This document shows positions 1 through 64,000 of a stretch of DNA of 64,000 nucleotides, piece by piece. The notes below the pieces were generated by a model. That model ran no database searches and was not told where the DNA came from. It saw nothing but the letters and a program-made list of their open reading frames with translations. A program made the position numbers and the translations under genes. Each line of letters starts with the position of its first letter. Positions within the stretch are counted from its first letter, which is position 1. The stretch comes from Thermoanaerobaculia bacterium (GTDB lineage: Bacteria; Acidobacteriota; Thermoanaerobaculia; Multivoradales; Multivoraceae): contig OZ243982.1 in the NCBI GenBank assembly GCA_965214805.1, positions 2,915,253 through 2,979,252 on the forward strand, read 5' to 3'.

Positions 1-1201
1 TCTCCTGGCGGATCGGCTCGTGGCCCGGATCGATGTGGTGCAGGTGGATGGCCGTGGCGTCGGCGGGCCGTTCGGACCAGAGTTGGCCGACCGTGCGCGC
101 AAGCAGCCGCAGCATGCCGCGTACCCGCTGGAAGGTGGCGAGCGTCGCCGTCTTGCCGGTCAGCGTTTCCAGGATCTCGGGGTGCATGGGATAGCTCGCC
201 CGCAGGCTCTCCGCGGTCTCCGAGTGGTTGGCCGAAGCGGGGAGCGAGTCGGCGTGGGCGGACCAGAGCCTTCGGTAGTCGTCGGCGACCCTGGCCGCGG
301 CGTCCGCATCGATGTTCTCGAAGAGGCGCCGCCGCAGTACCTGGATCGTCTCGTCGTCCGCGGTCGGGTTCAGCAGGGTCGCCTTGCGGGCGGAGACGCT
401 TTCGGCTTCGGCCATCTGATCGGCGATGAAGCGGTTCTCCTCGCTGTAGGCGTCGGGCGCGCCGCTGCCTCCCTTGCCGATCGCCAGCGTGTAGACGAGA
501 GCCGCGTTCGGAGCGCTCTCGATGGCCTTGAAGAGAGAGGTCAGGAAGGCGGTCAGCTGGTCCTTCGCGTCGTCGAGCCGACGGACCTTGCGCAGGTATA
601 CGGAGAGTTCGTCGAGCAGGATGAGGGTCGGCTCGCCGCCGAACAGCTCCCGGAGAGTACCGGCGCCGGGCGCCGCCCGCATCCGGTCGCTGTTGCGCAC
701 GCGCTCGTAGCCTGGAGCGCCGGCGAGCGCGTAGGCGATCTCGCCCCACGGCGTGCAGGCCAGAATGCCGTGGCCAAGCGCTCGGCCGTTGGCCGGATCG
801 GCGTTCTCCCCGTCGAACGCCGCCACGCGGACCTTGCCCGCAGGCAGCAGGGACGGGTCGAGGAACTCGGAGGCATCGACAACGCCCTGCATTCCGCGCG
901 CGGCGTGGGCCAGTGCGATCAGCCCGTGGGTCTTGCCGCCGCCGTAGGACGTGTCGAGCCGGAAGATCGCCGCGGCTTCGCCTCCGGTCCCGCTGAGTCG
1001 CCGGCAGACGTTCGCCAGCAGGTTCTGCAAGCCGCGGGTGGGGTAGGTGTTGGCGAAGAACTGCGCCGCCTCGACGTAGGCCGGACTGCCGGTACCGCTG
1101 ACCACCGAGGCGAGATCGGCAGCGAAGTCGGCGTCTGCCACCGCGCCGCGAAGGATGTCGGTCCGGGGTCGGCAGGTGTCGAAGATGGTGGGAGAGGTCA
1201 T
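1..1201 (-). CDS. DUF499-type P-loop ATPase (PglY-like / anti-phage-associated), 5' part only; gene continues off the left edge
   Basis: Not in the ORF track because it is open at the window edge. Manual translation of the minus strand from ATG at 1201-1199 gives MTSPTIFDTCRPRTDILRGAVADADFAADLASVV...ANTYPTRGLQNLLANVCRRLSG...FRLDTSYGGGKTHGLIALAHAA...LILLDELSVYLRK...YPMHPEILETL. The variant Walker A GGGKTH and Walker B LLDE sit in the order typical of DUF499. The + strand ORF 20..1330 is its antisense shadow. Confidence 0.75.
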   Translation of the reverse strand, partial: MTSPTIFDTCRPRTDILRGAVADADFAADLASVVSGTGSPAYVEAAQFFANTYPTRGLQNLLANVCRRLSGTGGEAAAIFRLDTSYGGGKTHGLIALAHAARGMQGVVDASEFLDPSLLPAGKVRVAAFDGENADPANGRALGHGILACTPWGEIAYALAGAPGYERVRNSDRMRAAPGAGTLRELFGGEPTLILLDELSVYLRKVRRLDDAKDQLTAFLTSLFKAIESAPNAALVYTLAIGKGGSGAPDAYSEENRFIADQMAEAESVSARKATLLNPTADDETIQVLRRRLFENIDADAAARVADDYRRLWSAHADSLPASANHSETAESLRASYPMHPEILETLTGKTATLATFQRVRGMLRLLARTVGQLWSERPADATAIHLHHIDPGHEPIRQE

Positions 1202-1696
1202 TCGGCCGGAAGGATACAGCCCGCGGCCCCGGGTCGCCGGTGGGTTTCGACGGGGACCCAGGGCGGCGCTCGGTCGAGGGAAACGTCGAAGCACGACAGA
1301 GCCTCGGTAAGCGCGACCATTGTCGGGTAGTTACTCCAGACGCCTCCATCGACGTCGCGCCGCGAGGTTTCCCGTGGCCCGAGAGCCTCTCCGGAGCTTC
1401 CCTACGTGAGGAGCACAAGCAGAAACACCATCAGCGCCCACAGGCCGTACCGGCCGAGAAGTCCATCCGGCACATGCAGGTGCACATGGTAGACTCGCAT
1501 GTTCATGGCAGAGAGTCCTTAGGTGCGGTTTGATATCTCGGCACGATACCCAAGCGGAAGTGCTGTTGCGGAATGGGCCGCGACTGCGAACCGGATACGG
1601 GCCGGCCATGAGTTTCAGCGCCAGTGACGTTCTGAGGCCGCCGCTCCGCGGCGTTCCGGACGGTTCCTGTCTCGATCGCGACCCGGCGGAGTTGGC

Positions 1697-2017
1697 GTGA
1701 GCGGCGGCTTGCACTCGCCGGAGGCGGTCGCCCGTCGTCGGGCTTCGATTCGTGCCCGGTCTGCCGCATTTCGCAAGGCCGGAGTCCCGACGCAACGCGA
1801 AGCGATCGCCGCCTTCTGTGCGGACTGTCTGTACGACCCCGGCGCTGGCGGCACCTGGCGGGCGCAGATTCAGGCCTGCGAGTCCCGTGGCTGCCCTCTC
1901 TGGCCTTACCGGCCTGGAGCCGATCCAGTCTCCGAGATGCCCGGACACGAACCGGCGACACTGCGGACCGTCCTGCGGCGGAAGCGCACCGATTGGAGCG
2001 GCGAGGATACCGATTAG
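1697..2017 (+). CDS. small Cys4 (zinc-ribbon-like) protein of the kind seen in phages/ICEs
   Basis: 106-aa ORF with [37 protein letters not shown]. This is a CxxC...C-x4-C-PLWPYR motif that I recall from small prophage/ICE proteins. It is divergent from the DUF499 gene. Confidence 0.45.
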
Positions 2018-2289
2018 ATCCGTGGGATCTCGTCGGGACACGGCGAACAGGTTGACGCGCCCAGAGCGCGGACAGACAAGACGGGACGGTGGCAAGCCGC
2101 ACGATTCGCAATGCGCCTTTGCCCTCTGGGGCCGCGGCCGCGTAGAACGCGTTCTCTTCGATGAACTGCCGCCCTGGGCTGCTCCACCGGGTGAACGGCG
2201 GCGGAGACTCGCAGGCGCTGAACCTCGATCCGGACGCCGCCCGGCGTCACCTGGCCCGGAGCGCTCCCCGCACGCCATGTCGACCGCTG

Positions 2290-2558
2290 GACGCAATGCT
2301 CGACCAGTTCCTTGCCCTGCTCTTCACCCAGGAACTCCTCCGACAGGACCGACATGTCCGGTTTGCTCAACCCGGCCGCGGCGAAGAAGTCCACCACGCC
2401 GTCCGACGCCACGGCCCGCGAGACGATCTGCCGCACCGCGTGGTCCAGTTCCCCTCGCCTGACCTCGAACTGAGGCCCGTCCGCTTCGACAGGGCCGCCC
2501 GTACGTGCTGAAACAGCGACACGTCGTCGCGGATGCGAACAGTCTCCGGGTGCGGCAC
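2290..2558 (-). pseudogene. hsdR: type I restriction enzyme HsdR, C-terminal (DUF3387-like) fragment, frameshifted
   Basis: Two minus-strand frames carry [22 protein letters not shown] and [46 protein letters not shown]. These match the conserved HsdR C-terminal block. There is no helicase or nuclease part upstream, and resemblance is lost after ~2290. Confidence 0.6.
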
Positions 2559-2597
2559 GGCCAGAGCGAACGCCTGCGTCAGCGACCTTGCGGAACG

Positions 2598-3788
2598 CTA
2601 CGATCTCGCCTCGTCGGCCCGACCGACGAGCACGGGAGATTCATCCCTCCGTTCGTCGTCACGAACGACGCTCTCCAGGTGCGGATTCAGCAACCTCCAA
2701 CGCTGGCCCGTGCGCTCGAGATCACCTGTCAGCACGACCAGCGCCCGATCCTTGTGAGCCTGAACCGCCTGCTCGTAATCCGCCTGCGCCAGAACCGCGG
2801 CGACCGACTGCTGTTGCCCGTCGATCTCGGTCGCGAGACGAATCGTGCCGTCGTCTTCGGCCTCCGTTCGCTTCAGGAGCCGAACGAAGCCGTGGAGACG
2901 GACTTCGGGCCGGGGCGCGCGCTCGCGGAGTGACCGCGCCGCCTCGCGCAGTAGCGCCGCATCGGCCCGGCCGAAGCGAATTACAGCGCCCGGACTCGCC
3001 GCGGGCCGAGTTCGCGCCCACGAAACGCCAACGTCCAGCGTCGGAAACGGTTCGATGATCCGGACCAGGGCCTCGCAGAGGTTTGCGCTCACGCCGCTGT
3101 TCACCGTCACCTCGAAGGCGCTCTCATCCCCGGCAGCCGCCCGTTCCGTCGCCTGACGCGCCACCGTGACCGCCTCGACCAGCCGTCGCGTCATGCGGCG
3201 TTCGATCGGCGCATTCGGGTCGTCCTCGTCCGGGAACAACGTCGGCATCGGCGGCGGCACGACCGGCGTCAGCAGCGTCACCACGAAGCTGCCGTGGTCC
3301 GTCTGACCGAGCCGCATCCGCTTCAACAGATCCCCCGCCTCCCGGTTCGCCCCGGCTCGGTACACCGGCTTCGGCGCCCGAAGGGAACACGCAGCCGACA
3401 GCACGAGATCGCGGGCGCCGCGCACGAGGTTCACGCCGTCCTCCAACCCGACGCTTCCGTCTTCGCTCTCGGCGACCTTCAGGCGCACGATGTCCCGGTC
3501 CGCCGTTACGAGAGACCGGTAGACGCTCGACTCGTCCTGGCCGGCGACGTCCGCAAAGGCGCGGATCAGTGTCGCCACGACACTTGCGTAGTCGCCGAGG
3601 CGCTCGGTGCGGGGAACGACGATCTCTGGTTGCGACTCGCTGATGTAGATGTCCGAGTATGCGCGGTAGGACTCATGCCGTCGCCAACCGGCACCGCGGG
3701 CGTAGGCCGACAGCGCCGCCGGCGATACCGCCAACAGCGCCCGCCGGTCGCGAATGTTGGAGTTGCCCCGTGTTCGTGGACAGCTCAT
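2598..3788 (-). CDS. hypothetical protein, 396 aa, no family recognised
   Basis: Long ORF with strong GC3 bias and a balanced (non Arg/Pro-rich) composition. It sits between the hsdS' and hsdR' remnants. Its start lies 11 nt from the stop of the IS3 tail, so the true start is uncertain. Confidence 0.6.
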
Positions 3789-3798
3789 GTCTTGGGAA

Positions 3799-3945
3799 TC
3801 AGGCAGCTTCCTGGCAGCTCATCTCGAAGTTGACGGGTGACTGGTGTCCGATCGCGGAGTGCCGAAGATGCGTGTTGTACCAGCCTTCGATGTACCGGAA
3901 GAGCTCCGGCTTCGCTTCGGCATGATTCCGGAACCTGGTCTGACC
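3799..3945 (-). mobile_element. IS3-family transposase C-terminal remnant (last ~46 aa only)
   Basis: The tail of ORF 3799..4380 reads FRNHAEAKPELFRYIEGWYNTHLRHSAIGHQSPVNFE. This is the conserved end of the IS3/DDE integrase core (..IE.FYN..R.HSALGY.SP..FE). No catalytic region or inverted repeats are visible. Confidence 0.6.
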
Positions 3946-4380
3946 GAGCGGCTCGCAAGGCGGTTCCACGACACTGCAGAACCGCATGAAGTCTTCGAGC
4001 GTCAGCCAGGGATCGTGCAGGTTCGGAAAGCAGTCGAGCGGAACCGGAAACGCCCACTTGTCGCCAAATCCCTCGCGGTAGCGATGAAGGTGGGGCGAGC
4101 CGATTTCCTCGCCGTCCGGATTGCGATGCGGTGCACCGCCGAAATCGAGCCGCGCGAGAACTACAACCTGACGGACCCGGTTCTGGTAAGTGCCTTTGGC
4201 AAGGTCGACACGCCCCCGCCACAGGTCGAGAAGAAACGGCTCGCGACCGTCGGTGGAAACCAGCGGAACCGTGATCGCTCCCCCAAGGTCCGGATAGTCC
4301 CACTCGGTAGTGTCGGTCCTGCGTTTCTGCAGAGAAAACAGCAAGTCGGCCTCCGTTTGAGTGAGATTGGCAACAGTCAT
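3946..4380 (-). CDS. hypothetical ~145-aa protein, C-terminus read through into the IS3 remnant
   Basis: N-terminal 145 aa of ORF 3799..4380: MTVANLTQTEADLLFSLQKR...LARLDFGGAPHRNPDGEEIGSPHLHRYREGFGDKWAFP. The PHRNPDG..PHLH.Y.EG.GDKWA motif resembles a small uncharacterised family I cannot name with certainty. Confidence 0.5.
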
Positions 4381-4423
4381 GGGAAGGTAGTGTAACCGCT
4401 TGTGCGGAACTTCACGTCCGCGG

Positions 4424-4762
4424 CTATTCAGGTTGTGCGAAGACGAATGTCGCCGGACACGAGCTTGGGAGAAGCAGATCGCGGGCCTGCGCCAGCTCGC
4501 AGGATTGTCGATTGAGCCTGGACAGAAGTACTGCGCCTTCGGGCACGATCGTCTTGTTGCTCTTCATCGAACTACCAAGGTCCGTGGCCGGCTCGTTTCC
4601 GGCATCGTACGCCGGGAAACTGTAGTGCTCGTAGATGCGCTCGGGCTGGGCGCCAGGTGATAGGATGACACGGTGATGATTCGCCAGATCGCTTGGCGTG
4701 TAGGTCGACCACCCAATGGGGCTCGTCCTGGACGATGCGCAGGTGGTCGGCGCGGATGTCAA
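4424..4762 (-). pseudogene. hsdS: type I R-M specificity subunit HsdS, N-terminal ~85 aa fragment
   Basis: PIGWSTYTPSDLA...RIYEHYSFPAYDAGNEPATDLGSSMKSNKTIVPEGAVLLSRLN matches the first target-recognition domain of HsdS (..HYSIPAFD....G..IKS.K..V....VLLSKLNP). Resemblance ends abruptly after SRLN. Confidence 0.6.
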
Positions 4763-5199
4763 CGGGCGACGTCAGGGGCGTCGTTCCTCCGTTGCAGTTG
4801 ATCCCGCAGGTATCTGGCCTCCCGGAGGAAGCCCGGAACGCCCTCGAAGACCGCCTGTGCCTTGGCTCCGTCGTAGGTGTGACTGATCGTGCCGCGGAGC
4901 TTCCGGTACTCCTTCCAGGCGGATAGCTCGGACTGCACCAGTCCGCGCCGGGAAGCTGCGCGCATGGTGTCGGCGAAGCTCATTTCGTCCAGCAGGGCGG
5001 GATTCTCGGAGACTTGTTCGAGATGGCGCTTGATCGTCTTGAACGACAATTGGTAGGTGAACTTGAAGGCATGGATTGTGGCGGCCCTGAGGTGCAGCTT
5101 GAGAGCGGGGTCGCGCGACGCCAGGTCCGAGCCGTGGTACTCCAGCGCTTCCTCCAACTGCGCGATCGCATCATCGAGCGGCGTCAGGTCAAGTGTCAT
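4759..5199 (-). CDS. HEPN-domain protein, nucleotidyltransferase substrate-binding (HI0074) family
   Basis: 146 aa with the typical HI0074 layout (LDDAIAQLEEALEY...HAFKFTYQLSFKTIKRHLE...) and an Rx4H motif (RGTISH). Confidence 0.8.
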   Translation of the reverse strand: MTLDLTPLDDAIAQLEEALEYHGSDLASRDPALKLHLRAATIHAFKFTYQLSFKTIKRHLEQVSENPALLDEMSFADTMRAASRRGLVQSELSAWKEYRKLRGTISHTYDGAKAQAVFEGVPGFLREARYLRDQLQRRNDAPDVAR

Positions 5200-5689
5200 T
5201 AGCCATGCCCACGCACTGGCAGGCGACGCTGAGCGGCCCCGCGTTCCTCGGCGGTGACGTCGATGGAGTGGCTTGCTCCCATGCCTCCCCGCTCATGGTC
5301 TGGTAGAGGCCGACGGCGTCATCCATGAAGTCCGGCACCAACGCGAGGCAGGCGGCCGCCTTCTGACCTTCAAGGTCGTGCGAGGTGTTGACACGGACGT
5401 TGACGTAGCGAAGCCAGCGTTCCAGCGGCCTGGCGAACAGTTGGTTCTCGTGGGCCAGCCTGAAGACGAGCTTCGGACTGTTCGGCGTCTCGGGAATGCC
5501 AAGATCTTCGTTCAGATACCGCTTGAGCACCTTCCAGAGGCAGTCGTAGCAGGTCCCGAAGCGCCGGATGACGGATTCGGCGATGCCCTCCCGATCGAGA
5601 GCGGAGAGCGCCGGATTGCCCTGCCGGTGGTTCTCGTTCTGCGCCTCGAGACGCTTCAGGGAGGACCGGAAATTGCTGTAGTCAATCAT
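5189..5689 (-). CDS. HEPN-domain protein, HI0074 family (second paralogue)
   Basis: From the internal ATG (5689): MIDYSNFRSSLKRLEAQNENH...RRFGTCYDCLWKVLKRYL...RVNTSH (Rx4H). It overlaps the downstream HEPN gene by 11 nt. The track ORF start at 5800 is probably too far upstream. Confidence 0.7.
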   Translation of the reverse strand: MIDYSNFRSSLKRLEAQNENHRQGNPALSALDREGIAESVIRRFGTCYDCLWKVLKRYLNEDLGIPETPNSPKLVFRLAHENQLFARPLERWLRYVNVRVNTSHDLEGQKAAACLALVPDFMDDAVGLYQTMSGEAWEQATPSTSPPRNAGPLSVACQCVGMANDT

Positions 5690-5861
5690 CAGTCGATCAT
5701 CGTTCCGTTCACGAGACAGGAATCGGCTGGACGTGCGGCCCGGCTCGATCTCCCGGTACTCCAGCAGGGTCAGGAGGCGGACGATATCAAGGATGCGCAC
5801 CGGACGCTCCGCGCCATGGCGATGTTGGACGCGTACAGGATCGTCTTGACTCCCCGGCTCA

Positions 5862-6297
5862 TCAGGGAGGCGACAGCCTGGTTCCGCGGCGCCTGCCGCG
5901 ACCGCTGCGTTCGTCCCTGACGCCGGGCAAGTCGAAGCCCAGCGCCGTCAGGTTCTCGGCGATGGCGGCGTGGAGCCGCGCAGCTTCGGCCTGCTGCGCC
6001 TGCAACTCGGCGACGAGCCGATTCATCTTGTCCTCGAACGGCTCGCCGTCGTCCTCCGGCGGCGGAGCGCCGACGTACCGGCCGGGGGTCAGCACGTGGC
6101 CGTGCCGGCGTATCTCGTCGATGGACGCGCTCTTTCAGAAGCCGGGCTCGTCTTCACAGGCCGCTACACGGTAGCCGCCGAGCCAGGCGTGATAGGCGGC
6201 TGCGATCCGGGCGATGTCCTCTTCCGTCAGTTCACGATGGGTGCGGTCGACCATGCGGCCGAGCTTGCGGACCCCGATCGGCCCGTCACCGGCCATG
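5862..6297 (-). pseudogene. hsdM: type I R-M methyltransferase HsdM, C-terminal ~130 aa fragment with an in-frame TGA
   Basis: Manual translation gives [91 protein letters not shown]. This is the conserved HsdM tail. A TAG lies just upstream of the homologous part, and no catalytic NPPF region is present. Confidence 0.7.
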
Positions 6298-6638
6298 GCC
6301 TACAGGCAGCCGGCGGTACCCAGGTTCTCTCTCCGAGGCGGTTTCGACTATCTTGAGCACGGGCGGCGTGACCTCTCCCGGCTTTCGACCGGGTGCTGGT
6401 TCAACACCCAAGAGGATACGCCGCCTGATCCAGTTCGCCTGATGCGCCACTTCCGGCAGTAGCTCGAGCCGGTCCGCAGGGTGCCGATTTCCCCTTCTTC
6501 GACATCGTGAATACCGCCTCCTCCAAGGGGGCAGTGTCCACGAACCGGGACAACCCCGTTCACGTCTGAGCGCTGGTTCCGCCAACCTTGAAACATGGTA
6601 CCGTACCCACGCAGCGCTGGCTTCGAGGACTACCAAAG

Positions 6639-6971
6639 ATGATCTGGGAAACGATCGCGTCGTTGAGCGCCGCCGCATCGGCGGCAATCGCCTTCCTCGT
6701 GTGGCGGCAGAAACAGCAAGACCAACAGTATAAACAAGCCGCCAGGGTAGCGACTCTTCGTTTGCTCATATTGCAGTCCGATCTCCAGCGCATACGAAGG
6801 CTCGTTGCGAGCGAGAGATTCGAGGGATTCCATATCGACGCCCTTCTTGAAGGCAACATGCTGGGCACGCAGCAGACGCTGGTCGACGTGCGGACGTTCT
6901 TGCCGGAACTCATACCTGAACTCCGCGGAAAGACGGAGGAACAACATGTTCAAAGAGAGAAGATCACGTAG
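6639..6971 (+). CDS. hypothetical small membrane protein (one N-terminal TM helix plus a helical tail)
   Basis: MIWETIASLSAAASAAIAFLVWRQKQQDQQYKQ... from ATG 6639 within ORF 6588..6971. Local GC is visibly lower (~55%) than the flanks. Confidence 0.45.
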   Translation: MIWETIASLSAAASAAIAFLVWRQKQQDQQYKQAARVATLRLLILQSDLQRIRRLVASERFEGFHIDALLEGNMLGTQQTLVDVRTFLPELIPELRGKTEEQHVQREKIT

Positions 6972-7437
6972 AATTCGCGGTCATGTGGCGGCAGTTCTCA
7001 ATTCTCGGCAGTTGGCGCTGAACGTCGGGTCGTCGCACCATGTGGAAGTCGGCATGCAGTTCGACGTCGTGCATGCGCGCAACCTGGAACTCAAGGATCC
7101 GATCTCGGATGAGTTTCTTGGCAAGCTGGAACTACCCAAGAAGCGCGTGAGAATATCCGAGGTTGCAGAGAAATTCTGCATTGCCAGCACACTGGCCCGG
7201 AAAGTCAATGTGGGGGGACGCGGACCGGGTTGGGATTTCGCGAACATCTATGCTCCTCCGAAGTGGGAAATTCAGTACGATACGCTCAAGAAAAGCAAGT
7301 CCTCCTTTGAAGAGATCGACGAATCGGAGAGCGTCGTCAAGGTTGGCGATCCGGTTGTGGAGGTGGTCACATCGGATACGGCCGAGTCGATGGAGTTCAT
7401 CGGCCAGACGGCATCTGGAGAGGCCCACGTCTCGTGA
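6946..7437 (+). CDS. hypothetical protein, 163 aa
   Basis: ATG 6946 is preceded by GGAGGA at a 5-nt spacing. It overlaps the upstream gene by 26 nt. The protein is MFKERRSRRIRGHVAAVLNSRQLALNVGSSHHVEVGMQFDVVH...VKVGDPVVEV, with no family recognised. It lies in the lower-GC segment. Confidence 0.5.
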   Translation: MFKERRSRRIRGHVAAVLNSRQLALNVGSSHHVEVGMQFDVVHARNLELKDPISDEFLGKLELPKKRVRISEVAEKFCIASTLARKVNVGGRGPGWDFANIYAPPKWEIQYDTLKKSKSSFEEIDESESVVKVGDPVVEVVTSDTAESMEFIGQTASGEAHVS

Positions 7438-7466
7438 CGCGGCGCTGGCAGCCACACGGGCCGAGT

Positions 7467-7518
7467 CGATCTGCTGGCTCGCGTTCGTGTGGCCGAGGTT
7501 CGAACCCGGCAGCGATCG
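7467..7518 (+). other. tRNA-like fragment (T-arm plus acceptor-like stem), possible island att scar
   Basis: CCGAG-GTTCGAA-CCCGG (7493-7509) resembles a T-arm (4/5 bp). It is followed by CAGCGAT, which pairs with ATC(T)GCTG at 7469-7476. It is too short to be a functional tRNA. Confidence 0.25.
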
Positions 7519-7655
7519 ACGGAGACGCGGTCCCGACGCTGGCGGCGCGCACCTTGTCGGGGCCAGCTCGAACTCGTTCGCAGGGAGGCCCGGAGCCTGT
7601 CCGTGGCGGTCTCGGGTGGGCGTGTGATCGATGGGTTCTCCGATGTCGGCGGGGC

Positions 7656-9146
<1,491 letters not shown>

Positions 9147-9149
9147 GGA

Positions 9150-10055
9150 TCAGCCTGACCGGGCGTTCCAGAGAACGCCGTCGGCGAGCAGATCGGAGAT
9201 CAGGCGGGCGATGTCGCCGGCGGCTGCGCTGCCGACCTGGAGCACGTCCTCGTGGTCGACGGGTCCCTCCGCGAGACCGACGCCCATGTTCGTGACCAGG
9301 GAGAAGCCGAGCACGCGCAGCCCCATGTGCCGGGCGGCGATCACTTCCAGAACCGTCGACATGCCGACCAGGTCGACGCCGAGCGCCTGGTAGGCGCGGA
9401 TCTCGGCCGGCGTTTCGTACGAGGGCCCGAGGAGGCCCAGGTAGACCCCTTCGTCCACGCGAATCCCGGCAGCGTGGCCGAGTTCGACGAATCGGCGGCG
9501 GAGGGCCGGATCGTAGGCGCCGGCCATGTCCGGAAACCGGGGCCCCCAGCTTGCCGGATGACGGCCGCGGAGGGGGTTGAGGCCGGTCAGGTTCACGTGA
9601 TCCGAGAGTGCGGCGATCGATCCCGGCGGCAGGTCGGTCCGCAGCGAGCCGGCGGCGTTCGTGATCACGAGCGAAGCGGCGCCGAGGAGGGCCGCGAGGC
9701 GCACCAGGTACACGATCTGCCCTGCCGTGTACCCCTGGTAGGCGTGGAGCCGGCCTCGGCAGCAGAGCACGAACCGGCCGTCGGGCGTTCTGGTCACCTC
9801 GATGGTCGCCGCGTGGCCTTCGATCGCCTCGACGTCGAACGGCAGCACGTCGTCGAACGGCCAGGGGCCGGCTGCCGGCGGGCCGAGGTCGAGGCTCAGG
9901 CCGGAACCGGTGACCAGGAGAGCGTCGGGCCGCGGCCGTCCGGCGTCGAGCCAGCGTCTCCGGCTTGCCTCGAGCTCGACGGCGAGACCTGAGTGCGACC
10001 CTGTATCCGTGTGCGACCCTTCCGTGTGCGACGCTGTATCCTTGCGGAGATTCAC
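9150..10055 (-). CDS. purine nucleoside phosphorylase (PunA/PNP type)
   Basis: LLVTGSGLS...RLHAYQGY...ITNAAGSL...GPSYETPAE...VGMSTVLEVIAA motifs. No start codon lies near the conserved N-terminus, so GTG 10055 is proposed; the start is uncertain. Confidence 0.85.
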   Translation of the reverse strand: MNLRKDTASHTEGSHTDTGSHSGLAVELEASRRRWLDAGRPRPDALLVTGSGLSLDLGPPAAGPWPFDDVLPFDVEAIEGHAATIEVTRTPDGRFVLCCRGRLHAYQGYTAGQIVYLVRLAALLGAASLVITNAAGSLRTDLPPGSIAALSDHVNLTGLNPLRGRHPASWGPRFPDMAGAYDPALRRRFVELGHAAGIRVDEGVYLGLLGPSYETPAEIRAYQALGVDLVGMSTVLEVIAARHMGLRVLGFSLVTNMGVGLAEGPVDHEDVLQVGSAAAGDIARLISDLLADGVLWNARSG

Positions 10056-10140
10056 GGTTCCGATTCCCGGGACAGTTAGGAGTGCGGGGACGATACACGA
10101 CCGGTCCGCGGCGTTGCGGGCGGCGCGCGAGGTGATCCAC

Positions 10141-10689
10141 ATGGCGGGGAACGGACAGCCCCGGGAGTTGATCTCCCGGGAAACGCTGCAGCGGCGGGTC
10201 GCCGAGCTCGCCGCCGAGATAGACCGCGACTATCGGGACAGCGAGGACCTGCTCTGCGTGGGTGTGCTCAAGGGGTCCGTCTTCTTCTTCTCCGATCTGT
10301 TGCAGCGCCTGTCGCGGCCCGTGATGGTCGACTTCTTTCAGACGTCGAGCTATCGGGGTGAGACCACGTCGCCCGGCGAGGTGCGGATCCGTCGCGACCT
10401 GGACCATTCGCTGGCCGGGCGGGACGTGCTGCTGATCGAGGACATCGTCGACACCGGATACACGATGCGGACGATTATGGCGCTGATGGGTTTTCGCGGC
10501 GCTCGTTCGGTGCGGCTCTGCGTCCTGCTCGACAAGGCGTGCAAGCGGGAGACGGCAGTGCAGATCCACTACCGCGGCTTCGAGCTCGACGACGTCTTCG
10601 CGGTCGGCTACGGCCTCGACTACAACGACCGTTACCGGAACCTGCCCTACGTCGGCATGCTGAACGAATCGGCCCTGGAAGCGGAATAG
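10141..10689 (+). CDS. hpt: hypoxanthine phosphoribosyltransferase
   Basis: From ATG 10141: LLCVGVLKGSVFFFSDL and VLLIEDIVDTGYTM (PRPP-binding loop), then YGLDY..RYRNLPY. Confidence 0.9.
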   Translation: MAGNGQPRELISRETLQRRVAELAAEIDRDYRDSEDLLCVGVLKGSVFFFSDLLQRLSRPVMVDFFQTSSYRGETTSPGEVRIRRDLDHSLAGRDVLLIEDIVDTGYTMRTIMALMGFRGARSVRLCVLLDKACKRETAVQIHYRGFELDDVFAVGYGLDYNDRYRNLPYVGMLNESALEAE

Positions 10690-10788
10690 CCAACGCGGCC
10701 CCGGCAGCCCAGGCAGCTCCCGAGACCGCCCCGGGCCGCTTCTGCGTACAGCCCTCTGCGGACAGCTCTGCGGATAGCCTCGCGTGCC

Positions 10789-12009
10789 GTGGGCTTCGTC
10801 TGGCATGTTGCGCTGAGGTACTTCCGCTCGACCCGGGCGGATGCCCACATCCGTGTTCTTTCGTCGCTCACTGCCGGCGGTCTGGCCGTGGGCACGGCGG
10901 CCCTGATCCTGGCCCTGGCGGCGCTCTCGGGCTTCCAGCACCATCTGCTGGAGGACCTCGTGCGGCACCGGCCCGCCTTGCAGGTGGAACTGGCAGCTGG
11001 AGCGGAATCCGCGAGCGGCGCGGCCGGGTCGGCCGCTTCGCTGGTCGACCGGGTAACGGCCGTGGACGGCGTCGCGGCGGTCCAGGAGCTGCTCTACGCC
11101 CGCGGCTGGCTGGTCGACCGGACGGGTGTGGCGGCGGTCGACGTCGTGGGCTACGAGAAGGCGCTGCCAGCATGGATTCCGGCGGCGGGCGGCGCGGCCC
11201 CGGGTCTGGCTGCGGCCCCCGGTCTGATCGTGCCGCTTTCCATTGCCCTGCGGATGGGGCTGGCGGTGGGCGGTTCGGCGAGGGTGGTGTCGCCCCGGTC
11301 CGGATTGACGCCTGTAGGGCCCAGGCCCCGCATGCGGACGCTGCCGGTGGCGGCGGTCTACGACTCCGGCCGCGCGGAGCACGAGCAGCTGCCGGTGCTG
11401 CTGCCCCTGGTGCAGGCGGCCGCGCTCTTTGCAGGCGGTGACCGGCGGCTCGACCTGACCCTTGCCCCGGGCGCCGATCCGGAAGCGGTCGCCGCCGACC
11501 TGCGTGCGGCGATGGACGCGGGCGAAGGCACGGTGACGACCTGGCGGCAGGCCAACCGGGCGTTGCTGTTTGTCCTGCGGCTGGAGAAGGGCCTGGTGTT
11601 CTCGGCGGTGGCGATGATTGTCGCGGTGGCGGCGTTCGCACTGCTCGCGGCGCTGTCCCTGGTGCTGTCCAGCAAGCGTTCCGAGGTCGGCGTGCTGGCG
11701 GCCATGGGAGCGCCGCCGGCCCGTCTGCGGCGGCTCTTTCTGGTGCTGGGCGCGTTGCTTTCGATTGGCGGCGCGGGCGTCGGCGGTGCGCTGGGCGCCG
11801 GCGCGGCGGCTCTGATGGACCGCTTTCGTGTCCTTTCGCTGCCGCCTGACGTCTACCACGTCGACTACGTGCCGTTCCTGGTCCGGGGCTGGGACGTGCT
11901 CGTCGTGCTGGTGTCGACGGTCGTGTTCACGGGCGCCGCCTCGCTGCTGAGCGCGCGCAAGGCGAGCCGGCTGAACCCGGTGGAGGCGATGCGGAGCGTC
12001 CGCACGTGA
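10789..12009 (+). CDS. LolC/LolE-family (FtsX-like) ABC transporter permease
   Basis: 406 aa. N-terminal ALRYFRS...SSLTAGGLAVGTAALILALA, a large periplasmic loop and a C-terminal FtsX-like TM bundle. It overlaps lolD by 4 nt. Confidence 0.85.
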   Translation: MGFVWHVALRYFRSTRADAHIRVLSSLTAGGLAVGTAALILALAALSGFQHHLLEDLVRHRPALQVELAAGAESASGAAGSAASLVDRVTAVDGVAAVQELLYARGWLVDRTGVAAVDVVGYEKALPAWIPAAGGAAPGLAAAPGLIVPLSIALRMGLAVGGSARVVSPRSGLTPVGPRPRMRTLPVAAVYDSGRAEHEQLPVLLPLVQAAALFAGGDRRLDLTLAPGADPEAVAADLRAAMDAGEGTVTTWRQANRALLFVLRLEKGLVFSAVAMIVAVAAFALLAALSLVLSSKRSEVGVLAAMGAPPARLRRLFLVLGALLSIGGAGVGGALGAGAAALMDRFRVLSLPPDVYHVDYVPFLVRGWDVLVVLVSTVVFTGAASLLSARKASRLNPVEAMRSVRT

Positions 12010-12698
12010 TCTTGGTTTCCGGAGTGACCAAGGCGTACCGGGACGGCGAGGTTCGGCGCGAGGTGCTGCGCGGCGTCGATCTCGAGCTTGGCCGCGGCGA
12101 CACGGCGGCCATCGTCGGGCCTTCGGGTTCGGGGAAGTCGACCCTGCTGAACATTCTCGGGGCGCTCGACACTCCCGACACGGGCACCGTGCGCATGGAC
12201 GGGGTCGACGTCTCGGCCCGCAGGCCGGCGGCCCTGGCCGGGTTCCGCAACCGCTCCATCGGCTTCGTGTTCCAGTTTCACCAGTTGTTGCCGGACTTCA
12301 CCGCGCTCGAGAACGTGATCATGCCGGGACGGATCGCGGGCCGGTCCACCGCGTCGTTGCGGGCTCGCGGGCTGGAGCTGCTGGGCCAGGTCGGACTCGG
12401 GGAGCGCGCCGCCGATTTTCCCCAGCAGCTGTCCGGGGGTGAGCGTCAGCGGGTCGCGATCTGCCGCGCGCTGATGCTCGAACCGCCGGTGCTGTTAGCC
12501 GACGAACCGACCGGAAATCTGGACGCGGCCAGCGGAGCGCAGGTGCTGGAGTTGCTGAACGGCCTGCAGCGGCGGCGTCGCACGACGATGGTGCTGGTGA
12601 CGCACAACCCCGAGGTCGCCAGCCGTTGCGGCAGGGTGCTGCGGCTCGAGGGGGGGCGGCTGACGCCGGACCACCCGCCGATCCGGCAGCGTCGATAG
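12006..12698 (+). CDS. lolD: ABC transporter ATP-binding protein, LolD-like
   Basis: Walker A GPSGSGKST, signature LSGGERQR, Walker B LLADEPTGNLD. Confidence 0.85.
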   Translation: MILVSGVTKAYRDGEVRREVLRGVDLELGRGDTAAIVGPSGSGKSTLLNILGALDTPDTGTVRMDGVDVSARRPAALAGFRNRSIGFVFQFHQLLPDFTALENVIMPGRIAGRSTASLRARGLELLGQVGLGERAADFPQQLSGGERQRVAICRALMLEPPVLLADEPTGNLDAASGAQVLELLNGLQRRRRTTMVLVTHNPEVASRCGRVLRLEGGRLTPDHPPIRQRR

Positions 12699-12787
12699 AC
12701 TGTCGTCAGGAGCAGACCCGGACGCTTCCAGAGGCGTGAGGCCCCGAGCCTCATCGAAGTGAAGCGCTCGAGCGAAGCAGGGAAGCC

Positions 12788-15307
12788 GTGTTCGAGAAAT
12801 ACAGCGAAAAAGCGCGTCGGGCTCTCTTCTTCGCCCGTTACGAGGCGAGCAAGCTGGGCAGCCGGGTCATCGAGTCGGAGCACATCCTGCTCGGCATTCT
12901 GAGGGAAGGGGAGGACTCGCTCGTCGAACTGCTCGAGCGACTCGAGGTCAGGCCGGAGGAGCTGCGGCGCGAGATCGAGGGAGAACGGGTGTTCGTGGAG
13001 CGCATCTCCTCGACCGCGGAGCTGCCCCTCTCGGAGGAGTCGAAGAAGATCCTCGCGTACGCCTCGCACGAGGCGGAGAGGATGGTCCACTCCTCGGTCG
13101 GTTCGGAGCACCTGCTGATCGGCGTGCTTCGGGTCGAGGGCTGCCTGGCGAGGCGAATCCTGGGGCAGCACGGGTTCGAGGTCGCGGGTGTGCGCGAAGA
13201 GGTCGCGCAAGTGGCGCGAAAACGAGCCGATCGACGCGAGAAGCAGGAACTGCCGTTCCTGAGCGAGTTCGGCCGCGACCTCACCGCGCTCGCCCGGCGG
13301 GACCGGTTCGACCCGCTCATCGGTCGCGAGCAGGAGGTCGCCCGGATCGTCGAGGTTCTCGCGCGGCGCACCAAGAACAACCCCATCCTGCTTGGCGAAC
13401 CGGGCGTGGGGAAGACGGCGATCGTGGAAGGGCTGGCCCAGCGCGTGGAGCGGGGCCGGGTGCCGCGATTCCTGGCGCACAAGCGCATCATCGCTCTCGA
13501 CCTCTCGCTGCTGGTCGCCGGGACCCGGTACCGGGGCCAGTTCGAGGAGCGCCTCAAGGGCGTCCTCAAGGAGCTCGAGGAGGGCGAGGACGTGCTCGTG
13601 TTCATCGACGAGATTCACGCGCTGGTCGGGGCGGGCTCGGCCGAGGGATCTCTCGACGCGGCGAACATCCTCAAGCCGGCCCTGTCGAGAGGCGACATCG
13701 CCTGCATCGGCGCCACGACAGGGCGGGAGTACCGGCGCTGCATCGAGAAGGACCGTTCGCTGCTGCGGCGTTTCCGGGCGATCCGGGTCGATCCGCCGAC
13801 CGCCGACGAGACGTACGACATCCTGGTCGGACTCAGGGAGCGCTACCAGGACTTCCACGAGGTGATCTACGACGATGGGGCTCTCAGGGCCGCGGTCGCC
13901 GGATCGAACCGCTACATCCCCGACCGGTTCCAGCCCGACAAGTCGATCGACGTGATGGACGAGGCCGGGGCCAGGGTCAAGCTTCGCCGGGCGAGGGGCG
14001 CCATGCGGACGCGGCGGATCGAGGCCGGGATCCGGCAGGCGGTTGCCGAGATGAAGGCGGCGATCTCGGACCGGGACTTCGACTGCGCGGTCCGCTGCCG
14101 GGAGCGCGAAATCGAACTGCGGGAAGATCTGGCGAACATCGGACGTTTGCACGACGGAGGCCATGGTGATCGAGTCGTGACTGCCCAGGATGTGGAGGAG
14201 GTGATCGCCTCCTGGACCGGCGTGCCCGTGGCGGCTGTCCGCGGCGACGAGGCCCGGCGTCTGATGAACATGGAGGACGCGCTGCGGCAGCGGATCGTGG
14301 GCCAGGAGCGGGCCGTCCGTGCGATCTGCCGCGCCGTTCGCAGGTCGCGTCTCGGCGTCTCGGATCCCCGGCGCCCGGTCGGTTCCTTCATCTTCCTGGG
14401 GCCGAGCGGCGTCGGCAAGACGGAAGTGGCGCGGCGGCTCGCCGAGTTTCTCTTCGGCAGTCGGAACGCCCTGTTGCGATTCGACATGAGCGAGTACATG
14501 GAGAAGCACGCCGCGTCCAGGCTGATCGGTTCTCCGCCGGGCTATGTCGGCCACGAGGAGGGCGGTCAGCTCACCGAACGGGTGCGCCGTCAGCCGTACT
14601 CGCTGATCCTGTTCGACGAGATCGAGAAGGCGCATCCCGACATCTCGAGCCTGTTGCTGCAGATCCTGGAGGAGGGGACGCTGACGGACGCCTGCGGCAA
14701 CCGGATCGACTTCCGCCATTCCCTCGTGCTCCTGACCTCGAACCTGGGCAGTCAGCTGGTCCTCAAGGGGGGGCGGATGGGCTTCGGCGGCATCTCGTCG
14801 GATGGCGACTTCGCCCGCGTACGCGAGGAGATCAAGGCCGAACTGCGGCGTTCCTTCAGCCCCGAGTTCATCAACCGGATCGACGAGACGATCGTGTTCG
14901 ATCCGCTGGGCCGGGACGAGCTGCGAGCGATCGTCGATCTGCTCCTGTCGGACGTGAACCGGACGCTCGCTGCACGCGGTCTGACGGTCGACGTGACTTC
15001 CGCGGCCCGTGACTGGCTGCTCGAACAGGCGGGGACCGACCCGTCGACCGGCGCCCGGCCGCTTCGCCGGACGATCCAGCGGCACGTTCAGGATGCGGTG
15101 TCCGATCTGCTGATCGAGCGTGCCGGAGCGGCGATCCGTCGGATCCGGGTCGATCTGGCGCCGAGCTCCGGCCTGGAGGCGGACGGCGACGGTTCGCTCG
15201 TCGACCGCGGTCTGGTCCTGGAAGCGGCCGGAAGCGGCGGAGCGCAACCCGCGGCCGGCGCGCGTCCGGCAGCGCACGAGGAGGAGCCTGCCCATGCCGA
15301 ATCCTGA
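12788..15307 (+). CDS. clpC: ATP-dependent Clp protease ATP-binding subunit, ClpC-like
   Basis: 839 aa. Double Clp_N repeat ([12 protein letters not shown] / [12 protein letters not shown]), two AAA+ modules ([16 protein letters not shown]) and a UVR-like middle region. Confidence 0.9.
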
Positions 15308-17753
15308 TCGAAGCCGATTCTCGTTGCCGGCGCGGATGGCCGCGCTCCTGACTGCGCTCCTGGCGTTGCCGCCCGTGGCGGCACAGCTTCTGGTCGGTCG
15401 GCCGATCGTGTCGGTCGAGTACGCGGGCGTGGAGACGCTGAGCGAGGAAAGCCTGAGCTACTACCTTGATCTCGAGCCGGGAAAGCCATGGGATCCGGGC
15501 CGTCTGAACGACCGGATCAAGGAACTCTGGGAGCGCGAACTGATCGACGACATCGAGGTCGAGGCCGAGGCGGAGGGCGACGGCGTGGGGGTGCGGGTGA
15601 CGGTCGTCGAGCGGCCGCTTCTGACCTCGCTCGATTACGACGGACTGAAGAAGCTCAAGCGCAGCGACATCGGCGACATGACCGATCGGGAACGCATTTC
15701 GGTCTACGAGGGTCTGCCGCTCGACCTGGGCGAACTCGCGCGCCTCGAGCAGGCGATCAGGAAGCTCTACGAAGAGCGGGGCTTCCGCTTTGCCGGCGTC
15801 CATGTGGAGGTGCTCGACGCGGGCCTGGGCGAGAAGCGCGTTCTCGTCACCGTCGACGAGGGCGGCCGCGTCAAGATCGGCCGGGTCGACTTCGAGGGCA
15901 ACGAGGTGTTCTCCGCGGGCAGGCTTCGCCGCCAGATGGAGAAGACGAAGAAGTCGAACCTGCTGACCCGGATTCGCAAGCGCGACGTCTTCAACTCGGC
16001 CACGGTCGAGGAGGATCTCGACAAGGTCAAGGGCCTCTACCGCCGCTTCGGCTACAAGGACGTCGAGGTCGGCGAACCGGAGCTCGACGTGATCGAGCGC
16101 AAGCCGAACGCGGAACGGCTCGAGGATCGCAAGCGGCAGCTCGCCCTGGTGGTGCCGATCGAGGAGGGGCCGCGCTGGAAGCTCGGAGAGATCGACATCG
16201 AGGGCGCCGAGGTGCTCCCGGAAGGGCTGCTGCGCCAGATGTTCAAGGACCCTCAGGGCGGTTGGCTGCGCTCCGACGTGCTCGACGAAGGGGTCGAGCA
16301 GATCGGCGAGCTCTACAGCAACAGCGGCTACATCTTCGCGGACGTGAAGATGGAGATCATCGAGCGCGAAGATCTGGTCGCGGACCTGCTGGTGACGATC
16401 GAGGAGAACGACCAGTTCGAGGTCGGGCGGCTCGAGTTCACCGGCAACGACCGTACCCGGGACCGCGTGCTGCGGCGCCAGATGCTGCTGAGGGAGGGCG
16501 ACGTCTTCAGCTCGAGCATGCTCCGCACGAGCCTGCTGCGCCTCAGTCAGCTCGAGTACTACGTGGTGAACGAGGACGATCCCGTCGAGGTCAATTACGA
16601 CAGCGACGACCAGAAGGTCGATCTGGTCGTCAAGGGCACGGAGACGGGGCAGACCGAAGTCCAGTTCGGCGGCGGCTACAGCGAACTGGACGGCTTCTTC
16701 GTCCAGTCGGCTCTGCGCACGCGCAACTTCCTGGGCCGCGGCGAGACCGTCGGCGTGTCGATTCAGACCGGCCGCTACCGCGACATCTTCGACGTCTCGT
16801 ACTACATGCCCTGGATCAAGGATCGGCCGCAGAACATCGGCGTCCAGCTGTTCAATCGCGACACCGACTTCGACCTGCTCGTCGACCAGCGCTACCGCAG
16901 CAAGGAGGCGGGCGGCGTCATCTCCTTCGGCCGGTCGTTCCGGCGATGGGAACTCGTCCAGCTGGCCTACAGCAACATGGACATCGAGAGCTACCAGTCG
17001 CAGACGTTCTTCTTCTTCGAGAATCCGGAAGAGCGGGACGAGACCCTGACCGACACGATCGAGCAGGCGTTCGAGTTCAACCGGCGGTCGGTCACCGCGA
17101 CCTATCAGTACGACAGCCACGACCATCGGCTGGCGCCGACCCGAGGCAAGCGGCTGATCGCTTCCCTCGAGTACGCCGGCGGTCCGCTGGGCGGCGAGTC
17201 GTTCTTCATCCGCCCTTCGTTGACGGCCGCGATCACCGTGCCGTTGACACGGGGGGCGTGGCGCTCGGTGGGCAGGGCGAACGTTCAGCTCGGGTACATC
17301 GAGCCCTTCGGCAGCGACGACCAGGGGAACCTCCGCCAGCTGTTCTTCCTCGACCGCTATCTGCTCGGCGGAGAGAACAGCCTCCGGGGCTTCGCCTTCC
17401 GGTCGATCTGGGTGCGCGATCCGGACACCGGGCAGACGCTGCTCGACGAGAACGGCTTCCCCCAGGGCGGCAACAAGAGCGTCGTGATCAACCTCGAACA
17501 CCACACGCTGGTCAACGGCCCGTTCCGCGTCGTTGCCTTCCTCGACGCCGGCAACGTGTACGGCGACGATCAGGACGTCGACTTCGGACACATGAGGATG
17601 TCCGCCGGCATCGAGCTGCGGGTGAACGTGCCGATTCTTGGCGCGCCGCTCCGGTTCATCTACGCTACGAACCTGGATCCGCTCGACAATCTCGGCGGTT
17701 TCGACCGCGACCGCTTCGACAGCTTCGATTTCAGCATCGGGACCAGCTTCTAG
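15294..17753 (+). CDS. bamA: outer membrane protein assembly factor BamA
   Basis: From ATG 15294: signal peptide, POTRA-like repeats (VSVEYAGVETLSEESL.., VDFEGNEVFS.., LEFTGNDRTRD..) and a C-terminal beta-barrel ending ...FDFSIGTSF. Confidence 0.9.
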   Translation: MPNPDRSRFSLPARMAALLTALLALPPVAAQLLVGRPIVSVEYAGVETLSEESLSYYLDLEPGKPWDPGRLNDRIKELWERELIDDIEVEAEAEGDGVGVRVTVVERPLLTSLDYDGLKKLKRSDIGDMTDRERISVYEGLPLDLGELARLEQAIRKLYEERGFRFAGVHVEVLDAGLGEKRVLVTVDEGGRVKIGRVDFEGNEVFSAGRLRRQMEKTKKSNLLTRIRKRDVFNSATVEEDLDKVKGLYRRFGYKDVEVGEPELDVIERKPNAERLEDRKRQLALVVPIEEGPRWKLGEIDIEGAEVLPEGLLRQMFKDPQGGWLRSDVLDEGVEQIGELYSNSGYIFADVKMEIIEREDLVADLLVTIEENDQFEVGRLEFTGNDRTRDRVLRRQMLLREGDVFSSSMLRTSLLRLSQLEYYVVNEDDPVEVNYDSDDQKVDLVVKGTETGQTEVQFGGGYSELDGFFVQSALRTRNFLGRGETVGVSIQTGRYRDIFDVSYYMPWIKDRPQNIGVQLFNRDTDFDLLVDQRYRSKEAGGVISFGRSFRRWELVQLAYSNMDIESYQSQTFFFFENPEERDETLTDTIEQAFEFNRRSVTATYQYDSHDHRLAPTRGKRLIASLEYAGGPLGGESFFIRPSLTAAITVPLTRGAWRSVGRANVQLGYIEPFGSDDQGNLRQLFFLDRYLLGGENSLRGFAFRSIWVRDPDTGQTLLDENGFPQGGNKSVVINLEHHTLVNGPFRVVAFLDAGNVYGDDQDVDFGHMRMSAGIELRVNVPILGAPLRFIYATNLDPLDNLGGFDRDRFDSFDFSIGTSF

Positions 17754-17793
17754 CGCGGCCTGCTAGAGTCCCCGATTCGACGGAGAACACCGC

Positions 17794-18345
17794 ATGAAAG
17801 CCAAGACACCCAATACCCGCCTCGCATTCGTCGTCGGGGCCGTCCTCGCAGGGGCGCTTGCGTCGGGACCGGTCCTCGCCCAGAGCAAGATCGCGGTGAT
17901 CGAGGTCGAGCGACTGCTGCAGGAGTCGGGCCGCGGTCAGATCGCCGTCCAGGAACTGACCAGGCTCAGGGACGAGAAGCAGGCGGAACTCCAGAGTCAG
18001 CAGGAACAGCTGTCGGCACTGCAGAAGCAGTACAGCGACGGCCGTCTGACTCTGGCGGAGGATCGCCTGGCGGAGATGGAGAAGCAGCTCGAGGACATGA
18101 CCATCGCGCTGCAGCGTTCCCAGGACGACGCCAACCGCGAGATGCAGAAGATGCAGGCGGAGAGGTTCGGACAGATCGAGCAGGCCGTCCTGCCGATCAT
18201 CGCCCAGGTCGGTCGGGAGTTCGGCTACACGGCGATCTTCAACAAGTTCCAGGGGGGCTTGCTGTATTCGTCCGATGCCGCCGACATCACCAGCCTGATC
18301 ATCGAGCGCTACAACGCCGCTCATCCCGCGACCGGCGGCGAGTAG
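17794..18345 (+). CDS. skp: OmpH/Skp-family periplasmic chaperone
   Basis: Signal peptide, a Q/E-rich coiled-coil region, and a conserved position after bamA. Confidence 0.85.
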   Translation: MKAKTPNTRLAFVVGAVLAGALASGPVLAQSKIAVIEVERLLQESGRGQIAVQELTRLRDEKQAELQSQQEQLSALQKQYSDGRLTLAEDRLAEMEKQLEDMTIALQRSQDDANREMQKMQAERFGQIEQAVLPIIAQVGREFGYTAIFNKFQGGLLYSSDAADITSLIIERYNAAHPATGGE

Positions 18346-18364
18346 CTCTCGGCTCTCTGCCCCG

Positions 18365-19804
18365 CTACTCCGCCGGGTCCGGGTCCGGCCGATCGGCGTC
18401 CGGCCGAGCCGCGTTCCTGATGCTGTAGAGCTTCGACCGGGTGCGGATCAGCAGCCGGTCGCCCGCGACGGCAGGCGACGCCATGGCCATCTCGTCCAGG
18501 CTGTTGATGTGCAGGACCTCGTACTGGGCGCCGGCACGGATGACGTAGGTGTCCCCCTGCTCGCTCAGCGCGAACACGCGGTCGTTGTAGGCCCACGGCG
18601 ATGAGGTGAAGCTGGCGCCGCCCCGCGGAGCGACCCGCTGGCGGCCGTACACCGGCTCGCCGGTCAGTGCGTCGTAGGCCTCGAAGAAGCCGCGGTCCAG
18701 CAGGCTGTAGTAGATGCCCTTGTAGACCAGCGGCGACGTGTTGTAGTTGCCGGCCCTGGGCTGGTGCCAGGCGACGAACTCGCTCTCCGTCGCGTCCTCC
18801 TCGAGGGTGATGTCGCCCAGCGCGCCCGGACGTATGGCGAACACCGGCCGGCGCTGATCCTGGAAGTAGCCGGAGTTCACGTAGACCATGTCGTGGGCCG
18901 CAAACGGGGTCGCGATCGCCGCCCACGACATGCGGCCGTCCATCTCCCACAGCAGTTCGCCGTCGAGACTGTATGAGCGAATGCGGTTCCTGCCGTTGGT
19001 CACGATCTCCGTGCGGGCCTCGTTGGACCACACGAGCGGCGTGGCCCAGCTCGAGACCTCGTCGCGGTCGGTGCGCCAGCGCTGTTCTCCGGTGGCCTTG
19101 TCGAGAGCGGCGATCCAGGATTCCTCCTCGTTGTCGTAGAGGATGATCACCTGGTCGTCGTGGAGGACCGGCGAGGACGCGGAACCGTAGTCGTACATCG
19201 TCGGCCGGTAGGGGGTGTCGAAGCTCCAGACCGGCTCCCCGTCCATGGTGAAGGCGTAGACGCCCAGGTCGCCGAAGCGGACGTAGACCCGCTCGCCGTC
19301 GGTGGCTGGCGTCTCGGCGGCGTAGGTGTGTTTCTGATGACGCGGGAACTCGGGGATTCCGCTCCTGACCGAACGGCTCCAGATCTCCTTGCCGGTGGCG
19401 AGGTCGAGACAGTAGACCCGCCAGTCGTGGACGACCTGCGGCGGTTCGCTGCGGCCGCGCGGGGCATAGAGCCCGGCCTGCGGGCGTTCGAAGTCGCCCT
19501 CCGCGACTGCGGCCGTGAGGAAGACCCGGTTCCCCCAGACGATCGGACTCGACCAGCCGAGGCCCGGGATCGCTGTCACCCACTCGACGTTCTCCGTCCG
19601 GCTCCAGCGGTCCGGCAGGTTCGGATCGTCCTCGATTGCCGGGTTCGCCCCGGGGCCGCGGAACTGAGGCCAGTTGTCGGATGCCTGCGCGCCGGCGGCG
19701 AGGCCGAATGCAGCCCCGGCCAACGCGAGCGCAAGAGCAGCGAGCCGAACGAGGCGGGTGTCGTGGGCGAGGCGGCGAAGTCGAACAGTTGTCGTGGCGT
19801 TCAT
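18365..19804 (-). CDS. PQQ-like (BamB-like) beta-propeller repeat protein, secreted
   Basis: From ATG 19804: signal peptide, then [14 protein letters not shown] and repeated W/G propeller blades. The track ORF start at 20167 is an upstream artefact. Confidence 0.8.
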
Positions 19805-20216
19805 CGCAGGCGGAGCTCCCAGGATGTTCCAAGGCATGTGTTTCGAGACGTGTGTTTCGAGGCGTGTGCCAGCCGAGCGCCGGAGTCGCCTGGGTGGAGG
19901 TGGCACGGCCGAAGGGCGTGTCGGGCCGAACGTGCGCATCGTATCCCGTGCAGCCTCCGGCGCCGCGGCGGATCTCGCAGCGCCGGCGGCTCGCGGCCTG
20001 GGAACTGGTCGATCAGCGGCCGGCTTCGCCCGCGAGTGGGTCGACGCCACCTGCGAGCGAGACGAGAGCTTCTGCACCAAGTTCTTCGAGATCCTCGGCA
20101 ATCGCCGCCGTGCGTCCGGCCCGCAGGTGCGCTTCACCGCTCTCCGTGCGGCACGGACTTCCGCCATGGGCTGCCGGCTCTCCCTTGGCTGCCAGGGCGG
20201 CTGTTACGCTTCTCGG

Positions 20217-21359
20217 GTGACCCACCGTCTGGCCGATCTTGCCGCGATGGTCGGCGCCGACCTCGTGGGCGATCCGGATCGGCCCATCGACGGTGTCGCC
20301 ACGCTGGAGGCGGCCGGCGACAGGGATCTGTCGTTCCTGACCAACCCTCGGTATCGGGACCAGGCCCGGTCTTCGGGGGCCGGCGCGATCCTGGTGTCCA
20401 GAGGCATCTCGCCCGACACATTGGGCGGGCCGCGCGCGGACCTGGTGGTTTGCGAGGATGCTCATCGCGCTCTGGCCCACCTGATGACCGTGTTGTTTCC
20501 GGTGCCCGAGGTCGAACCGGGCGTGCACGAGACGGCTGCCGTGGATGCGGCGGCTCGTGTCGATCCCGCCGCCCGGGTCGATGCCTTCGCCGTTGTCGGC
20601 GCCGGTTCGACGGTGGCGTCCGGTGCGAGCGTCGGCGCCCATTGCGTGATCGGCCGCGGCTGCCGAATCGGCGTCGGCACCGTGCTTCACCCGCACGTCG
20701 TGGTGTACGACGGCAGCCGCATCGGCGACCGGGTGATCGTCCATTCCGGCGTCGTGCTGGGAGCGGACGGCTTCGGTTTCGCCGAAGGGGAGGCGGCGGT
20801 GCAGGTCAGGTTGCCCCAGGTCGGCGTCGTGGTGATCGAGGACGATGTCGAGATCGGCGCCAACTCGGCCATCGACCGGGCCATGCTCGATACCACTCGC
20901 GTGGGCCGCGGCACGAAGATCGACAACCTCGTGCAGGTCGGTCACAACGCGCAGATCGGCCAGGGGTGCATCCTCTGCGGCCAGGCCGGGGTCGCCGGCA
21001 GCAGCCGCATCGGCGACCGGGTTCTGCTCGCTGGTCAGACCGGGGTCGCGGGCCACTTCGAGATCGGCGACGGGGTCCAGGTCGCGGCGAAGTCGGCCGT
21101 GTTCCAGGAGGTGCCGCCCGGGCAGCAGGTGGCCGGCATTCCCGCCATGCCGATTGCCGCCTGGCGCCGCCGGAGCGCGTTACAGTCCCGCCTGCCGGCG
21201 ATGCGGTCCGCCTTGCGCGGCCTCGAGCGCCGCGTCCGGGAGCTGGAAGCGGCGGGCGGCGATTCGACGGCCGGATCGGCCACGGCGGCGACTCCGGCCG
21301 CGGCAGTGACCGTGGGGCCGGACGGGGTTCCGGAGACGGACGAGGGAGACGAGACGTGA
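20217..21359 (+). CDS. lpxD: UDP-3-O-acylglucosamine N-acyltransferase
   Basis: From GTG 20217: [15 protein letters not shown]...[12 protein letters not shown] and hexapeptide repeats, with a C-terminal low-complexity extension. Confidence 0.9.
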
Positions 21360-21826
21360 GCGAAGAGCAGAGCGGGAGCCGGACGCCCATGGGTCCGTTC
21401 GACTCGCGCTGGATCGCGAGCGTGCTGCCGCACCGTTACCCCATGCTCCTGGTCGACCGGGTGCTGGAACTGGCGCCGGGCCGGCGGGTCGTGGCGGTCA
21501 AGAACGTGACTCGCAACGAGCCCTTCTTCGACGGCCACTTTCCAGGCAATCCGATCATGCCCGGCGTCCTGGTGATCGAGGCCATGGCGCAGACGGCGGC
21601 GCTGCTGCTGCTGCACGAGATCGAGGACCGGGATCAGAAGGTGCTCTTCTTCTCCGGCATCGAGAAGGCCCGGTTTCGCAGGCCCGTCGTCCCCGGCGAT
21701 CAGCTTCGCATGGAGGTGGAGTCGCTGCGCCTGCGGACCTACCATTCCCGCTTCCGGGGCCGCGCCACCGTGGACGGCGAGCTGGCGGTGGAAGCGATCT
21801 GCACGTCCGCGATGGCCGCGGCCTGA
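21356..21826 (+). CDS. fabZ: 3-hydroxyacyl-ACP dehydratase
   Basis: [13 protein letters not shown]...[26 protein letters not shown]. The GTG overlaps the lpxD stop. Confidence 0.9.
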
Positions 21827-21866
21827 GCACTCGCCGGTTGAAGACGAAGATGCCGTGGCGTAGACC

Positions 21867-22679
21867 ATGACGGCGGAACTTCACCCGACGGCCATCGTCG
21901 ATCCGGGCGCCGAACTGGGCGACAGTGTCGTCGTGGGCCCCTACGCCGTGATCGGAAGCGGCGTCCGTCTCGGCGCCGGCACGACGGTCGGCGCCCACGC
22001 CGCGATCTGCGGCGAAACGGTTCTCGGTCGGGAGAACAGGGTCTACCCTCATGCGGCGATCGGCTTCGATCCGCAGGACCTCAAGTACCAGGGGGAGAGC
22101 AGCCGGCTGGTGATCGGCGACCGGAACCAGTTCCGCGAGTTCTGCACGATCAACCGCGGAACGGCGTTCGGCGGCGGTGAAACCCGCATCGGCGACGACA
22201 ACCTGTTCATGACCCAGAGCCATGTCGGCCATGACAGCCAGGTCGGCAGCCGCACGGTGTTCACGAATGCCGGCACCCTGGCCGGGCACGTCGTGGTCGA
22301 GGACGACGCGGTGATCGGCGCGTTCTCGGCCGTTCATCAGTTCTGCCGGGTGGGCAGGCACGCCTACATCGGCGGCTACTCCGTGATCACCATGGACGCG
22401 CTGCCGTTCTGCATCACGGTCGGGATCAAGCCGGCGTGCATGGGTGTCAACCGCATCGGCCTGGAGCGCAAGGGGAAGTCGCCGGAGGACGTCCGCGCGA
22501 TCGAACGTGCGGCCAGGGTCGTCGCGCGTTCGCGGCGGAACAGGACCCAGGCCCTGGAGGAGCTCGACGCCGACCATGCCGGACACCCCGACGTGGACGT
22601 GCTCATCGCATTCGTTCGCAGCTCCACCAGGGGCTTCATCCGCTCGGCGCGCCGCGGTTCGCGGGGCGCCGGCGCCTGA
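21867..22679 (+). CDS. lpxA: acyl-ACP--UDP-N-acetylglucosamine O-acyltransferase
   Basis: 270 aa. IHPTAIVDPGAELGD and hexapeptide repeats; the C-terminal helical domain contains GLERKG. Confidence 0.9.
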   Translation: MTAELHPTAIVDPGAELGDSVVVGPYAVIGSGVRLGAGTTVGAHAAICGETVLGRENRVYPHAAIGFDPQDLKYQGESSRLVIGDRNQFREFCTINRGTAFGGGETRIGDDNLFMTQSHVGHDSQVGSRTVFTNAGTLAGHVVVEDDAVIGAFSAVHQFCRVGRHAYIGGYSVITMDALPFCITVGIKPACMGVNRIGLERKGKSPEDVRAIERAARVVARSRRNRTQALEELDADHAGHPDVDVLIAFVRSSTRGFIRSARRGSRGAGA

Positions 22680-22720
22680 CCGCCCAGGCACCCGGGGCGT
22701 CCGTCGAGGAGGAGTCGGTC

Positions 22721-23749
22721 GTGACCGCGCGAGTTCCCGGTCCGGTTCCGGAGCGGCCCGGCCGCGTCGTGGCGGGGCTGCGCGCGGGCGTCGTCGGCGC
22801 CGGCGCGATGGGTCGTCATCACGTTCGTGTCCTTGCGGACCTGCTGGGTCCCGAGTCGGTGCTCGTGCTCGACGCGGATGCGGCCCTTGCCGGAAGCGTC
22901 GCGGGCGAGCACGGCGCCGCGGCGGCGAGTGGATTCGATGCGCTGGCGCGGAACGTCGACGCGGCCGTGGTCGCGGTGCCGACGGTCGACCACCTGCACG
23001 TGGCGAGACGCCTCATGGAAGCGGGGGTCCACGTTCTGGTCGAGAAGCCGATCGCGGTCGACCTCGTCCAGGCCGACGCGCTCTGCGCAACCGCGGCGGC
23101 CCGGGGAGTGGTGCTGGCGGCAGGCCATGTCGAGTTCTACAATCCCGCCGTTCAGGAACTTCTGGCTTCGGGCCGCCTGCCGCGCTTCGTCGAAGTCGAA
23201 CGGCTGTCGCCCTTCGGTCCTCGCAGCCTGGACGTGGACGTGGTGCTGGACCTGATGATTCACGACCTGCAGATCCTTCACGCCCTCGATCCGAATCCGG
23301 TCCGCGAAGTGCGGGCGGTCGGGATCGACGTCCTGTCGAACCGGGTCGACATCGCGGACGCCCGGATCGAGCTCGAGTCGGGGTGTGTCGCGAACCTGAC
23401 CGCGTCGCGCGTGTCGGCGGAGCGGGTCCGGCAGTTGCGGGTGTTCTTCGAGGACCGGTACCGCTCGCTGGACTACCAGGAGCAGACGGTGCGGGGGTTC
23501 CGCAGAGTGGGGGCCGAAGACCCCGGCAGACCGGCCGCGGCCTCTTGCGGCCCGGCTGGCGGACCGGCCGGGCGCATCGTCCCGGCCGACCTCGAGGTGG
23601 AGCGCGGCGAGCCGCTTCGTCGGGAGCTGGAGGCGTTTCTCGAACGCTGCGCCGGCCGTCCGGTGCCGTTCGTCGACGGCGAGGCCGGGCGTCGAGCGCT
23701 CGAGACGGCGCTGCGGGTCAACGAGGCGATTGCCGGAAGGGCGACATGA
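22721..23749 (+). CDS. Gfo/Idh/MocA-family NAD(P)-dependent oxidoreductase (possible GnnA-like)
   Basis: GTG 22721 after GAGGAGGAG. Contains the Rossmann motif GVVGAGAMGRHH, VLVEKPIA and GHVEFYNP. Confidence 0.8.
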   Translation: MTARVPGPVPERPGRVVAGLRAGVVGAGAMGRHHVRVLADLLGPESVLVLDADAALAGSVAGEHGAAAASGFDALARNVDAAVVAVPTVDHLHVARRLMEAGVHVLVEKPIAVDLVQADALCATAAARGVVLAAGHVEFYNPAVQELLASGRLPRFVEVERLSPFGPRSLDVDVVLDLMIHDLQILHALDPNPVREVRAVGIDVLSNRVDIADARIELESGCVANLTASRVSAERVRQLRVFFEDRYRSLDYQEQTVRGFRRVGAEDPGRPAAASCGPAGGPAGRIVPADLEVERGEPLRRELEAFLERCAGRPVPFVDGEAGRRALETALRVNEAIAGRAT

Positions 23750-24639
23750 GCTCGGACGCCTACCGGACGGGCATCATCGGCGGTTCAGGCCTGTACGGCA
23801 TGGCGGAGCTCGAGGTGCACGAGGAACGCGCGGTCGCGACACCGTTCGGCAGCCCCTCCGAGGTCTTCGTTCTGGGCAAGCTGAGCGGTCGGCGGGTCGC
23901 TTTCCTGGCCCGCCACGGGCGCGGTCACCGCATCCTGCCCAGCGAGCTGAACTTCCGCGCCAACATCTATGCCTTCAAGACGCTGGGCGCCGAGAGGCTG
24001 ATTTCGCTGTCGGCCGTCGGCTCGCTCCGGCGCCGCTACCGGCCCACCGACATCGTGGTGCCGGACCAGTTCATCGACCGGACGCGGCACCGGCCGGACA
24101 CCTTCTTCGGCAACGGGCTGGCGGCCCACGTCGCCTTCGCCGACCCGATCTGCCCGGTGCTGATGGAGATCTGCGCCGACCAGTCGGCCGCCGCCGGGGC
24201 GGTGGTCCACCGCGGCGGAACGTACGTGTGCATGGAGGGCCCCCAGTTCTCGACCCGCGCCGAGTCGTTCATTCACCGCGGCTGGGGCGCGGACGTGATC
24301 GGCATGACCAACCTCCAGGAGGCGAAGCTCGCGCGCGAGGCGGAGATCTGCTATTCGACGCTCGCCCTGGTCACGGACTACGACTGCTGGCACGAAGAGG
24401 AAGAGGATGTCGCCGTGGATGCCGTCCTCGCCGTGCTGCGACAGAACGCGCGCACGGCCCAGGCCGCGGTGGCCCGGATCGTCGCGGCGCTTCCGGAGCA
24501 ACGGCGGGGGGGCGGCTGCCCTTGCGTCGATGCGCTGGAACACGCGCTGATCACCGATCCGTCGGTGATTCCGGCCTCCGTGCTGCGCGACCTGGATCCG
24601 ATCGTGGGCCGGTGCCTGCGCCGTCGCGAGAACGGTTGA
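23746..24639 (+). CDS. mtnP: S-methyl-5'-thioadenosine phosphorylase
   Basis: GIIGGSGLY...FLARHGRGH...SELNFRANI...MEGPQFSTRAES...VIGMTNLQEAKLAREAE. Confidence 0.9.
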   Translation: MSSDAYRTGIIGGSGLYGMAELEVHEERAVATPFGSPSEVFVLGKLSGRRVAFLARHGRGHRILPSELNFRANIYAFKTLGAERLISLSAVGSLRRRYRPTDIVVPDQFIDRTRHRPDTFFGNGLAAHVAFADPICPVLMEICADQSAAAGAVVHRGGTYVCMEGPQFSTRAESFIHRGWGADVIGMTNLQEAKLAREAEICYSTLALVTDYDCWHEEEEDVAVDAVLAVLRQNARTAQAAVARIVAALPEQRRGGGCPCVDALEHALITDPSVIPASVLRDLDPIVGRCLRRRENG

Positions 24640-24664
24640 CCCCGAGGAAGAGCGGAGCCGAGGC

Positions 24665-25441
24665 GTGACGAGACTGCTGCTGACGAACGACGACGGCGTG
24701 GATGCTGCGGGCCTGAACTGTCTGGCGGCGGCGCTGGACCGGGCCGCGACGAGGCAGGGGCCGATCGAGTACCGGGTGGTGGCGCCGCGGCACGAGCAGA
24801 GCGGTTGCGGACAAGCCCTGACGCTCTTCCGGCCGCTGCGCGCCAGGCGCGTACGGGAGGGTTGGTTCTCGGTCGACGGCACACCGTCGGACTGCGTCAA
24901 TCTGGGCGTCCATGCGCTGCTGGACCGGCGTCCCGACCTGCTCGTCTCGGGCATCAACTACGGAGTCAACCTGGGGGACGACGTGACCCACAGCGGCACG
25001 GTCGGCGCCGCGCTCGAGGGCAGACTGCTCGGCGTGCCTTCGATCGCCTTCTCGCAGGAGTATCGCAAGGCCCGGCCGGTGGACATGGAACGCGCCGCGG
25101 ACCTGGCCGTGCGCGCGATCGTGTCCCTGCTCGAGCAGGGGATTCCCGACCGGATGCTCCTCAACGTGAACTTCCCGTTCGATCCGCCGCGCGGCGTCAG
25201 GATCGCGAGGCTCGGTCGTCGTCCGTATCGCAACTCGGTGGTGCAACAGGACGATCCGCGCGGCGGCCTCATGTACTGGCTGGTGGGGCGGCCGGAACCG
25301 GAACTCCTCCAGGACACGGACGCCGCGGCGGTTCGCGACGGGTACGTCGCGATCACGCCCCTCAGCGCCGACCTGACCGACCGTGAGGCGATCGCCGATG
25401 GCGACGGCGTGTTGCCGGGCCTCCTTGGAGCGTTCCCTTGA
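24665..25441 (+). CDS. surE: 5'/3'-nucleotidase SurE
   Basis: LLTNDDGVDAAGL...DGTPSDCV...GINYGVNLGDDVTHSGTVGAA. Confidence 0.9.
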   Translation: MTRLLLTNDDGVDAAGLNCLAAALDRAATRQGPIEYRVVAPRHEQSGCGQALTLFRPLRARRVREGWFSVDGTPSDCVNLGVHALLDRRPDLLVSGINYGVNLGDDVTHSGTVGAALEGRLLGVPSIAFSQEYRKARPVDMERAADLAVRAIVSLLEQGIPDRMLLNVNFPFDPPRGVRIARLGRRPYRNSVVQQDDPRGGLMYWLVGRPEPELLQDTDAAAVRDGYVAITPLSADLTDREAIADGDGVLPGLLGAFP

Positions 25442-26124
25442 AGGCGCTCGAGGGCCGGGCGGACGGCGCCTACCGCTTTCCCCGCAGGCGCATGGTCACG
25501 AAGTTGGCCACGCGGTACGGCCTGCAGGACAAGCGGGTGCTCGCGGCCCTGGAGCAGATTCCGCGGCACCTGTTCGTGCCGGAACACCTGGTCAACGACG
25601 CCTACAGTGATCGTGCGTTGCCGATCGGTTGCGAGCAGACGATCTCGCAGCCCTACATCGTCGCGCGCATGACCGCGGATCTGGATGTCGGGGACGAGGA
25701 CTCGGTGCTCGAGATCGGCACCGGATCGGGCTACCAGACGGCGATTCTCGCGACGCTCGCGCGCCGCGTCTACAGCATCGAGAGAGTGGGCCAGCTGGCC
25801 CGGGAGGCGATCGGCCGGATCCAGGCGCTCCAACTGCCCAACGTGAAGATCCAGGTCTTCGACGGCACGGTCGGCTGGAGCAGCGCTGCGCCGTTCGACC
25901 GCATCCTGGTCGCCGCGGCGGCGCCCCGCGTTCCTGGCGCGCTTCTCGATCAACTGGCGCCGGGCGGTCGTCTGGTCATTCCGGAGGGAGACCGGCACGA
26001 GCAGTGGCTGATCGGCTACCGGAAGCACCGGAACGGCGTGGTCACTCGGGAGGTGGGCGAGCCGGTTCGCTTCGTGCCGCTGATCGGCCGGCACGGCTGG
26101 AAGACGAAGGAGGCCGCGTCGTAG
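25438..26124 (+). CDS. pcm: protein-L-isoaspartate O-methyltransferase
   Basis: IPRHLFVPE...[10 protein letters not shown]...[13 protein letters not shown]...GGRLVIP. Confidence 0.9.
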
Positions 26125-26168
26125 ACTCGGAGTACGTCCTGGACCCGGGAAGTCTGCGACAATCAGCC

Positions 26169-26714
26169 ATGGAATCGGACTCGCGATCAGACAGAGCGAA
26201 CGGGCTGAAGAACTGGATTCGCGAACTGCCCGACTTCCCGAAGCCGGGCATCCTGTTCAAGGACATCACGACGCTGCTCAAGGAGCCGGCGGCGCTGCGC
26301 GAGGCGGCCGACCTTCTCGCCGAACGGTTTGCCGATCGGGGCGTCGATCAGGTGGTGGGGATCGAGGCGCGGGGCTTCATCTTTGCGCCCCTGGTGGCGT
26401 ATCGGCTGAACGCCGGCTTCGTGCCGGTCAGGAAGGCCGGAAAGCTGCCCGCGGAGACCGCGGCCCGCACCTACGAACTCGAGTACGGCAGCGACACGCT
26501 CGAGATGCACGTCGACGGTCTCGCCGCCGGCGACCGGGTGGCGGTGGTCGATGATCTGCTGGCTACCGGAGGCACGGCGAAGGCGACGGTCGACCTGGTG
26601 GAGTCGGTCGGCGGCCGGGTCGAGGCCGTCGGATTCGTCGTCGAGCTGACGTATCTCGAGGGCCGGCGGCGGCTCGAAGGCTACGACGTGGTTGAATCCC
26701 TGGTCCGTTACTGA
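26169..26714 (+). CDS. apt: adenine phosphoribosyltransferase
   Basis: From ATG 26169: [13 protein letters not shown]...GIEARGFIF...[14 protein letters not shown]. Confidence 0.9.
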
Positions 26715-26798
26715 GATCCTTGGTGACCCTTGGCGGCGAGTCTTGGCGGTCCGTCGCCTGTGGCCGGCCTGGCCCGGCCATCGATGCGTTGGCGCCTG

Positions 26799-26875
26799 GC
26801 GCCTGTAGCTCAGCAGGATAGAGCGGTGGATTCCTAATCCACAGGTCGGGGGTTCGAGTCCCTCCAGGCGCACCA
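26799..26875 (+). tRNA. tRNA-Arg (anticodon CCT)
   Basis: Hand-folded cloverleaf. Acceptor GCGCCTG/CAGGCGC, D-arm GCTC..GAGC, anticodon stem GTGGA/TCCAC with loop TTCCTAA, T-arm GGGGG-TTCGAGT-CCCTC (one G-U pair), discriminator A and an encoded CCA. Confidence 0.9.
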
Positions 26876-26925
26876 GCCTTCACCTCAGAGGACGGCGCGG
26901 CAGGGATTCCCGATCAACGGGTGCA

Positions 26926-26955
26926 GGGGTTCGAGTCCCTCCAGGCGCACCAGCC
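26926..26955 (+). repeat. 30-bp perfect direct repeat of the tRNA-Arg 3' end (copy 1 at 26849-26878)
   Basis: GGGGTTCGAGTCCCTCCAGGCGCACCAGCC occurs twice, with copies separated by 47 nt. Confidence 0.9.
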
Positions 26956-26984
26956 GGATTTTCGATATCTGGCCCCCTTTGGGC

Positions 26985-27170
26985 CTAGTCCTGGATCTCG
27001 CGCTTCGGCTTGTCCTCGACCTCGTCTTCGCCGGGCTCGTTGAGGCCGCGCTTGAAGTTCCGGATACCGGCGCCCAGGCCTCCCGCCAGTTTGGGGATGC
27101 GGCTGGCTCCGAAGACCAGGACGATGATCGCGAAGATGATCAGCAGTTCGCCAACTCCGAGGCCCGCCAT
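26985..27170 (-). CDS. tatA: twin-arginine translocase subunit TatA/E
   Basis: 61 aa: [43 protein letters not shown]... followed by an acidic tail. The track ORF 26985..27347 is over-extended. Confidence 0.85.
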
Positions 27171-27331
27171 CGTGTGTGCTCCAGGTAGTTGAACGGCGTC
27201 GCCGGATGACTCCCGTGGCCTCGGCCGCCGTCTGTTGGCGAGTCTGCCACAGTGGAGCGCTTCTCGCCCGGCTTCCCGGTTCGTTGCAGTCAGCGTGCTG
27301 TTATGGTCGCGCCGCCTGAGGAGGTGTTGCG

Positions 27332-28168
27332 ATGAGCCGTCTGACACGAGAGGAGATTCGGCGGGACGAGGTGCGCGAGGCGGTGTTCTCGGCTTCCGCC
27401 TGGTTCGCCGAACACGTTCGGCAGATCCTGGTCGGGATCGGGGCGGTGATCGCCGTCGTGGTGGGTGTCGTGCTGTTCCTGAACCACCAGGACCGCCGGG
27501 AGGCGGAGGCGAGCTTCCAGCTCGGTGAAGCGCTCAAGGTCTATCGGGCAGAGATCGAGGCGCCGGAGACGGACGCCATCGACGATCTCTTCGGTACGCC
27601 GCCGGAGAGCGCGCCGGGCGAGAACGACGCCGTGGAAGCGGAAGACCCGGTGACGGAAGATGACGGCGACGACGGCCTCCGCTTCGCCTCCGAGGCGGAA
27701 CGGCGGGCTGCCGCGCGGGCGGCGCTCGAGGCAGTGCAGGAAAGCCACGGTTCAACCGCCGCCGGCCGACTGGCTTCGGTCTATCTGGGGCAGATTGCCG
27801 CGGCCGAAGGCGATACCGCGACGGCGCGTGAGCTGTGGACGGAGTACATCGAGACGAACGGCGGCGACCATGCGCTGGCCCTGAGCCTGCAGTTGAACCT
27901 GTACAGCCTCGACCGGGCCGAGGGGCGCGGGGAGCAGCTTGCCGCCGAACTCCGGGGTGCGGTGGCGACGGAGACGTCCGCATTGCCGAAGGACGCGCTG
28001 CTGTTCGAGCTCGCCGCGACCCTGGAGCAGCTCGGCGACGAGGAGGGCGCGCGGGAGACCTTCCGGCGCATCGTCGAGGAGTACCCGGACAGCGGCTACG
28101 CGATCAGGGCCCGGCAGCAGCTCGGGCCGGACCCCGCCGCCCCGGGTCCGTTCAGTTTCGGCGGCTAG
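27332..28168 (+). CDS. membrane-anchored TPR-like protein (YfgM-like architecture)
   Basis: N-terminal TM ([19 protein letters not shown]) followed by helical repeat-like sequence ending ..[15 protein letters not shown]. Confidence 0.55.
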
Positions 28169-28177
28169 CAGCAGCCC

Positions 28178-29449
28178 GTGGCAGTCACGCCCTACGACAT
28201 TCTGAACCGGATGCGTCAGGGCCGGACGCTGACCCGGGATGAGGTGTGGTCCGTGGTCGCGGGAGCGACCGACGGGAGCTGGACGGACGTGCACCTTGCC
28301 GCTTTCCTCATGGCCGCCGCGATGCGGGGTCTCGATCCCGACGAGACGCGGGAGCTGACCCTGGCGATGCTGGAGTCCGGCGAGCGTTGGGCGCTTGCCG
28401 CGGAGTTCGGCCCGCTTGTCGACAAGCACTCGACCGGCGGAGTCGGCGACACCGTCAGCCTGATCGCGCTGCCCGTGCTTGCCTCGTGCGGCGTGCCCAC
28501 GGCCAAGCTCACCGGCCGCTCGCTCGGACACAGCGGCGGCACGGCGGACAAGCTGGAGAGCATCCCCGGCGTGTGGCTGGAGCTGGACCGGGACAGGGCC
28601 CTAGGCCTTCTCGAACGCTTCGGCATGGCGATCGGCGTGGCCACCGCGCGCATCGCTCCGGCCGACAGGCGTCTGTACGGCCTGAGGGATCGGACCTCGA
28701 CCGTGAGCTCCGTTCCGCTCGTCGTCGGCAGCATCCTCTCGAAGAAGCTCGCTCTGGGCGCGTCCGGAATCGTGTTCGACGTCAAGACCGGCAGCGGCGG
28801 CTTCTTTTCCGACCTCGAGGAGACCCGCGCGCTCGCGTCCGGCCTGGTCTCGATCAGTGCCGCCTGCGGCACGCCGGCGGACTGTGTCCTGAGCGACATG
28901 AGTCAGCCGCTGGGCCGCTGGGTCGGCCACACCGCAGAAGTGCGGGAGGCCCTGGACTTCCTGGACGGGGACGGCGACCCGCGGCTGTCCGAAGTGGTGA
29001 CCGCGGTGTGCCGGAAGGCTGCGCGCCTGATCGGCACGGAGTTGGCGCCGAAGGACATCGAGGCCGTGATCGCAACCGGCGCCGCCCGCGAGAAGCTGAT
29101 CGACTGGGCCGAGGCCCAGGGCGCTGAAGCGGGCTGGACGGACGGTCTGGACCTGGCGCCGGTCGAGGCGGTGGTCACGGCCTCCAGGTCGGGATACGTC
29201 GAGTCCGTCGACTGCAGGCGGATCGGCAGTGCCTTCGCCGAGGCCTGCCGGCCCGACCGCGATCCGAACAGGATCGACCACGCCGTCGCCCTCCGCTATG
29301 ACGCCCGCCTCGGCCAGAAGGTCGAACGCGGCCAGGAACTCGCCCGGCTGTACGTGCGGCGTGACCCGGAACGGCTGCAAGGCGAGGTCGCGGCGGCGCT
29401 CGTCATCGGCGAGCAGATCGAGGCGCCGCCGGCCGTGGCGAAGCAGTGA
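28178..29449 (+). CDS. deoA: thymidine/pyrimidine-nucleoside phosphorylase
   Basis: HLAAFLMAAAMRG...DKHSTGGVGD...SGRSLGHSGGTADKLE motifs. Confidence 0.9.
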   Translation: MAVTPYDILNRMRQGRTLTRDEVWSVVAGATDGSWTDVHLAAFLMAAAMRGLDPDETRELTLAMLESGERWALAAEFGPLVDKHSTGGVGDTVSLIALPVLASCGVPTAKLTGRSLGHSGGTADKLESIPGVWLELDRDRALGLLERFGMAIGVATARIAPADRRLYGLRDRTSTVSSVPLVVGSILSKKLALGASGIVFDVKTGSGGFFSDLEETRALASGLVSISAACGTPADCVLSDMSQPLGRWVGHTAEVREALDFLDGDGDPRLSEVVTAVCRKAARLIGTELAPKDIEAVIATGAAREKLIDWAEAQGAEAGWTDGLDLAPVEAVVTASRSGYVESVDCRRIGSAFAEACRPDRDPNRIDHAVALRYDARLGQKVERGQELARLYVRRDPERLQGEVAAALVIGEQIEAPPAVAKQ

Positions 29450-29611
29450 GGGCCAGAGACTGCCGGCGACCGTCGTCGTGCTACAGTCAGTCACTCCAAT
29501 GGTTTGACCGGCTCAGGCCCGGCCCGTGTGCCCCGGGCATTGACCCGGACAACGACCAACGGTGCGAACTGTCCTTCAGTCCTTGAAGCTGCCTGATCAG
29601 GAACGACGTCA

Positions 29612-29627
29612 CCCCCCCCCCCCCCCC
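29612..29627 (+). repeat. homopolymeric C16 tract
   Basis: Counted directly: 16 consecutive C inside the ~530-bp gap between deoA and the propeller gene. Confidence 0.95.
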
Positions 29628-29983
29628 GGTCACGGACGAGCCTGGCTGAACTTGTCGTCCATCCAGGCGCGGGCGAGCGGGGAGTCACCCACTCCGAGCG
29701 TCGGCGGGGTGAATGTCGGGGCCTGCACCGACTGCCACCGGCGTTCGTTTGGGCTGATCCACGACTCAGGTGGCGCTCCGCGTCGCTCGCTTCGTTGCAG
29801 GCACACGCCGACCACAGCTTTCTCGTTGGCCCTGACGGACGTCTGTTGCTCTCGACCAGCGGCCTGGTGAGCCGTCAGCACGTCGAGAAGCACCTCTTGG
29901 GCATAGGATCGAGTACGCGGCCTCGTCCGTCACACGCAGGGTCCTGGCCGTGTCGAATCTGGACGACGAAGTGGAGGCGCTTC

Positions 29984-31135
29984 ATGCCGGCTCGCAGCAT
30001 CGGATGGCTCGCCGAGCGTTGCAGACTGGCAGCAGGCCGGTTGTTTTCCATTGGACACTCATCTCGTTTCGGTCGTGTCCGCCGTCCGTGGACGGCAGGA
30101 GTGCTCGCAGTACTGCTTGGTGCAGGGTCTGCGGCTGCTTCAGACGAGATCCATGAGGGGACGTTCGAGGCCGAACGGATTTTCGAGACACTCGCGCTGA
30201 ACGGTGCGCATCGTCTGATATCCAGGGGCGACGGGTTCATGGTCCTGGACCGCATGAACCACCGTCTTCTGGAGCTGAGTGCCTCCGGTGATGTCGTACG
30301 CCAGTACGGTCGCGTGGATCAGGCGCCGGGTGAGATGCAGTTTCCGTTTGGCTACGCGATCGGCCCTTCTGGCACGATTCGAGTCGTGACCTCCTACGGT
30401 CTGTTCCTCGTGCACTCCTTTTCTCCGGACGGAGAGCTGCTGAAGACCATTCAGCAGGGAGCGACACTTGAGGAGGCGGAGATCTACAGGAGTTACTCGA
30501 TCGCGGCCGACTCTCGCGACCGGTTCTACCTGAACCAGCCGCGGCTGGGGTCAGTCCTCACGGTCTACTCGGCCGAAGGCGAGAAGCAGGCCGCAGTTGG
30601 CGATCTGCTGGTCCCGGAGGATGTTTTCCCTGATTGCGACCGGCACATCCGCTGTCGAGATCGCCGCTTTGCCACACGGATCAACCGGGTGGTCATGACC
30701 TCGGGCCAGGCAGACTCGATCGTGATGGCTTTCACGGCTGCTCCGATCGTACGCAAGTACTCGGCAAGCGGAGGCCTGGAGTTCGAGACACGGCTTCAGG
30801 GCGCCCTGGTCGACGAACTCGTCGAACTCGCCATGCAGGAACCCGAGGCCTGGGAGCCCCACGTCGCCGAGAGCCTGCAGACGGATGGCATCAGTGCACT
30901 TGCCATGCTCCAGGACGTGGCCGTGGAACCTCGGACAGGGTTGATCTACTGCCTGGTCGGAAGTCGTCAGTTGCATGTGCTTTCGCGAACCGGAGAGCTC
31001 GTGGCCACGCTTGCACAGGTCGAGGGAAGGCCGGGCGTTTCTTCTCTTTCGGTATCGGACGGCACGGCTTATCTGACGACGTTCCTGGCGACCTATCGCG
31101 CGACGCTGGACCGCTCGATCCTGGAGAACATCTGA
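29984..31135 (+). CDS. secreted beta-propeller protein (NHL-repeat-like)
   Basis: ATG 29984 with GGAGG 6 nt upstream. N-terminal signal-like VRRPWTAGVLAVLLGAGSAAASDE. Repeated blade-like units (GEMQFPFGYAIGPSGTIRVV.., FYLNQPRLGSVLTVYSAEGE.., GLIYCLVGSRQLHVLSRTGE..). GC is lower than the flanks. Confidence 0.65.
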   Translation: MPARSIGWLAERCRLAAGRLFSIGHSSRFGRVRRPWTAGVLAVLLGAGSAAASDEIHEGTFEAERIFETLALNGAHRLISRGDGFMVLDRMNHRLLELSASGDVVRQYGRVDQAPGEMQFPFGYAIGPSGTIRVVTSYGLFLVHSFSPDGELLKTIQQGATLEEAEIYRSYSIAADSRDRFYLNQPRLGSVLTVYSAEGEKQAAVGDLLVPEDVFPDCDRHIRCRDRRFATRINRVVMTSGQADSIVMAFTAAPIVRKYSASGGLEFETRLQGALVDELVELAMQEPEAWEPHVAESLQTDGISALAMLQDVAVEPRTGLIYCLVGSRQLHVLSRTGELVATLAQVEGRPGVSSLSVSDGTAYLTTFLATYRATLDRSILENI

Positions 31136-31284
31136 TGGTTGTCATGTTCATGAACGGCGTCGCCTCTGTACCGATTGCGTCGGGTGCTGATTGCGTCGCG
31201 ACGATCGGCGTGGCGTGCGGCGGTCAGAACTACTGCTGCGTGGCGGGTTCCGACTGGTGCATCGCCCGGGATTGCAGTCGTTGA
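31135..31284 (+). CDS. 49-aa six-cysteine peptide (candidate secreted/modified peptide)
   Basis: MVVMFMNGVASVPIASGADCVATIGVACGGQNYCCVAGSDWCIARDCSR. The ATG overlaps the propeller stop (TGATG), and GGAGA lies ~8 nt upstream. GC3 is about 75%. In the track it appears only as the tail of the artefactual ORF 30634..31284. Confidence 0.4.
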   Translation: MVVMFMNGVASVPIASGADCVATIGVACGGQNYCCVAGSDWCIARDCSR

Positions 31285-31313
31285 TCGGTCTTGCGCCCGT
31301 GGGGCCTTGAACG

Positions 31314-32609
31314 GTGGGTTCGTTGTGGTCGATCGCCCTGAAGCGATGCCGCCTGACCGTGCGCAGTGGCTGGTTTCTGGGGGCCTGGGCCGTTGGCGGC
31401 GTGATGGCCGTTGCCACGGTCTCGGTCTCCTGGCTGAACTACCAGGAACGGGTTTCGTTGTTCGAGGCCAGAGAGCTCGCTCGGGCGTTGGCGGTCGACG
31501 GGGCCCAGACCTGGCGCGGTGTGGAGCTGGGTGTGGAGCGACCGCCTGCTCCCTTGAGCCTGCTGAGTCGGGGCGTGGGGGAGGAACTGGGATCGAGCGC
31601 GACGGTCCGGGGGCGCTTCGGTCCGGTGGCGTACTCCAGGCGCGACGCGCCGGCGACGGACGAGGCCCGGCGGGGGAATCTCGATTTCTCGTGGGCGCTC
31701 GCTCTGGTCGTCGGGTTCACGTGCGTGTTCTCGGGTCACGCCGTGATCAACGGGGAGAAGCAGAAGGGCACTCTCAAGCAGCAGCTTGCGCGAGGCCTGC
31801 CGCGATCGAGCCTGTTGCTCGGTGAGTTCCTGGGAGGCCTGCTGACGGTCGCCGTGCCATGCGCGGTTCTCTTTCTCGGCTTCTCGACCTGGGCGGTTCT
31901 GGCCGGACCGGGACTCGCCGGAGAGGACTGGCCACGTGTCGGGCTCTGGTTCGTGCTGGTCGTCCTGTACGGGTGTTTCTGGCTGGCCGCTTCGCTTGCG
32001 TTGTCCGTCGTGTGCCGGGAGCCGGCCACGTCCCTGGTCGCGGGGGTGCTGGCGTGGGCAGTGTCTGCGGCGCTCTATCCGCAGTTGGCGGGGTGGGCTG
32101 CTGCCCGGGCGGCGCCGCCGGTGCCGGGGCAGTACGAACACCTGGCGGATACGAGGCCCGGTCTTTCCCCCGGAAGGGCAGGGGCCGAGCGGACATCGGA
32201 CGACGACCGCGAGCGGTCCCTGGCGCGCCGGAACGTGCGGTCGGCCGAGTATCGGTTGTACCGGCGGTTTGCAGCGCTTCTGCCGGTGACGGCGATGCTC
32301 GATGCCGGTCAGGTCCTGGCGGGCACCTCGCCCGCCGATCATGAGTGGTTTCTCCGTCACGTGGACGACGCGGAGCGGTCCTTCCGGGCGTGGCAGGCAG
32401 AGAAGCTCGAGCGCTACCCGGAACGGGAGTTCCGAGTGGACAGCCGCGTTCCGCTCGACATCGAAGGCCTGCCCGACCCGGTGTGGCAGGACGCCTCCTT
32501 GACCTGGTCGCTTCGTCAGGCGGGGCTGCCGTTAGCCGCACTCCTGTTCGGCGCCACCGGGCTCGTGCTCGTCGCGGGTGTCGGGTTCGAGAGGCTGGAC
32601 GTCCGCTGA
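31314..32609 (+). CDS. ABC-2-type transporter permease (large, DUF3526-like architecture)
   Basis: 431 aa. N-terminal TM, then GEKQKGTLKQQLARGLPRSSLLLGEFLGG (ABC-2 signature region), multiple TMs, a soluble segment and a terminal TM. Confidence 0.75.
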   Translation: MGSLWSIALKRCRLTVRSGWFLGAWAVGGVMAVATVSVSWLNYQERVSLFEARELARALAVDGAQTWRGVELGVERPPAPLSLLSRGVGEELGSSATVRGRFGPVAYSRRDAPATDEARRGNLDFSWALALVVGFTCVFSGHAVINGEKQKGTLKQQLARGLPRSSLLLGEFLGGLLTVAVPCAVLFLGFSTWAVLAGPGLAGEDWPRVGLWFVLVVLYGCFWLAASLALSVVCREPATSLVAGVLAWAVSAALYPQLAGWAAARAAPPVPGQYEHLADTRPGLSPGRAGAERTSDDDRERSLARRNVRSAEYRLYRRFAALLPVTAMLDAGQVLAGTSPADHEWFLRHVDDAERSFRAWQAEKLERYPEREFRVDSRVPLDIEGLPDPVWQDASLTWSLRQAGLPLAALLFGATGLVLVAGVGFERLDVR

Positions 32610-32624
32610 GCGGGCGGGGAATCC

Positions 32625-34082
32625 GTGCTCGGTCTTCTGATCCGTTGGGAGCTGGTACGGCACCTCCGGAACTACCGGCTCCTGGTGCTCCTCGTGGGCG
32701 GTCCGGTGCTGATGGCGGCCGCGGCATTGTCCCACGCCGCGGCCGTTCACGACCAGCGCGCCGCCAGACCCGGCCTGTCTCGGGCAGCGGAGAGTGCAAC
32801 GAACCTCGAACAGGCCGTCGTGCTGCGCCCGCCTTCACGGCTGGGGTTCCTCGGTGCGGCGCCTCGGGAACAGTGGGGAGAAGCCGCGGTGGTGCGCCCT
32901 CACCTCCAGGACGTCATGGAGGCGGACGTCTCGGAGCGCTCGTACCTCTTCGCGGCGGTACCTCTCGACTGGACGGCGGTCGTCATCTTCTTCTACAGCC
33001 TGATGGCGGTCGCCGTCAGCTACGACGCGGTGGCTGGAGAGCGGGCCGCCGGGACGCTGCGGGTCCTGGCCAGCCGACCGATCGGGCGGATGCCCCTGCT
33101 TCTGGGCAAGATCCTGGGCTGCTTCTTCGTGGTGGCCGGCTCCCTGGTCCTGGGCGCCCTGACCGGGACCCTGGTGGCGGTCGCGGTCTCGGGACAGGGC
33201 CTGGTCCTTTCCGACGCTGTCCTGTTGGCGCTCGCGGTGGCGCAGATCCTTGCCTTCCTGTTGGTCAACGTGCTGATCGGGATGGCCGCTTCGGTCACGG
33301 CGTCGACGCCGGAGCAGGCCCTGCAGCGAGGCCTGGGAGCGTGGACGGTTCTTGCTCTCGTGGTGCCGGGCCTCGTGGTCGTGACGGGCGCGGCGCTCTA
33401 CCCGGCGCCCTCCGAACTGGCCTTCCAGCGGAATCTCGCCATTCATGAACAGGGTTACAGAATGCGATTGGGCGTATCTTCCATGTCGGTCACCGAGATC
33501 GTGAGGACTCCGGGGATCTCCGTCGCCGAGAAGCACCGTCGTGTCGAGGCTCTGGAAGCGGAGATTCAGGCCGATCAGGAGGCCGCGCTCGCCGAGATGG
33601 AACGGGGCTACGCCGAGCTGCGGCGGGACCACCTTCTGCGGTCGGGGCTCCAGGAAGAATGGGCGGCTCGCTGGGGCGCCCTGTCGCCCCACACTCTTCT
33701 GCGCCGTTCCCTGAACCGGCTTGCGCTCGCCGGCTCGAGCGGACGCCGGGAGTTCCGGCGCCAGGTCGGGCAGTTCGAGCCGCTCTTCACCGCGTTCGTC
33801 CTGGAGCAGCGGCAGGTACACCGGGAAGATGCTCTGGAGAGCGGCCCCAGGACATACACGACCGATGACGACGGCGAGAAGTACGAACTCCGTGGTCTGT
33901 CCCGGATCGACTATTCGGAAGTACCGATTGCGGCTGACGACTTTCCCCGATTCACCTGGCGGCCTCCGGGCGCTGCCGCGCTTGCCGCTCGGACGCTTCC
34001 CGACCACTTGTGGATGCTTCTGTTCGTGGTAGCGGCGGGCGCCTTCACGCTCTGGCGGTTCCACGGATACGACTGCCGATGA
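32625..34082 (+). CDS. ABC-2-type transporter permease, second paralogue
   Basis: 485 aa. AGERAAGTLRVLASRPIGRMPLLLGKILG, a TM bundle, a ~200-aa soluble segment and a C-terminal TM. Confidence 0.75.
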   Translation: MLGLLIRWELVRHLRNYRLLVLLVGGPVLMAAAALSHAAAVHDQRAARPGLSRAAESATNLEQAVVLRPPSRLGFLGAAPREQWGEAAVVRPHLQDVMEADVSERSYLFAAVPLDWTAVVIFFYSLMAVAVSYDAVAGERAAGTLRVLASRPIGRMPLLLGKILGCFFVVAGSLVLGALTGTLVAVAVSGQGLVLSDAVLLALAVAQILAFLLVNVLIGMAASVTASTPEQALQRGLGAWTVLALVVPGLVVVTGAALYPAPSELAFQRNLAIHEQGYRMRLGVSSMSVTEIVRTPGISVAEKHRRVEALEAEIQADQEAALAEMERGYAELRRDHLLRSGLQEEWAARWGALSPHTLLRRSLNRLALAGSSGRREFRRQVGQFEPLFTAFVLEQRQVHREDALESGPRTYTTDDDGEKYELRGLSRIDYSEVPIAADDFPRFTWRPPGAAALAARTLPDHLWMLLFVVAAGAFTLWRFHGYDCR

Positions 34083-35626
34083 CGGGTGCCGGCAGAGGGA
34101 TTCTCGGAGCGGGACAGAGCGCCGCGATCCTGGGCGGCGTCGCCGTCGTCCTGTTGCTGGGCGCAGCCGAGGAATCACGCTCCCAGCCAGTCCCCAATGC
34201 GCCTGGTGCGCCAATCCGCAATGCGCAGGAACGGCGGCTGGAGTTCGCGGAGGCTCGCATCGGTCACGAGGACGCCGAGCGGCGGTTGGCGCGTGCGAGG
34301 GAGTTGCACGAGAACGGCCTCATCTCGGAAGCCGACCTCGACACGCACGAAACGAGCCTGCGTCTGGCGGAGGTCCAGATGAGGCGGGCCTGGACGAGGC
34401 TGGCCCTCGCCGATCCGGAGATCATCCTCCGCTCGGCGAAGAAGTTCCAGGGTGAAGACGGCGGCGTGCGGGTGGAACTCGATCTGATCGCCCGCTGGAC
34501 CCTGGGGCTCGAAACGAACGCTGCGAAGGTTGCTGACAGCGGCGTCGGCCAACCGCTGGACCTGCCGGTGATCGATGGCGTCTCGAACGTTGTCATCAGT
34601 CTGAAGACGACGCGGGGCTACCAGGAAGGGGTTCTGATCGATCCGACGATCGTCTCGGTGCCCTACGAGCAGCGCGTGCCGCTGATGCCGTTCGACGAGC
34701 CCGTGCCGGTGACCTTCGGTCTGCTGCTGCCCGACGTTCAGGAGGTGCTGGTCGAGTTGCGCTACAACGACGAGGTCCATCTTCGCCAGGTGCTGCTGGG
34801 CAAGGGCGTCGATGCCGGCGGAGGGCTGGTGATGCGCTCCGAACAGGTCACGCTCGATGTCGAACTGGGCCAGGAAGCCGCCTACGATCTCAGCCTGGAG
34901 CGGTTCGACGACCGGAGCGCCATCTACAGCGTGACAGCCGAGGGTCTGCCGCCGGAGATCTCCTTCAAGGCTTCGGATCCCGATTCCGGGGCGTCGTTCA
35001 GTCAGGTGTTCTTCCCGGAGCAGGTCATGGACCGGAAGCTGCGGCTGGCGTTGACGATGCCCGGTCGGCCCACCGAGGCGGTGCAGCCGGGACGGGCGAT
35101 CCGGTTCGCGGTCCGGCTCGATCCGGAAGACGCCGCGGGCGGCGCACGGGGATCCACGCCGGCGGGACGGCTGGAGCTGGCGGTCGTTCCCCGCGGAGTG
35201 GCGGAGCTCGAGGTGGAGGCCGCGAACCTGTACCACGAGGTGGCGCGCGGTGATTCCGTTCGTCTCGACGTCCGGGTCGTCAACTCGGGCAGCGGAAACC
35301 TGGAACAGGTCGAACTCAGGGTGGACGCGCCGTTCGAATGGTCCACGGAAGTGGCCCCGCAGCTCTTCCCGGCCCTCGAACCGGGGACGGAGGAAACGGC
35401 CGTGGTCGTTCTGTTTCCGCCGCCGGACATCGTCGTGGGCGACTACGAGGCGTCGATTCAGGCCGGAAGCCTGTCGGGCGACCAGCTCGTGGAGAGCGTC
35501 CCGAAGACCTTCCGCGTGCATGTTGCCGCGACCTCGAATCCGTGGCTCGTCGCCGTGCTCGCGACCGCTGTGGTCGGGGCAGTGGCCGGCGTGACCTGGG
35601 CTGGATTGAGACTGAGCAGACGCTGA
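34079..35626 (+). CDS. membrane-anchored extracytoplasmic protein with a NEW3/CARDB-like Ig-fold domain
   Basis: The ATG overlaps the permease stop (ATGA). N-terminal hydrophobic segment and a coiled-coil-like stretch. VVNSGSGNLEQVELRVDAPFEWS...LEPGTEETAVVVLFPPPDIVVGDYEASIQA is typical of NEW3/CARDB domains. C-terminal TM is NPWLVAVLATAVVGAVAGV. Confidence 0.6.
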   Translation: MTGAGRGILGAGQSAAILGGVAVVLLLGAAEESRSQPVPNAPGAPIRNAQERRLEFAEARIGHEDAERRLARARELHENGLISEADLDTHETSLRLAEVQMRRAWTRLALADPEIILRSAKKFQGEDGGVRVELDLIARWTLGLETNAAKVADSGVGQPLDLPVIDGVSNVVISLKTTRGYQEGVLIDPTIVSVPYEQRVPLMPFDEPVPVTFGLLLPDVQEVLVELRYNDEVHLRQVLLGKGVDAGGGLVMRSEQVTLDVELGQEAAYDLSLERFDDRSAIYSVTAEGLPPEISFKASDPDSGASFSQVFFPEQVMDRKLRLALTMPGRPTEAVQPGRAIRFAVRLDPEDAAGGARGSTPAGRLELAVVPRGVAELEVEAANLYHEVARGDSVRLDVRVVNSGSGNLEQVELRVDAPFEWSTEVAPQLFPALEPGTEETAVVVLFPPPDIVVGDYEASIQAGSLSGDQLVESVPKTFRVHVAATSNPWLVAVLATAVVGAVAGVTWAGLRLSRR

Positions 35627-35715
35627 ACGGCAATGGTCGGGAGCGTCGGCTGAACCAGGATCCGGAGAGAGCAAGGCAGGTGGAGAAGTTGAAGCAGGAA
35701 ACGCAGAGCGAGGCG

Positions 35716-36426
35716 ATGATCGAGGCGGTCGACCTTCGCATGGTGTTCGGGGACGGCACGAAGGCGCTCGACGGGGTGAGCTTCGAGGTTCTCCGAGGCG
35801 AGATCTTCGGACTTCTCGGCCCGAACGGCGCTGGCAAGACGACGACGATCAACCTGTTTCTCGACCTCATTCAGCCGACCGGCGGCAAGGCTCTGATCAA
35901 GGGAATCGAGGTCGCCCGCGAACCGCGCCGGGCGAAGAGCTGCGTGGAGCTCATCCCCGAGAATGTTGCGCTCTATCCCACCCTGACGGCGATGGAGAAC
36001 GTGGAGTTCCTTGGCGCCGTCGGCCTCGGGCGGGGGCCGGAACGCGACCGCATCCGGCAGGCGCTGTTGCGGGTCGGCCTGCCGGAGGAGGTCCACGACC
36101 GGCGCGTGGCCACGTTCTCCAAGGGAATGCGGCAGAAGACCGGTCTTGCCGTCGCCCTCCTCCGGCAGGCCCCGGTGGTGCTGCTGGACGAGCCGACGTC
36201 GGGCCTGGATCCCGCTGCCGCCGCCGACCTGGTCGAGCTGCTCGATCAGCTTCGGAGCGACGGGGCGGCGATCCTCCTGTGTACGCACGACATCTTCCGG
36301 GCGCAGCAGCTCTGCGACCGAATCGGCATCATGCGCCAGGGTAGGATGCAGTCCATCCTGGATCGCAAGGTACTCGACGAGAGCGATCTGGAGCAGGTCT
36401 ATCTGGAGACGATGGTCCAGGTCTGA
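35716..36426 (+). CDS. ABC transporter ATP-binding protein
   Basis: Walker A GPNGAGKTT, signature FSKGMRQK, Walker B VLLDEPTSGLD, H-loop CTHD. Confidence 0.9.
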   Translation: MIEAVDLRMVFGDGTKALDGVSFEVLRGEIFGLLGPNGAGKTTTINLFLDLIQPTGGKALIKGIEVAREPRRAKSCVELIPENVALYPTLTAMENVEFLGAVGLGRGPERDRIRQALLRVGLPEEVHDRRVATFSKGMRQKTGLAVALLRQAPVVLLDEPTSGLDPAAAADLVELLDQLRSDGAAILLCTHDIFRAQQLCDRIGIMRQGRMQSILDRKVLDESDLEQVYLETMVQV

Positions 36427-36528
36427 ACCGACAGGCCCGCGGCCGAAGTCGAGCTGCATGCGAGCGGCGATGCATCACGTCCAACGTCGTTGCTCTTCGG
36501 TCGAGCATGGCCCCGGATGCGCTCCCTC

Positions 36529-36560
36529 ATCGTGCCTTGTTGGAATCGTGCCTTGTTGAC
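36529..36560 (+). repeat. 2 x 16-bp tandem repeat (ATCGTGCCTTGTTGGA / ATCGTGCCTTGTTGAC)
   Basis: Read directly. It lies in the 310-bp gap between the ABC ATPase and cinA. Confidence 0.9.
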
Positions 36561-36735
36561 ACGCACCCCGCCGCTCTCCCTGCGACCCGGACTTCTGCCG
36601 CGGCCTGCTGGATCGGAGCCGTTACGAATCCCGCCACTCCCGCGCCGTTCTGCTCCCGCCGGCCGCGCCGTTCCCGTTGTCGGCGACTGCGACCTGGCTG
36701 ATCCGTAGGGCGGTCATGTCGCTACACTGCGCCGC

Positions 36736-38097
36736 GTGAGGGCTTCGATTCTCGCGGTCGGCGATGAGTTGCTCGGAACGGACCGGATCGACACGAACTC
36801 GCTGGCGCTGACTGAGGTGCTGAGGCGGCGTGGAGTGGAGCTGGTCTCGAAGGCGGTCGTCGGCGACGACGTAGCCTTGATCGCGGAGACCCTGGATGCG
36901 CTTCGGGAGCGGGCGGATCTGCTGCTGGTGACCGGCGGCCTGGGCCCGACGCGGGACGATCTCACACGGGAGGGCCTGGCTCGGCTGCTGGGGCGGTCCG
37001 TCGCGGTGGACGAAGCGTTGTGGGACCGGATCGAGCGCGGGTTCCGCAAGCTCGGGCGGCGTATCCCGCAGGTCAACCGCAAGCAGGCGGCGCGGGTCGA
37101 CGGGGCCGAGATGCTGCCGAATCGCGCCGGCGTGGCGCCCGGCCAGCGGATCGAGGATGCGGCGCCCGTGCCCCGAGGCACGACGTACTTCCTGTTCCCC
37201 GGCGTGCCGCGGGAGTTGAAGGCCCTGATTGCGGACGCCCTGGATCCGTGGCTGGCGGTCCGGGCGGAGGACGGCGGGGGCTTCGATCAGGTGGAGGTGA
37301 GGGTCTCCTGCCTGCCGGAGTCTGTCGTCGAAGAACGGATCGCGCCGGTGTACGAGCGCTTCGGTGACCAGGACGTGTCCATACTGGCGCGGCCGGGCGA
37401 GATCCGGCTGCGGTTGCGGGCCGGCGGTCCTGTCACGGCTCGGGCGCCGCGGCTGGCCGAGATGGAAGCGGCGGTCCGCAAGGCGCTGGGCGATGCGGTC
37501 TTCTACGTCGGTGCGGTCGAGGACGGCATCGAGTTCGAGGCTGCGGTCGGCGGCCTGCTGGCGGAACGCGGCGAGACGGTAGCGGTCGCCGAGTCGTGCA
37601 CGGGCGGCCTGCTCGGCCAGCGGTTGACCGCGGTCGCGGGCAGCAGTGCCTACTTCGTGGGCGGCCTTCTGACCTACTCGAACGAACTGAAGATGCGCCT
37701 GCTGGGCGTGCCGCGGGAGACCCTGGCGAAGCACGGCGCGGTATCGAAGCCGACAGCCCTGGCGATGGCGGCAGGTGCGCGGGAACGCTGCGGCAGCGAT
37801 TACGGAATCGGGATCACGGGTGTCGCGGGTCCGGACGGCGGCACGAGGCTGCGGCCGGTGGGGACCGTGCACATCGCGGTCCGCGGACCGGCAGGCACTG
37901 CTGATGCCCGCCCGTTCATGGACGACCCCCCTGGCGTCTGTTCGCACTTCGAGGCGCGCTTTCCCGGGGACCGGGCGCGGGTGCGCCAGCTTTCGACCCA
38001 GTTCGCGCTCGAGTTGCTGCGGCGGATGCTGCTGCCGGACGAGACCGAGCGAAGCGTGTTGCCCTGGTCGGCCTCGCCCGGGGAGGGGGCGCCGTGA
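36736..38097 (+). CDS. cinA: CinA-family competence/damage-inducible protein (MoCF-binding plus NMN deamidase domains)
   Basis: ILAVGDELL...LLLVTGGLGPTRDDLTRE and C-terminal AVAESCTGGLL...GITGVAGP. Confidence 0.85.
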   Translation: MRASILAVGDELLGTDRIDTNSLALTEVLRRRGVELVSKAVVGDDVALIAETLDALRERADLLLVTGGLGPTRDDLTREGLARLLGRSVAVDEALWDRIERGFRKLGRRIPQVNRKQAARVDGAEMLPNRAGVAPGQRIEDAAPVPRGTTYFLFPGVPRELKALIADALDPWLAVRAEDGGGFDQVEVRVSCLPESVVEERIAPVYERFGDQDVSILARPGEIRLRLRAGGPVTARAPRLAEMEAAVRKALGDAVFYVGAVEDGIEFEAAVGGLLAERGETVAVAESCTGGLLGQRLTAVAGSSAYFVGGLLTYSNELKMRLLGVPRETLAKHGAVSKPTALAMAAGARERCGSDYGIGITGVAGPDGGTRLRPVGTVHIAVRGPAGTADARPFMDDPPGVCSHFEARFPGDRARVRQLSTQFALELLRRMLLPDETERSVLPWSASPGEGAP

Positions 38098-38828
38098 CCG
38101 CGAACGGCCTCATCGCCGTCCTGCTGGCGTACGTCCTGGGGTCCGTGCCGTTCAGCTACCTGATCGTGCGGATCCACCGGGGCATCGACGTGCGCACGAT
38201 CGGCAGCCGAAGCGCCGGCGCCACGAACGTGCTGCGGGCGTCGGGCAAGTGGGCGGCCCTGCTCGCACTGCTGCTCGACGTCGCCAAGGGCGCGACTGCG
38301 GTCGTGGCGGCGCGTGCGCTCGAGGTCGGGAGCTGGTGGCTCGCGGCTGCGGCAGCGGCTGCCGTGGCCGGGCACGTGTTTCCGCTCTTTCTCGCCTTTC
38401 GCGGCGGCAAGGGCGTCGCCACCGCTGCCGGCGTGCTGGCGCTGCTCGCGCCCTGGGCCGGACTTGGCGCTCTCGCCGTGTTCGTCCTGCTGGTGGCCTG
38501 GAAGCGCTACGTATCCCTGGGGTCGATCTCGGCAGCCGTTGCGCTGCCGTTGCTGGTCGGAGCGCAGTGGTTCGGCGGCGCCTTCCGGGATGCGGAGGGT
38601 CCGGATCACGGACCGGCGCTGCTGGCTGGCGTGTTCGCGATCGCTGTCCTGGTGATCGCGAGACACCGGAGCAACCTGGTCCGCTTGCGCGCCGGCACGG
38701 AGTCCCGGCTGGGGCAGAGGCCGCCGGCCTCGGGAGCTTCCGAAGCACCCGCAGCTTCCGAAGCACCCGAAGCGCCTGCGGCTGGCGCGGCGCCCACGGC
38801 CGCCGAGATCGCGGAGGCCGCCGAGTGA
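38094..38828 (+). CDS. plsY: glycerol-3-phosphate acyltransferase PlsY
   Basis: YVLGSVPFSYLI...GSRSAGATNVLR...GGKGVATAAG. The C-terminal tail contains an 18-bp tandem repeat. Confidence 0.9.
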   Translation: MTANGLIAVLLAYVLGSVPFSYLIVRIHRGIDVRTIGSRSAGATNVLRASGKWAALLALLLDVAKGATAVVAARALEVGSWWLAAAAAAAVAGHVFPLFLAFRGGKGVATAAGVLALLAPWAGLGALAVFVLLVAWKRYVSLGSISAAVALPLLVGAQWFGGAFRDAEGPDHGPALLAGVFAIAVLVIARHRSNLVRLRAGTESRLGQRPPASGASEAPAASEAPEAPAAGAAPTAAEIAEAAE

Positions 38829-39895
38829 CGAACGTCACGAACGCGGCCGCAGCCAGCGGCGTCGCCGTGCTCGGTGCCGGGGCCTGGGGCACGGCGCTCG
38901 CCGTCCATGCCGCCCGGGCGGGTTCACCGGTGATCCTCTGGGCCCGTTCCCCGGAGTTCGGGGCCGTCCTGGCGGCGGAGCGGGTGAACGAACGTTACCT
39001 GCCGGGTGTCGAACTGCCGGCTGGAATCCGGGTGACTTGGGATCTGCGGCAGGCAGCGGCGTGCGGGATCGTGCTGGTCGTCGTGCCGTCGCACGGCTTC
39101 CGCGCCGTCGTGCGGTCGTTTCTCGAGGCGCGGCGCGGTGTCGGCGGCGGCGCTCCGTTGCCGGGACGGGTGACCTTCGTTTCCGGCGCCAAGGGCATCG
39201 AGTCCGACCACCATGGCGCCTTCCGCTGCATGAGCGACATCTGCCGGGAAGAGGCGGTTTCTTCCGGCACGGACGTGGAGTTCGCCACCATCAGCGGGCC
39301 ATCGTTTGCTGCCGAGCTCGCTGCCGAGCTGCCGACAGCCTGTGTCGTCGCGGCGGAGTCGGCGGCGGTCGCCGAGCGGCTGCAGTCGCTGCTCTCGGCC
39401 GGGGCGCTGCGGCTCTACACGTCGACGGACGTGATCGGCGTGGAGATTGCCGCCGCGGCCAAGAACGTGATCGCGATTGCCGCCGGCGTCCTCGACGGGC
39501 TGCGCTACGGATCGAACACGCGCGCTGCGCTGATCACCCGCGGCCTGCACGAGATGATGCGTCTCGGCCTGGCGTGTGGAGGCCGGCCGGCGACCTTCGC
39601 CGGCCTCGCCGGTCTCGGCGATCTCGTGCTGACATGCACCGGAGGCCTCTCGCGCAACCGGAGCACGGGCGTCGAGCTGGCCCGGGGCCGTTCGCTCGAG
39701 GAGATCGAGGCGGACCGGACCGGGGTCGCCGAAGGAGTGCGCAACTCGCTCGCCCTGCTCGAGCTGGCGGCCGAGAAGAAGGTCGAGTTGCCGATCACGG
39801 AGCAGATGGTCGAGATCCTCCATCGAGGCAAGCAACCGGCGGCAGCGATCCGGGATCTGATGCGGCGGGAGCTCAAGGTGGAGTCCGCACTGTGA
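38825..39895 (+). CDS. gpsA: NAD(P)H-dependent glycerol-3-phosphate dehydrogenase
   Basis: From GTG 38825: VAVLGAGAWGTALA...NERYLPGVELP...KNVIAIAAG...GDLVLTCTGGLSRN. Confidence 0.9.
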   Translation: MTNVTNAAAASGVAVLGAGAWGTALAVHAARAGSPVILWARSPEFGAVLAAERVNERYLPGVELPAGIRVTWDLRQAAACGIVLVVVPSHGFRAVVRSFLEARRGVGGGAPLPGRVTFVSGAKGIESDHHGAFRCMSDICREEAVSSGTDVEFATISGPSFAAELAAELPTACVVAAESAAVAERLQSLLSAGALRLYTSTDVIGVEIAAAAKNVIAIAAGVLDGLRYGSNTRAALITRGLHEMMRLGLACGGRPATFAGLAGLGDLVLTCTGGLSRNRSTGVELARGRSLEEIEADRTGVAEGVRNSLALLELAAEKKVELPITEQMVEILHRGKQPAAAIRDLMRRELKVESAL

Positions 39896-39913
39896 GTGGA
39901 GTCCGCACTGTGA
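39878..39913 (+). repeat. perfect 2 x 18-bp tandem duplication GTGGAGTCCGCACTGTGA at the gpsA stop / guaA start
   Basis: Read directly. Copy 1 contains the gpsA TGA, and each copy contains an in-frame GTG usable as the guaA start. Confidence 0.95.
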
Positions 39914-41493
39914 CGGCGGGCAGAGGCGGGCGCGAGACGGTCCTCGTGCTCGATTTCGGGGGGCAGTACACGCAGTTGATCGCCCGCAGGATCCGGGAAC
40001 TCCGGGTCTACTGCGAGATCGTTCCCTTCGACCTGGATGTGGAACGGATCAGGACCCGGCGGCCGATCGGCATCGTGCTCTCCGGGGGGCCGGACAGCGT
40101 CTACGAGCAGAACGCGCCGCAGGCCGACCCGGATGTGCTCAGGCTGGGCATCCCGGTGCTCGGCATCTGCTACGGCATGCAGTGGATGGCGCATGTTCTG
40201 GGCGGTCGGGTCGCGGCGTCAGGCCAGCGGGAGTACGGCCGCACCCGGATCACCTTGCGGCAGACGTGCGGCGGTCTCTTCACGGGCCTGGAGTCGGAGC
40301 AGAACGTGTGGATGTCGCACGGCGATCGGGTGGAGCAGCTGCCGCCGGGCTTCGAAGCGACGGCTTCGACCCTGACGGTGCCGGTGGTAGCGGCCGAAGA
40401 CAGCGAACGGTCCGTCTTCGGCATCCAGTTCCACCCCGAGGTCACGCACACCGACAGCGGCGCCAGGATGCTACGCAACTTCCTGTACGGCGCTTGCGGC
40501 GCTGCGGGCGAGTGGCGCATGGCGTCCTACGCGGACGAAGCGACGGCTGCGATCGAGGCCCGGGTCGGCCCTTCCGACCGGGTTCTCTGCGCTCTCTCGG
40601 GAGGCGTCGACTCGGCGGTGGCGGCGAGCCTGGTGCAGCGCGCGGTGGGGGAACGCCTGACCGCGGTGTTCGTCGACAACGGACTTCTGCGCAAGAACGA
40701 GTGCGGCGAGGTGGAACGGAGCCTGCGTCAGGGGCTCGCGGACCTGCGGCTCGTCGTCGTCGACGCCGCGCCGGAGTTTCTCGGTGCGCTGGCGGGCATC
40801 GCCGATCCGGAAGAGAAACGCCGGACGATCGGTCGGGTCTTCATCGAGGTGTTCCAGCGCGAGGCGGCGAAGCTGGAGCGGACGGTCGAAGGGCCGGGCG
40901 CGATCCGTTACCTGGTGCAGGGCACGCTCTATCCGGACGTGATCGAGTCGGTCTCCGCCCTTGGCCCGTCCGCGATGATCAAGAGTCACCACAATGTCGG
41001 CGGCCTGCCGGAACGGTTGGGCTTCGAGCTGATCGAGCCGCTGCGCTGCCTGTTCAAGGACGAGGTGCGCCAGCTCGGCCGCGAGCTCGGTCTCGGTTCC
41101 GAGTTCCTGGGCCGGCATCCCTTTCCCGGCCCCGGTCTCGGCGTGCGGATTCTGGGCGACGTGACCGCTGAGCGGGTGGCGGTGCTGCAGGAAGCCGACG
41201 CGATCTTCATCGAGGAGCTGCGCGCCGCGGGGTTCCACGACCGGGTGAGTCAGGCGCTGGCGGTCCTGCTGCCGGTTCGAAGCGTGGGCGTGATGGGGGA
41301 CGGCCGCAGCTACGAGAACGTCGTCGCCCTGCGGGCGGTCGAGACGGAGGACTTCATGACGGCTGACTGGAGCCGGCTGCCGCACGAGTTTCTGGGCGGC
41401 GTGGCGAGTCGCATCGTGAACGAGGTCGTCGGCGTCAACCGCGTCGTCTACGACCTGACCAGCAAGCCGCCCGGAACGATCGAGTGGGAGTGA
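39892..41493 (+). CDS. guaA: glutamine-hydrolysing GMP synthase
   Basis: VLVLDFGGQYTQLIARRIRE...GICYGMQ...FHPEV...SGGVDSAV...HHNVGGLPE...IEWE. The start is ambiguous (GTG 39892 or 39910). Confidence 0.9.
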   Translation: MSGVRTVTAGRGGRETVLVLDFGGQYTQLIARRIRELRVYCEIVPFDLDVERIRTRRPIGIVLSGGPDSVYEQNAPQADPDVLRLGIPVLGICYGMQWMAHVLGGRVAASGQREYGRTRITLRQTCGGLFTGLESEQNVWMSHGDRVEQLPPGFEATASTLTVPVVAAEDSERSVFGIQFHPEVTHTDSGARMLRNFLYGACGAAGEWRMASYADEATAAIEARVGPSDRVLCALSGGVDSAVAASLVQRAVGERLTAVFVDNGLLRKNECGEVERSLRQGLADLRLVVVDAAPEFLGALAGIADPEEKRRTIGRVFIEVFQREAAKLERTVEGPGAIRYLVQGTLYPDVIESVSALGPSAMIKSHHNVGGLPERLGFELIEPLRCLFKDEVRQLGRELGLGSEFLGRHPFPGPGLGVRILGDVTAERVAVLQEADAIFIEELRAAGFHDRVSQALAVLLPVRSVGVMGDGRSYENVVALRAVETEDFMTADWSRLPHEFLGGVASRIVNEVVGVNRVVYDLTSKPPGTIEWE

Positions 41494-41577
41494 CGAGCGG
41501 CGGCCGGTCTGCCGCTGCGAGCCGGCCGGACTCCATCTCCGCGCCTCCCGGCGGCGGGAGCCGGGCGCGGAGGACGT

Positions 41578-43338
41578 TCAGTGCCCGCCGGTCGACGCGC
41601 CCCGCTTCCTTCTGCGCCGTTTCGGCCGGTCGTCCTCGCTGGTCGACGGCGACAGCTCCGCCGGCAGCCGGACGAGCGAAGTGACGCCGCTGGTCTCGTC
41701 CCGTACGCCGACCGCCACGTCGTAGTCGCCTCGCACGAGCTTCATCGACACGTTGAACCAGTAGACGCCGGCCTTCGCCGTCACGCCTCGTCGACCGAGC
41801 GTGACCAGCTTCTCCCGCACCGCCGTTCGGCCGCCCCCTTCGCGTTCCAGAGCGAGCAGCCAGAGCCTGAGCCTGGCCCGTGCCCGTTCGGGCCCCGGCA
41901 GCTGGAGGATGGCGTCCTCGGGCACAACCACGTTGACGCCGATCCTGTAGCGTTTCCGTGCCGTTCGCTTCGGCAGGTCGAGGCCCACACGGATTTCGAG
42001 CGGGTTGTCGAGAGCGCCCAGATACGCGGTGGAGAGCAGGCGGTCCGCCAACCTCTCCGACAACGGCTTGTCGACGTAGTTCCTGCGGTGGCTGACCCTC
42101 CGACCCTCTCTGGCGTGGGGCGCCAATTCGACCCGGATGTCTCGCACCTCGCCTCGACGCCGTTCCTCGGGCATGAAGCCCAGGGAGTACGCCGCTTCGA
42201 GTTCCGCCGCTGCTTCCGCAATCAGCACGGCCAGGTCGTTCGAGTTGGCGAGCAGCTTGCCGCCGGTCTCCGAAGCGATCCGCTGCATGCCGCTCTGGGC
42301 GTTCAGCCGGTGGACCGCGTCGCTCTGCGCCAGCGCCGCTGGCCCCAGCGGAATGGAGACGTCGGCCGCAAGGCCGGCCCTGATGCCCGCCGCGTCGACG
42401 GGGTAGAAGGTGACGCGGTTCGCGTTCGCGTGCCGGGCAAGTCGTTCCAGACGCCTGCTCTCGTTGTGGGCAGTGAGTTCCGACCAGAGGCGCGAGGCCG
42501 CTCTCCGGTTCGAGGCGCAGTGCTCGTGGGCCAGGAAGCTCCACAACGACTCCCCGGGATTCTCGGGCAGGCTGTCGCTCAGGTAGAAGACGGCCTTCTT
42601 GCCCGGGATGCCGCCGAGAGCGCTGACGAGATCGGCGAGTCCGCCGACGGCCACGGCAAGCCGCGTTTCCTCCTCGGCCGCATGGCGGCGGGCGATGGAC
42701 ATGTACGCCCCGTCGCATGCCGGATCGGTCTCGACGATCTGCACGATGGCGCGCCGTCTTGCCAGATGTCGGGTCAGGCCGCGCGCGGCGCCTCGGGGTC
42801 GGGCCGCGGCCGCGGCGAGCACGACATCCAGGTCGGGAGTCGGCGTCACCAGGACCTCCAGCCGATTCCGGAACGTGGCCAACATGTAGCGTGCATCCCA
42901 GTTCCGCCAGGGAACCACGGCCTCGGCAAGGCGCCTGAGCGCTCGCCGCCGGTGAGGGCTGTGCAGATTCGCATCGTCGAAGTACAGCACGATCGTGAGA
43001 TTGCCGCCGCCGACCGGCCGGTCGCCAGCGTCGTCACGGAGGGCGGGTTTCTCGGCCGCCGGTTCCCGGGCCAGGTCGAATTCGAATGCGGCGAAGTTCG
43101 AGATGCTGACCCGCTCGCCGTCGGCGTAGAGCTCGAAGTCCTCCCGATCAAGCCCGGGCACGGGACGTCCCTTCCGGTCCGTCACCACGACGTCTACCTC
43201 CACGACCTCCACGTCGACGGACTCCAGGAACGTCCGGTCCGTTGTCTCGGAGCTCTGGGCCGCGGCGCCCGCGGCGAGCAGCAGCGAGGCGACCGCCGCC
43301 AGAGCCATGACCCCGTTCGAGGGCGAAGGCGAGTCCAT
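41578..43338 (-). CDS. VWA-domain protein, acidobacterial 'VWFA-related' (TIGR03436-like) type
   Basis: Signal peptide, then FLESVDVEVVEVDVVVTDRKGRPVPGLDREDFELYADGERVSISNF (the hallmark N-terminus as I recall it). VWA-like core. The start is uncertain (43413, 43338 or 43311). Confidence 0.8.
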   Translation of the reverse strand: MDSPSPSNGVMALAAVASLLLAAGAAAQSSETTDRTFLESVDVEVVEVDVVVTDRKGRPVPGLDREDFELYADGERVSISNFAAFEFDLAREPAAEKPALRDDAGDRPVGGGNLTIVLYFDDANLHSPHRRRALRRLAEAVVPWRNWDARYMLATFRNRLEVLVTPTPDLDVVLAAAAARPRGAARGLTRHLARRRAIVQIVETDPACDGAYMSIARRHAAEEETRLAVAVGGLADLVSALGGIPGKKAVFYLSDSLPENPGESLWSFLAHEHCASNRRAASRLWSELTAHNESRRLERLARHANANRVTFYPVDAAGIRAGLAADVSIPLGPAALAQSDAVHRLNAQSGMQRIASETGGKLLANSNDLAVLIAEAAAELEAAYSLGFMPEERRRGEVRDIRVELAPHAREGRRVSHRRNYVDKPLSERLADRLLSTAYLGALDNPLEIRVGLDLPKRTARKRYRIGVNVVVPEDAILQLPGPERARARLRLWLLALEREGGGRTAVREKLVTLGRRGVTAKAGVYWFNVSMKLVRGDYDVAVGVRDETSGVTSLVRLPAELSPSTSEDDRPKRRRRKRGASTGGH

Positions 43339-43959
43339 GAGGCGCTTCGTCGGAGCCTTGCGACGGGATCTGGGCAACGGGCCGTTCCGTCCTCCATGTG
43401 TTCCGTGCTCCATGTCCGGATGGCGTTGCGCAGTTTCGCCGACAGGAACGGAAATCCCTCATGCAGGAGATCGAGCACTCGCGCCGTTTCATCCTGTGCT
43501 CCCGGAGTATGGCACGCCTCCTGCCCACGCCTCCTGCAACCGCCAAGGTCGGCTTGACAGGACGACATGCACTGCCAGAGATCCCGACCCGGAGGTGAAC
43601 CAGCAAGCGGTTCCGGCAAGTCTGGCCATCTGGATGCCGTACTCCGCCAGATCCGGCACGGCGGCTCCGGCACGGCGGTTGCTGGCGTGGCAGGAGGTGC
43701 GCTCCGCCGTTGCACCGATTGTCGTCTATTCTCGGCGTGTCGTCTGCTTGACGTGACGGCGCACGCGATTCATGGTTCGTCCGTACACAAACCGTCCTGT
43801 CTGGTCAGTGGGGGACTGGCGGCCGGGATTCCGCCTGGGCGCTCCAGGTTCTTGCGCCCGGCTCCGGATGGGACGTGCAGTGAGTCCGTCCGTGGTCCGC
43901 TCCCGCGCGCGGAGCGCGTGGCGCGACATCGCGCCGCAGCGCGGTCGAGTCTCGCTGGA

Positions 43960-44769
43960 GTGGTCTTCGTGATCTCGGAGCTGTTCAGCATCGGTCCGCT
44001 CTCGGTTTCGCCCTTCGGCGTGATGCTGGTGGCGGCCCTGTTTGCGGCCAGCGTCCAGCTGCGTTGGGGGCTCCGCCAGACGGGCTCGAGTGCCTCCCGC
44101 GCCGCGGACGACGCAGCCGCTCTGCTGCTGGCCGGCGCGCTGGGCGGCATCGTCGGCGGCAAGGCGTACTACGCGCTGCTCTACGGGGATTGGCGCCTGC
44201 TCTACAGCCGTGCCGGCCTGGTCTGGTACGGCGGGTTTCTGGTCGGTGCGGCGGCGGTGCTTCTGGTCATCCGGTTCCGGCGGATGCCGCCCTGGCGCAC
44301 CGCCGATGCCGCGGCGCCGGCCCTGGCGCTGGGGTACGGCGTCGGGCGCATCGGTTGCCTGCTGGTCGGCGACGACTACGGCGTGCCTACCGATCTGCCC
44401 TGGGGAATGACGTTTCCCGAGGGCCCGATCCCTACCACGGCTGGCGCCCTGCGGCGGGAGTTCGGCGTCGACCTCCCGGCCGACCTGGCGGCGGACGCCC
44501 TGGTCGCGGTGCACCCCACCCAGATCTACGAGACCCTGACCGCGCTGCTGATCTTCTGGTTGGGCCGCAGGCTCCTGCAGCGGGGCGCATCGCCGGGCGG
44601 CGTCGTGCTGCCGATCGTCGGACTGCTGTCGGTCGAACGCTTCCTGGTCGAGTTCCTGCGCGCCAAGGACGACCGCTTCGTCGGAGCGTTCACCGTGGCG
44701 CAACTGATCGCGGCCGCTCTTCTGCTTGTTGTCGCCCTGACATGGCTGCGCCGCCGCCGCGCGTCCTGA
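43960..44769 (+). CDS. lgt: prolipoprotein diacylglyceryl transferase
   Basis: From GTG 43960: GPLSVSPFGVMLVAA...GRIGCLLVGDDYG...HPTQIYE... Confidence 0.85.
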   Translation: MVFVISELFSIGPLSVSPFGVMLVAALFAASVQLRWGLRQTGSSASRAADDAAALLLAGALGGIVGGKAYYALLYGDWRLLYSRAGLVWYGGFLVGAAAVLLVIRFRRMPPWRTADAAAPALALGYGVGRIGCLLVGDDYGVPTDLPWGMTFPEGPIPTTAGALRREFGVDLPADLAADALVAVHPTQIYETLTALLIFWLGRRLLQRGASPGGVVLPIVGLLSVERFLVEFLRAKDDRFVGAFTVAQLIAAALLLVVALTWLRRRRAS

Positions 44770-45590
44770 CCATTGCCGGCTCCGATTCCGCGGGCTGCTC
44801 GGGAGTGCCTGCGGATCTGCGGACCTTTGCCGCCTACGGCGTGCACGGCCTGTGCGCGCTGACCGCGGTCACTGCCCAGACTGCGGGCGAAGTGCGGGCC
44901 GTCGAACCGGTGGGCGCCGAGCTGCTGCGCCGGCAGCTGGAGGCTGCCGCCGAGATCGGTCTCGACGCGATCAAGATCGGCATGCTCGTCGATGCCTCGA
45001 CGGTCGAGACGGTCGCGGAGTGGCTGGAGGCCTTGCCGCCGACGCCGGCCGTGCTCGATCCGGTGTTCCGGTCGACGTCGGGTTCGGCGCTGCTGGAAGC
45101 CGAGGCTCTTCCCTTGCTCGTGGAGCGGCTGCTGCCGAGATTGCTGCTGGTGACGCCGAATCTGTTCGAGGCGGAGAGGTTGAGCGGCATGGCGATCGGA
45201 GGCCCGGACGATGCGCGGGCTGCCGCGCGGCGCATCGAGCGGATGGGGCCAGGCGTCCTGATCACCGGAGGCCACGGCTATTCGGCCGTCGCGGGCGCCG
45301 CCGGCTGCGGCAACGGCAGCGACCTGACCGATCTCCTGTTCGACGGGAATCGGTTCGAGGCCTTCGTCCACCCGCGGATTCGCACCCCGTGGCGGCGCGG
45401 CACGGGCTGCACCCTGTCCGCCGCCGTCGCGGCGGGTCTCGGCTGGCACATGCCGCTCGAGCGGGCCGTGCAGCGGGCTGTCGCCTTCGTCGAGCGGGCG
45501 TTGCGGGGGGCGTACCCGCTTGGCCGCAGCGGTCGCCACGGCGCCCTCGACCCCATGGCGGGGCGTCGAGGCGGTCGAGGCGTTCGATGA
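44742..45590 (+). CDS. thiD: hydroxymethylpyrimidine/phosphomethylpyrimidine kinase
   Basis: From ATG 44742: VLTIAGSDSAGCSGVPADLRTF...DAIKIGML...VTPNLFEA...GTGCTLSAAVAAG. Confidence 0.85.
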   Translation: MAAPPPRVLTIAGSDSAGCSGVPADLRTFAAYGVHGLCALTAVTAQTAGEVRAVEPVGAELLRRQLEAAAEIGLDAIKIGMLVDASTVETVAEWLEALPPTPAVLDPVFRSTSGSALLEAEALPLLVERLLPRLLLVTPNLFEAERLSGMAIGGPDDARAAARRIERMGPGVLITGGHGYSAVAGAAGCGNGSDLTDLLFDGNRFEAFVHPRIRTPWRRGTGCTLSAAVAAGLGWHMPLERAVQRAVAFVERALRGAYPLGRSGRHGALDPMAGRRGGRGVR

Positions 45591-45726
45591 GGGGCTCTGT
45601 CGTCCGGACGTCCGGAACGGCTCGCGATGGCTCGCGTCCGGAATGGCTCGGGTCGCCGCCGTGTTCTCCTCTGGCGCCGGCCAGCGGCTGAACCGGCGCG
45701 CTTCCGTCGCCTATACTCGGCAGTCC

Positions 45727-47532
45727 ATGGATCGAACGTCGCTCTCGTCACTCCCGTTGCGTCCGTCGCCCCTGTCGCGCAGGGGACCGCTTCGTTGCGC
45801 CGCGTTCTGGTTGGCGGGGTTGCTGCCGATCGGGGCGGTCGCCGCTTCGGCCCAGGAGAGGCCGTCCGGGACTCCTCGGGCCGTCTTCGAAGAGTCCATC
45901 CACGTCAAGGTCGTGGGCGTCCAGGTCTTTGTCCGGGACAAGGACGGGAATCCGGTCACCGGTCTGACCAGGAAGGACTTCATCCTGAGGGAGGGCGAGG
46001 ATCCGGTCACGATCACGAACTTCCACGAGGTCAGGGAGCGGGTCAAGGTGAGCGACGTTCCCGGCGTCGTGCCGGAGGAACCCGAAGTCCGGTTCGTGGA
46101 ACGGCCGGGGCTGGAGCGTCGACGCCGCGTGGTGCCGCCGGACGAGCGCCTTCATCTGGTGATCTACGTCGATCACATGAACATCCGGCCGCACAACCGC
46201 AACAGGGTCTTCCGGTACGTGCGCGAGTTTCTGCGCAAGGACGTGACGCGGGACGACCTGGTCATGCTGCTGAGCTACAACCGCTCGGTCAAGGTCGAGC
46301 GGGACTTCACCAGCGATCCGCAGATGATCGCGAACGCTCTCTACGAGCTCGAGAAGCACACCGGCGGCAGGACGCAGTGGGACTCGGACCGGGCCGACAT
46401 CATCCGCGACATCGGCGAGGAGGACCGGCACTACGAGTACGTCCAGGGCCGCGTCCGGGTCTACTCGCAGTCGATCTACAACGACATGCAGTTCACGCTA
46501 GACGGCCTCAAGGACACCGTCATCTCGCTGGCCGGTCTGCCGGGCCGCAAGGCCTTCATGTACGTCTCGGACGGTCTGCCGATGCGCGCGGGCGCGGACA
46601 TGTGGGAGGCGCTTGATCAGCGCGGCCGGGCGGTCGACTCCCTGAGCTACAACCAGAATTTCTTCCTCGATTCGCTCCAGTACGACTCGAGTCGGCGATT
46701 CACCGACCTGGTCGACACCGCGAACGCGAACGAAGTCTCCTTCTACACCATCGTCGCTGCCGGGCCGATGGGCATCAACTCGCGGGATGCCTCCATGCAG
46801 GGCATGGCGTTCACGTCGAACATCGACTCGGTGGCCAGGGACAACGTGCACTCGTCGGTCATGTACATGGCCGAGGAAACCGGGGGTCAGTACATCGTCA
46901 ACACGAACAACTTCCGCGACGGGCTGAACCGTATCGCTCTCGACTTCACCAGCTACTACTCGCTCGGCTTCCAGCCTGCTCACGCGGGTACGGGCAGGAA
47001 GTACAGGCTCCGGGTCCAGCTGACCAACGAGGCGAAGAGGCGTCACGGGTTGCGGGACCGGCACGTGAGGTATCGCGGGAGTTACCGCGACAAGTCGATC
47101 GACACGGAGATGACCGAGGGGACCCTGGCGGCGCTCAAGCTCGGTTACGAGAAGAACGACCTGGACATCAGCCTGGTCAAGTCGGACGAGATCCGTCGTG
47201 AGGAGAGGGGGCTCTACACCGTCCACGTGGACGTGCGGGTGCCGATCGGCGAGATGACCCTGGTTCCGGTAGGCACGGTCGGGGATCACCTGCTGCGGGC
47301 GCGTGTCTGGGTGCAGGCGCTGGCGTCGAACGGCGACATCTCGCCGCCTCAGGTCGAGCCGTTCGAACTCACCATTCCGGCCGAGGATCTGGAGCGGGCG
47401 CGGGAGAGCTTCTACACCTACACGCTGCCGCTGATCATGAAGGAAGGCGATCAGCGCCTGACGATCGCGGTGCGGGACGAGGTGGCCGGCCAGACCTCGT
47501 TCATCACCCGCAACCTGCGGGTCGGCGCCTGA
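45727..47532 (+). CDS. VWA-domain protein, second TIGR03436-like paralogue
   Basis: From ATG 45727: signal peptide, then FEESIHVKVVGVQVFVRDKDGNPVTGLTRKDFILREGEDPVTITNF. Same architecture as 41578..43338. Confidence 0.8.
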   Translation: MDRTSLSSLPLRPSPLSRRGPLRCAAFWLAGLLPIGAVAASAQERPSGTPRAVFEESIHVKVVGVQVFVRDKDGNPVTGLTRKDFILREGEDPVTITNFHEVRERVKVSDVPGVVPEEPEVRFVERPGLERRRRVVPPDERLHLVIYVDHMNIRPHNRNRVFRYVREFLRKDVTRDDLVMLLSYNRSVKVERDFTSDPQMIANALYELEKHTGGRTQWDSDRADIIRDIGEEDRHYEYVQGRVRVYSQSIYNDMQFTLDGLKDTVISLAGLPGRKAFMYVSDGLPMRAGADMWEALDQRGRAVDSLSYNQNFFLDSLQYDSSRRFTDLVDTANANEVSFYTIVAAGPMGINSRDASMQGMAFTSNIDSVARDNVHSSVMYMAEETGGQYIVNTNNFRDGLNRIALDFTSYYSLGFQPAHAGTGRKYRLRVQLTNEAKRRHGLRDRHVRYRGSYRDKSIDTEMTEGTLAALKLGYEKNDLDISLVKSDEIRREERGLYTVHVDVRVPIGEMTLVPVGTVGDHLLRARVWVQALASNGDISPPQVEPFELTIPAEDLERARESFYTYTLPLIMKEGDQRLTIAVRDEVAGQTSFITRNLRVGA

Positions 47533-47705
47533 GGAGCCGTCCGGCCCGCGAGTCCGGCCCGAAGAACCGACCACGGAGGTCGATGCCTCTGGACGTGAAG
47601 GCGGTGCGGCAGGAAGGCCTGGGTCTGGCCGGAAGTGCGGGTAGGCTTCTCCCGTGCGGACCCGGGGTCGCCCGGGCGCCGACCGACTACTGCAACCGGG
47701 CTCGC

Positions 47706-48281
47706 ATGGAACTGTCCTGTTCCTTGCGCCGCAGAGCCGTGCAGGAAGCTGTGGACATTGCTGGAGCCCTGATCGCCGTGAAGACCACGAAGATCGTCGA
47801 GTCACTGAGCGCCCTGAGTGGGCTCGGTGGTGATCTGGCCCGTTCCGCCGTGGCGCTTCTCGAAGCGGAAGTGGATCAACTGCGCTTCGACCTGGCTCGG
47901 AACTGGCGCCGCTTTCTGGGCCTCGTCCTGCTTGCTGCGCTGTTGTTCGGCATCGTCTTCTGGACGCTCGGTGCGCTCCTGTTCGCGGCCGGTGCCGGCC
48001 TTGCCAGCGCGCTGCCGGTCTGGGCGGCGGCGCTGGTCGTTGCGGCCGGGCTGCTGGTGCTGGCGCTGATCCTGCTGTGGATCCTCCGTGTGCGGGCGCG
48101 GCGTCTCGAATCGCCGATGGCTACCGTGAGACGCCGGGTCGGCAGTCACCTGGCATTCTGGCAGGACGTTCTGGGCCAGGCGGCCCGCACCGGCGACACC
48201 GGTTCAGGATCGGAACCCGACGATCCGTCCGGAGGCGGAACGGGCGGCGGGGCGGGTGGTCGCCTGGGCGGCGAATCGTGA
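47706..48281 (+). CDS. membrane protein resembling the 'Holin-X' (phage holin family 3) type
   Basis: LLEAEVDQLRFDLARNWRRF is followed by two long hydrophobic helices and a Gly-rich tail. The start may instead be 47583. Confidence 0.5.
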   Translation: MELSCSLRRRAVQEAVDIAGALIAVKTTKIVESLSALSGLGGDLARSAVALLEAEVDQLRFDLARNWRRFLGLVLLAALLFGIVFWTLGALLFAAGAGLASALPVWAAALVVAAGLLVLALILLWILRVRARRLESPMATVRRRVGSHLAFWQDVLGQAARTGDTGSGSEPDDPSGGGTGGGAGGRLGGES

Positions 48282-48604
48282 GTCGTCGTTCGCAGCAGCG
48301 CAGGCGTGCGGCTCTGCTGGCGCGTCGACGCGACGACACGAGGGAGGCCGTGGAGCAGATCCGCAGAGCATTCGGCGCGCTCGGAGACACGGGAGCTCCA
48401 GCAGAAGTGGGCGGAACGCGCCTGGACAGAGCGCGCGGCTGGCTCCTGCGCAGTTTCCGCGGCAGCGTTCGTACTCGCGCGGCCTGGATGCTGCCTGTCG
48501 CGGCGGGTGCAGTCGGGATGGCGATCGCGTGGTCGCTCGGACGCCTCAGGCGCCGCCGGTCCGGATCCGGACGGTCCAGGCCCACGTGCCCCGAGAAGGG
48601 GTGA
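48278..48604 (+). CDS. hypothetical small protein with a C-terminal TM segment
   Basis: GTG 48278 overlaps the upstream stop. Contains AWMLPVAAGAVGMAIAWSLG. Arg-rich, so coding status is uncertain. Confidence 0.3.
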   Translation: MSRRSQQRRRAALLARRRDDTREAVEQIRRAFGALGDTGAPAEVGGTRLDRARGWLLRSFRGSVRTRAAWMLPVAAGAVGMAIAWSLGRLRRRRSGSGRSRPTCPEKG

Positions 48605-49404
48605 GCACCCTCCTGGTCGACGGTTGTGCGCGCGCGGCCGACGGCACGGTTGGCCGAGCGTCTGCCCCGGCAGTGCCGAGTCTGCGGCCCGCCGCCGCAT
48701 CGGCCCGGCGCCTGCTGCTCTTTGCCAAGGAGCCGGCGCCCGGTCGGGTGAAGACGCGGATGATCGCGCCGGGCGGGTTGACTGCAGGTCAGGCCGCTTC
48801 CCTTCACGCGGCCCTGGTCGCGGACCTGAGCGGGCGTCTCCGGGCAGGCCGCTGGGAGCTGATCCTGATGTGGTCCCTGCCGGAGGGCGGCGATCCGCCG
48901 GGCGACCTGACGCCTGTCGGCGTGCCCTGGCGGCGGCAGCATGGAAGTGACCTGGGCGGGCGCCTCTTCCGTGGGCTGGAATGGGCGGCTTCCGGCGCCG
49001 GTTGCGTCGCGGCGATCGGCAGCGATCAGCCCGACCTCGATCCGGCGCGAGTGGAGGCGGCGTTCGATCTTCTTGCGTGCGCGCACGACGTGGTCCTCGG
49101 CCCGGCGCGGGACGGCGGTTACTACCTGATCGCCTTGCGGCGCGAAGCGCTGCATCGTCGGCTGTTCGACGGCGTGGCGTGGGGCACGCCGGCAGTGCTT
49201 CGCGAGACGCTGTCGCGCTGCTGCGGTCTGGGGTTGGAGGTGGGCCTTCTTCCCGAAGAGGAGGATCTCGACACGATTGACGATCTGGCCCGATTCGCGA
49301 GCGCTCTGGAGCGCCGTCCCGAGTTGCGGCTCCTGTGCCCGCGAACGGCCGATCTGGTCCGGTCGTGGTCGGCGTGGGCATCGGGAACGGAGAGTCGGGT
49401 TTGA
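48601..49404 (+). CDS. DUF2064/TIGR04282-like glycosyltransferase-fold protein
   Basis: LLLFAKEPAPGRVKTRM...IGSDQPDL...VLGPARDGGYYLIAL...VAWGT..V motifs. Confidence 0.7.
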   Translation: MSTLLVDGCARAADGTVGRASAPAVPSLRPAAASARRLLLFAKEPAPGRVKTRMIAPGGLTAGQAASLHAALVADLSGRLRAGRWELILMWSLPEGGDPPGDLTPVGVPWRRQHGSDLGGRLFRGLEWAASGAGCVAAIGSDQPDLDPARVEAAFDLLACAHDVVLGPARDGGYYLIALRREALHRRLFDGVAWGTPAVLRETLSRCCGLGLEVGLLPEEEDLDTIDDLARFASALERRPELRLLCPRTADLVRSWSAWASGTESRV

Positions 49405-50993
49405 GAGTCGTCACCACCGACGAGATGCGCACCGTCGAAGCCTCGGTGATCGACAGTCTTGGCGTGCCGGCGCTGGTGCTGATGGAGAACGCGGCCCGCG
49501 CCGCCGCCGACGCCATTGCCGCCTGCTATCCGTGCGCGCGCCGCGTCGCCATCGCCTGCGGCCGGGGCAACAACGGCGGCGACGGTCTGGCCCTGCTGCG
49601 CAACCTGACGACGCGGGGGTACGAGGCAACCGCGTTCATCGCCGGATCGCCCGACCGTCTCAGCCTGGAAGCCACGCGGCAGTTCCTGTCCTGCGAGCAG
49701 CTCGGTCTGCCGCTGGCTTCGGTGCTCGAACCCGCGGAGTCTGACGCGGTGGGCGCGGAGTTCGACCTCTGGGTCGACGCGCTGTTGGGCACGGGGCTGA
49801 ATCGGCCGGTGGAGGGCCCGCCGGCCCGATGGGTGGACTGGCTGTGCAGGCGGCGGGGAGACGTTCCGCTGGTCTCGGTGGATCTGCCGACCGGACTCGA
49901 CGCCTCGACAGCCGTGCCGCCGGGGCCGCATGTCGTCGCCGACCTGACCGTGGCTTTCGGCTTCCCCAAGGTTGCGCATGTGCTGGCGCCCGCGGCGGAC
50001 GCCTGCGGACGGCTTCGGATCGGCGACCTCGGCGTGCCGTTGCCCGAACCGCCGCCGGGTCCCGAGGCGCTCTACCGGTCGCGGCGGGAAGATCTCGTCG
50101 GCCGGCTCGGAGCGCGTCCGCTGGACGGGCACAAGGGCAGCTTCGGTCACGTCGTCGTCGCCGGCGGGTCGAGCGGCTACAGCGGCGCCGTGGTCCTGGC
50201 GGCGCGTGCGGCGGTCCGCGGCGGCGCCGGGCTGGTGACGGCAGCGGTGCCCGAACCTCTGGTCGACGTGGTCGACTCCGGCTCGGTCGAGTCCATGACT
50301 CTGGGCCTGCCGTCGGAGCGGGGCGGCTGGTCACGGAACGCCGTGGAGCCGTTGCTGCGTGCGATCGCCGAGCGCGCTTCGCCGGGTGCGCTGGCGCTGG
50401 GCCCGGGCCTGGGCCTGAGCGACGACGCCCGCGTTCTTGCCCGGCAGGCGCTGGCCCGAAGCGCGGCGCCCGTCGTGCTCGATGCGGACGGCATCTCCGC
50501 CTTCTCCGGGGACGCTCGGGCGCTCCGTGCGCGCGACGCCGACCTCGTGATCACGCCTCATCCCGGCGAGCTGGCCCGTCTGCTGGGCGTCAGGACCGAC
50601 GCCGTCGTGAAGGCCCGTTGGGAGCACGCGCGGACGGCTGCTCGGGAGACCGGGGCGGTGGTCGTCCTCAAGGGCCGGCAGACGCTGATTTCCGATCCCG
50701 TTCTCGGCACTTGGGTGAACCCGACCGGCAATCCGGGCATGGCCTCGGGGGGCAGCGGCGACGTCTTGACCGGGGTGATCGCGGCGTTGCTCGCCCAGGG
50801 ACTGGAACCGCCTTCCGCGGCCAGGATGGGCGTCTACGTTCATGGCCTGGCGGGCGATCTGGCGGCGGCGGCCTGGGGTGAGACGTCGATGGCCGCTTCC
50901 GACCTGATCGGCGAGCTGGGAGCGGCGTTCAGGTCGCTCGAACCGCGGGACGAGTCGCGGACTCCGTGTTCGACGCCGGCCGCCGCGCCGTGA
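49401..50993 (+). CDS. nnr: bifunctional NAD(P)H-hydrate epimerase / ADP-dependent dehydratase
   Basis: LMENAARA...CGRGNNGGDGLA (YjeF_N) and HKGSFGHVVVAGGS...GGSGDVLTG (carbohydrate-kinase part). Confidence 0.85.
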   Translation: MRVVTTDEMRTVEASVIDSLGVPALVLMENAARAAADAIAACYPCARRVAIACGRGNNGGDGLALLRNLTTRGYEATAFIAGSPDRLSLEATRQFLSCEQLGLPLASVLEPAESDAVGAEFDLWVDALLGTGLNRPVEGPPARWVDWLCRRRGDVPLVSVDLPTGLDASTAVPPGPHVVADLTVAFGFPKVAHVLAPAADACGRLRIGDLGVPLPEPPPGPEALYRSRREDLVGRLGARPLDGHKGSFGHVVVAGGSSGYSGAVVLAARAAVRGGAGLVTAAVPEPLVDVVDSGSVESMTLGLPSERGGWSRNAVEPLLRAIAERASPGALALGPGLGLSDDARVLARQALARSAAPVVLDADGISAFSGDARALRARDADLVITPHPGELARLLGVRTDAVVKARWEHARTAARETGAVVVLKGRQTLISDPVLGTWVNPTGNPGMASGGSGDVLTGVIAALLAQGLEPPSAARMGVYVHGLAGDLAAAAWGETSMAASDLIGELGAAFRSLEPRDESRTPCSTPAAAP

Positions 50994-51063
50994 GTCTGCG
51001 CGTCAGGCCTGACCGGAGAACCGATGAAGCCGCGTTCCTGCCGCGCAGACTCGCGTTCCTGCC

Positions 51064-51507
51064 GTGCGGAATGATGGCCGTCCCGGAATGATCGTCAGGA
51101 CCGGAAGCTCCGGAGAGACCCGCAGGTTGGGTATCGAGCTCGCCCGACGGCTGAAGCCGGGCGGTACGGCACTCCTGTTCGGCGAGCTGGGTTCCGGCAA
51201 GACGGTTCTCACCCAGGGCATAGCCGAGGGCCTGGGCCTGGACGCGGGGTTGATCCAGTCGCCGACCTTCACGCTCGTTCATGAGCACGACCGCGGCCCG
51301 GTACGCCTGGTGCACGTCGACCTCTACCGACTCGAGCCGGAGGAGGTCGAGGGAATCGGGTTGGAGGAGCTGTTGGCCGGCGACGGCGTCAAGGTCGTCG
51401 AGTGGGCCGACCGACTGCCGTATCGCGTGCCGGCGCTGGAGGTTCGGCTGGAGCTCGGCCGGGAAGCCGATCAGCGGAGGATCGAGGTCCGCGAAAGCCG
51501 TTGCTGA
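51064..51507 (+). CDS. tsaE: tRNA t6A37 biosynthesis ATPase TsaE
   Basis: LFGELGSGKTVLTQGIAEGLG....SPTFTLVHEH...HVDLYRL. The start may be ATG 51088. Confidence 0.85.
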   Translation: MRNDGRPGMIVRTGSSGETRRLGIELARRLKPGGTALLFGELGSGKTVLTQGIAEGLGLDAGLIQSPTFTLVHEHDRGPVRLVHVDLYRLEPEEVEGIGLEELLAGDGVKVVEWADRLPYRVPALEVRLELGREADQRRIEVRESRC

Positions 51508-51710
51508 CTGCCGCCGCCTGGCCGCCAGGCGCTTCGCGGGCTCGGAGTCCGGCCCAGGTGCCCGACCTCGATCCGACCTCGGCGGCGACCTTGCGCCGCA
51601 GAACTCACTCCGTTACGTTTCAGGCCGCCAGCATCGGAATCTCCGACCGGAGCCGGTGCGTTGACTTGCAGAACCAGGAGCCGCAAACCGGGAACAGCGA
51701 GAGAAGAACG

Positions 51711-52562
51711 ATGGAAATGGAACGCGTGGGCATCGTCGGCTGCGGTCTCATGGGCCGGGGCATCGCGGAGATCTGTGCACGGGCCGGGATCCGGGTCACC
51801 GTGAGGGAGATCAACCAGGAAGCGCTCGAGACGGGACTCGGCGCGGTGCGCAAGTCCCTGGCCAGGAGCCTGGACAAGCGCCGCATCGACTCCGAGGAGC
51901 ATGACCGGGCGATCGCCAACCTGAGCGGCACCGTCGATCTCGTGGATCTTGCCGGTTCCGACCTGGTGGTCGAGGCGATCGTCGAGGACCTCGAAACGAA
52001 GCGCGAGCTGTTCGTATCCCTGGACGGCATCGTCGGGGACGACACGATCTTCGCCAGCAACACGTCGTCGCTGACCCTCACCCAGCTTGCCGCGTCCACG
52101 TCGAGGCCGGACCGGTTCGTGGGGCTTCACTTCTTCAACCCGGTGCCGGTGATGCGGCTGGTCGAGGTCGTCCGCACCCTGATGACCTCCGACGAGGCGT
52201 ACGACACCTGCTGGAATCTCGCTCTGCGGGTCGGCAAGACTCCGGTCGCCTGCAAGGACAATTCCGGCTTCATCGTGAACCGGCTGCTGATTCCGTACCT
52301 GCTGGATGCGATCCGCGCCTACGAGAACGGCGTCGGGAGCCTGGAGGACATCGACACCGCGATGAGACTGGGCTGCGGTCATCCGATGGGACCGTTCACG
52401 CTCTGCGACTTCATCGGCCTGGACACGATGTACTACGTGGCGAACATCATGTTCGACGAGTACCGGGAAACCCGTTTCGCCCCGCCGACACTGCTCAAGC
52501 AGATGGTCCAGGCCGGACAACTGGGGCGCAAGACCGGCAAGGGGTTCTTTGACTACCGCTGA
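51711..52562 (+). CDS. hbd: 3-hydroxyacyl/3-hydroxybutyryl-CoA dehydrogenase
   Basis: VGIVGCGLMGRGIA...FASNTSSL...GLHFFNPVPVMRLVE...GFIVNRLL...GRKTGKGFFDY. Confidence 0.9.
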   Translation: MEMERVGIVGCGLMGRGIAEICARAGIRVTVREINQEALETGLGAVRKSLARSLDKRRIDSEEHDRAIANLSGTVDLVDLAGSDLVVEAIVEDLETKRELFVSLDGIVGDDTIFASNTSSLTLTQLAASTSRPDRFVGLHFFNPVPVMRLVEVVRTLMTSDEAYDTCWNLALRVGKTPVACKDNSGFIVNRLLIPYLLDAIRAYENGVGSLEDIDTAMRLGCGHPMGPFTLCDFIGLDTMYYVANIMFDEYRETRFAPPTLLKQMVQAGQLGRKTGKGFFDYR

Positions 52563-53553
52563 GCCAGCCCAGGCGAAGGCGCAGCTGGTCCTGCCCGAAG
52601 GGTCGGTGCAGGCGATCTGCGGCGCGCACGACGAGAACCTGCGGCGGGTCGAGAAGGCGCTCCAGGTGACCCTCGGCGTGCGTGGGTCGTCGGTTCGGAT
52701 CCAGGGCGAGCCAAGGGCCGTGGGCCAGGCGGAGCGTCTGCTCACCGACCTCGGCACGCTGGCCGCGAGCGGCCGTCGGCTCAGCGGCGGCGACATGGCG
52801 ACCGCCCTGCGCGTCGTGGCCGAGGAACCGCCGGCCTCGCTGGTCGACTTCTTCGGGACCGCGCCGTTGATCCGGGCTTCGCGCAGGCTGGTCGCTCCGC
52901 GCAGTCTGAACCAGAAGCGCTACCTGCGCGCCATGCAGGATCACGATCTGGTCATCTCGACCGGGCCGGCGGGCACGGGCAAGACCTATCTTGCGGTGGC
53001 GGTGGCGGCCTCCGCACTCAAGCAGGAGAAGGTACAGCGGATCGTGCTGGCCCGGCCGGCGGTCGAAGCGGGCGAGAAACTCGGGTTTCTCCCGGGCGAT
53101 CTGGCGGACAAGGTGAACCCCTATCTGCGGCCGCTGTACGATGCTCTCTACGACATCATCGGTTTCAACAGGGTCTCGCGGATGATGGAACGCGAGGTGA
53201 TCGAAGTGGCGCCGCTCGCCTTCATGCGGGGCCGTTCGCTCAACGACAGCTTCATCATTCTCGACGAGGCGCAGAACACGACGCCCGAACAGATGAAGAT
53301 GTTCCTGACCCGCATCGGCTTCCGCTCGAAGGCGGTGGTCAACGGGGACATCACCCAGGTCGACCTGCCGTTCGGTCAGCAGTCGGGTCTCAAGCACGCT
53401 CTGGAAGTGCTGGCGGGCGAGGAAGGCATCGAGGTCGTTGAGTTCCGAAGGTCCGACGTGGTCCGCCACGAGCTCGTGCAGAGGATCGTCGGCGCCTACG
53501 ACCGCTGGGAGGCCAGTTTCGGCGCCGACTCGGCGCGGAGCGAGGTCCGGTGA
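52549..53553 (+). CDS. phoH: PhoH-family ATPase
   Basis: STGPAGTGKTYLAVA...RPAVEAGEKLGFLPGDL...ILDEAQNTT...VVNGDITQVDLP. Confidence 0.9.
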   Translation: MTTAEPAQAKAQLVLPEGSVQAICGAHDENLRRVEKALQVTLGVRGSSVRIQGEPRAVGQAERLLTDLGTLAASGRRLSGGDMATALRVVAEEPPASLVDFFGTAPLIRASRRLVAPRSLNQKRYLRAMQDHDLVISTGPAGTGKTYLAVAVAASALKQEKVQRIVLARPAVEAGEKLGFLPGDLADKVNPYLRPLYDALYDIIGFNRVSRMMEREVIEVAPLAFMRGRSLNDSFIILDEAQNTTPEQMKMFLTRIGFRSKAVVNGDITQVDLPFGQQSGLKHALEVLAGEEGIEVVEFRRSDVVRHELVQRIVGAYDRWEASFGADSARSEVR

Positions 53554-55955
53554 GCGCGTCGGCGAAGACGTCTCGCCAGCGCCGCACCGATCGCCGGCGG
53601 GAGGCTCGCAGACGGCTGCGGCGCCGCATGTTCCGCCGTCACGGCGACCGGTTGACCGTCGCCGGCCTGTGGCACTACGTACTGGAACTCGACCTCGTGT
53701 GGGTCCCGTTCCTGGTCCTGGTCGGCGCCTGGATCATGATTCCCGCCGGCTTCTTCTTCGGTCCGGACCTTGGCGAGGGCGACATCGCGAACCGCGACTA
53801 TCACGCGACGCGAGATGTCCTGATCCTGGATGAAGCGACCTCGGAGGAACTGAAGGAGCGGGCCCGCTCCGGTGTCCGGCCGCTGTACGACTTCGACGAA
53901 GCCCTGGCCGAGGAAGTCGAGGGCCGGATCGCGCGGCTGTTCGAGATCGAGCGCGGGTTCGATGGCGTCGCCGAGCTGCTGCCGGAGGAGGACGTGGCAG
54001 CCGAGCGGCTGCGGCGGCTGAGGGAGGGAAGTGACCTGCGCGTCGACGAAGGGCACGCCGACCTGCTTGCCGTCCGCGTCGGCGGCGGGGACCAGGGCGC
54101 GGAACTCGAGGAGCGCCTGGTCAATCTGGTCGGGTTCCTGCTGAGGGCGGGGATCGTGGAGAACAAGGCAACCCTGCTCCAGAACCGGCTTGAGGGCGTG
54201 ACGCTGCGCAAGCTGCAGACCGGCGAGGAGTCGGTCCAGTTCGACCTGTTCGGCTACCGGGGCTATCCGGGCGACGTGGAGAGCTACCTGGAAGAAGAGG
54301 TTGGCCGCTGGGGCGGCTGGTCGCGCGCCGATCGCGAGACGATCGTCGATTTCCTGATGGTCAACCTGACGCCGAACGTCTATCTGAACCTGAACGAGAC
54401 CCAGGAGCGGCGGAATGCGGCAGCGGACGCGGTCGGCCAGGTGTTCACCCAGATCAGGGTGGGCCAGGTCATCGTGCGCAAGGGCGAGCTGGTCGACCAC
54501 GAGGCCGCCAGCCTGCTGCAGGAGATGACGGGCAGCGAACGGAAGCTGACCCTGCTTCGATCCCCTCTGGCGTCTGCGCTGCTGCTGGGTCTGGCGGCGG
54601 CGTTCCTGTGGATCGCGTTCCGGCGCAAGCGGCTGGTCACGGTGGAGGCCCGCGCCTTCGGCAGCGTCGTCCTGCTCCTGGTCCTGGGTCTTGTGGCGAC
54701 TCGTTTCGGTTTCGTGGTGGCGGACGCGCTCGCCGCGTCGTTCGAGATCGAGGCGTTCAGTTCCGCGCGCAGCTACGGCTTCGCGATCCCGTTCGCCGCC
54801 GTCGCGCTCCTGGTGTCGGTCCTCTACGGGCGCGGCGCCGGGTTGCTTGCCGGCCTGGTCTTCTCGGTTCTCGTCGGGCGTCTCGGATGGGCGGAGACAG
54901 GTGCCTCCCCGCTCGGACTCGCGGGAGGCACGATGCTCTACGCCCTGACCGGCAGTCTCGCCGCCGTGATCGCTCTCGACCAGTTGAAACAGCGGTCCGC
55001 GTTGATCAGAGCGGGCCTGCTGGTCGGATTCGTCAACATGGCTTCGGTGACCGTGGTGACTCTGCTGGACGAGAACGGCGCCACGATCGCCGGCTGGGGC
55101 TTCGAGCTGCTCTGCGGACTTCTTGGCGGCCTGCTGGTCGCGGCCGCGGTCGGTTTCGCGATCCCCGTGTTCGAGGCAGTGCTCTTCCTGACCACCGACA
55201 TGAAGCTGATGGAGCTCTCCGACACGAACAGTCCGCTCCTGCGGCAGGTTGCCTTCGAGGCGCCCGGGACCTTCCAGCACTCGCTGATGGTCGCCAATCT
55301 GGCCAAGGCCGGCTGCGAGGCCGTGGGCGGAAACCCGACGCTGGCGTATGTGGGAGGCCTCTACCACGACATCGGCAAGGTGCGGCGGCCGCGGTACTTC
55401 GTGGAGAACCAGCGCGACGGCGACAACCCGCACGACAACCTCGCGCCGTCGATGTCGGCGCTGATCCTGGTCGATCACGTGAAGGAGGGCGTCCGCCTGG
55501 CTCGGGAGCACGGCCTGCCGCAGCGGATCGTGGACGCGATCGAACAGCACCACGGCACGCGGGCCTTGGGCTACTTCCTCGCCCGCGCCAGGAAGCGGGC
55601 GGCGCCGGGGCAGTCGATCAGCGAGCACCAGTACCACTATCCGGGTCCCGTGCCCCAGAACAAGACGATGGGCGTGCTGATGGTCGCCGATACGGTGGAG
55701 GCGGCGAGCCGAACCCTGGAGGACTTCTCCGAGGATTCGATTCGGGAACTGGTGACGCGGCTCCTGGATGACATCGTCGAGCACGGCCAGCTGGATCAGA
55801 CGGATCTGACACTTTCCGACCTTCGACGGCTGAGCTACACCCTGCAGAACGTCCTGAAGACGGTCCACCATCACCGGGTGGAGTATCCGGGCTTCGAGTG
55901 GGGCGCAGAGAACCGGGGTTCGCTCCGGGTTCTTCCCGGCGGCGGGGGCGAATAG
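53550..55955 (+). CDS. pgpH: 7TM-HD (HDIG) membrane phosphohydrolase, PgpH/YqfF-like
   Basis: 801 aa. Extracytoplasmic N-domain, 7 TM helices, and the HD domain with HSLMVANLA...GLYHDIGK... Confidence 0.85.
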   Translation: MSASAKTSRQRRTDRRREARRRLRRRMFRRHGDRLTVAGLWHYVLELDLVWVPFLVLVGAWIMIPAGFFFGPDLGEGDIANRDYHATRDVLILDEATSEELKERARSGVRPLYDFDEALAEEVEGRIARLFEIERGFDGVAELLPEEDVAAERLRRLREGSDLRVDEGHADLLAVRVGGGDQGAELEERLVNLVGFLLRAGIVENKATLLQNRLEGVTLRKLQTGEESVQFDLFGYRGYPGDVESYLEEEVGRWGGWSRADRETIVDFLMVNLTPNVYLNLNETQERRNAAADAVGQVFTQIRVGQVIVRKGELVDHEAASLLQEMTGSERKLTLLRSPLASALLLGLAAAFLWIAFRRKRLVTVEARAFGSVVLLLVLGLVATRFGFVVADALAASFEIEAFSSARSYGFAIPFAAVALLVSVLYGRGAGLLAGLVFSVLVGRLGWAETGASPLGLAGGTMLYALTGSLAAVIALDQLKQRSALIRAGLLVGFVNMASVTVVTLLDENGATIAGWGFELLCGLLGGLLVAAAVGFAIPVFEAVLFLTTDMKLMELSDTNSPLLRQVAFEAPGTFQHSLMVANLAKAGCEAVGGNPTLAYVGGLYHDIGKVRRPRYFVENQRDGDNPHDNLAPSMSALILVDHVKEGVRLAREHGLPQRIVDAIEQHHGTRALGYFLARARKRAAPGQSISEHQYHYPGPVPQNKTMGVLMVADTVEAASRTLEDFSEDSIRELVTRLLDDIVEHGQLDQTDLTLSDLRRLSYTLQNVLKTVHHHRVEYPGFEWGAENRGSLRVLPGGGGE

Positions 55956-56029
55956 CGTCCCGAGCGGCACTGGTCGGAGGCGCGCCCGAGGGCGCGACCG
56001 GGAGACAGAAGGCAGAGAAAGAGCATTAC

Positions 56030-57421
56030 GTGGCGACCATCGACCTGCAGGTCGCGGCTGCGGTCGAGGCCGACTGCCGCGCTCACGTTCCCGGGCTTCG
56101 CCGGCTGGCGCGCGACCTGGTTGCGGAACTGGCGCCCGGCCGTGCGACCCTGGTCCTGCGCCTCACGGACGACCGCGAGATCCGGGATCTGAACCGCCGC
56201 TACCGGCAGGTCGACAGGCCGACCGACGTGCTTTCCTTCCCGGGCGAGACCTCTCCGGAGGGGCGGCACCTGGGCGATGTGGTGATCTCGGTGGAGACGG
56301 CGCTGGCCCGTACGCGCGGCGGCCCGGCGCTGCGACGGACAGTCGTGTTGGCACGGGAAGCAGCGCTGCCGCGGGAAGCAGTGCTGTCGCGGGAACTTGG
56401 CGTGCTCGCACTGCACGGAGTCCTCCACTGCCTGGGATACGACCACGAGACGGATGACGGTGAGATGGAAGCCCTGGAACGGCAGCTGCGGGAACGCCTC
56501 CTGGAACCGCGTACCGAGTGCAAGGAACAGCGCAAGTCCGGCACGGTGGCGCTCGTCGGACGTCCGAACGCGGGCAAATCGACCCTGATGAACCGGATGC
56601 TGGGCGAGAAGCTGGCGATCGTCTCCGACAAGCCGCAGACCACGCGCCAGCGGCTGATCGGCATCCTGACCACCAGGCGCGGCCAGATGGTGTTCCACGA
56701 CACGCCCGGCCTGCACCGGCCCCTGCACCGGCTGAACCGGCGCATGGTTCACGCGGCTTCGTCCGCGCTCAGGGAGGCGGACGTCGTGTGCCTGATTCGG
56801 GACGTGTCGGTTCCCTTCGGCAAGGGCGACGCCTACGCTCTCGATCTCGTCCGCGGCGCCGCGGCGGATGGCCTGGAGCGTTCCGTGCTGTGCCTGCTGA
56901 ACAAGATCGACCGGATCGCGAAGCCGAAGCTCCTGCCCGAGATCGAGCGCTATGCCGCTGGCGGCGTGTTCAGGGAGATCGTGCCCATCTCGGCACTCAC
57001 CGGGAACGGCGTGGACCAGGTCGTGGAGCTCCTCTGGCGGCAACTTCCGGCAGGTGAGCCGCAGCACGATCCGGAGCTTCTGACCGTGCACACGGAGCGC
57101 TTCCTGGTCGCCGAACTGATCCGGGAGAAGGTGCTGGAGCAGACACGGGACGAGTTGCCCTTCACGACCGCAGTCGTCATCGAAGCCTGGGAGGATGCCG
57201 GCCGGCGGACCGACCTGCTCGCGCACATCCTGGTCGATCGGGACAGCCACAAGGGCATCGTGATCGGTCGTGGCGGCCGGCGCGTCAAGGAGATCGGGAC
57301 GGCGGCCCGCCGGGACCTGGAGGACTTCCTGGGGCGGCGGGTGTACCTGGAGCTGCAGGTCAGGACGCACCCGGGATGGCGCGAGGACACGGCGGTGCTC
57401 GGCCGGCTGGAAACGGGATAG
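56030..57421 (+). CDS. single-ORF fusion of endoribonuclease YbeY and GTPase Era
   Basis: The N-terminal part has VLSFP...GDVVIS...[13 protein letters not shown] (YbeY zinc motif). After the linker RTECKEQRK comes [18 protein letters not shown]...DKPQTTR...DTPG...NKID and a KH-domain end (Era). There is no stop and no plausible internal start between the two parts. Confidence 0.85.
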
Positions 57422-57496
57422 CGGCCCGCATCGTCTCGGCCGGCCTCGCTGCAGAAACGTCCGATCCAGGGGCCTCCTGTCCACAGAGTTGTTGGC

Positions 57497-57544
57497 TCGG
57501 AGTGGCCCCGCGTCGGAGTGGCCCTGCATCGGAGTGGCCCTTCG
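57497..57544 (+). repeat. 3 x 16-bp tandem repeat TCGGAGTGGCCC-NNNN in the era-glnA intergenic region
   Basis: TCGGAGTGGCCCCGCG / TCGGAGTGGCCCTGCA / TCGGAGTGGCCCTTCG, then a partial TCGGG. Read directly. Confidence 0.9.
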
Positions 57545-57774
57545 TCGGGTTTGCCAACGAAGACGCGGCGAAGGCGAACGGAGGAACCGCTCAGGGTCCA
57601 GGCCGCCGGCGCCGTGGCGGCGTCATGGGTTGCCAGTTGATGGGCTCGCTGATAGACAGTCGGCAGGGCGCTGTGGTGCATGCACGACAGTCGGGTGGAC
57701 GGCTTGGCCGCTTCGCTCGGCGCGGCTCACCGCAGCAACGAACAGCACGGCAAGGAACAGCAAAGGAGGACTTC

Positions 57775-59196
<1,422 letters not shown>

Positions 59197-59258
59197 TCGG
59201 GTCTGATCGCGAAACCGGCGCCGTTGTCCGCGCCGGGTGGAAATTCGTGAGGTTCACG

Positions 59259-59288
59259 GGCCGGCCGTGCAGCGTTGTGCGGCCGGCC
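59259..59288 (+). terminator. GC-rich hairpin downstream of glnA (possible terminator, no U-tract)
   Basis: GGCCGGCC(GT)GCA - GCGTTG - TGC GGCCGGCC gives an 11-bp stem with a 2-nt bulge, 62 nt after the glnA stop. Confidence 0.3.
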
Positions 59289-59467
59289 TGTTCGGACGCA
59301 GTTCGTTCGGTGGCAGCTCATCGGAGGCAGTTCGTCGTCGGCGACGCTTCGGAGGCGGCGCAGGCCTCGGTTGCTGTTACCGTTGCACCTGATTCTGGAA
59401 CACTCGCATTCGAGAACGCGCGCCGACTGAGAGGCGCGCGTCGTCCGCAGAGGAGGAGGTCCCTTCC

Positions 59468-60838
59468 GTGCAAGCCTCAGCGATTCGCACCGTTGGCTTC
59501 GGGCTGGCGGCCACGTGGACCCTTGCATGGACCGTGACGTGGACTGCGCCGGCGCTGGCCGATGACTGGCCGCAGTGGCGGGGCGCCGACCGTTCCGGCA
59601 TGTGGCAGGAGGACGGCATCCTGGAGCAGTTCCCCGAGGGGGGGCTCGAGGCCGTCTGGCGGGTGCCCATCCGCGGCGGCTACTCGGGTCCGGTGGTGGC
59701 GGACGGCCGGGTGTTCGTGACCGACTGGCAGCGTGTCGAGGGAACACGCGCCATCACGGGCAGGGAACGCGTGCTGGCGCTCGACGAGCAGACCGGCGAA
59801 CCGCTCTGGAGCCACGAGTGGGACGTGAACTACTCGGCGCTGCAGCAGAGCTACGCGATCGGTCCCCGTTCGACGCCGGCGGTCGACGGCGACAGGCTCC
59901 ACGTGATGGGCGCCGTGGGCCATCTGATGGCTCTCGACGTCGAGACCGGCGAGGTGATCTGGAGCTACGACTCCGTGGAGCAGGGCAATGCCAGCGTCAC
60001 GATCTGGGGGTTCTCCAGTTCGCCGCTCGTGCACGGCGACCTGCTGATCCAGATCGTGGGGGCGGAGCCGGACGGCAAGGTGATCGCCTTCGACAAGCAC
60101 ACGGGGGAAGAGGTCTGGCGGTCGCTGTCCTCGGACTGGGAGATGGGCTATGGCCAGCCCATGATCTTCGAAGCCGGCGGCGTGGAGCAGCTCATCGTCT
60201 GGGAGCCGAAGGCGGTCAACTCCCTTGATCCGGCGACCGGCGAGGTCTACTGGACGGTTCCCTGGGAGGTGGCCTCGGGCATGACCGTGACGACCCCCGT
60301 GATGGACGGCAATCGGCTGCTCTTCAGCCAGTTCTACCGCGGCTCCCTGCTGCTCGAACTCGACTCCGAGAAGCCCGAGGTGCGCGAACTGTGGCGCGGC
60401 CAGAGCCGCAGCGAGATGCCGGAGGAGACGCAGGGGCTTCATTCCCTGATCACGACACCGATCCTCGAAGGCGGCACGATCTACGGGGTCTGCAGCTACG
60501 GCCAGTTGCGCGGTCTCGACGCGTCGGACGGCTCCCGTCTCTGGGAGAGCGACAAGATGACCCGCCAGGGCCGCTGGGGCACTGCCTTCATGGTGAAGCA
60601 CGGCGACCGCTGGTTCGTGAACAACGATGTCGGCGACCTGATCATCGCCCGCTTTTCGCGGGACGGCTACGAGGAGATCGATCGCGCCCGGCTGATCGAA
60701 CCGACCGCGCGATCCGGTTTCGGCCCGCGGAGGCTCTTCGACGCGCTGGTGAACTGGTCTCATCCGGCCTACGCCAACAGCCACGTCATCGCGCGCAACG
60801 ACGAGGAGATCATCCGTGTCTCCCTGGCCGCCGACTAG
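59468..60838 (+). CDS. PQQ-like beta-propeller repeat protein, secreted (paralogue type of 18365..19804)
   Basis: Signal peptide ...TAPALA, DDWPQWRGADRSG, and repeated ..G..LW.. propeller blades. Confidence 0.8.
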   Translation: MQASAIRTVGFGLAATWTLAWTVTWTAPALADDWPQWRGADRSGMWQEDGILEQFPEGGLEAVWRVPIRGGYSGPVVADGRVFVTDWQRVEGTRAITGRERVLALDEQTGEPLWSHEWDVNYSALQQSYAIGPRSTPAVDGDRLHVMGAVGHLMALDVETGEVIWSYDSVEQGNASVTIWGFSSSPLVHGDLLIQIVGAEPDGKVIAFDKHTGEEVWRSLSSDWEMGYGQPMIFEAGGVEQLIVWEPKAVNSLDPATGEVYWTVPWEVASGMTVTTPVMDGNRLLFSQFYRGSLLLELDSEKPEVRELWRGQSRSEMPEETQGLHSLITTPILEGGTIYGVCSYGQLRGLDASDGSRLWESDKMTRQGRWGTAFMVKHGDRWFVNNDVGDLIIARFSRDGYEEIDRARLIEPTARSGFGPRRLFDALVNWSHPAYANSHVIARNDEEIIRVSLAAD

Positions 60839-62237
60839 CGGGACTTGCGAGTCCACTGGCGGTGTCGGCCTTCCGGCTGGCCCGCGGTTCCCGCATCGGG
60901 AACCTGTTCGGGTCGGGCTTGCCGTCGTCCTCGCGTCCACCGCGATTCTCGCCATCCTTCCGGGCACGTCGGCCACTGCCCAGCAGGAATCGGAACGCGG
61001 CGGAACGGCGGGCGCGGCCATCGAGACCCAGGACCGTCCGCGAGAAGCACAGGGTCCCGTGGGGGAGCTGGTCTTTCCCCTGGAGCACTGGCACAACCAC
61101 GGTTCTTCTCTGGTCGAGTTGCCGAACGGCGATCTGCTGGTGGCCTGGTTTCACGGTTCGGGGGAGCGGACCGCCGACGACGTGCGCATTCTGGGCGCTC
61201 GTCTGCGCGCCGGCGCCGAGACGTGGAGCGAGCCGTTCCTGCTCGCCGACACGCCGGGCTTCCCGGACACCAACTGCACCCTGCTGCTCGAACCCGTGAG
61301 TGCAGGAGGCCACCGGCTGTGGCTGTTCTGGCCCACGATCCAGGCGAACCTGTGGGAAAGCGCGCTGATGAAGCTCAAGGTCTCGACGGACTTCGAGCGG
61401 CCGGGCCCGCCGATCTGGCAGTGGCAGGACGTGCTCCACATGAAGCCCGGCGACGGCTTTCACGATCTGGTGGCCAGCAAGACGGACGAGTACTTCCGCA
61501 GCCTGGGCTTTGCCGGCGCCGCGGATCCGGCCGCTCCGGAGTCGTCCCGGCGGTGGGCCGCGCACAACCTGGAGCAGGCCGCGGACAAGCTGACGCGGCG
61601 GATCGGCTGGTTCACCCGCGCCCATCCGGTCGTCCTGCCGCTGCCTTCGGGCGGCCAGCGGCTCCTTCTGGGCCTCTACTCGGACGGCTTCAGTTTCGCC
61701 GCCGCGACCTACAGCGACGACGGCGGTCACAGCTGGACGTTCACGGAGCCGATCGTCGGCGGCGGCAGCATCCAGCCCACCTTCGCCCTTCGACGCGACG
61801 GCACCTTGGTTGCCTTCATGCGCGACAACGGGCCGCCGCCCAAGCGCGCCCACGTCGCCGAGTCGAACGATCTGGGCGTCACCTGGTCCGTCGCCCGCGA
61901 CCATCCCGACCTGGTCGAGACGGGCGCCGGGCTGGAAGTCCTGAAGCTCGACAGCGGTCGCTGGATCGTCGTCCACAACGACATCCCCGACGGCCGCTAC
62001 CAGCTTGCCGTTTCGGTCTCCGAAGACGAAGGCAGGACCTTCGAGCGGCGGCGCTACATCGAGCGCGAAGAGAAGGGCGTCGGCCGCTACCACTACCCGT
62101 CGGTGATCCAGTCCCGCGACGGCCGGATCCACGTGACCTACAGCTACCACGTCGCCGGCGCGCTCGACGACGGCGGCCAGGGCAAGAGCATCAAGCACGT
62201 CAGCTTCGACGAGGCCTGGCTGCTCGGCAAGAGCTGA
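60816..62237 (+). CDS. BNR/sialidase-fold (exo-alpha-sialidase-like) secreted protein
   Basis: Signal-like N-terminus and Asp-box motifs SDDGGHSW, SNDLGVTW and SEDEGRTF. Also LVELPNGDLLVAWFHGSGE. Confidence 0.75.
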   Translation: MSPWPPTSGTCESTGGVGLPAGPRFPHREPVRVGLAVVLASTAILAILPGTSATAQQESERGGTAGAAIETQDRPREAQGPVGELVFPLEHWHNHGSSLVELPNGDLLVAWFHGSGERTADDVRILGARLRAGAETWSEPFLLADTPGFPDTNCTLLLEPVSAGGHRLWLFWPTIQANLWESALMKLKVSTDFERPGPPIWQWQDVLHMKPGDGFHDLVASKTDEYFRSLGFAGAADPAAPESSRRWAAHNLEQAADKLTRRIGWFTRAHPVVLPLPSGGQRLLLGLYSDGFSFAAATYSDDGGHSWTFTEPIVGGGSIQPTFALRRDGTLVAFMRDNGPPPKRAHVAESNDLGVTWSVARDHPDLVETGAGLEVLKLDSGRWIVVHNDIPDGRYQLAVSVSEDEGRTFERRRYIEREEKGVGRYHYPSVIQSRDGRIHVTYSYHVAGALDDGGQGKSIKHVSFDEAWLLGKS

Positions 62238-62277
62238 GCCCAGGCAACGGCCAGCACGCAGAACCGGGAGGCTTCCC

Positions 62278-63663
62278 ATGCGCCATCGACTGCCCATGCG
62301 TCATCGACTGTCTGCCATCGCGGCCCCGTGTGCCGCGCTCTGTGTCGTCCTGGCCGCCGTGCTTGCGGCCTGTGCCCCTCGGGACACCGGCACCGCGGGC
62401 GCCACGGCCACCACGGGCAACGGCACGTTCGCGGGACTCCCTCGCACGTACGCCGAGAGCGTCGGCATGTCGAGCGAGCGTCTGGACCGGATCGGAACGG
62501 CGTTCGAGCGCTACGTGGCCGACGGCAAGCTCTCCGGCGTCGTCACCGTCGTCGCGCGCCACGGTCAGGTCGTCCACTTCGAGGCCAGCGGGTATCAGGA
62601 CGTCGAGGCCGAAGAGCCGATGGGCGAGGACACGATCTTCCGCATGTACTCGATGACCAAGCCGATCGCCTCGGCGGCCGTGATGATCCTCTGGGAGGAG
62701 GGGCACTTCCTGCTGTCGACGCCGCTCGCCGCGATTCTCCCCGAGTTCGCGGACGTGCGTGTTCACGTTTCGGGCCAGGGCGAGAACATGGAGACGGCGC
62801 CGCCGCGCCGGCCCATCGTCATCCGGGACCTGATGACGCATACCTCCGGCCTGACCTACACCTTCATCCCCAGCCCGGTGGCCGCTTCCTATGCGGCGCA
62901 GGGACTCGAGGGCTCGGCCGATGCCGTCCCTCACGACGACCTCGCGCACTACGTCCGGGAGCTGGCGAAACAGCCTCTGGTCGCGCATCCCGGCACGGCC
63001 TGGAACTACAGCGTGGGTCTCGAAGTGGCCGGCCGGGTGGTCGAGGTCGTCTCCGGGCAGACGTTCCGGGATTTCCTGAAGGAGCGGATCTTCGACCCGC
63101 TCGGCATGGTGGACACGGACTTCTTCGTTCCGGACGAGAAGCTCGACCGCCTGGCCGTCAACTACGCTCCGACGCCGGAGGGCGGCATCGTCGCGCTCGA
63201 CGATCCCGAGACCAGCGCCTACCGCGAGCCGCCGAAGGTCGAGATGGGCGGCTCCGGCCTGGTCGCCACCGCAGGCGACTATCTGCGGTTCGCCCAGATG
63301 CTCGCCAACGGCGGCGCGCTGGACGGCGTGCGGATCCTCGGGCCGCAGACGGTGGCGCTGATCATGGACAACCACCTGGGCTCGGCGTATGGACCGTCGC
63401 CCATGTCCAGCCTGAACCTCGACATGGGGATGAGCGAGGGCATGGGCTACGGTCTGGGCGGGTACTCGATCACCGACACCGGGCTCACCGGAATGCCGGC
63501 CGCGCCCGGCACCTACGGCTGGGGCGGTGCTGCCTCCACCGATTTCTGGGTCGATCCCGAACAGGACCTCGTCGGGATGGTGCTGACCCAGTTGCTGCCC
63601 ACCGGCACGTATCCGCTCCGCCCGACGATGGAGGTGCTCGCCTACCAGGCGATCGTGGAGTAG
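62278..63663 (+). CDS. serine hydrolase, beta-lactamase/esterase (class C-like) family, probable lipoprotein
   Basis: Lipobox VLAAC, catalytic S-x-x-K (SMTK), and YS..G motifs. The first 12 codons are an 18-bp tandem duplication (MRHRLP MRHRLS). Confidence 0.85.
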   Translation: MRHRLPMRHRLSAIAAPCAALCVVLAAVLAACAPRDTGTAGATATTGNGTFAGLPRTYAESVGMSSERLDRIGTAFERYVADGKLSGVVTVVARHGQVVHFEASGYQDVEAEEPMGEDTIFRMYSMTKPIASAAVMILWEEGHFLLSTPLAAILPEFADVRVHVSGQGENMETAPPRRPIVIRDLMTHTSGLTYTFIPSPVAASYAAQGLEGSADAVPHDDLAHYVRELAKQPLVAHPGTAWNYSVGLEVAGRVVEVVSGQTFRDFLKERIFDPLGMVDTDFFVPDEKLDRLAVNYAPTPEGGIVALDDPETSAYREPPKVEMGGSGLVATAGDYLRFAQMLANGGALDGVRILGPQTVALIMDNHLGSAYGPSPMSSLNLDMGMSEGMGYGLGGYSITDTGLTGMPAAPGTYGWGGAASTDFWVDPEQDLVGMVLTQLLPTGTYPLRPTMEVLAYQAIVE

Positions 63664-64000
63664 GGGCCAAGGGTCCGAGTCTCCAGCAAGAATGGCCGGA
63701 CTGTGGACTCGACGACCGTGAGATCGGTCGTGCTCTGCGGAGAGAGGTTGTGAAGCTCCTGCGGGGAGGGCGAGCTCGAGTTCGTCTTCGGCGACGACCG
63801 GGCCGCCTTCCTGCTGAAGTTCGGCGTCATTCCTCGGACGGCCAACGCGAGGGTTCCCGCACTCGATGGCCGCCCGAGGTGAAGGGTGAAGTGCGGGCCT
63901 TGGAGCGGGCGCGAAGGGAACCGGGCAGGCTCACCCGAGCCTCTCCAGGAGGGCCTCTGTGGCTTGGGCTCCAACCGCGATCAGGAACGTGTCGAGCGGC

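Follow-up and report, generated by a model that had tools for sequence, protein, structure and literature searches.

A predicted PDC-M02B gene without its nuclease partner in a broken type I restriction-modification locus of a Thermoanaerobaculia bacterium

The window analysed here, a stretch of 64,000 nucleotides of contig OZ243982.1 from a Thermoanaerobaculia bacterium (GenBank assembly GCA_965214805.1), carries on its minus strand, at 2598..3788, a 396-codon open reading frame that, judged from its sequence, almost certainly encodes a protein of the PDC-M02B family. The gene is an incomplete further member of an already catalogued candidate family and represents no new kind of system; the point specific to the window is that the partner of M02B has been lost, and the gene is probably a recently stranded, still undecayed remnant. 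Taken together, the identity of M02B, a history of IS3 insertion and deletion, and a mechanism in which a sensor would license a nuclease form a reading that we regard as probable.

Assignment of the open reading frame

The open frame, taken from the ORF listing, lies in a region with a G+C content of 64-70% (68% for the window), where long spurious ORFs are frequent, so that its presence alone is little proof of a gene, and its coding status was settled by homology. The PADLOC model of PDC-M02B (PDLC04298) matched residues 10-378 of the frame over profile positions 3-377 of 380 with an E-value of 7e-118, and 38 M02B models of PADLOC-DB matched it in total. More than 1396 homologues were found among the matches listed, with E-values from 1e-237 to 1e-168 and the best at 72-85% identity, and an exhaustive search of cluster representatives returned 3368 clusters at 50% identity with E <= 0.001. 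The description of the protein as an orphan in the earlier note is therefore overturned. Its remark that no motif could be assigned holds for the sequence databases, as no Pfam, NCBIfam, or PDB sequence match was obtained, including in a profile search of PDB sequences, but fails for PADLOC, where PDC-M02B matches over the full length. The source annotation (P0001) gives a shorter protein of 378 aa, starting at a TTG at 3734 that is codon 19 of the frame. Candidates such as SnoaL_3, DrmC, de novo helical bundles, and allophycocyanin appeared as sub-threshold noise only and were discarded, and no match was found when the phage collection was searched with tblastn.

The frequency of long spurious ORFs at 68% GC could also be read as a sign that the high GC content of the genome has produced the frame as a non-coding artefact, or the gene could belong to a housekeeping family, the outcome that would have spoken against the earlier proposal. 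We consider both practically negligible, since the homologues speak for a real gene, pairwise dN/dS values of 0.16-0.29 and a confident predicted fold argue against a non-coding artefact, and the patchy distribution of the family (8 genomes out of 301 sampled evenly across the window's phylum), in R-M operons and on plasmids, shows no housekeeping pattern.

In PADLOC, PDC stands for 'phage defence candidate', and 145 such single- or multi-gene candidates were predicted through 'guilt by embedding' in operons of the BREX, DISARM, and type I R-M systems (10.1101/2024.01.29.577857). PDC-M02 is one of the 145, and its anti-phage role has candidate status (Payne et al., bioRxiv 10.1101/2024.01.29.577857). 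The M02B family is listed as a defence candidate because it is embedded in the gap between hsdS and hsdR. A full-text literature search for the name 'PDC-M02' was empty, the name occurring only via PADLOC. The window gene shares with the catalogued PDC-M02 the full-length M02B match and the hsdS-hsdR niche that led to the listing of the family; in contrast, the window lacks M02A, IS3 sequence stands in place of the native start of M02B, and the surrounding R-M operon is dead, leaving an incomplete system.

The M02A/M02B module in related loci

Among 80 related loci drawn from species-representative genomes, M02A adjoins M02B upstream in 65. In five loci with close homologues (L001 and L003-L006), a gene of 165-166 aa encoding a DUF4365 protein lies upstream, its stop overlapping the start of the M02B gene; these upstream proteins of relatives match PDC-M02A at an E-value of about 1e-50 and Pfam DUF4365 at 8e-19. 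M02B is situated between hsdS/M upstream and hsdR downstream in 39 of the 80 loci. In the phylum sample, M02A and M02B are adjacent in 6 of 301 genomes, and on a conjugative Gluconobacter plasmid (G. albidus pGS1191_1, WP_077804025/WP_077804026) the pair occurs without any R-M operon. M02B is the larger subunit of a two-gene module with M02A, a DUF4365 (DREN-type PD-(D/E)xK) nuclease, and this module commonly sits between hsdS and hsdR. The earlier proposal of a defence passenger of the hsdS-hsdR slot is borne out by the embedding in 39 loci and by the candidate status in PADLOC, but the partner it named was not the right one. Two proteins in which the A and B parts appear fused (P0259 and P0191) are single cases, perhaps read-through or gene-calling artefacts, and were left out of the evidence.

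Regarding other genes of the niche, several relatives bear an AAA_15/AAA_21 ATPase gene after M02B and before hsdR (L071 7192-10066; L001 9273-11059), in some cases with a DUF4276 gene behind it, which indicates that the gap between hsdS and hsdR can stack three or four cassettes. M02B is common to many phyla at 50-85% amino-acid identity (L013-L092), namely Acidobacteriota, Rhodothermales, Binatia, Acidimicrobiia, Chloroflexota, Latescibacterota, Proteobacteria, and one cyanobacterium, implying recent horizontal spread. Some of the loci, those of Aphanocapsa feldmannii and of the COS4, RHO1, APA, and SB0662 bins, come from what we take to be sponge-symbiont MAGs. M02B resembles PrrC and RloC in its position as an accessory defence gene within an hsd operon; unlike these, however, it has no ABC-ATPase, P-loop, or anticodon-nuclease domain, and no sequence or fold similarity to them was found with Pfam, NCBIfam, PADLOC, or Foldseek.

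The earlier note had offered, as one option, a pairing of the frame with the adjacent ORF at 3946..4380, which encodes a DUF6978 protein, as a two-component defence or abortive-infection system. The two ORFs are neighbours on the same strand, 8 nt apart, and both families are catalogued as defence candidates in PADLOC. However, the co-occurrence check went against this pairing, as DUF6978 is found near M02B in only 6 of the 80 loci, on either side, and in every such locus examined it stands beside its own partner M24B (DUF1828/DUF1829). Moreover, what connects the two genes in the window is a 199-bp IS3 scar, which truncates DUF6978 at its end and M02B at its start, and each gene is without its own partner. 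The two-component reading is accordingly very improbable; the segment 2598..4380 is two unrelated half-cassettes joined by a scar. The DUF6978 gene itself belongs to PDC-M24 (DUF6978 plus DUF1828/DUF1829), which is likewise a cassette of the hsdS-hsdR gap but a system separate from M02, and the window copy of M24A has neither M24B nor its last 8 codons. No M24B was found at the window locus. A weak DUF1828-like match was observed elsewhere in the genome, near 2.1355 Mb (26% identity, E 4e-5).

Organization and rearrangement of the locus

All the features described below lie on the minus strand. The statement of the earlier note that the frame lies between destroyed type I R-M genes is confirmed for hsdM and hsdR, while the hsdS remnant is recognised by position only. 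The hsdM C-terminal remnant (5934..6278) corresponds to residues 377-491 of 493, i.e., 115 codons, and was detected by tblastn (60% identity, E 1e-38) and blastn. It is followed by two overlapping HEPN (NTase_sub_bind) genes at 4759..5800 (Pfam PF08780, E 9.7e-25 and 3.8e-17), which are passengers of the R-M operon. These HEPN genes have no nucleotidyltransferase partner at the locus. In relatives, HsdS carries the MNT (Polbeta) domain as an N-terminal fusion (L006 5431-7504; L014 4257-5930), and the partner was therefore probably lost with the hsdS deletion. The putative hsdS remnant (4424..4762) gave no Pfam match and no tblastn match with the HsdS of L001; DNA homology to L006 reaches beyond the HEPN gene into the beginning of the MNT-HsdS gene and ends at 4724 (blastn).

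Next in order, the DUF6978 (PDC-M24A) gene occupies 3957..4380 (Pfam PF22398, E 1.4e-39; PADLOC PDC-M24A, E 4.4e-50) and is truncated, retaining codons 1-141 and lacking the last 8. The frame reads through into the following transposase tail, forming a chimeric ORF of 193 aa (3799..4380) in which residues 1-141 belong to DUF6978 and residues 143-186 to the IS3 tail (NCBIfam transpos_IS3, Pfam rve_2), with the stop of the chimera 8 nt ahead of the ATG of the M02B ORF on the same strand. The IS3-family remnant itself (3758..3956, 199 bp) is a right end that comprises the last ~44 transposase codons and terminates in ...GGGGCAACTCCA; it was delimited with NCBIfam, Pfam, and the other copies in the genome. 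The native M02B DNA extends over 2584..3757, from the second base of native codon 4 to 14 nt past the stop, and was 89.3% identical to L006 8011-9184 (blastn). On the other side, the hsdR internal remnant (2310..~2583), with a frameshift near 2452, covers about residues 773-878 of 1048, as determined by tblastn with the HsdR of L001 and by blastn to hsdR of L013, L014, L016, L018, and L071, and a Pfam match to T1RH-like_C was located at 2014..2436. The hsdR junction lies 14 nt past the M02B stop, where homology resumes at 2583, at about hsdR codon 773-820, the first ~770 hsdR codons being gone. At 2450, close to the frameshift, contigs of runs X2 and X6 omit one base, a difference that may be a strain polymorphism in the hsdR pseudogene. 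At the edge of the window, 2-1294 encodes the N-terminal 431 aa of a DUF499/HmaC-type ATPase (PADLOC HmaC, E 7e-73; NCBIfam DUF499_antiphage) that runs off the window and is the start of another defence system.

The boundary between the insertion sequence and M02B was placed from both sides. Five other partial copies of the IS3-family element are present in the genome, all of them ending at the base equivalent to 3758, and the DNA homology to M02B of relatives starts at 3757-3759 (at 3756-3759 in the other relatives; blastn), which puts the IS 10 nt into native M02B, in codon 4. Consequently, codons 1-10 of the ORF, including the ATG at 3788-3786, are IS sequence, codons 11-396 are native (ORF listing, PADLOC, and homologue alignment), and M02B is missing its first 10 native nt. 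The claim that the gene is intact can thus be kept for its open frame, but not for its start. Directly after the IS-derived codons, the conserved N-terminus I-R-D-R-x-A-L-L follows in frame in the homologue alignment. At the site of the ATG, four IS copies have ACG or ACT and none of the five has ATG; the in-frame start at 3788 is therefore specific to this copy. With the native start, the translational coupling with M02A through an overlapping stop and start has also been lost here. The other copies, located at 838174-838807, 3680932-3681570, 2980941-2981086, 3386811-3386919, and 2704575-2704662 (G000:C1), share 80-90% identity with the window copy; as all the detected copies are partial and the genome yielded no full-length one, the family looks extinct there.

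At the other end, IS homology ceases at 3957, which marks this position as a deletion junction. What was removed can be seen from locus L071, whose order is intact: hsdS, M24A (DUF6978), M24B (DUF1828/DUF1829; PADLOC E 1e-104), M02A, M02B, and hsdR. Relative to L071, M24A in the window is short of its last 8 codons, M24B and M02A are missing altogether, and M02B has lost its first 10 nt; the IS, too, is without its left part. A single deletion thus halved both cassettes. A search of the 4.17-Mb genome with Pfam DUF4365 found no M02A at the locus, in the window, or in the rest of the genome; the control genomes also gave no match with this model, and the search was therefore redone by tblastn with four M02A sequences, with the same result. 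The M02A and M02B pair of G196, from the same genus, was rejected as the ancestral state, being only 40% identical and non-syntenic.

Based on these comparisons, the following history of the locus is highly probable. The ancestral order would have been hsdM, the HEPN genes, hsdS, M24A, M24B, M02A, M02B, and hsdR, into which an IS3-family element would have inserted 10 nt into M02B. A deletion would then have stripped the IS of its left part and M24A of its last 8 codons and have eliminated M02A and M24B entirely, and a second deletion, beginning 14 nt past the M02B stop, would have taken about 770 hsdR codons. The ATG inside the IS end would have restored an in-frame start for M02B, leaving the protein without its effector.

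Both junctions are real and not assembly artefacts, as short reads from two samples assembled into contigs that agree with 3036-3842 and 3906-4500 at every base. A contig of run X6, which belongs to another study, has 1 difference over 3957-4500, departs from the window exactly at 3957, and continues as the native end of DUF6978, FIRRGLFT followed by a stop, and then an overlapping ATG, as decoded by hand from the letters of its loose end. This undeleted allele in a near-identical background argues that the deletion is recent.

Predicted structure, mechanism, and fate of the stranded gene

The AF2 model of M02B, built from 110 sequences, had a pLDDT of 84.6 and a pTM of 0.71. The structural check suggested in the earlier note thus gave a confident model, but the PDB offered only weak OB-like and HicA-like matches: with Foldseek, neither of the two M02B models had a global match or any significant hit, the best E-value being 0.02. 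In P0001, residues of about 275-357 are predicted to form a C-terminal barrel composed of three strands, a helix, and two strands, an order that agrees with the one expected of an OB fold. Against the OB folds of SSB, PriB, RPA, and the RecG wedge, this barrel was matched with probabilities of 0.96-1.0 and target TM values of 0.45-0.51, at E-values of only 0.02-0.1. The N-terminal 280 residues, modelled separately (pLDDT 89.9), had no significant structural neighbour in the PDB; the best one was the weak match to HicA chain 6g26_F (E 0.15, target TM 0.74, 61 columns). The HicA/dsRBD-like stretch corresponds to an alpha-beta-beta-beta-alpha module at the extreme N-terminus, and no conserved His as in catalytic HicA was evident in the alignment, the window protein having Tyr where most relatives have His. 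TPR repeats replace the barrel in P0169 and are appended after it in P0123. The models are consistent with an M02B made up of a conserved N-terminal coupling core of ~270 aa and an exchangeable C-terminal receptor. The uncharacterised protein Q6NE06 of the Leptospira phage LE1 is a full-length structural match in BFVD (Foldseek E 7e-21, TM 0.59), although only 16% identical to M02B, which suggests that phage or plasmid-like elements carry the fold as well.

The DREN nuclease of SPARDA is a DUF4365 domain with a PD-(D/E)xK fold; DREN alone is monomeric and inactive, and becomes active when tetramerised on the filament of its partner sensor (PMC12205087). The M02B partner in relatives carries this same nuclease domain, and the oligomerisation of an inactive DREN by a sensor scaffold (PMC12205087) is a plausible working model for M02A and M02B. 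In M02, however, the nuclease is a separate small protein, unfused, whose predicted active site includes the conserved Asp and Lys of a D...QxK motif, and it is absent from the window. Neither an Argonaute (MID-PIWI) nor an APAZ chain was present among the best 50 rows of either PDB fold search, nor was there a Pfam match to these domains, and M02B is no SPARDA member. By analogy with SPARDA, M02B would act in an intact system as the sensor or regulator of the M02A nuclease. Its receptor would be the OB-like barrel in the window copy and TPR repeats in some relatives. Once bound to a nucleic-acid cue during infection, M02B would license the DREN-type nuclease M02A, which is inactive otherwise; this activation would probably proceed through oligomerisation of M02A and lead to the degradation of DNA. 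We put this mechanism forward tentatively, giving it slightly less than an even chance. As M02A is gone, the window M02B cannot license a nuclease, and it is probably functionless for defence here.

The gene nevertheless bears no mark of decay. Of 93 columns conserved at >=95%, the window M02B differs at only 2, both conservatively. Its pairwise dN/dS was 0.22-0.29. On the window branch, 12 non-synonymous and 16 synonymous changes were counted; the corresponding numbers for L006, which keeps M02A, were 17 and 16, and no sign of relaxed selection or decay was seen in the window M02B.

Likewise, the loss of M02A with survival of M02B is not confined to the window. M02A was undetected in 15 of the 80 loci (single-sequence phmmer, E <= 1e-5), some of which keep stubs only, and all but L088 of these 15 retain an open M02B. 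The aligned M02A deletions, observed in L014, L015, L023, L013, L017, L045, L058, L038, and L087, at about 5900-6003, have differing breakpoints, each leaving the start of M02B in place together with 20-75 nt from the end of M02A. The varied breakpoints indicate that M02A loss is recurrent and independent and that it comes before the loss of M02B, an order to be expected of a costly or toxic M02A held in check by M02B.

These patterns could also mean that M02B works alone after the nuclease has been lost, either conferring immunity or anti-addiction against incoming M02A-type nucleases or serving another effector of the island as a nucleic-acid binder. The recurrent losses that leave M02B open with its start spared, the lack of relaxed selection in the window copy, and the window-specific ATG that holds the conserved N-terminal residues in frame all fit such a role. 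However, the other two M02A-less copies in the unbiased phylum sample are pseudogenes, that of G148 having a stop codon and that of G260 being split by ~1.6 kb; the intact allele of the neighbouring junction in run X6 suggests that the deletion is merely recent; the purifying selection seen between relatives may predate their deletions; and a scan for sigma-70-like promoters and for terminators found neither. On balance, stand-alone function is unlikely, and less likely still is the stronger version in which M02B was kept on purpose, for immunity or anti-addiction against DREN-type nucleases or as a free-standing sensor of foreign nucleic acid feeding the effectors of the island. If it were true, the repeated M02A loss and the ATG rescue in the IS end would mean a selectable role for M02B alone.

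With the window M02B read as a probable recent remnant, the annotation of this genome is corrected: what seemed an intact two-gene defence unit is a chimera of half-cassettes, and because these are welded by an IS3 scar, 2598..4380 should be left out of any count of defence systems. At the level of the family, the recurrent loss of M02A while M02B survives narrows the assays of the PDC-M02 candidate, which are narrowed further by a C-terminal receptor that appears exchangeable, being an OB-like barrel or TPR repeats, and by a partner that is a DREN-type nuclease.

Follow-up and report, generated by a model that had tools for sequence, protein, structure and literature searches.

The window, the whole 64-kb stretch of DNA that was analysed, contains a block of six open reading frames on one strand, as described in an earlier note on this DNA. 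The block is located between a deoA-type nucleoside phosphorylase gene upstream and cinA downstream, the flanking genes being identified through the annotated relative L010, which is 96% identical to the window (Table 1). The overlaps reported between the propeller and peptide genes (TGATG) and between the permease 2 and NEW3 protein genes (ATGA) were found at positions 31133-31137 and 34079-34082, respectively, while the remaining gaps measure 29, 15 and 89 nt, in agreement with the 15-90 nt given earlier. A lower GC content had also been attributed to the block. A clearly reduced value (62%) is observed for the propeller and peptide genes only, while the block at 66.9% lies close to the rest of the window (68.5%), such that the earlier figure of 52-58% does not describe it and the low-GC argument is weak. 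Stretches of lower GC are also present elsewhere in the window. Every cassette product carries an export signal or membrane anchor, as determined from alignments and a hydrophobicity scan.

Table 1. Features of the block and its upstream region (positions in the window)
Feature	Position	Strand	Basis
Retained cassette leader, probable promoter region	29489-29615	+	79% identity to L010 8861-8995
C16 homopolymer, window-specific expansion	29612-29627	+	'CGCC' at aligned L010 site
Thioredoxin-like CxxC gene remnant (pseudogene), membrane-anchored type	29729-29983	+	Alignment to L010
Propeller	29984-31135	+	ORF call
Six-Cys peptide	31135-31284	+	ORF call
Permease 1, ABC-2 with DUF3526 loop, 431 aa	31314-32609	+	ORF call; PF12679 E 4e-23; DUF3526 weak
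Permease 2, ABC-2 with DUF3526 loop, 485 aa	32625-34082	+	ORF call; PF12679 E 1e-24; DUF3526 E 1.6e-7
NEW3 protein, 515 aa	34079-35626	+	ORF call; NEW3 E 5e-13
ABC ATPase, 236 aa, DrrA/ABCA/NosF-like	35716-36426	+	ORF call; PF00005 E 6e-30

The block is preceded by a 530-bp region that had been read as a non-coding leader with a C16 tract. The tract is present and is the sole G or C homopolymer run of at least 8 nt in the window, but the region is only partly leader. The leader portion corresponds to the L010 sequence directly 5′ of an intact thioredoxin-like gene, and neither a sigma-70 consensus nor an Rfam match was found in it. The part adjoining the propeller gene is a remnant of this seventh core gene, and as such the system is not one of six genes. 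Positions 29729-29935 align with L010 9329-9547 (88% identity) and the next aligned base is L010 9952, the remnant lacking both the 5′ part, which encodes the transmembrane anchor, and an internal 405 bp including the CxxC domain. A tblastn search of the window with the thioredoxin-like protein recovers residues 131-170 of 331 only. The thioredoxin-like assignment is based on a match to PDB 2m72 (E-value: 0.0016) and consistent weak ResA/Redoxin matches for several homologues. [quoted passage not shown] In intact copies the thioredoxin-like and propeller genes overlap by approximately 10-14 nt.

The propeller gene encodes an intact, exported protein of 383 amino acids, comprising a six-bladed NHL-repeat β-propeller. 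The family profile matches the NHL domains of Thin/TRIM71 (E-value: 1.7e-23), while an AF2 model (pLDDT: 76) retrieves TRIM2/Brat NHL with Foldseek (E-value: 1e-14), and the protein is as such a true NHL domain. Just six close homologues occur among 1.84 billion proteins, all inside the same cassette. In a Pfam profile search, the assignments ABC2_membrane_2 and DUF3526 (both permeases), NEW3 (NPCBM_assoc) and ABC_tran hold. Permease 1 has five hydrophobic segments above the threshold of the hydrophobicity scan, with a sixth inferred, and two large loops (residues ~40-122 and ~265-405). The closest solved relative of permease 2 is NosY (E-value: 3.5e-5), the match being confined to the generic ABC-2 transmembrane core (residues 116-251). 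The NEW3 protein consists of an N-terminal anchor, a coiled coil with a weak RND_mfp match (residues 50-111; E-value: 1e-4), a beta-rich region, the NEW3 domain and a C-terminal transmembrane segment followed by an invariant LSRR tail. It has 15 homologues (clusters) among 1.84 billion proteins, each with at least 46% identity, and no relative was retrieved from the PDB. The NEW3 domain claimed earlier is thus present, but rather than a surface protein the product is better described as a periplasmic protein with an inner-membrane anchor at each end (residues 8-26 and 490-508 in the hydrophobicity scan). The ATPase scores 204 bits against TIGR01188 (drrA), under the family cut-off, and matches ABCA7/ABCA3 (E-value: 1e-58) and NosF (E-value: 2e-36) in the PDB. 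No outer-membrane factor gene is encoded in the loci. In comparison with L010, dN/dS values range from 0.04 to 0.26 across these five genes (propeller: 0.17; permease 1: 0.19; permease 2: 0.15; ATPase: 0.04); in the window, all five are intact and evolve under purifying selection.

The 49-aa ORF with six Cys residues, also reported earlier, belongs to a family with 17 representatives among 1.84 billion proteins. Its members share an invariant framework, C-x6-8-C-x3-6-CC-x6-C-x4-C, preceded by a Sec signal peptide, with positions C20, C28, G29, G30, C34, C35, A37, C42 and C47 invariant in the family alignment. The signal sequences are conserved and end in an AxA-type motif, while the loops of the ~30-residue mature peptides, which are anionic to neutral (net charge: -4 to +2) and hydrophobic or aromatic, are hypervariable. 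An AF2 model (pLDDT: 83-89) comprises four short strands, for which Foldseek returned no fold match, and the peptide shares no sequence similarity with any PDB chain. Since spurious ORFs are numerous in high-GC DNA and the window ORF lacks a normal signal peptide, it might be a chance ORF, leaving an operon of five genes, yet this is barely conceivable, as more than 12 loci have a homologue in the equivalent position, in which the Cys spacing is invariant. Furthermore, the strict framework pattern matched only these genes, with zero false positives, in a six-frame scan of 17 sequences (the 64-kb window and 16 loci), the ORF in the window being a damaged member of the family. For the peptide family, a chance origin is refuted by the alignment and the scan. 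A small Cys-rich ORF with invariant Cys positions is conserved between the propeller and first permease genes in nearly every homologous locus, and the situation held earlier to speak against the peptide, its consistent lack from such loci, was not encountered. The proposed translational coupling of propeller and peptide is, in contrast, not conserved. In most homologous loci the peptide gene, as called, has a separate start codon ~35-130 nt beyond the end of the propeller gene, and the TGATG overlap is mostly a by-product of a 365-bp deletion that built the chimeric peptide ORF.

Relative to L010, this deletion fused the first seven codons of an ORF located upstream with the 42 terminal codons of the second of two peptide genes, with the loss of about half of the signal peptide, and the resulting peptide has an Arg in place of a Trp that all other aligned members keep. 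With the thioredoxin-like gene reduced to a remnant, one peptide gene deleted and the other damaged, the window copy is a degraded version and a predicted non-producer, a decay missed in the earlier note. The ~180-nt peptide gene has been inactivated independently in at least four lineages, with the ABC genes intact in the same loci. Besides the deletion in the window, the gene is absent from L011/L012, where the thioredoxin-like gene has an internal deletion, and is disrupted by frameshifts of 1 bp in L044 and 2 bp in L040, although assembly errors could lie behind some frameshifts. The ABC module is duplicated in L011/L012, with one of the two itself damaged. As the loss in the window is recent (L010 being 96% identical), the retention of its ABC genes is weak evidence alone.

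On the basis of these comparisons the block is best described as a partly broken copy of a very rare gene cassette. Intact copies comprise seven genes, encoding the thioredoxin-like CxxC protein, NHL propeller, one or two peptides (five in the distant locus L046), two permeases, NEW3 protein and ATPase. Their order and spacing are kept in no fewer than 12 distinct loci, and those homologous loci that are named come from Thermoanaerobaculia MAGs. The cassette is found in three unrelated genomic contexts, adjoining an IS in L010. No characterised transporter or peptide family was found for the set in Pfam, NCBIfam, the PDB and the searched literature, in line with the earlier view that the combination is not a described system.

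From the gene content, conservation, decay and mosaic structure of the loci, and from the propeller fold, we infer disulfide formation, toxicity and an immunity/export role. With a probability of about 0.5, the cassette encodes a secreted peptide toxin rich in disulfides, together with its own folding pair and an ABC immunity/export system, degraded in the window, and is a mobile, polymorphic element mainly of Thermoanaerobaculia (Acidobacteriota); its most likely role would be in bacterial peptide warfare and self-protection. Intact copies would export one to five precursors with ordinary Sec signals into the periplasm, where the thioredoxin-like CxxC protein and NHL propeller may fold the peptide into a three-disulfide mini-protein. 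The heterodimeric ABC-2 transporter with its large periplasmic DUF3526 loops, the ATPase and the NEW3 protein would shield the producing cell by removing the peptide from its membrane or periplasm, as in LanFEG. Alternatively or additionally, they would expel the folded peptide from the periplasm, as MacAB-TolC does with enterotoxin STII. The peptide would act extracellularly, most likely as an interbacterial toxin, and the window genotype, with a broken producer half and an intact propeller and ABC/NEW3 module, would be that of an immune non-producer. Precedents exist in STII, for the pathway from Sec export through periplasmic disulfides to MacAB-TolC expulsion (PMC5985334), and in NHLRC2 (PMC6107167) and plant SOQ1 for thioredoxin-NHL redox modules. 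A peptide production/immunity module, as suggested previously, remains the best reading and is strengthened by repeated peptide loss with retention of the ABC genes and by mosaic hypervariability.

The distant lineage L046 (52% GC) retains the thioredoxin-like gene (E-value: 3e-20; CxxC kept), the propeller gene (E-value: 3e-45) and five tandem peptide genes, identifying these three as the core, while its peptides have no adjoining ABC-2 module, which counts against the toxin/immunity explanation and indicates that the ABC module-peptide link is lineage-specific. Furthermore, L003 and L008 share 70-80% identity in the thioredoxin-propeller-peptide block and 53-61% in the permease-NEW3 block; with such separate histories, the ABC module and peptide do not strictly co-vary. 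The ABC-2, NEW3 and ATPase proteins might therefore constitute an envelope transporter for a lipid, polysaccharide or surface-layer component, functionally separate from the neighbouring trio. The ABCA-type similarity of the nucleotide-binding domain suggests lipid-like substrates, and NEW3 proteins are common beside ABC-2 transporters in archaea and Gram-positives without such peptides. We consider this unlikely, as the blocks directly adjoin one another, with a shared strand and tight spacing, in the recovered Thermoanaerobaculia loci whose contig spans both, the NEW3 family was recovered in this cassette only (15 clusters), the variable mosaic segment covers both blocks and the module accompanies the trio into all three genomic contexts.

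Between L003 and L044, flanking regulator genes are 95-99% identical, while the propeller through NEW3 genes share just 55-70%. Such deep divergence between near-identical genomes is allelic polymorphism of the type seen at toxin/immunity loci. Hypervariable mature loops behind conserved signal peptides in a mosaic locus could also be expected of secreted pheromone or kin-recognition signals ("pherotypes"), folded by the pair, exported by the ABC system and diversifying with their receptors. The anionic, hydrophobic peptides are atypical of membrane-active, cationic antimicrobial peptides, which also counts against a toxin, and in five or more loci a sensor/repressor pair (a BlaR1-like M56 protease and BlaI) and an HTH protein are encoded immediately upstream. 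The BlaR1-like sensor is, however, 95% identical in L003 and L044 while their peptides share just 54%, which rules it out as a receptor specific to the peptide, and the cassette encodes no further receptor candidate. The five divergent tandem paralogues of L046 and peptide loss with the pump kept favour toxin and immunity, and a signalling role is accordingly doubtful.

The usual role of membrane-anchored TlpA/ResA-type thioredoxins as reductants, in the preparation of Cu sites (works cited in PMC6107167), speaks against oxidative folding by the thioredoxin-like protein. The cassette could thus be a periplasmic redox or metal machine, in which a non-transporting, NosDFY-like ABC-2 mechanotransducer drives the NEW3 protein or propeller, while the TlpA-like protein maintains the six-Cys peptides in a reduced state as carriers of thiols or metal. 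The six invariant Cys, NosY as the sole solved permease relative and NosF among the ATPase matches are consistent with such a role, and BlaI and CopY fall into one Pfam family. Nevertheless, genes for NosD, NosL, NosZ, MNIO and other metallochaperones are absent, as are His/Met-rich motifs, the NosY similarity is only generic, and the peptides, being hypervariable, multicopy and often lost, differ from carriers or chaperones, for which conservation is the rule. This makes such a role quite improbable.

In comparison with known systems, the cassette resembles LanFEG/LanI in placing two ABC-2-type permeases and one ATPase beside a secreted antimicrobial-type peptide, in having a separate extracytoplasmic protein that could sequester the peptide, as does the peptide-binding lipoprotein LanI, and in the keeping of immunity genes by non-producers. 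The LanFEG-like layout noted earlier holds as an analogy. Membership was rejected, as scores fall below the family cut-offs (ATPase: 144 bits; galliderm_ABC cut-off: 310) and lanthipeptide genes, including synthetases, are absent; the permeases are furthermore roughly double in length and contain DUF3526 loops, a NEW3 protein is added, and the Cys-rich peptide is Sec-dependent without a leader-peptide protease or transporter. NosDFY is likewise an ABC-2 complex, with NosY the closest solved permease, and serves periplasmic partners in N2O-reductase maturation without transport across the inner membrane, but the cassette lacks the NosD beta-helix protein, NosL and NosZ, and its DUF3526-containing permeases are heterodimeric and similar in the transmembrane core only. 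The E. coli STII pathway (Sec, DsbA, MacAB-TolC) shares a small Cys-rich Sec peptide with periplasmic disulfides and its expulsion from the periplasm by an ABC pump and periplasmic adaptor (PMC5985334). MacB is, in contrast to the ABC-2/type V transporter of the cassette, type VII (FtsX-like) with a fused nucleotide-binding domain, the adaptor here is weakly MFP-like (E-value: 1e-4), a TolC-like gene is absent from the locus, and the oxidoreductase is dedicated while DsbA is a housekeeping enzyme. Knottins, such as framework VI/VII conotoxins and spider toxins, share the C-C-CC-C-C framework, ~30-residue mature length, conserved signals ahead of hypervariable loops and the arrangement of multiple genes in tandem, whereas the cassette peptides are bacterial, Sec-exported and without a propeptide, with a putative knot and disulfide connectivity. 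The cassette pair finally resembles a split version of NHLRC2/SOQ1, which likewise combine an NHL propeller of six blades and a thioredoxin-like CxxC module, with SOQ1 also being membrane-anchored in an extracytoplasmic compartment with a small-protein target. NHLRC2 was not retrieved by the propeller profile from the PDB, and the fused modules correspond to two separate overlapping genes in the cassette, where the thioredoxin-like protein has two domains with CxxC in the second. While bacterial NHLRC2 homologues are reported without conserved operon context (PMC6107167), the cassette pair adjoins a conserved candidate substrate.

The six plus-strand open reading frames attributed to this block in the earlier note were recovered as described, with TGATG and ATGA overlaps, gaps of 29, 15 and 89 nt, and a C16 tract at 29612-29627. 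The lower G+C content that had been claimed for the block is, by contrast, a weak feature, as it averages 66.9% against 68.5% in the rest of the window and similarly low stretches are found elsewhere in the window; the propeller and peptide genes alone fall clearly lower, at 62%. The lowest-G+C stretches of the window, at ~3500-4000 and ~6000-6700 (58-62%), fall below the cassette, and an argument for horizontal transfer from G+C content alone was dropped as too weak. A tRNA-Arg(CCT) gene is located at 26799-26875, 3.1 kb upstream of the cassette. The leader contains no Rfam element and no sigma-70 consensus, while terminator-like matches do not exceed the shuffled expectation. HMM searches supported the proposed identities of four of the six proteins, with Pfam matches to ABC2_membrane_2 and DUF3526 (both permeases), NPCBM_assoc/NEW3 (fifth protein) and ABC_tran (sixth). 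Neither the propeller nor the 49 amino acid peptide matched a Pfam family, and the NCBIfam matches were all sub-threshold, namely to ScyF-type NHL (first protein), RND_mfp coiled-coil (NEW3 protein) and DrrA/GldA/lantibiotic-type (ATPase) models.

Features of the cassette in the window and the basis on which each was placed (L010, 96%-identical relative of the window copy)
Feature	Window position	Strand	Basis or comparison
Cassette leader, kept	29489-29615	+	79% identity to L010
Thioredoxin-like gene remnant	29729-29983	+	5' part and internal 405 bp lost relative to L010
First protein, 383 aa, NHL propeller	29984-31135	+	ORF call
Six-Cys ORF, 49 aa	31135-31284	+	ORF call
ABC-2 permease 1	31314-32609	+	ORF call and Pfam
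ABC-2 permease 2	32625-34082	+	ORF call and Pfam
NEW3-domain protein, 515 aa	34079-35626	+	ORF call and Pfam
ABC ATPase	35716-36426	+	ORF call and Pfam

A search of 5.8 billion clusters with the propeller returned only six homologues sharing at least 44% amino acid identity, all of which sit in the same gene order as in the window, while the 15 homologues of the NEW3 protein (each at least 46% identity) led to the same cassette again. The small cysteine-rich ORF next to the propeller, on which the earlier note had placed some weight, was borne out by these neighbourhoods, where such an ORF recurs between the propeller and permease 1 genes. When the loci were compared with a complete reference cassette (tblastn), the full layout was found to run from a thioredoxin-like gene through the propeller and one or two small ORFs to permease 1, permease 2, the NEW3 gene and, last, the ATPase. 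The thioredoxin-like gene (product ~330-360 amino acids) overlaps the start of the propeller gene by about 10-14 nt, and in at least five loci the cassette is preceded by genes for BlaI, a BlaR1-type M56 protease and a 215 amino acid protein with a weak LuxR-type HTH. Five species-level representatives were traced by genome scan to Thermoanaerobaculia MAGs. The cassette occurs in three unrelated genomic contexts, and in L010 an insertion sequence (rve/HTH_Tnp_1 genes) separates it from deoA. Its presence at different chromosomal sites in different genomes and the insertion sequence, rather than its G+C content, suggest that it represents an island. In the JGI metagenomes, the NEW3 alignment found no match and the permease-2 alignment a single weak fragment only.

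More distant propeller homologues (25-31% identity) in Aminicenantes, Planctomycetota and other groups were rejected as members of the system, as they mostly lack Cys-rich neighbours and adjoin MacB-like permeases or unrelated genes. An Aminicenantes MAG locus, L018, is a possible exception; here a distant NHL propeller gene (22-1325; 25% identity) is overlapped (ATGA) by an 84 amino acid ORF whose product carries a signal peptide, spaces its six Cys differently and ends in CQWPNAY. An unrelated secreted Cys-rich ORF (96 amino acids, 9 Cys) is found at 20722-21012 of L014, ~4 kb downstream of the cassette and past a groEL-type neighbourhood.

The small ORF is real as a family, with a conserved Cys framework in homologous loci. 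Translations from all loci show a Sec signal peptide, with a K/R-rich N-region, a hydrophobic core and an AxA-type site, followed by a mature part of about 30 residues in which the Cys, one GG and one Ala are invariant (L003: GWCSSGDEICGGDGMCCFAGFGMCFAWDCSK; L010: ADCATTTGVVCGGQGYCCMAGFNWCIVWDCSR). All 23 members examined share the framework C-x6-8-C-x3-6-CC-x6-C-x4-C, the last two loop lengths being fixed, and have net charges of -4 to +2; the Thermoanaerobaculia members are rich in aromatic residues. When the window and 16 loci were translated in six frames, this strict pattern was confined to the genes of the family, and a full HMMER scan of 1.84 billion representatives gave a family of 17 members. 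Six Cys placed as C-C-CC-C-C inside about 30 residues constitute the framework of knottins, while the knot itself (I-IV, II-V, III-VI connectivity) is a candidate only. The mature peptide was modelled by AF2 with four short strands (pLDDT 83-89), but Foldseek could not place a 60 amino acid peptide model (best E-value: 4.8), and no family match was obtained in Pfam, NCBIfam or the PDB (HMM against PDB). A lipoprotein reading of the peptides was rejected, as G, A or S never precedes the first Cys in a lipobox context. No Pfam domain of an MNIO (DUF692) or radical-SAM maturase was found in any locus, which sets the peptides apart from bufferin/MNIO RiPPs and SCIFF, and the literature on prokaryotic knottins and on Cys-rich peptides of Acidobacteriota yielded nothing relevant.

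Of the six window proteins, the first proved to be a true six-bladed propeller of the NHL-repeat type. Its profile matched the NHL domains of Thin, TRIM71 and TRIM2 in the PDB (e-values from 1.7e-23 for Thin/TRIM71 to 3e-15), its AF2 model (pLDDT 76) was matched by Foldseek to the TRIM2/Brat NHL domains (e-value: about 1e-14; probability: 1.0), and, judged by eye, its N-terminus resembles a signal peptide. Residues 211-235 (window 30614-30688) form an invariant Arg-rich helical insertion (C-x5-C-x-D-x-RF-x2-R-x-NR), whose two Cys are not kept in the homologue of L046, a locus of a distant lineage with 52% G+C; given the mostly anionic mature peptides, this insertion is possibly a binding surface. 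The window lacks the full gene for the thioredoxin-like protein, which in other copies consists of an N-terminal anchor, a first domain that resembles TlpA/ResA but is devoid of CxxC, and a second domain carrying an invariant CxxC and two more invariant Cys. Matches of the first domain are weak but consistent (2m72, e-value: 0.0016; ResA, e-values of 3e-4 to 0.02, in three of the four homologues scanned). The motif LLLYAxRxPS occupies the canonical CxxC position and the invariant CxxC lies about 130 residues downstream rather than at the N-terminus of helix 1, so that assignment to the canonical TlpA/ResA-type oxidoreductases was rejected. Thioredoxin-like and NHL domains are fused in one polypeptide in NHLRC2 (PMC6107167) and SOQ1, whereas they are encoded by separate overlapping genes in the cassette. 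Neither protein was retrieved by the propeller profile or among the best 50 Foldseek matches, and the likeness is one of architecture only.

Comparison with L010, which retains an intact 326 amino acid thioredoxin-like gene and two peptide genes, revealed the extent of decay in the window. A 365-bp deletion has fused seven codons of an upstream ORF to the second peptide gene from codon 19; the 49 amino acid product has kept little of the signal peptide's hydrophobic core and none of its charged N-region, and an Arg occupies the site of a Trp found in all other aligned members. The C16 tract, roughly 45 nt upstream of the thioredoxin-like gene start as placed in L010, is a window-specific expansion of the L010 sequence CGCC inside the leader, and may mark a site prone to slippage or reflect an error in assembling the homopolymer. 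The genes for the propeller, permeases, NEW3 protein and ATPase have stayed intact (dN/dS 0.04-0.26). The peptide-coding stretch shows dN 0.17 and dS 0.38, against 0.004-0.02 and 0.05-0.10 in its neighbours; the mature-peptide coding region (window 31189-31281; L010 11571-11663) is about 18% diverged and the flanking genes about 4%, and the window allele is roughly as near to P0043, another family member, as to the second L010 peptide. This suggests allele exchange rather than simple decay of the peptide stretch. Taken as a whole, the window copy reads as a decayed non-producer, and the upstream remnant and the 49 amino acid ORF are therefore best annotated as probable pseudogenes.

The ~180-nt peptide gene has been inactivated independently in four lineages: by deletion in the window, by a 1-bp frameshift in L044 and a 2-bp frameshift in L040, while in L011/L012 it is absent and the thioredoxin-like gene is internally deleted too. 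Several kilobases of ABC genes are intact at each of these loci, in L011/L012 in one of two duplicated modules only. In the latter region (4456-14700), a complete permease 1-permease 2-NEW3-ATPase set comes first, then a thioredoxin-like gene that is truncated, the propeller and another pair of permeases; a NEW3 fragment in this second module continues in frame into an ATPase that shares 99% identity with the first. L038 (7657-12367) has decayed in the opposite way to the window. Its peptide gene is intact, but most of the cassette around it is in fragments, with truncated copies of BlaR1, the HTH gene, the thioredoxin-like gene, the propeller, permease 1, the NEW3 gene and the ATPase, and no permease 2. 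Loci L003 and L044 share 95-99% identity across BlaI, BlaR1 and the HTH gene and 94% at the 3' end of the ATPase gene, but only 55-70% from the propeller to the NEW3 gene. The NEW3 and permease alleles are about 45-65% identical to one another, and the ABC block has a recombination history separate from that of the peptide block.

In L046, a thioredoxin-like gene (e-value: 3e-20; CxxC conserved) overlaps the propeller gene (e-value: 3e-45), and a tandem run of five divergent genes for six-Cys peptides comes next; no ABC-2 module adjoins them. As the trio of thioredoxin-like, propeller and peptide genes is here kept without the module, we take the trio to be the core and the ABC/NEW3 module to be a lineage-specific partner. 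The module may, alternatively, be an unrelated envelope transporter; its separate recombination and the L046 arrangement speak for this, and the gene order shared by all six close propeller homologues speaks against it. A further set of genes in another order is found on the L046 contig (1786-4000 and 6214-7208), encoding a DUF5128 six-bladed propeller, a membrane-anchored protein of 181 amino acids and two secreted peptides that each have two Cys and a Pro-rich tail, as well as a split third propeller and a Ser/Thr-kinase-like gene. Modules of a propeller and secreted Cys peptides may thus represent a wider theme.

The ABC/NEW3 module belongs to the ABC-2 (type V) exporter class, with permeases and a separate DrrA/ABCA-type NBD. 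Both permeases exceed the PF12679 gathering score (e-values: 4e-23 and 1e-24) and have five or six segments above the hydrophobicity threshold, separated by two large loops which we infer to be periplasmic. The ATPase is ABCA/DrrA/NosF-like (matches to ABCA7, ABCA3 and NosF), and the NEW3 protein, which is anchored at both ends and terminates in an invariant LSRR, found no relative in the PDB by profile search. The cassette may instead be a NosDFY-like redox or metal machine, NosY being the nearest match and only solved relative of the permease; NosD beta-helix domains and those of a nosZ/nosL neighbourhood are, however, absent from the cassette at every locus. Literature searches on DUF3526 and on NEW3 with ABC-2 found nothing relevant.

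Several features point the same way: the signal peptides are conserved and the mature loops hypervariable, the peptide genes occur in multicopy arrays, one locus holds ancient alleles, and the pump is kept by non-producers. This is the pattern that a secreted peptide toxin, encoded together with genes for its maturation and for immunity or export, would be expected to show. In such a pathway, the precursor would be exported by Sec and its signal cleaved, the thioredoxin-like/NHL pair would fold the peptide oxidatively, and the ABC-2/NEW3 complex would provide LanFEG-like immunity or expel the peptide from the periplasm. An analogy for expulsion is offered by MacAB-TolC, which expels the Sec- and DsbA-dependent enterotoxin STII from the periplasm (PMC5985334). 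The peptides may also be secreted signals, with which their non-cationic character would agree, while the pump-keeping non-producers fit a toxin better. Caveats to the toxin pathway are the non-cationic peptides, the independent recombination of the ABC block, the lack of an outer-membrane component in the loci and the fact that TlpA-like proteins are usually reductants. The most far-reaching reading, to which we tentatively assign a probability of roughly 0.3, is that the peptides are the first secreted mini-proteins of the knottin type (C-C-CC-C-C, three disulfides) in bacteria. A split thioredoxin-NHL pair dedicated to them would carry out their maturation, they would serve as polymorphic toxins between bacteria, and the cognate pump for immunity or expulsion would be a new ABC-2/DUF3526/NEW3 complex.

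If true, this would establish, in a phylum (Acidobacteriota) where means of antagonism are to our knowledge almost unexplored, a new class of peptide toxins that depend on Sec and are rich in disulfides, and would provide a bacterial source of knottin-like scaffolds. It would furthermore tie a thioredoxin/NHL-propeller pair to a concrete peptide substrate, providing a natural substrate class for the enigmatic architecture of NHLRC2/SOQ1-type proteins, the substrates of which are poorly known, and would give DUF3526 permeases and a NEW3-domain ABC accessory protein their first biological context. The several losses of the peptide gene from loci that kept the pump would clearly exemplify producer versus immune-cheater dynamics in uncultured bacteria.

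Among known systems, LanFEG, to which the earlier note likened the layout, is an analogy only. The ATPase scored 143.7 bits against a TIGR03740 cut-off of 309.75, and the permeases matched generic ABC-2 models and DUF3526 but no LanE/G model; lanthipeptide precursor and LanB/C/M synthetase genes are absent from the gene calls and Pfam matches of the fetched loci. MacAB-TolC differs in its MacB/FtsX fold with four TM helices and a fused NBD, against an ABC-2 fold with a separate NBD in the cassette; the NEW3 protein has a weak coiled-coil match to RND_mfp (e-value: 1e-4; 21 bits against a cut-off of 95), and no TolC-like gene lies within the loci, although one is possibly encoded elsewhere. No description of the gene combination or the peptide family was found in Pfam, NCBIfam, the PDB or the searchable literature, and LanFEG, MacAB, NosDFY, canonical TlpA, NHLRC2, bufferins and SCIFF were each rejected as a home for the cassette. 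Assignment to a known class was supported only for the generic folds (the NHL propeller and the ABC-2 exporter) and for the knottin Cys framework; we rate the cassette as a probable bacteriocin-like peptide locus with ABC immunity or export, assembled from unusual parts.

Follow-up and report, generated by a model that had tools for sequence, protein, structure and literature searches.

The 49-codon open reading frame (ORF) at 31135-31284 lies between an NHL propeller gene and the genes of an ABC-2 transporter. Judged by its sequence and by that of its relatives, it is a genuine coding sequence and the relic of a real gene. The peptides to which it is related form a rare, undescribed family of small, putatively secreted six-cysteine mini-proteins of the Thermoanaerobaculia (Acidobacteriota). 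In the window, which is the whole stretch of 64,000 nucleotides that was analysed, the gene appears to survive as an N-terminally truncated, probably non-functional and decaying remnant, a reading that is given a probability of about 0.7. It corrects the annotation in that the ORF would be a truncated relic and not a leader-core precursor, and a second correction concerns a listed 446-aa "propeller" ORF, which is a chimera with a pseudogene. The locus would then show a cassette whose peptide half is decaying and whose transporter half has been kept.

The reading frame and its gene cassette

The features of the locus, by position in the window, are the following.

29744-29994, forward strand: pseudogene remnant of a membrane-anchored thioredoxin-like (CxxC) gene, located by tblastn with the L001 protein
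29984-31135, forward strand: six-bladed NHL-type beta-propeller gene; its 383-aa product is 96% identical to the called protein P0002, also of 383 aa
31123-31127, forward strand: GGAGA, 7 nt before the ATG at 31135 and inside the last propeller codons; also present in L001, as propeller coding sequence
31135-31284, forward strand: 49-codon ORF, probable N-terminally truncated gene of the six-cysteine, putatively secreted peptide family (family profile E 1e-14 to 1e-15)
31155-31156, forward strand: deletion junction, TTCATGAAC joined to GGCGTCGCC; 364 nt lost, equivalent to L001 7173-7536
31189-31281, forward strand: mature-domain codons (DCVATIGVACGGQNYCCVAGSDWCIARDCSR), six Cys and GG kept, cassette-conserved Trp changed to Arg (codon 31267-31269)
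31314-32609, forward strand: ABC-2 permease 1 (ABC2_membrane_2 and DUF3526; Pfam E 3.9e-23), syntenic in all close loci
32625-34082, forward strand: ABC-2 permease 2 (ABC2_membrane_2 and DUF3526; Pfam E 1e-24), supported by synteny
34079-35626, forward strand: envelope protein with a NEW3/NPCBM_assoc domain and a C-terminal anchor (PF10633 E 5.6e-13), start inferred from the L001 gene call
35680-36426, forward strand: ABC ATPase, DrrA-like (PF00005 E 5.8e-30), start inferred from the L001 gene call

Translation of 31135-31284 on the forward strand gives MVVMFMNGVASVPIASGADCVATIGVACGGQNYCCVAGSDWCIARDCSR followed by a stop codon. As described in the initial annotation, all six cysteines fall within the C-terminal 30 residues and include one CC pair, and the A of the ATG at 31135 is also the last letter of the TGA that ends the upstream gene (31133-31135), a 1-nt overlap. 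The coding-like GC bias was also confirmed; GC is 0.54/0.58/0.74 by codon position with the GC3 peak in the proposed frame, and the value of 0.74 is close to the 0.72 of the propeller gene. The 216-aa ORF at 30634-31284, which had been taken for an out-of-frame artefact, in fact has the frame of the 49-codon ORF, prolonged as far as an upstream TTG; its frame differs only from that of the propeller gene. The peptide had further been called unannotated. This may hold for the source record but not beyond it, as the 49-aa product is already the called gene P0001 in a large protein collection.

The propeller and transporter genes are intact in the window. The AF2 model of the propeller has a pTM of 0.78, and its top Foldseek matches are the NHL domains of TRIM2, Thin and Brat (E ~1e-14); a profile search of the PDB gave the NHL domains of Thin and TRIM71 at E 1e-23 to 1e-19. 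Against L001 the propeller has a dN/dS of 0.17. The 446-aa ORF starts with a TTG at 29795 and joins the propeller to the pseudogene remnant, and because it is a chimera an exact look-up of its product found nothing. The ATPase matches TIGR01188 (E 2.6e-60) and TIGR03740, the lantibiotic-protection ATPases (E 7e-42), both below cutoff, and a coiled-coil stretch of the NEW3 protein is weakly adaptor-like (RND_mfp E 1e-4; 21 bits, cutoff 95). The genes flanking the cassette are housekeeping-like and include purine/pyrimidine salvage and lipid A genes, CinA and GuaA.

The order of an intact cassette is a thioredoxin-like CxxC gene, the NHL propeller, one to five peptide genes, two ABC-2 permeases, the NEW3 protein and the ATPase. 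One intact example lies at OZ246956.1 4,284,419-4,297,555 (L006/L017). The window ORF takes the position of the peptide, adjoining the 3' end of the propeller gene and preceding the permeases. An intact thioredoxin-like gene upstream of the propeller is missing from the window. Its remnant lacks the N-terminal 104 residues, carries residues 105-171 in three different frames with a 12-nt deletion, has lost residues 172-306, CxxC included, through a 404-nt deletion, and ends with the last 20 residues at 29935-29994. Elsewhere this gene accompanies the peptide wherever a relative locus extends far enough to include it, and in L013 and L014 both are missing while the propeller and ABC genes are kept, a co-loss. 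The distant locus L045 has no ABC genes next to its triad of thioredoxin-like, propeller and peptide genes, which suggests that the transporter, as a module, may be only loosely linked.

The CxxC motif is invariant in the thioredoxin-like proteins (CAAC, CEQC, CASC, CSAC, CTAC) and lies in the second of two thioredoxin-like halves. Several members have weak Redoxin/AhpC matches, ResA-like matches reach E ~0.02, and the family profile matches the thioredoxin-like protein 2m72 in the PDB at E 0.0016. This upstream gene of 326-359 aa was also considered as a second propeller paralogue; it shows no BLASTP similarity to the propeller and is thioredoxin-like instead.

The six-cysteine peptide family

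The relatives of the peptide were found by way of the propeller gene, not with the peptide itself. A single-sequence search of a 5.8-billion-protein collection with the 49-aa peptide returned only the self-match, the word index of such a search missing short divergent relatives. The family comprises about 17 clusters among 1.8 billion representatives, and its cysteine framework, near the C-terminus, is C-x5-7-CGG-x3-CC-x6-C-x4-C. The window copy has the same framework (C-x7-CGG-x3-CC-x6-C-x4-C) and matches the family profile A4 at E 1e-14 to 1e-15. In every close syntenic locus except L013 and L014 a peptide gene lies between the NHL propeller and ABC-2 permease 1 (L001 with two copies, L002, L003-5, L006-8, L009-10, L011-12, L015, L016 and L043-44). 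The propeller-then-peptide order is kept in the distant loci L040, L045 and L046, with one to five tandem peptides; L040 and L045 also have the thioredoxin-like gene, and the upstream part of L046 is cut off. That the ORF and its cysteine spacing are conserved in syntenic loci favours a genuine coding sequence, as the initial annotation had proposed.

The cysteines and the GG are invariant across the family, and dN/dS is 0.27 for the pair L003-L016 and 0.63 for L006-L011. The loops between the cysteines are hypervariable and contain many aromatic and hydrophobic residues; no His or Met is conserved in them, and the peptides are mostly anionic. A Trp two residues before the last Cys occurs in all other rows of the alignment A5, where the window copy has Arg (CIARDC); several distant members have Phe, Tyr or Ile in its place. 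A conotoxin-like pattern, with signal peptides uniformly more conserved than the mature domain, was considered and rejected, as the signal and mature dN are 0.08 and 0.37 for L006-L011 and reversed (0.19 and 0.09) for L003-L016.

The AF2 model of one member, P0020, predicts four short strands with a pLDDT of ~80-84 in the mature part. A Foldseek search of the PDB with this model gave one meaningless match, as expected for a domain of ~30 residues. The peptides have no match in Pfam or NCBIfam even at E<=1, and a profile search of PDB sequences with the family gave none at E<=10. Searches of the literature on bacterial knottins, on the mining of disulfide-rich peptides and on NVEALA/BF3164 propeller systems turned up no description of this six-cysteine family. 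An Rfam scan of 29300-31500 returned nothing.

Relatives typically begin with MKKK, a hydrophobic run and AxA, followed by the cysteine domain of ~30 residues. A canonical Sec signal was recognised by residue pattern in 13/13 relatives examined, using as criteria one to four Lys/Arg in the first eight residues, an uncharged run of 14-23 residues and a small-x-small motif before the first Cys. Charged residues and Asn, Gln, His and Pro were taken to interrupt the run. The N-terminal part of the window ORF, MVVMFMNGVASVPIASGA, has no Sec-type signal by the same pattern; there are no Lys/Arg, the uncharged run is 6 residues against 14-23 in relatives, and only the c-region of a signal, SGA/D, is retained. 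The lack of a Sec-type n-region had been described correctly, while its explanation lies elsewhere.

Deletion and decay of the window copy

The explanation is a deletion that is seen on alignment with L001, a 96%-identical relative with two tandem peptide genes. By blastn, window 29935-31155 corresponds to L001 5952-7172 and window 31155-36711 to L001 7537-13110. The missing 364 nt took the first tandem gene and, from the second, the ribosome binding site and codons 1-18, the start codon among them, and with these its n-region and most of its h-region. The sequence just after the propeller stop is thereby fused to codon 19 of the pre-peptide, and the window N-terminus is without a Sec signal because of this deletion. 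The in-frame ATG that remains happens to overlap the propeller stop. Neither that overlap, which had been read as translational coupling, nor the GGAGA is a family feature, as the relatives start 34-117 nt past the propeller stop with GGAGG-type sites of their own. The window sequence is part of a single 4.17-Mb contig, and an assembly error is in principle a possible source of the deletion.

Between the window and L001 the peptide has a dN of 0.17 against 0.018 for the propeller, a tenfold faster amino-acid change. The dN/dS of the peptide in this comparison is 0.44-0.77, which, being based on 31-42 codons only, is below 1 but not distinguishable from it.

The strongest alternative is that the window copy still functions. 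It would be translated from the ATG at 31135 by coupling to the propeller, leave the cytoplasm by a weak signal or by ABC-2 export, and be oxidised by general Dsb enzymes in place of its thioredoxin-like partner; the putative weak signal would be the short hydrophobic N-terminus VVMFM..VASVPIASGA. The frame is intact, the six Cys, GG and AG and the AxA-like c-region SGA/D are all retained, and dN/dS is not clearly 1. The ATG with GGAGA 7 nt upstream makes translation possible, and a gene caller accepts the ORF. Against this stand the loss of the n-region Lys/Arg and of most of the uncharged run, the loss of the cassette-conserved Trp, the reduction of the partner gene to a pseudogene and the tenfold faster change relative to the neighbouring gene. 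A deletion also stays in frame by chance in one case out of three. A functional window copy is unlikely, and the truncated, decaying remnant is the preferred reading.

Probable working of the intact cassettes and known systems

The intact systems probably work as follows. Sec would carry the pre-peptide across the membrane, and the signal would be removed at an AxA-type site that immediately precedes the first Cys. In the periplasm the product of ~30 residues would then acquire three disulfides through a dedicated thioredoxin-like/propeller pair, in which the propeller might hold the peptide and the CxxC domain exchange disulfides. A compact, mostly anionic and aromatic-rich peptide would be released, and the ABC-2/NEW3 machine would either expel it from the envelope or protect the producer (immunity). 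The product may be a bacteriocin-like or signalling peptide. The disulfides, secretion and activity of the family peptides are predictions, and gene linkage alone suggests what the propeller does and in which direction the ABC system transports. A wider reading, less likely true than false, is that Thermoanaerobaculia and some lower-GC bacteria carry an undescribed peptide system. In it a split, membrane-anchored thioredoxin-like/NHL pair would be a dedicated oxidative-folding machine for tandem, Sec-exported, knottin-like peptides, with an ABC-2/NEW3 machine for release or self-protection and BlaI/BlaR1-type control in some loci. With their variable loops the peptides would be a bacterial counterpart of conotoxin-style arsenals.

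A different function is quite improbable, namely that the peptides are periplasmic metal- or thiol-handling factors whose cysteines are kept reduced by the thioredoxin-like protein while a NosY-like ABC-2 transporter serves metal-centre or sulfur delivery. TlpA keeps the cysteines of copper chaperones reduced in this way. The six invariant cysteines would suit such a role, as would the best matches of the thioredoxin-like domain, which are TlpA/ResA-type reductases, and the permeases of the ABC2_membrane_2 family (PF12679), which includes NosY of the NosDFY system. The hypervariable aromatic and hydrophobic loops without a conserved His or Met argue against it; tandem arrays of two to five divergent copies fit effectors better than a cofactor chaperone, and no gene for a metalloenzyme target is linked.

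For the window ORF itself, the initial annotation had proposed a RiPP-like precursor with an N-terminal leader of 19 residues and a modified core (disulfides or thioethers) that leaves through the neighbouring ABC transporter. In favour of this reading are the Cys-rich C-terminal core beside an ABC system and the absence of a Sec signal from the window copy. The family comparison contradicts it and leaves it hardly tenable. The relatives carry plain Sec signals that would be cut right before the first Cys, and no RiPP-type leader occurs among them; the "leader" MVVMFMN... arose from the deletion, so that the missing signal does not support ABC export. The transporter is of the ABC-2 type with a separate ATPase and no peptidase domain. 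No LanB/C/M, radical-SAM/SPASM, YcaO or C39-peptidase (ABC exporter) domain was found in the cassette or within ~10 kb, the cassette genes having been domain-scanned and the flanks assigned partly by reading translations. Of the proposed core chemistry, thioethers are not supported, with no RiPP enzymes nearby, and disulfides remain plausible, given the CxxC thioredoxin-like gene that goes with the peptide in all relative loci long enough to show it.

A chance open frame, for which a window of 68% GC with many spurious ORFs might give room, can be dismissed. The six frames of the window contain a single stop-free C-C-CC-C-C pattern, against 0.01 expected per 64 kb from simulated windows with dinucleotide frequencies preserved, and the strict CGG...CC form was absent from 200 simulations. 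The profile match (E ~1e-15) and homologues conserved in synteny agree with a gene.

The family can be compared with four known systems. Knottins with the order C-C-CC-C-C include spider toxins, framework VI/VII conotoxins and the hevein-like Ac-AMP peptides. The peptides described here share with these a domain of ~30 residues with six Cys in that order and an immediately preceding signal peptide; the loops vary while the cysteines stay fixed, divergent copies occur in tandem, and the AF2 strands may form a small beta-sheet. They differ in their bacterial host and dedicated thioredoxin-like/NHL gene pair, and do not belong by sequence to a described knottin family, with no Pfam knottin, PDB chain or Foldseek match. 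Of the knottin hallmark, disulfides I-IV, II-V and III-VI with the third passing through the ring of the others, the sequences show the Cys order. Bacterial disulfide-rich, knottin-like peptides are scarcely documented. The KNOTTIN database paper notes that bacterial knottins are without solved structures (PMC5753296).

Second, the E. coli enterotoxin STII is exported by Sec, oxidised by DsbA in the periplasm and then handled by MacAB-TolC (PMC5985334). Common to both are a small Cys-rich peptide with a Sec signal, disulfide formation in the periplasm (presumed here) and an ABC machine with a periplasmic partner. The window cassette has no MacB/FtsX-type permease with a MacA adaptor; in their stead are ABC-2 permease paralogues with DUF3526 and an adaptor-like protein with a NEW3 domain. 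The oxidoreductase is dedicated and cassette-encoded, and the peptides have no sequence similarity to STII.

Third, lactococcin 972 is a Sec-dependent bacteriocin with ABC-transporter immunity, and LanFEG are ABC-2 immunity transporters. As in these systems, a small signal-bearing peptide gene is followed by ABC genes, and the ATPase resembles lantibiotic-protection ATPases. Unlike lactococcin 972, the peptides are mostly anionic rather than cationic, belong to a diderm host and have no match to the lactococcin 972 family.

Fourth, SOQ1 is a protein reportedly anchored in the membrane on the extracytoplasmic (lumenal) side. In NHLRC2 and SOQ1 a thioredoxin-like domain and a six-bladed NHL propeller are fused and form one conserved cleft (PMC6107167; SOQ1 preprint 10.1101/2021.03.16.435614). 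The cassette likewise pairs a thioredoxin-fold redox module with an NHL propeller, here from separate genes and with a CxxC instead of a CC(I/V)NC motif; in most loci the two reading frames share 11-14 nt, which suggests that their products may form a complex. The pair was considered as a split NHLRC2 orthologue; the motif does not support this, nor do the PDB matches, from which NHLRC2 is absent at E<=10 for the thioredoxin-like profile and E<=1 for the propeller profile. With substrate, oxidoreductase and propeller encoded together, the trio would be an easy system for studies of dedicated oxidative folding and might hint at what NHLRC2 and SOQ1 act on. If the wider reading is true, the peptides would be the first concrete substrate type for the widespread Trx-NHL architecture.

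The six-cysteine reading frame and its family

The 49-codon reading frame opens with an ATG that overlaps the TGA of the upstream gene by one base (TGATG), 7 nt after a GGAGA at 31123-31127, and transporter genes follow it.

31135-31284, + strand: six-Cys peptide ORF, translation MVVMFMNGVASVPIASGADCVATIGVACGGQNYCCVAGSDWCIARDCSR, then stop
31314-32609: ABC-2 permease 1 with DUF3526, directly on the 3' side of the peptide ORF
32625-34082: ABC-2 permease 2 with DUF3526
34079-35626: NEW3/NPCBM_assoc protein with a weak membrane-fusion-protein-like stretch
35680-36426: DrrA-like ATPase

A 538-aa ORF for the NEW3 protein (34010-35626) is too long; its start is probably 34079, giving the same 4-nt overlap with the permease stop as in L001, the closest relative.

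GC by codon position in the peptide ORF is 0.54/0.58/0.74, with the third-position peak in this frame only, similar to 0.66/0.49/0.72 in the upstream gene. Across the six frames of the 64-kb window there is a single stop-free C-C-CC-C-C pattern, against 0.01 expected by first-order Markov simulation; its CGG...CC form appeared in 0 of 200 simulations. Rfam gave no match in 29300-31500. The initial annotation's 49-aa six-Cys ORF with coding-like third-position GC is thus confirmed. Its product has been called as a gene in a large protein collection (P0001), and the 216-aa ORF (30634-31284) dismissed as an out-of-frame artefact is this frame read from a TTG farther upstream.

Queried directly, the 49-aa peptide retrieved nothing beyond itself. 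A search with the propeller gave six homologues (44-96% identity), and loci were compared from their contigs and from five species-representative genomes labelled Thermoanaerobaculia. A small gene with the spacing C-x5-7-CGG-x3-CC-x6-C-x4-C lies between the propeller and the first permease in L001-L012, L015, L016 and L043-44, for example (signal, then mature part) MKKKLTLFVAAVLTTVSLSVLPADA with GWCSSGDEICGGDGMCCFAGFGMCFAWDCSK, and MKRRLVLWAAAVLTTVTLGVSTAQA with AFCITGTGWICGGVGMCCVAGETWCFVWECDY. A peptide profile matched 11 clusters among 5.8 billion sequences, none with a Pfam domain on record, and an exhaustive HMM search matched 17 among 1.84 billion representatives; no match in either set carries a name. 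Conservation of the ORF and its Cys spacing in syntenic loci, on which the initial annotation had staked the peptide, was found. The ORF is therefore genuine coding sequence and belongs to a conserved family.

Three distant, lower-GC loci extend the family. L040 has a thioredoxin (Trx)-like gene, a propeller and five tandem peptides; L045 has a Trx-like gene with CTAC, a propeller and one peptide, with ABC genes absent alongside; L046 has a propeller end, three peptides and an ABC-2 permease. The tandem genes are divergent (L040 7761-9100, L046 422-1097), and two of the three L046 copies have eight Cys in an expanded framework, CC-x4-CC-x7-CC-x6-C-x4-C. Separately, L040 1-2000 holds a different small system: besides a DUF5128-type propeller and a membrane protein of 181 aa, it encodes two secreted peptides (65 and 69 aa), each with one C-x6-C loop close to its C-terminal end, which suggests that the association of propellers with small secreted Cys peptides is more widespread.

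Deletion and probable decay of the window copy

In each of the 13 relatives examined the N-terminus reads as a standard Sec signal peptide, with 1-4 Lys/Arg among its first eight residues, a 14-23-residue stretch free of charge and a small-x-small motif immediately before the first Cys. The window peptide has no basic residue there and a 6-residue uncharged run. The initial annotation's remark that a Sec-type n-region is absent therefore holds for this copy, but not for the family. The cause is a deletion seen against L001, a locus from a 4.2-Mb contig that is 96% identical to the window over the cassette and has two tandem peptide genes. Window 29935-31155 aligns with L001 5952-7172 and 31155-36711 with L001 7537-13110, so that 364 nt are missing at 31155. 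The segment includes the entire first peptide gene (probable start MSNQKNG... after a GGAAAGGGAAGGAAAG site) and the ribosome-binding site, start codon and first 18 codons of the second. In the window, MVVMFMN is a few codons following the propeller stop, which in L001 lie upstream of where peptide 1 probably starts; the rest of the N-terminus, GVASVPIASGADC..., is left over from the end of the second gene's signal peptide. In relatives the peptide genes begin 34-117 nt beyond the propeller stop, each behind a GGAGG-type site of its own. Therefore the overlap of 1 nt, the supposed leader and the GGAGA, itself part of the propeller coding sequence, are present but arose through the deletion and are not design features.

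Substitution rates for the propeller and peptide
Pair; sequence; dN; dS; dN/dS
Window-L001; propeller; 0.018; 0.104; 0.17
Window-L001; peptide remainder; 0.17; 0.23-0.38; 0.44-0.77
L003-L016; mature peptide; 0.09; 0.34; 0.27
L006-L011; mature peptide; 0.37; 0.58; 0.63

The propeller dN/dS in the intact pairs L003-L016 and L006-L011 is 0.16 and 0.21. Judged from these alignments, codons for Cys and Gly are constrained across the family and the loops vary; a "conserved signal, variable toxin" pattern was rejected because it does not hold uniformly across the pairs compared. Between the window and L001, 10 of 31 mature residues changed, with Cys and GG unchanged. The window peptide changes about 10 times faster than the neighbouring propeller and has lost a Trp kept by every cassette relative, which fits relaxation, though so small a sample does not distinguish this from fast loop evolution. 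A decaying remnant is the likeliest reading of the window copy (probability about 0.7-0.75); a functional variant with a weak signal is unlikely.

Partner genes and surroundings

The gene upstream of the peptide has no Pfam match. Its AF2 model, built with six homologues, is a six-bladed propeller (pTM 0.78), and Foldseek and PDB-profile searches match it best to the NHL domains of TRIM2, Thin, TRIM71 and Brat. The true start is the ATG at 29984. The 446-aa ORF 29795-31135 was rejected as one gene, since only Trx-like fragments survive upstream of the propeller; it is a chimera of pseudogene remnants and propeller.

Wherever a relative's locus extends far enough upstream, a 296-359-aa gene stands before the propeller, overlapping it by 11-14 nt in the close homologues L001, L002, L003, L009 and L011 and 19 nt apart from it in L006. 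A propeller paralogue was rejected. The protein has an N-terminal membrane anchor. Similarity of the first half to the thioredoxin fold is weak (Redoxin/AhpC-TSA in four members, E 0.01-0.3; ResA, E 0.02; PDB 2m72 "thioredoxin-like protein", E 0.0016), and the second half has an invariant CxxC after a hydrophobic strand (VVALPAALCAACGP) and two further invariant Cys. In the window the first 104 residues are missing, residues 105-171 are scattered across three frames and carry a 12-nt deletion, residues 172-306, CxxC included, are gone in a further deletion of 404 nt, and the last 20 remain. L013 and L014 keep the propeller and ABC genes; Trx-like gene and peptide are both absent. Across the loci the two genes come and go together, which ties them functionally. 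L013 and L014 (2456-12692) carry two ABC-2/NEW3/ATPase cassettes in tandem. The second, with the propeller in front, has a 45-residue NEW3 remnant and, in L013, a split ATPase, and is a second, independent case of partial decay.

The window flanks are housekeeping genes (thymidine phosphorylase, CinA, others). Third-position GC is 0.72-0.74 in propeller and peptide versus 0.81-0.87 in the transporter genes and 0.86-0.89 in the flanking genes, which hints at a different history for 29984-31284. A C16 homopolymer (29612-29627) lies in the decayed stretch between thymidine phosphorylase and propeller; at the corresponding place L001 has an insertion sequence (rve/HTH_Tnp_1 genes, 3298-4780). A transposase adjoins the cassette in L003, and the cassette's neighbours vary between genomes, marking a rearrangement-prone spot. 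A BlaI-like repressor, a BlaR1-like M56 sensor-protease and an HTH protein (211-215 aa, sigma-70 region 4/LuxR-type) precede the cassette in L003 (819-3372), L006 (2207-4742) and L016 (4128-6669); L009 has the HTH gene alone, its contig beginning just 166 nt upstream of that gene. These genes, absent from the window and L001, may regulate the cassette.

Proposed mechanism and known systems

Gene order, Sec signals and the invariant Cys framework are established, as are the NHL propeller and the thioredoxin-like partner with its CxxC. The tandem divergent copies and the joint loss of Trx-like gene and peptide are established too. The pre-peptide would be exported by Sec and cleaved by signal peptidase. 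The Trx-like/propeller pair would then introduce or shuffle three disulfides, giving a compact, beta-rich product (predicted structure; the AF2 model has four short strands, pLDDT about 80-84), and the ABC-2/NEW3 machine would either expel it from the envelope or protect the producer. Two precedents support this logic: enterotoxin STII uses Sec for export and DsbA for oxidation before an ABC pump expels it (PMC5985334), and NHLRC2/SOQ1 have a single conserved cleft made by a Trx-like domain together with an NHL propeller (PMC6107167). A bacteriocin-like effector is favoured over signalling or other roles, with modest confidence, given that the copies are tandem and divergent and that an ABC-2 system is linked.

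The initial annotation thus stands as an observation, and its interpretation in part. The relic itself is of low interest; the family and cassette revealed through it are of higher interest. A RiPP precursor in the usual sense was rejected on the Sec signals and the lack of maturase-type domains nearby (radical-SAM, lanthipeptide, YcaO and C39 domains are absent near the window ORF), MacB on the ABC-2 permeases, and an NHLRC2 orthologue for the Trx-like/NHL pair on its motif and PDB hits. Foldseek, Pfam and a PDB sequence profile matched the peptide to no described family; in Cys order it agrees with knottins of the C-C-CC-C-C type. Secreted, disulfide-rich peptides that depend on Sec and have an ABC partner are already known as a general kind; the peptide family and its dedicated split Trx-like/NHL pair appear undescribed.
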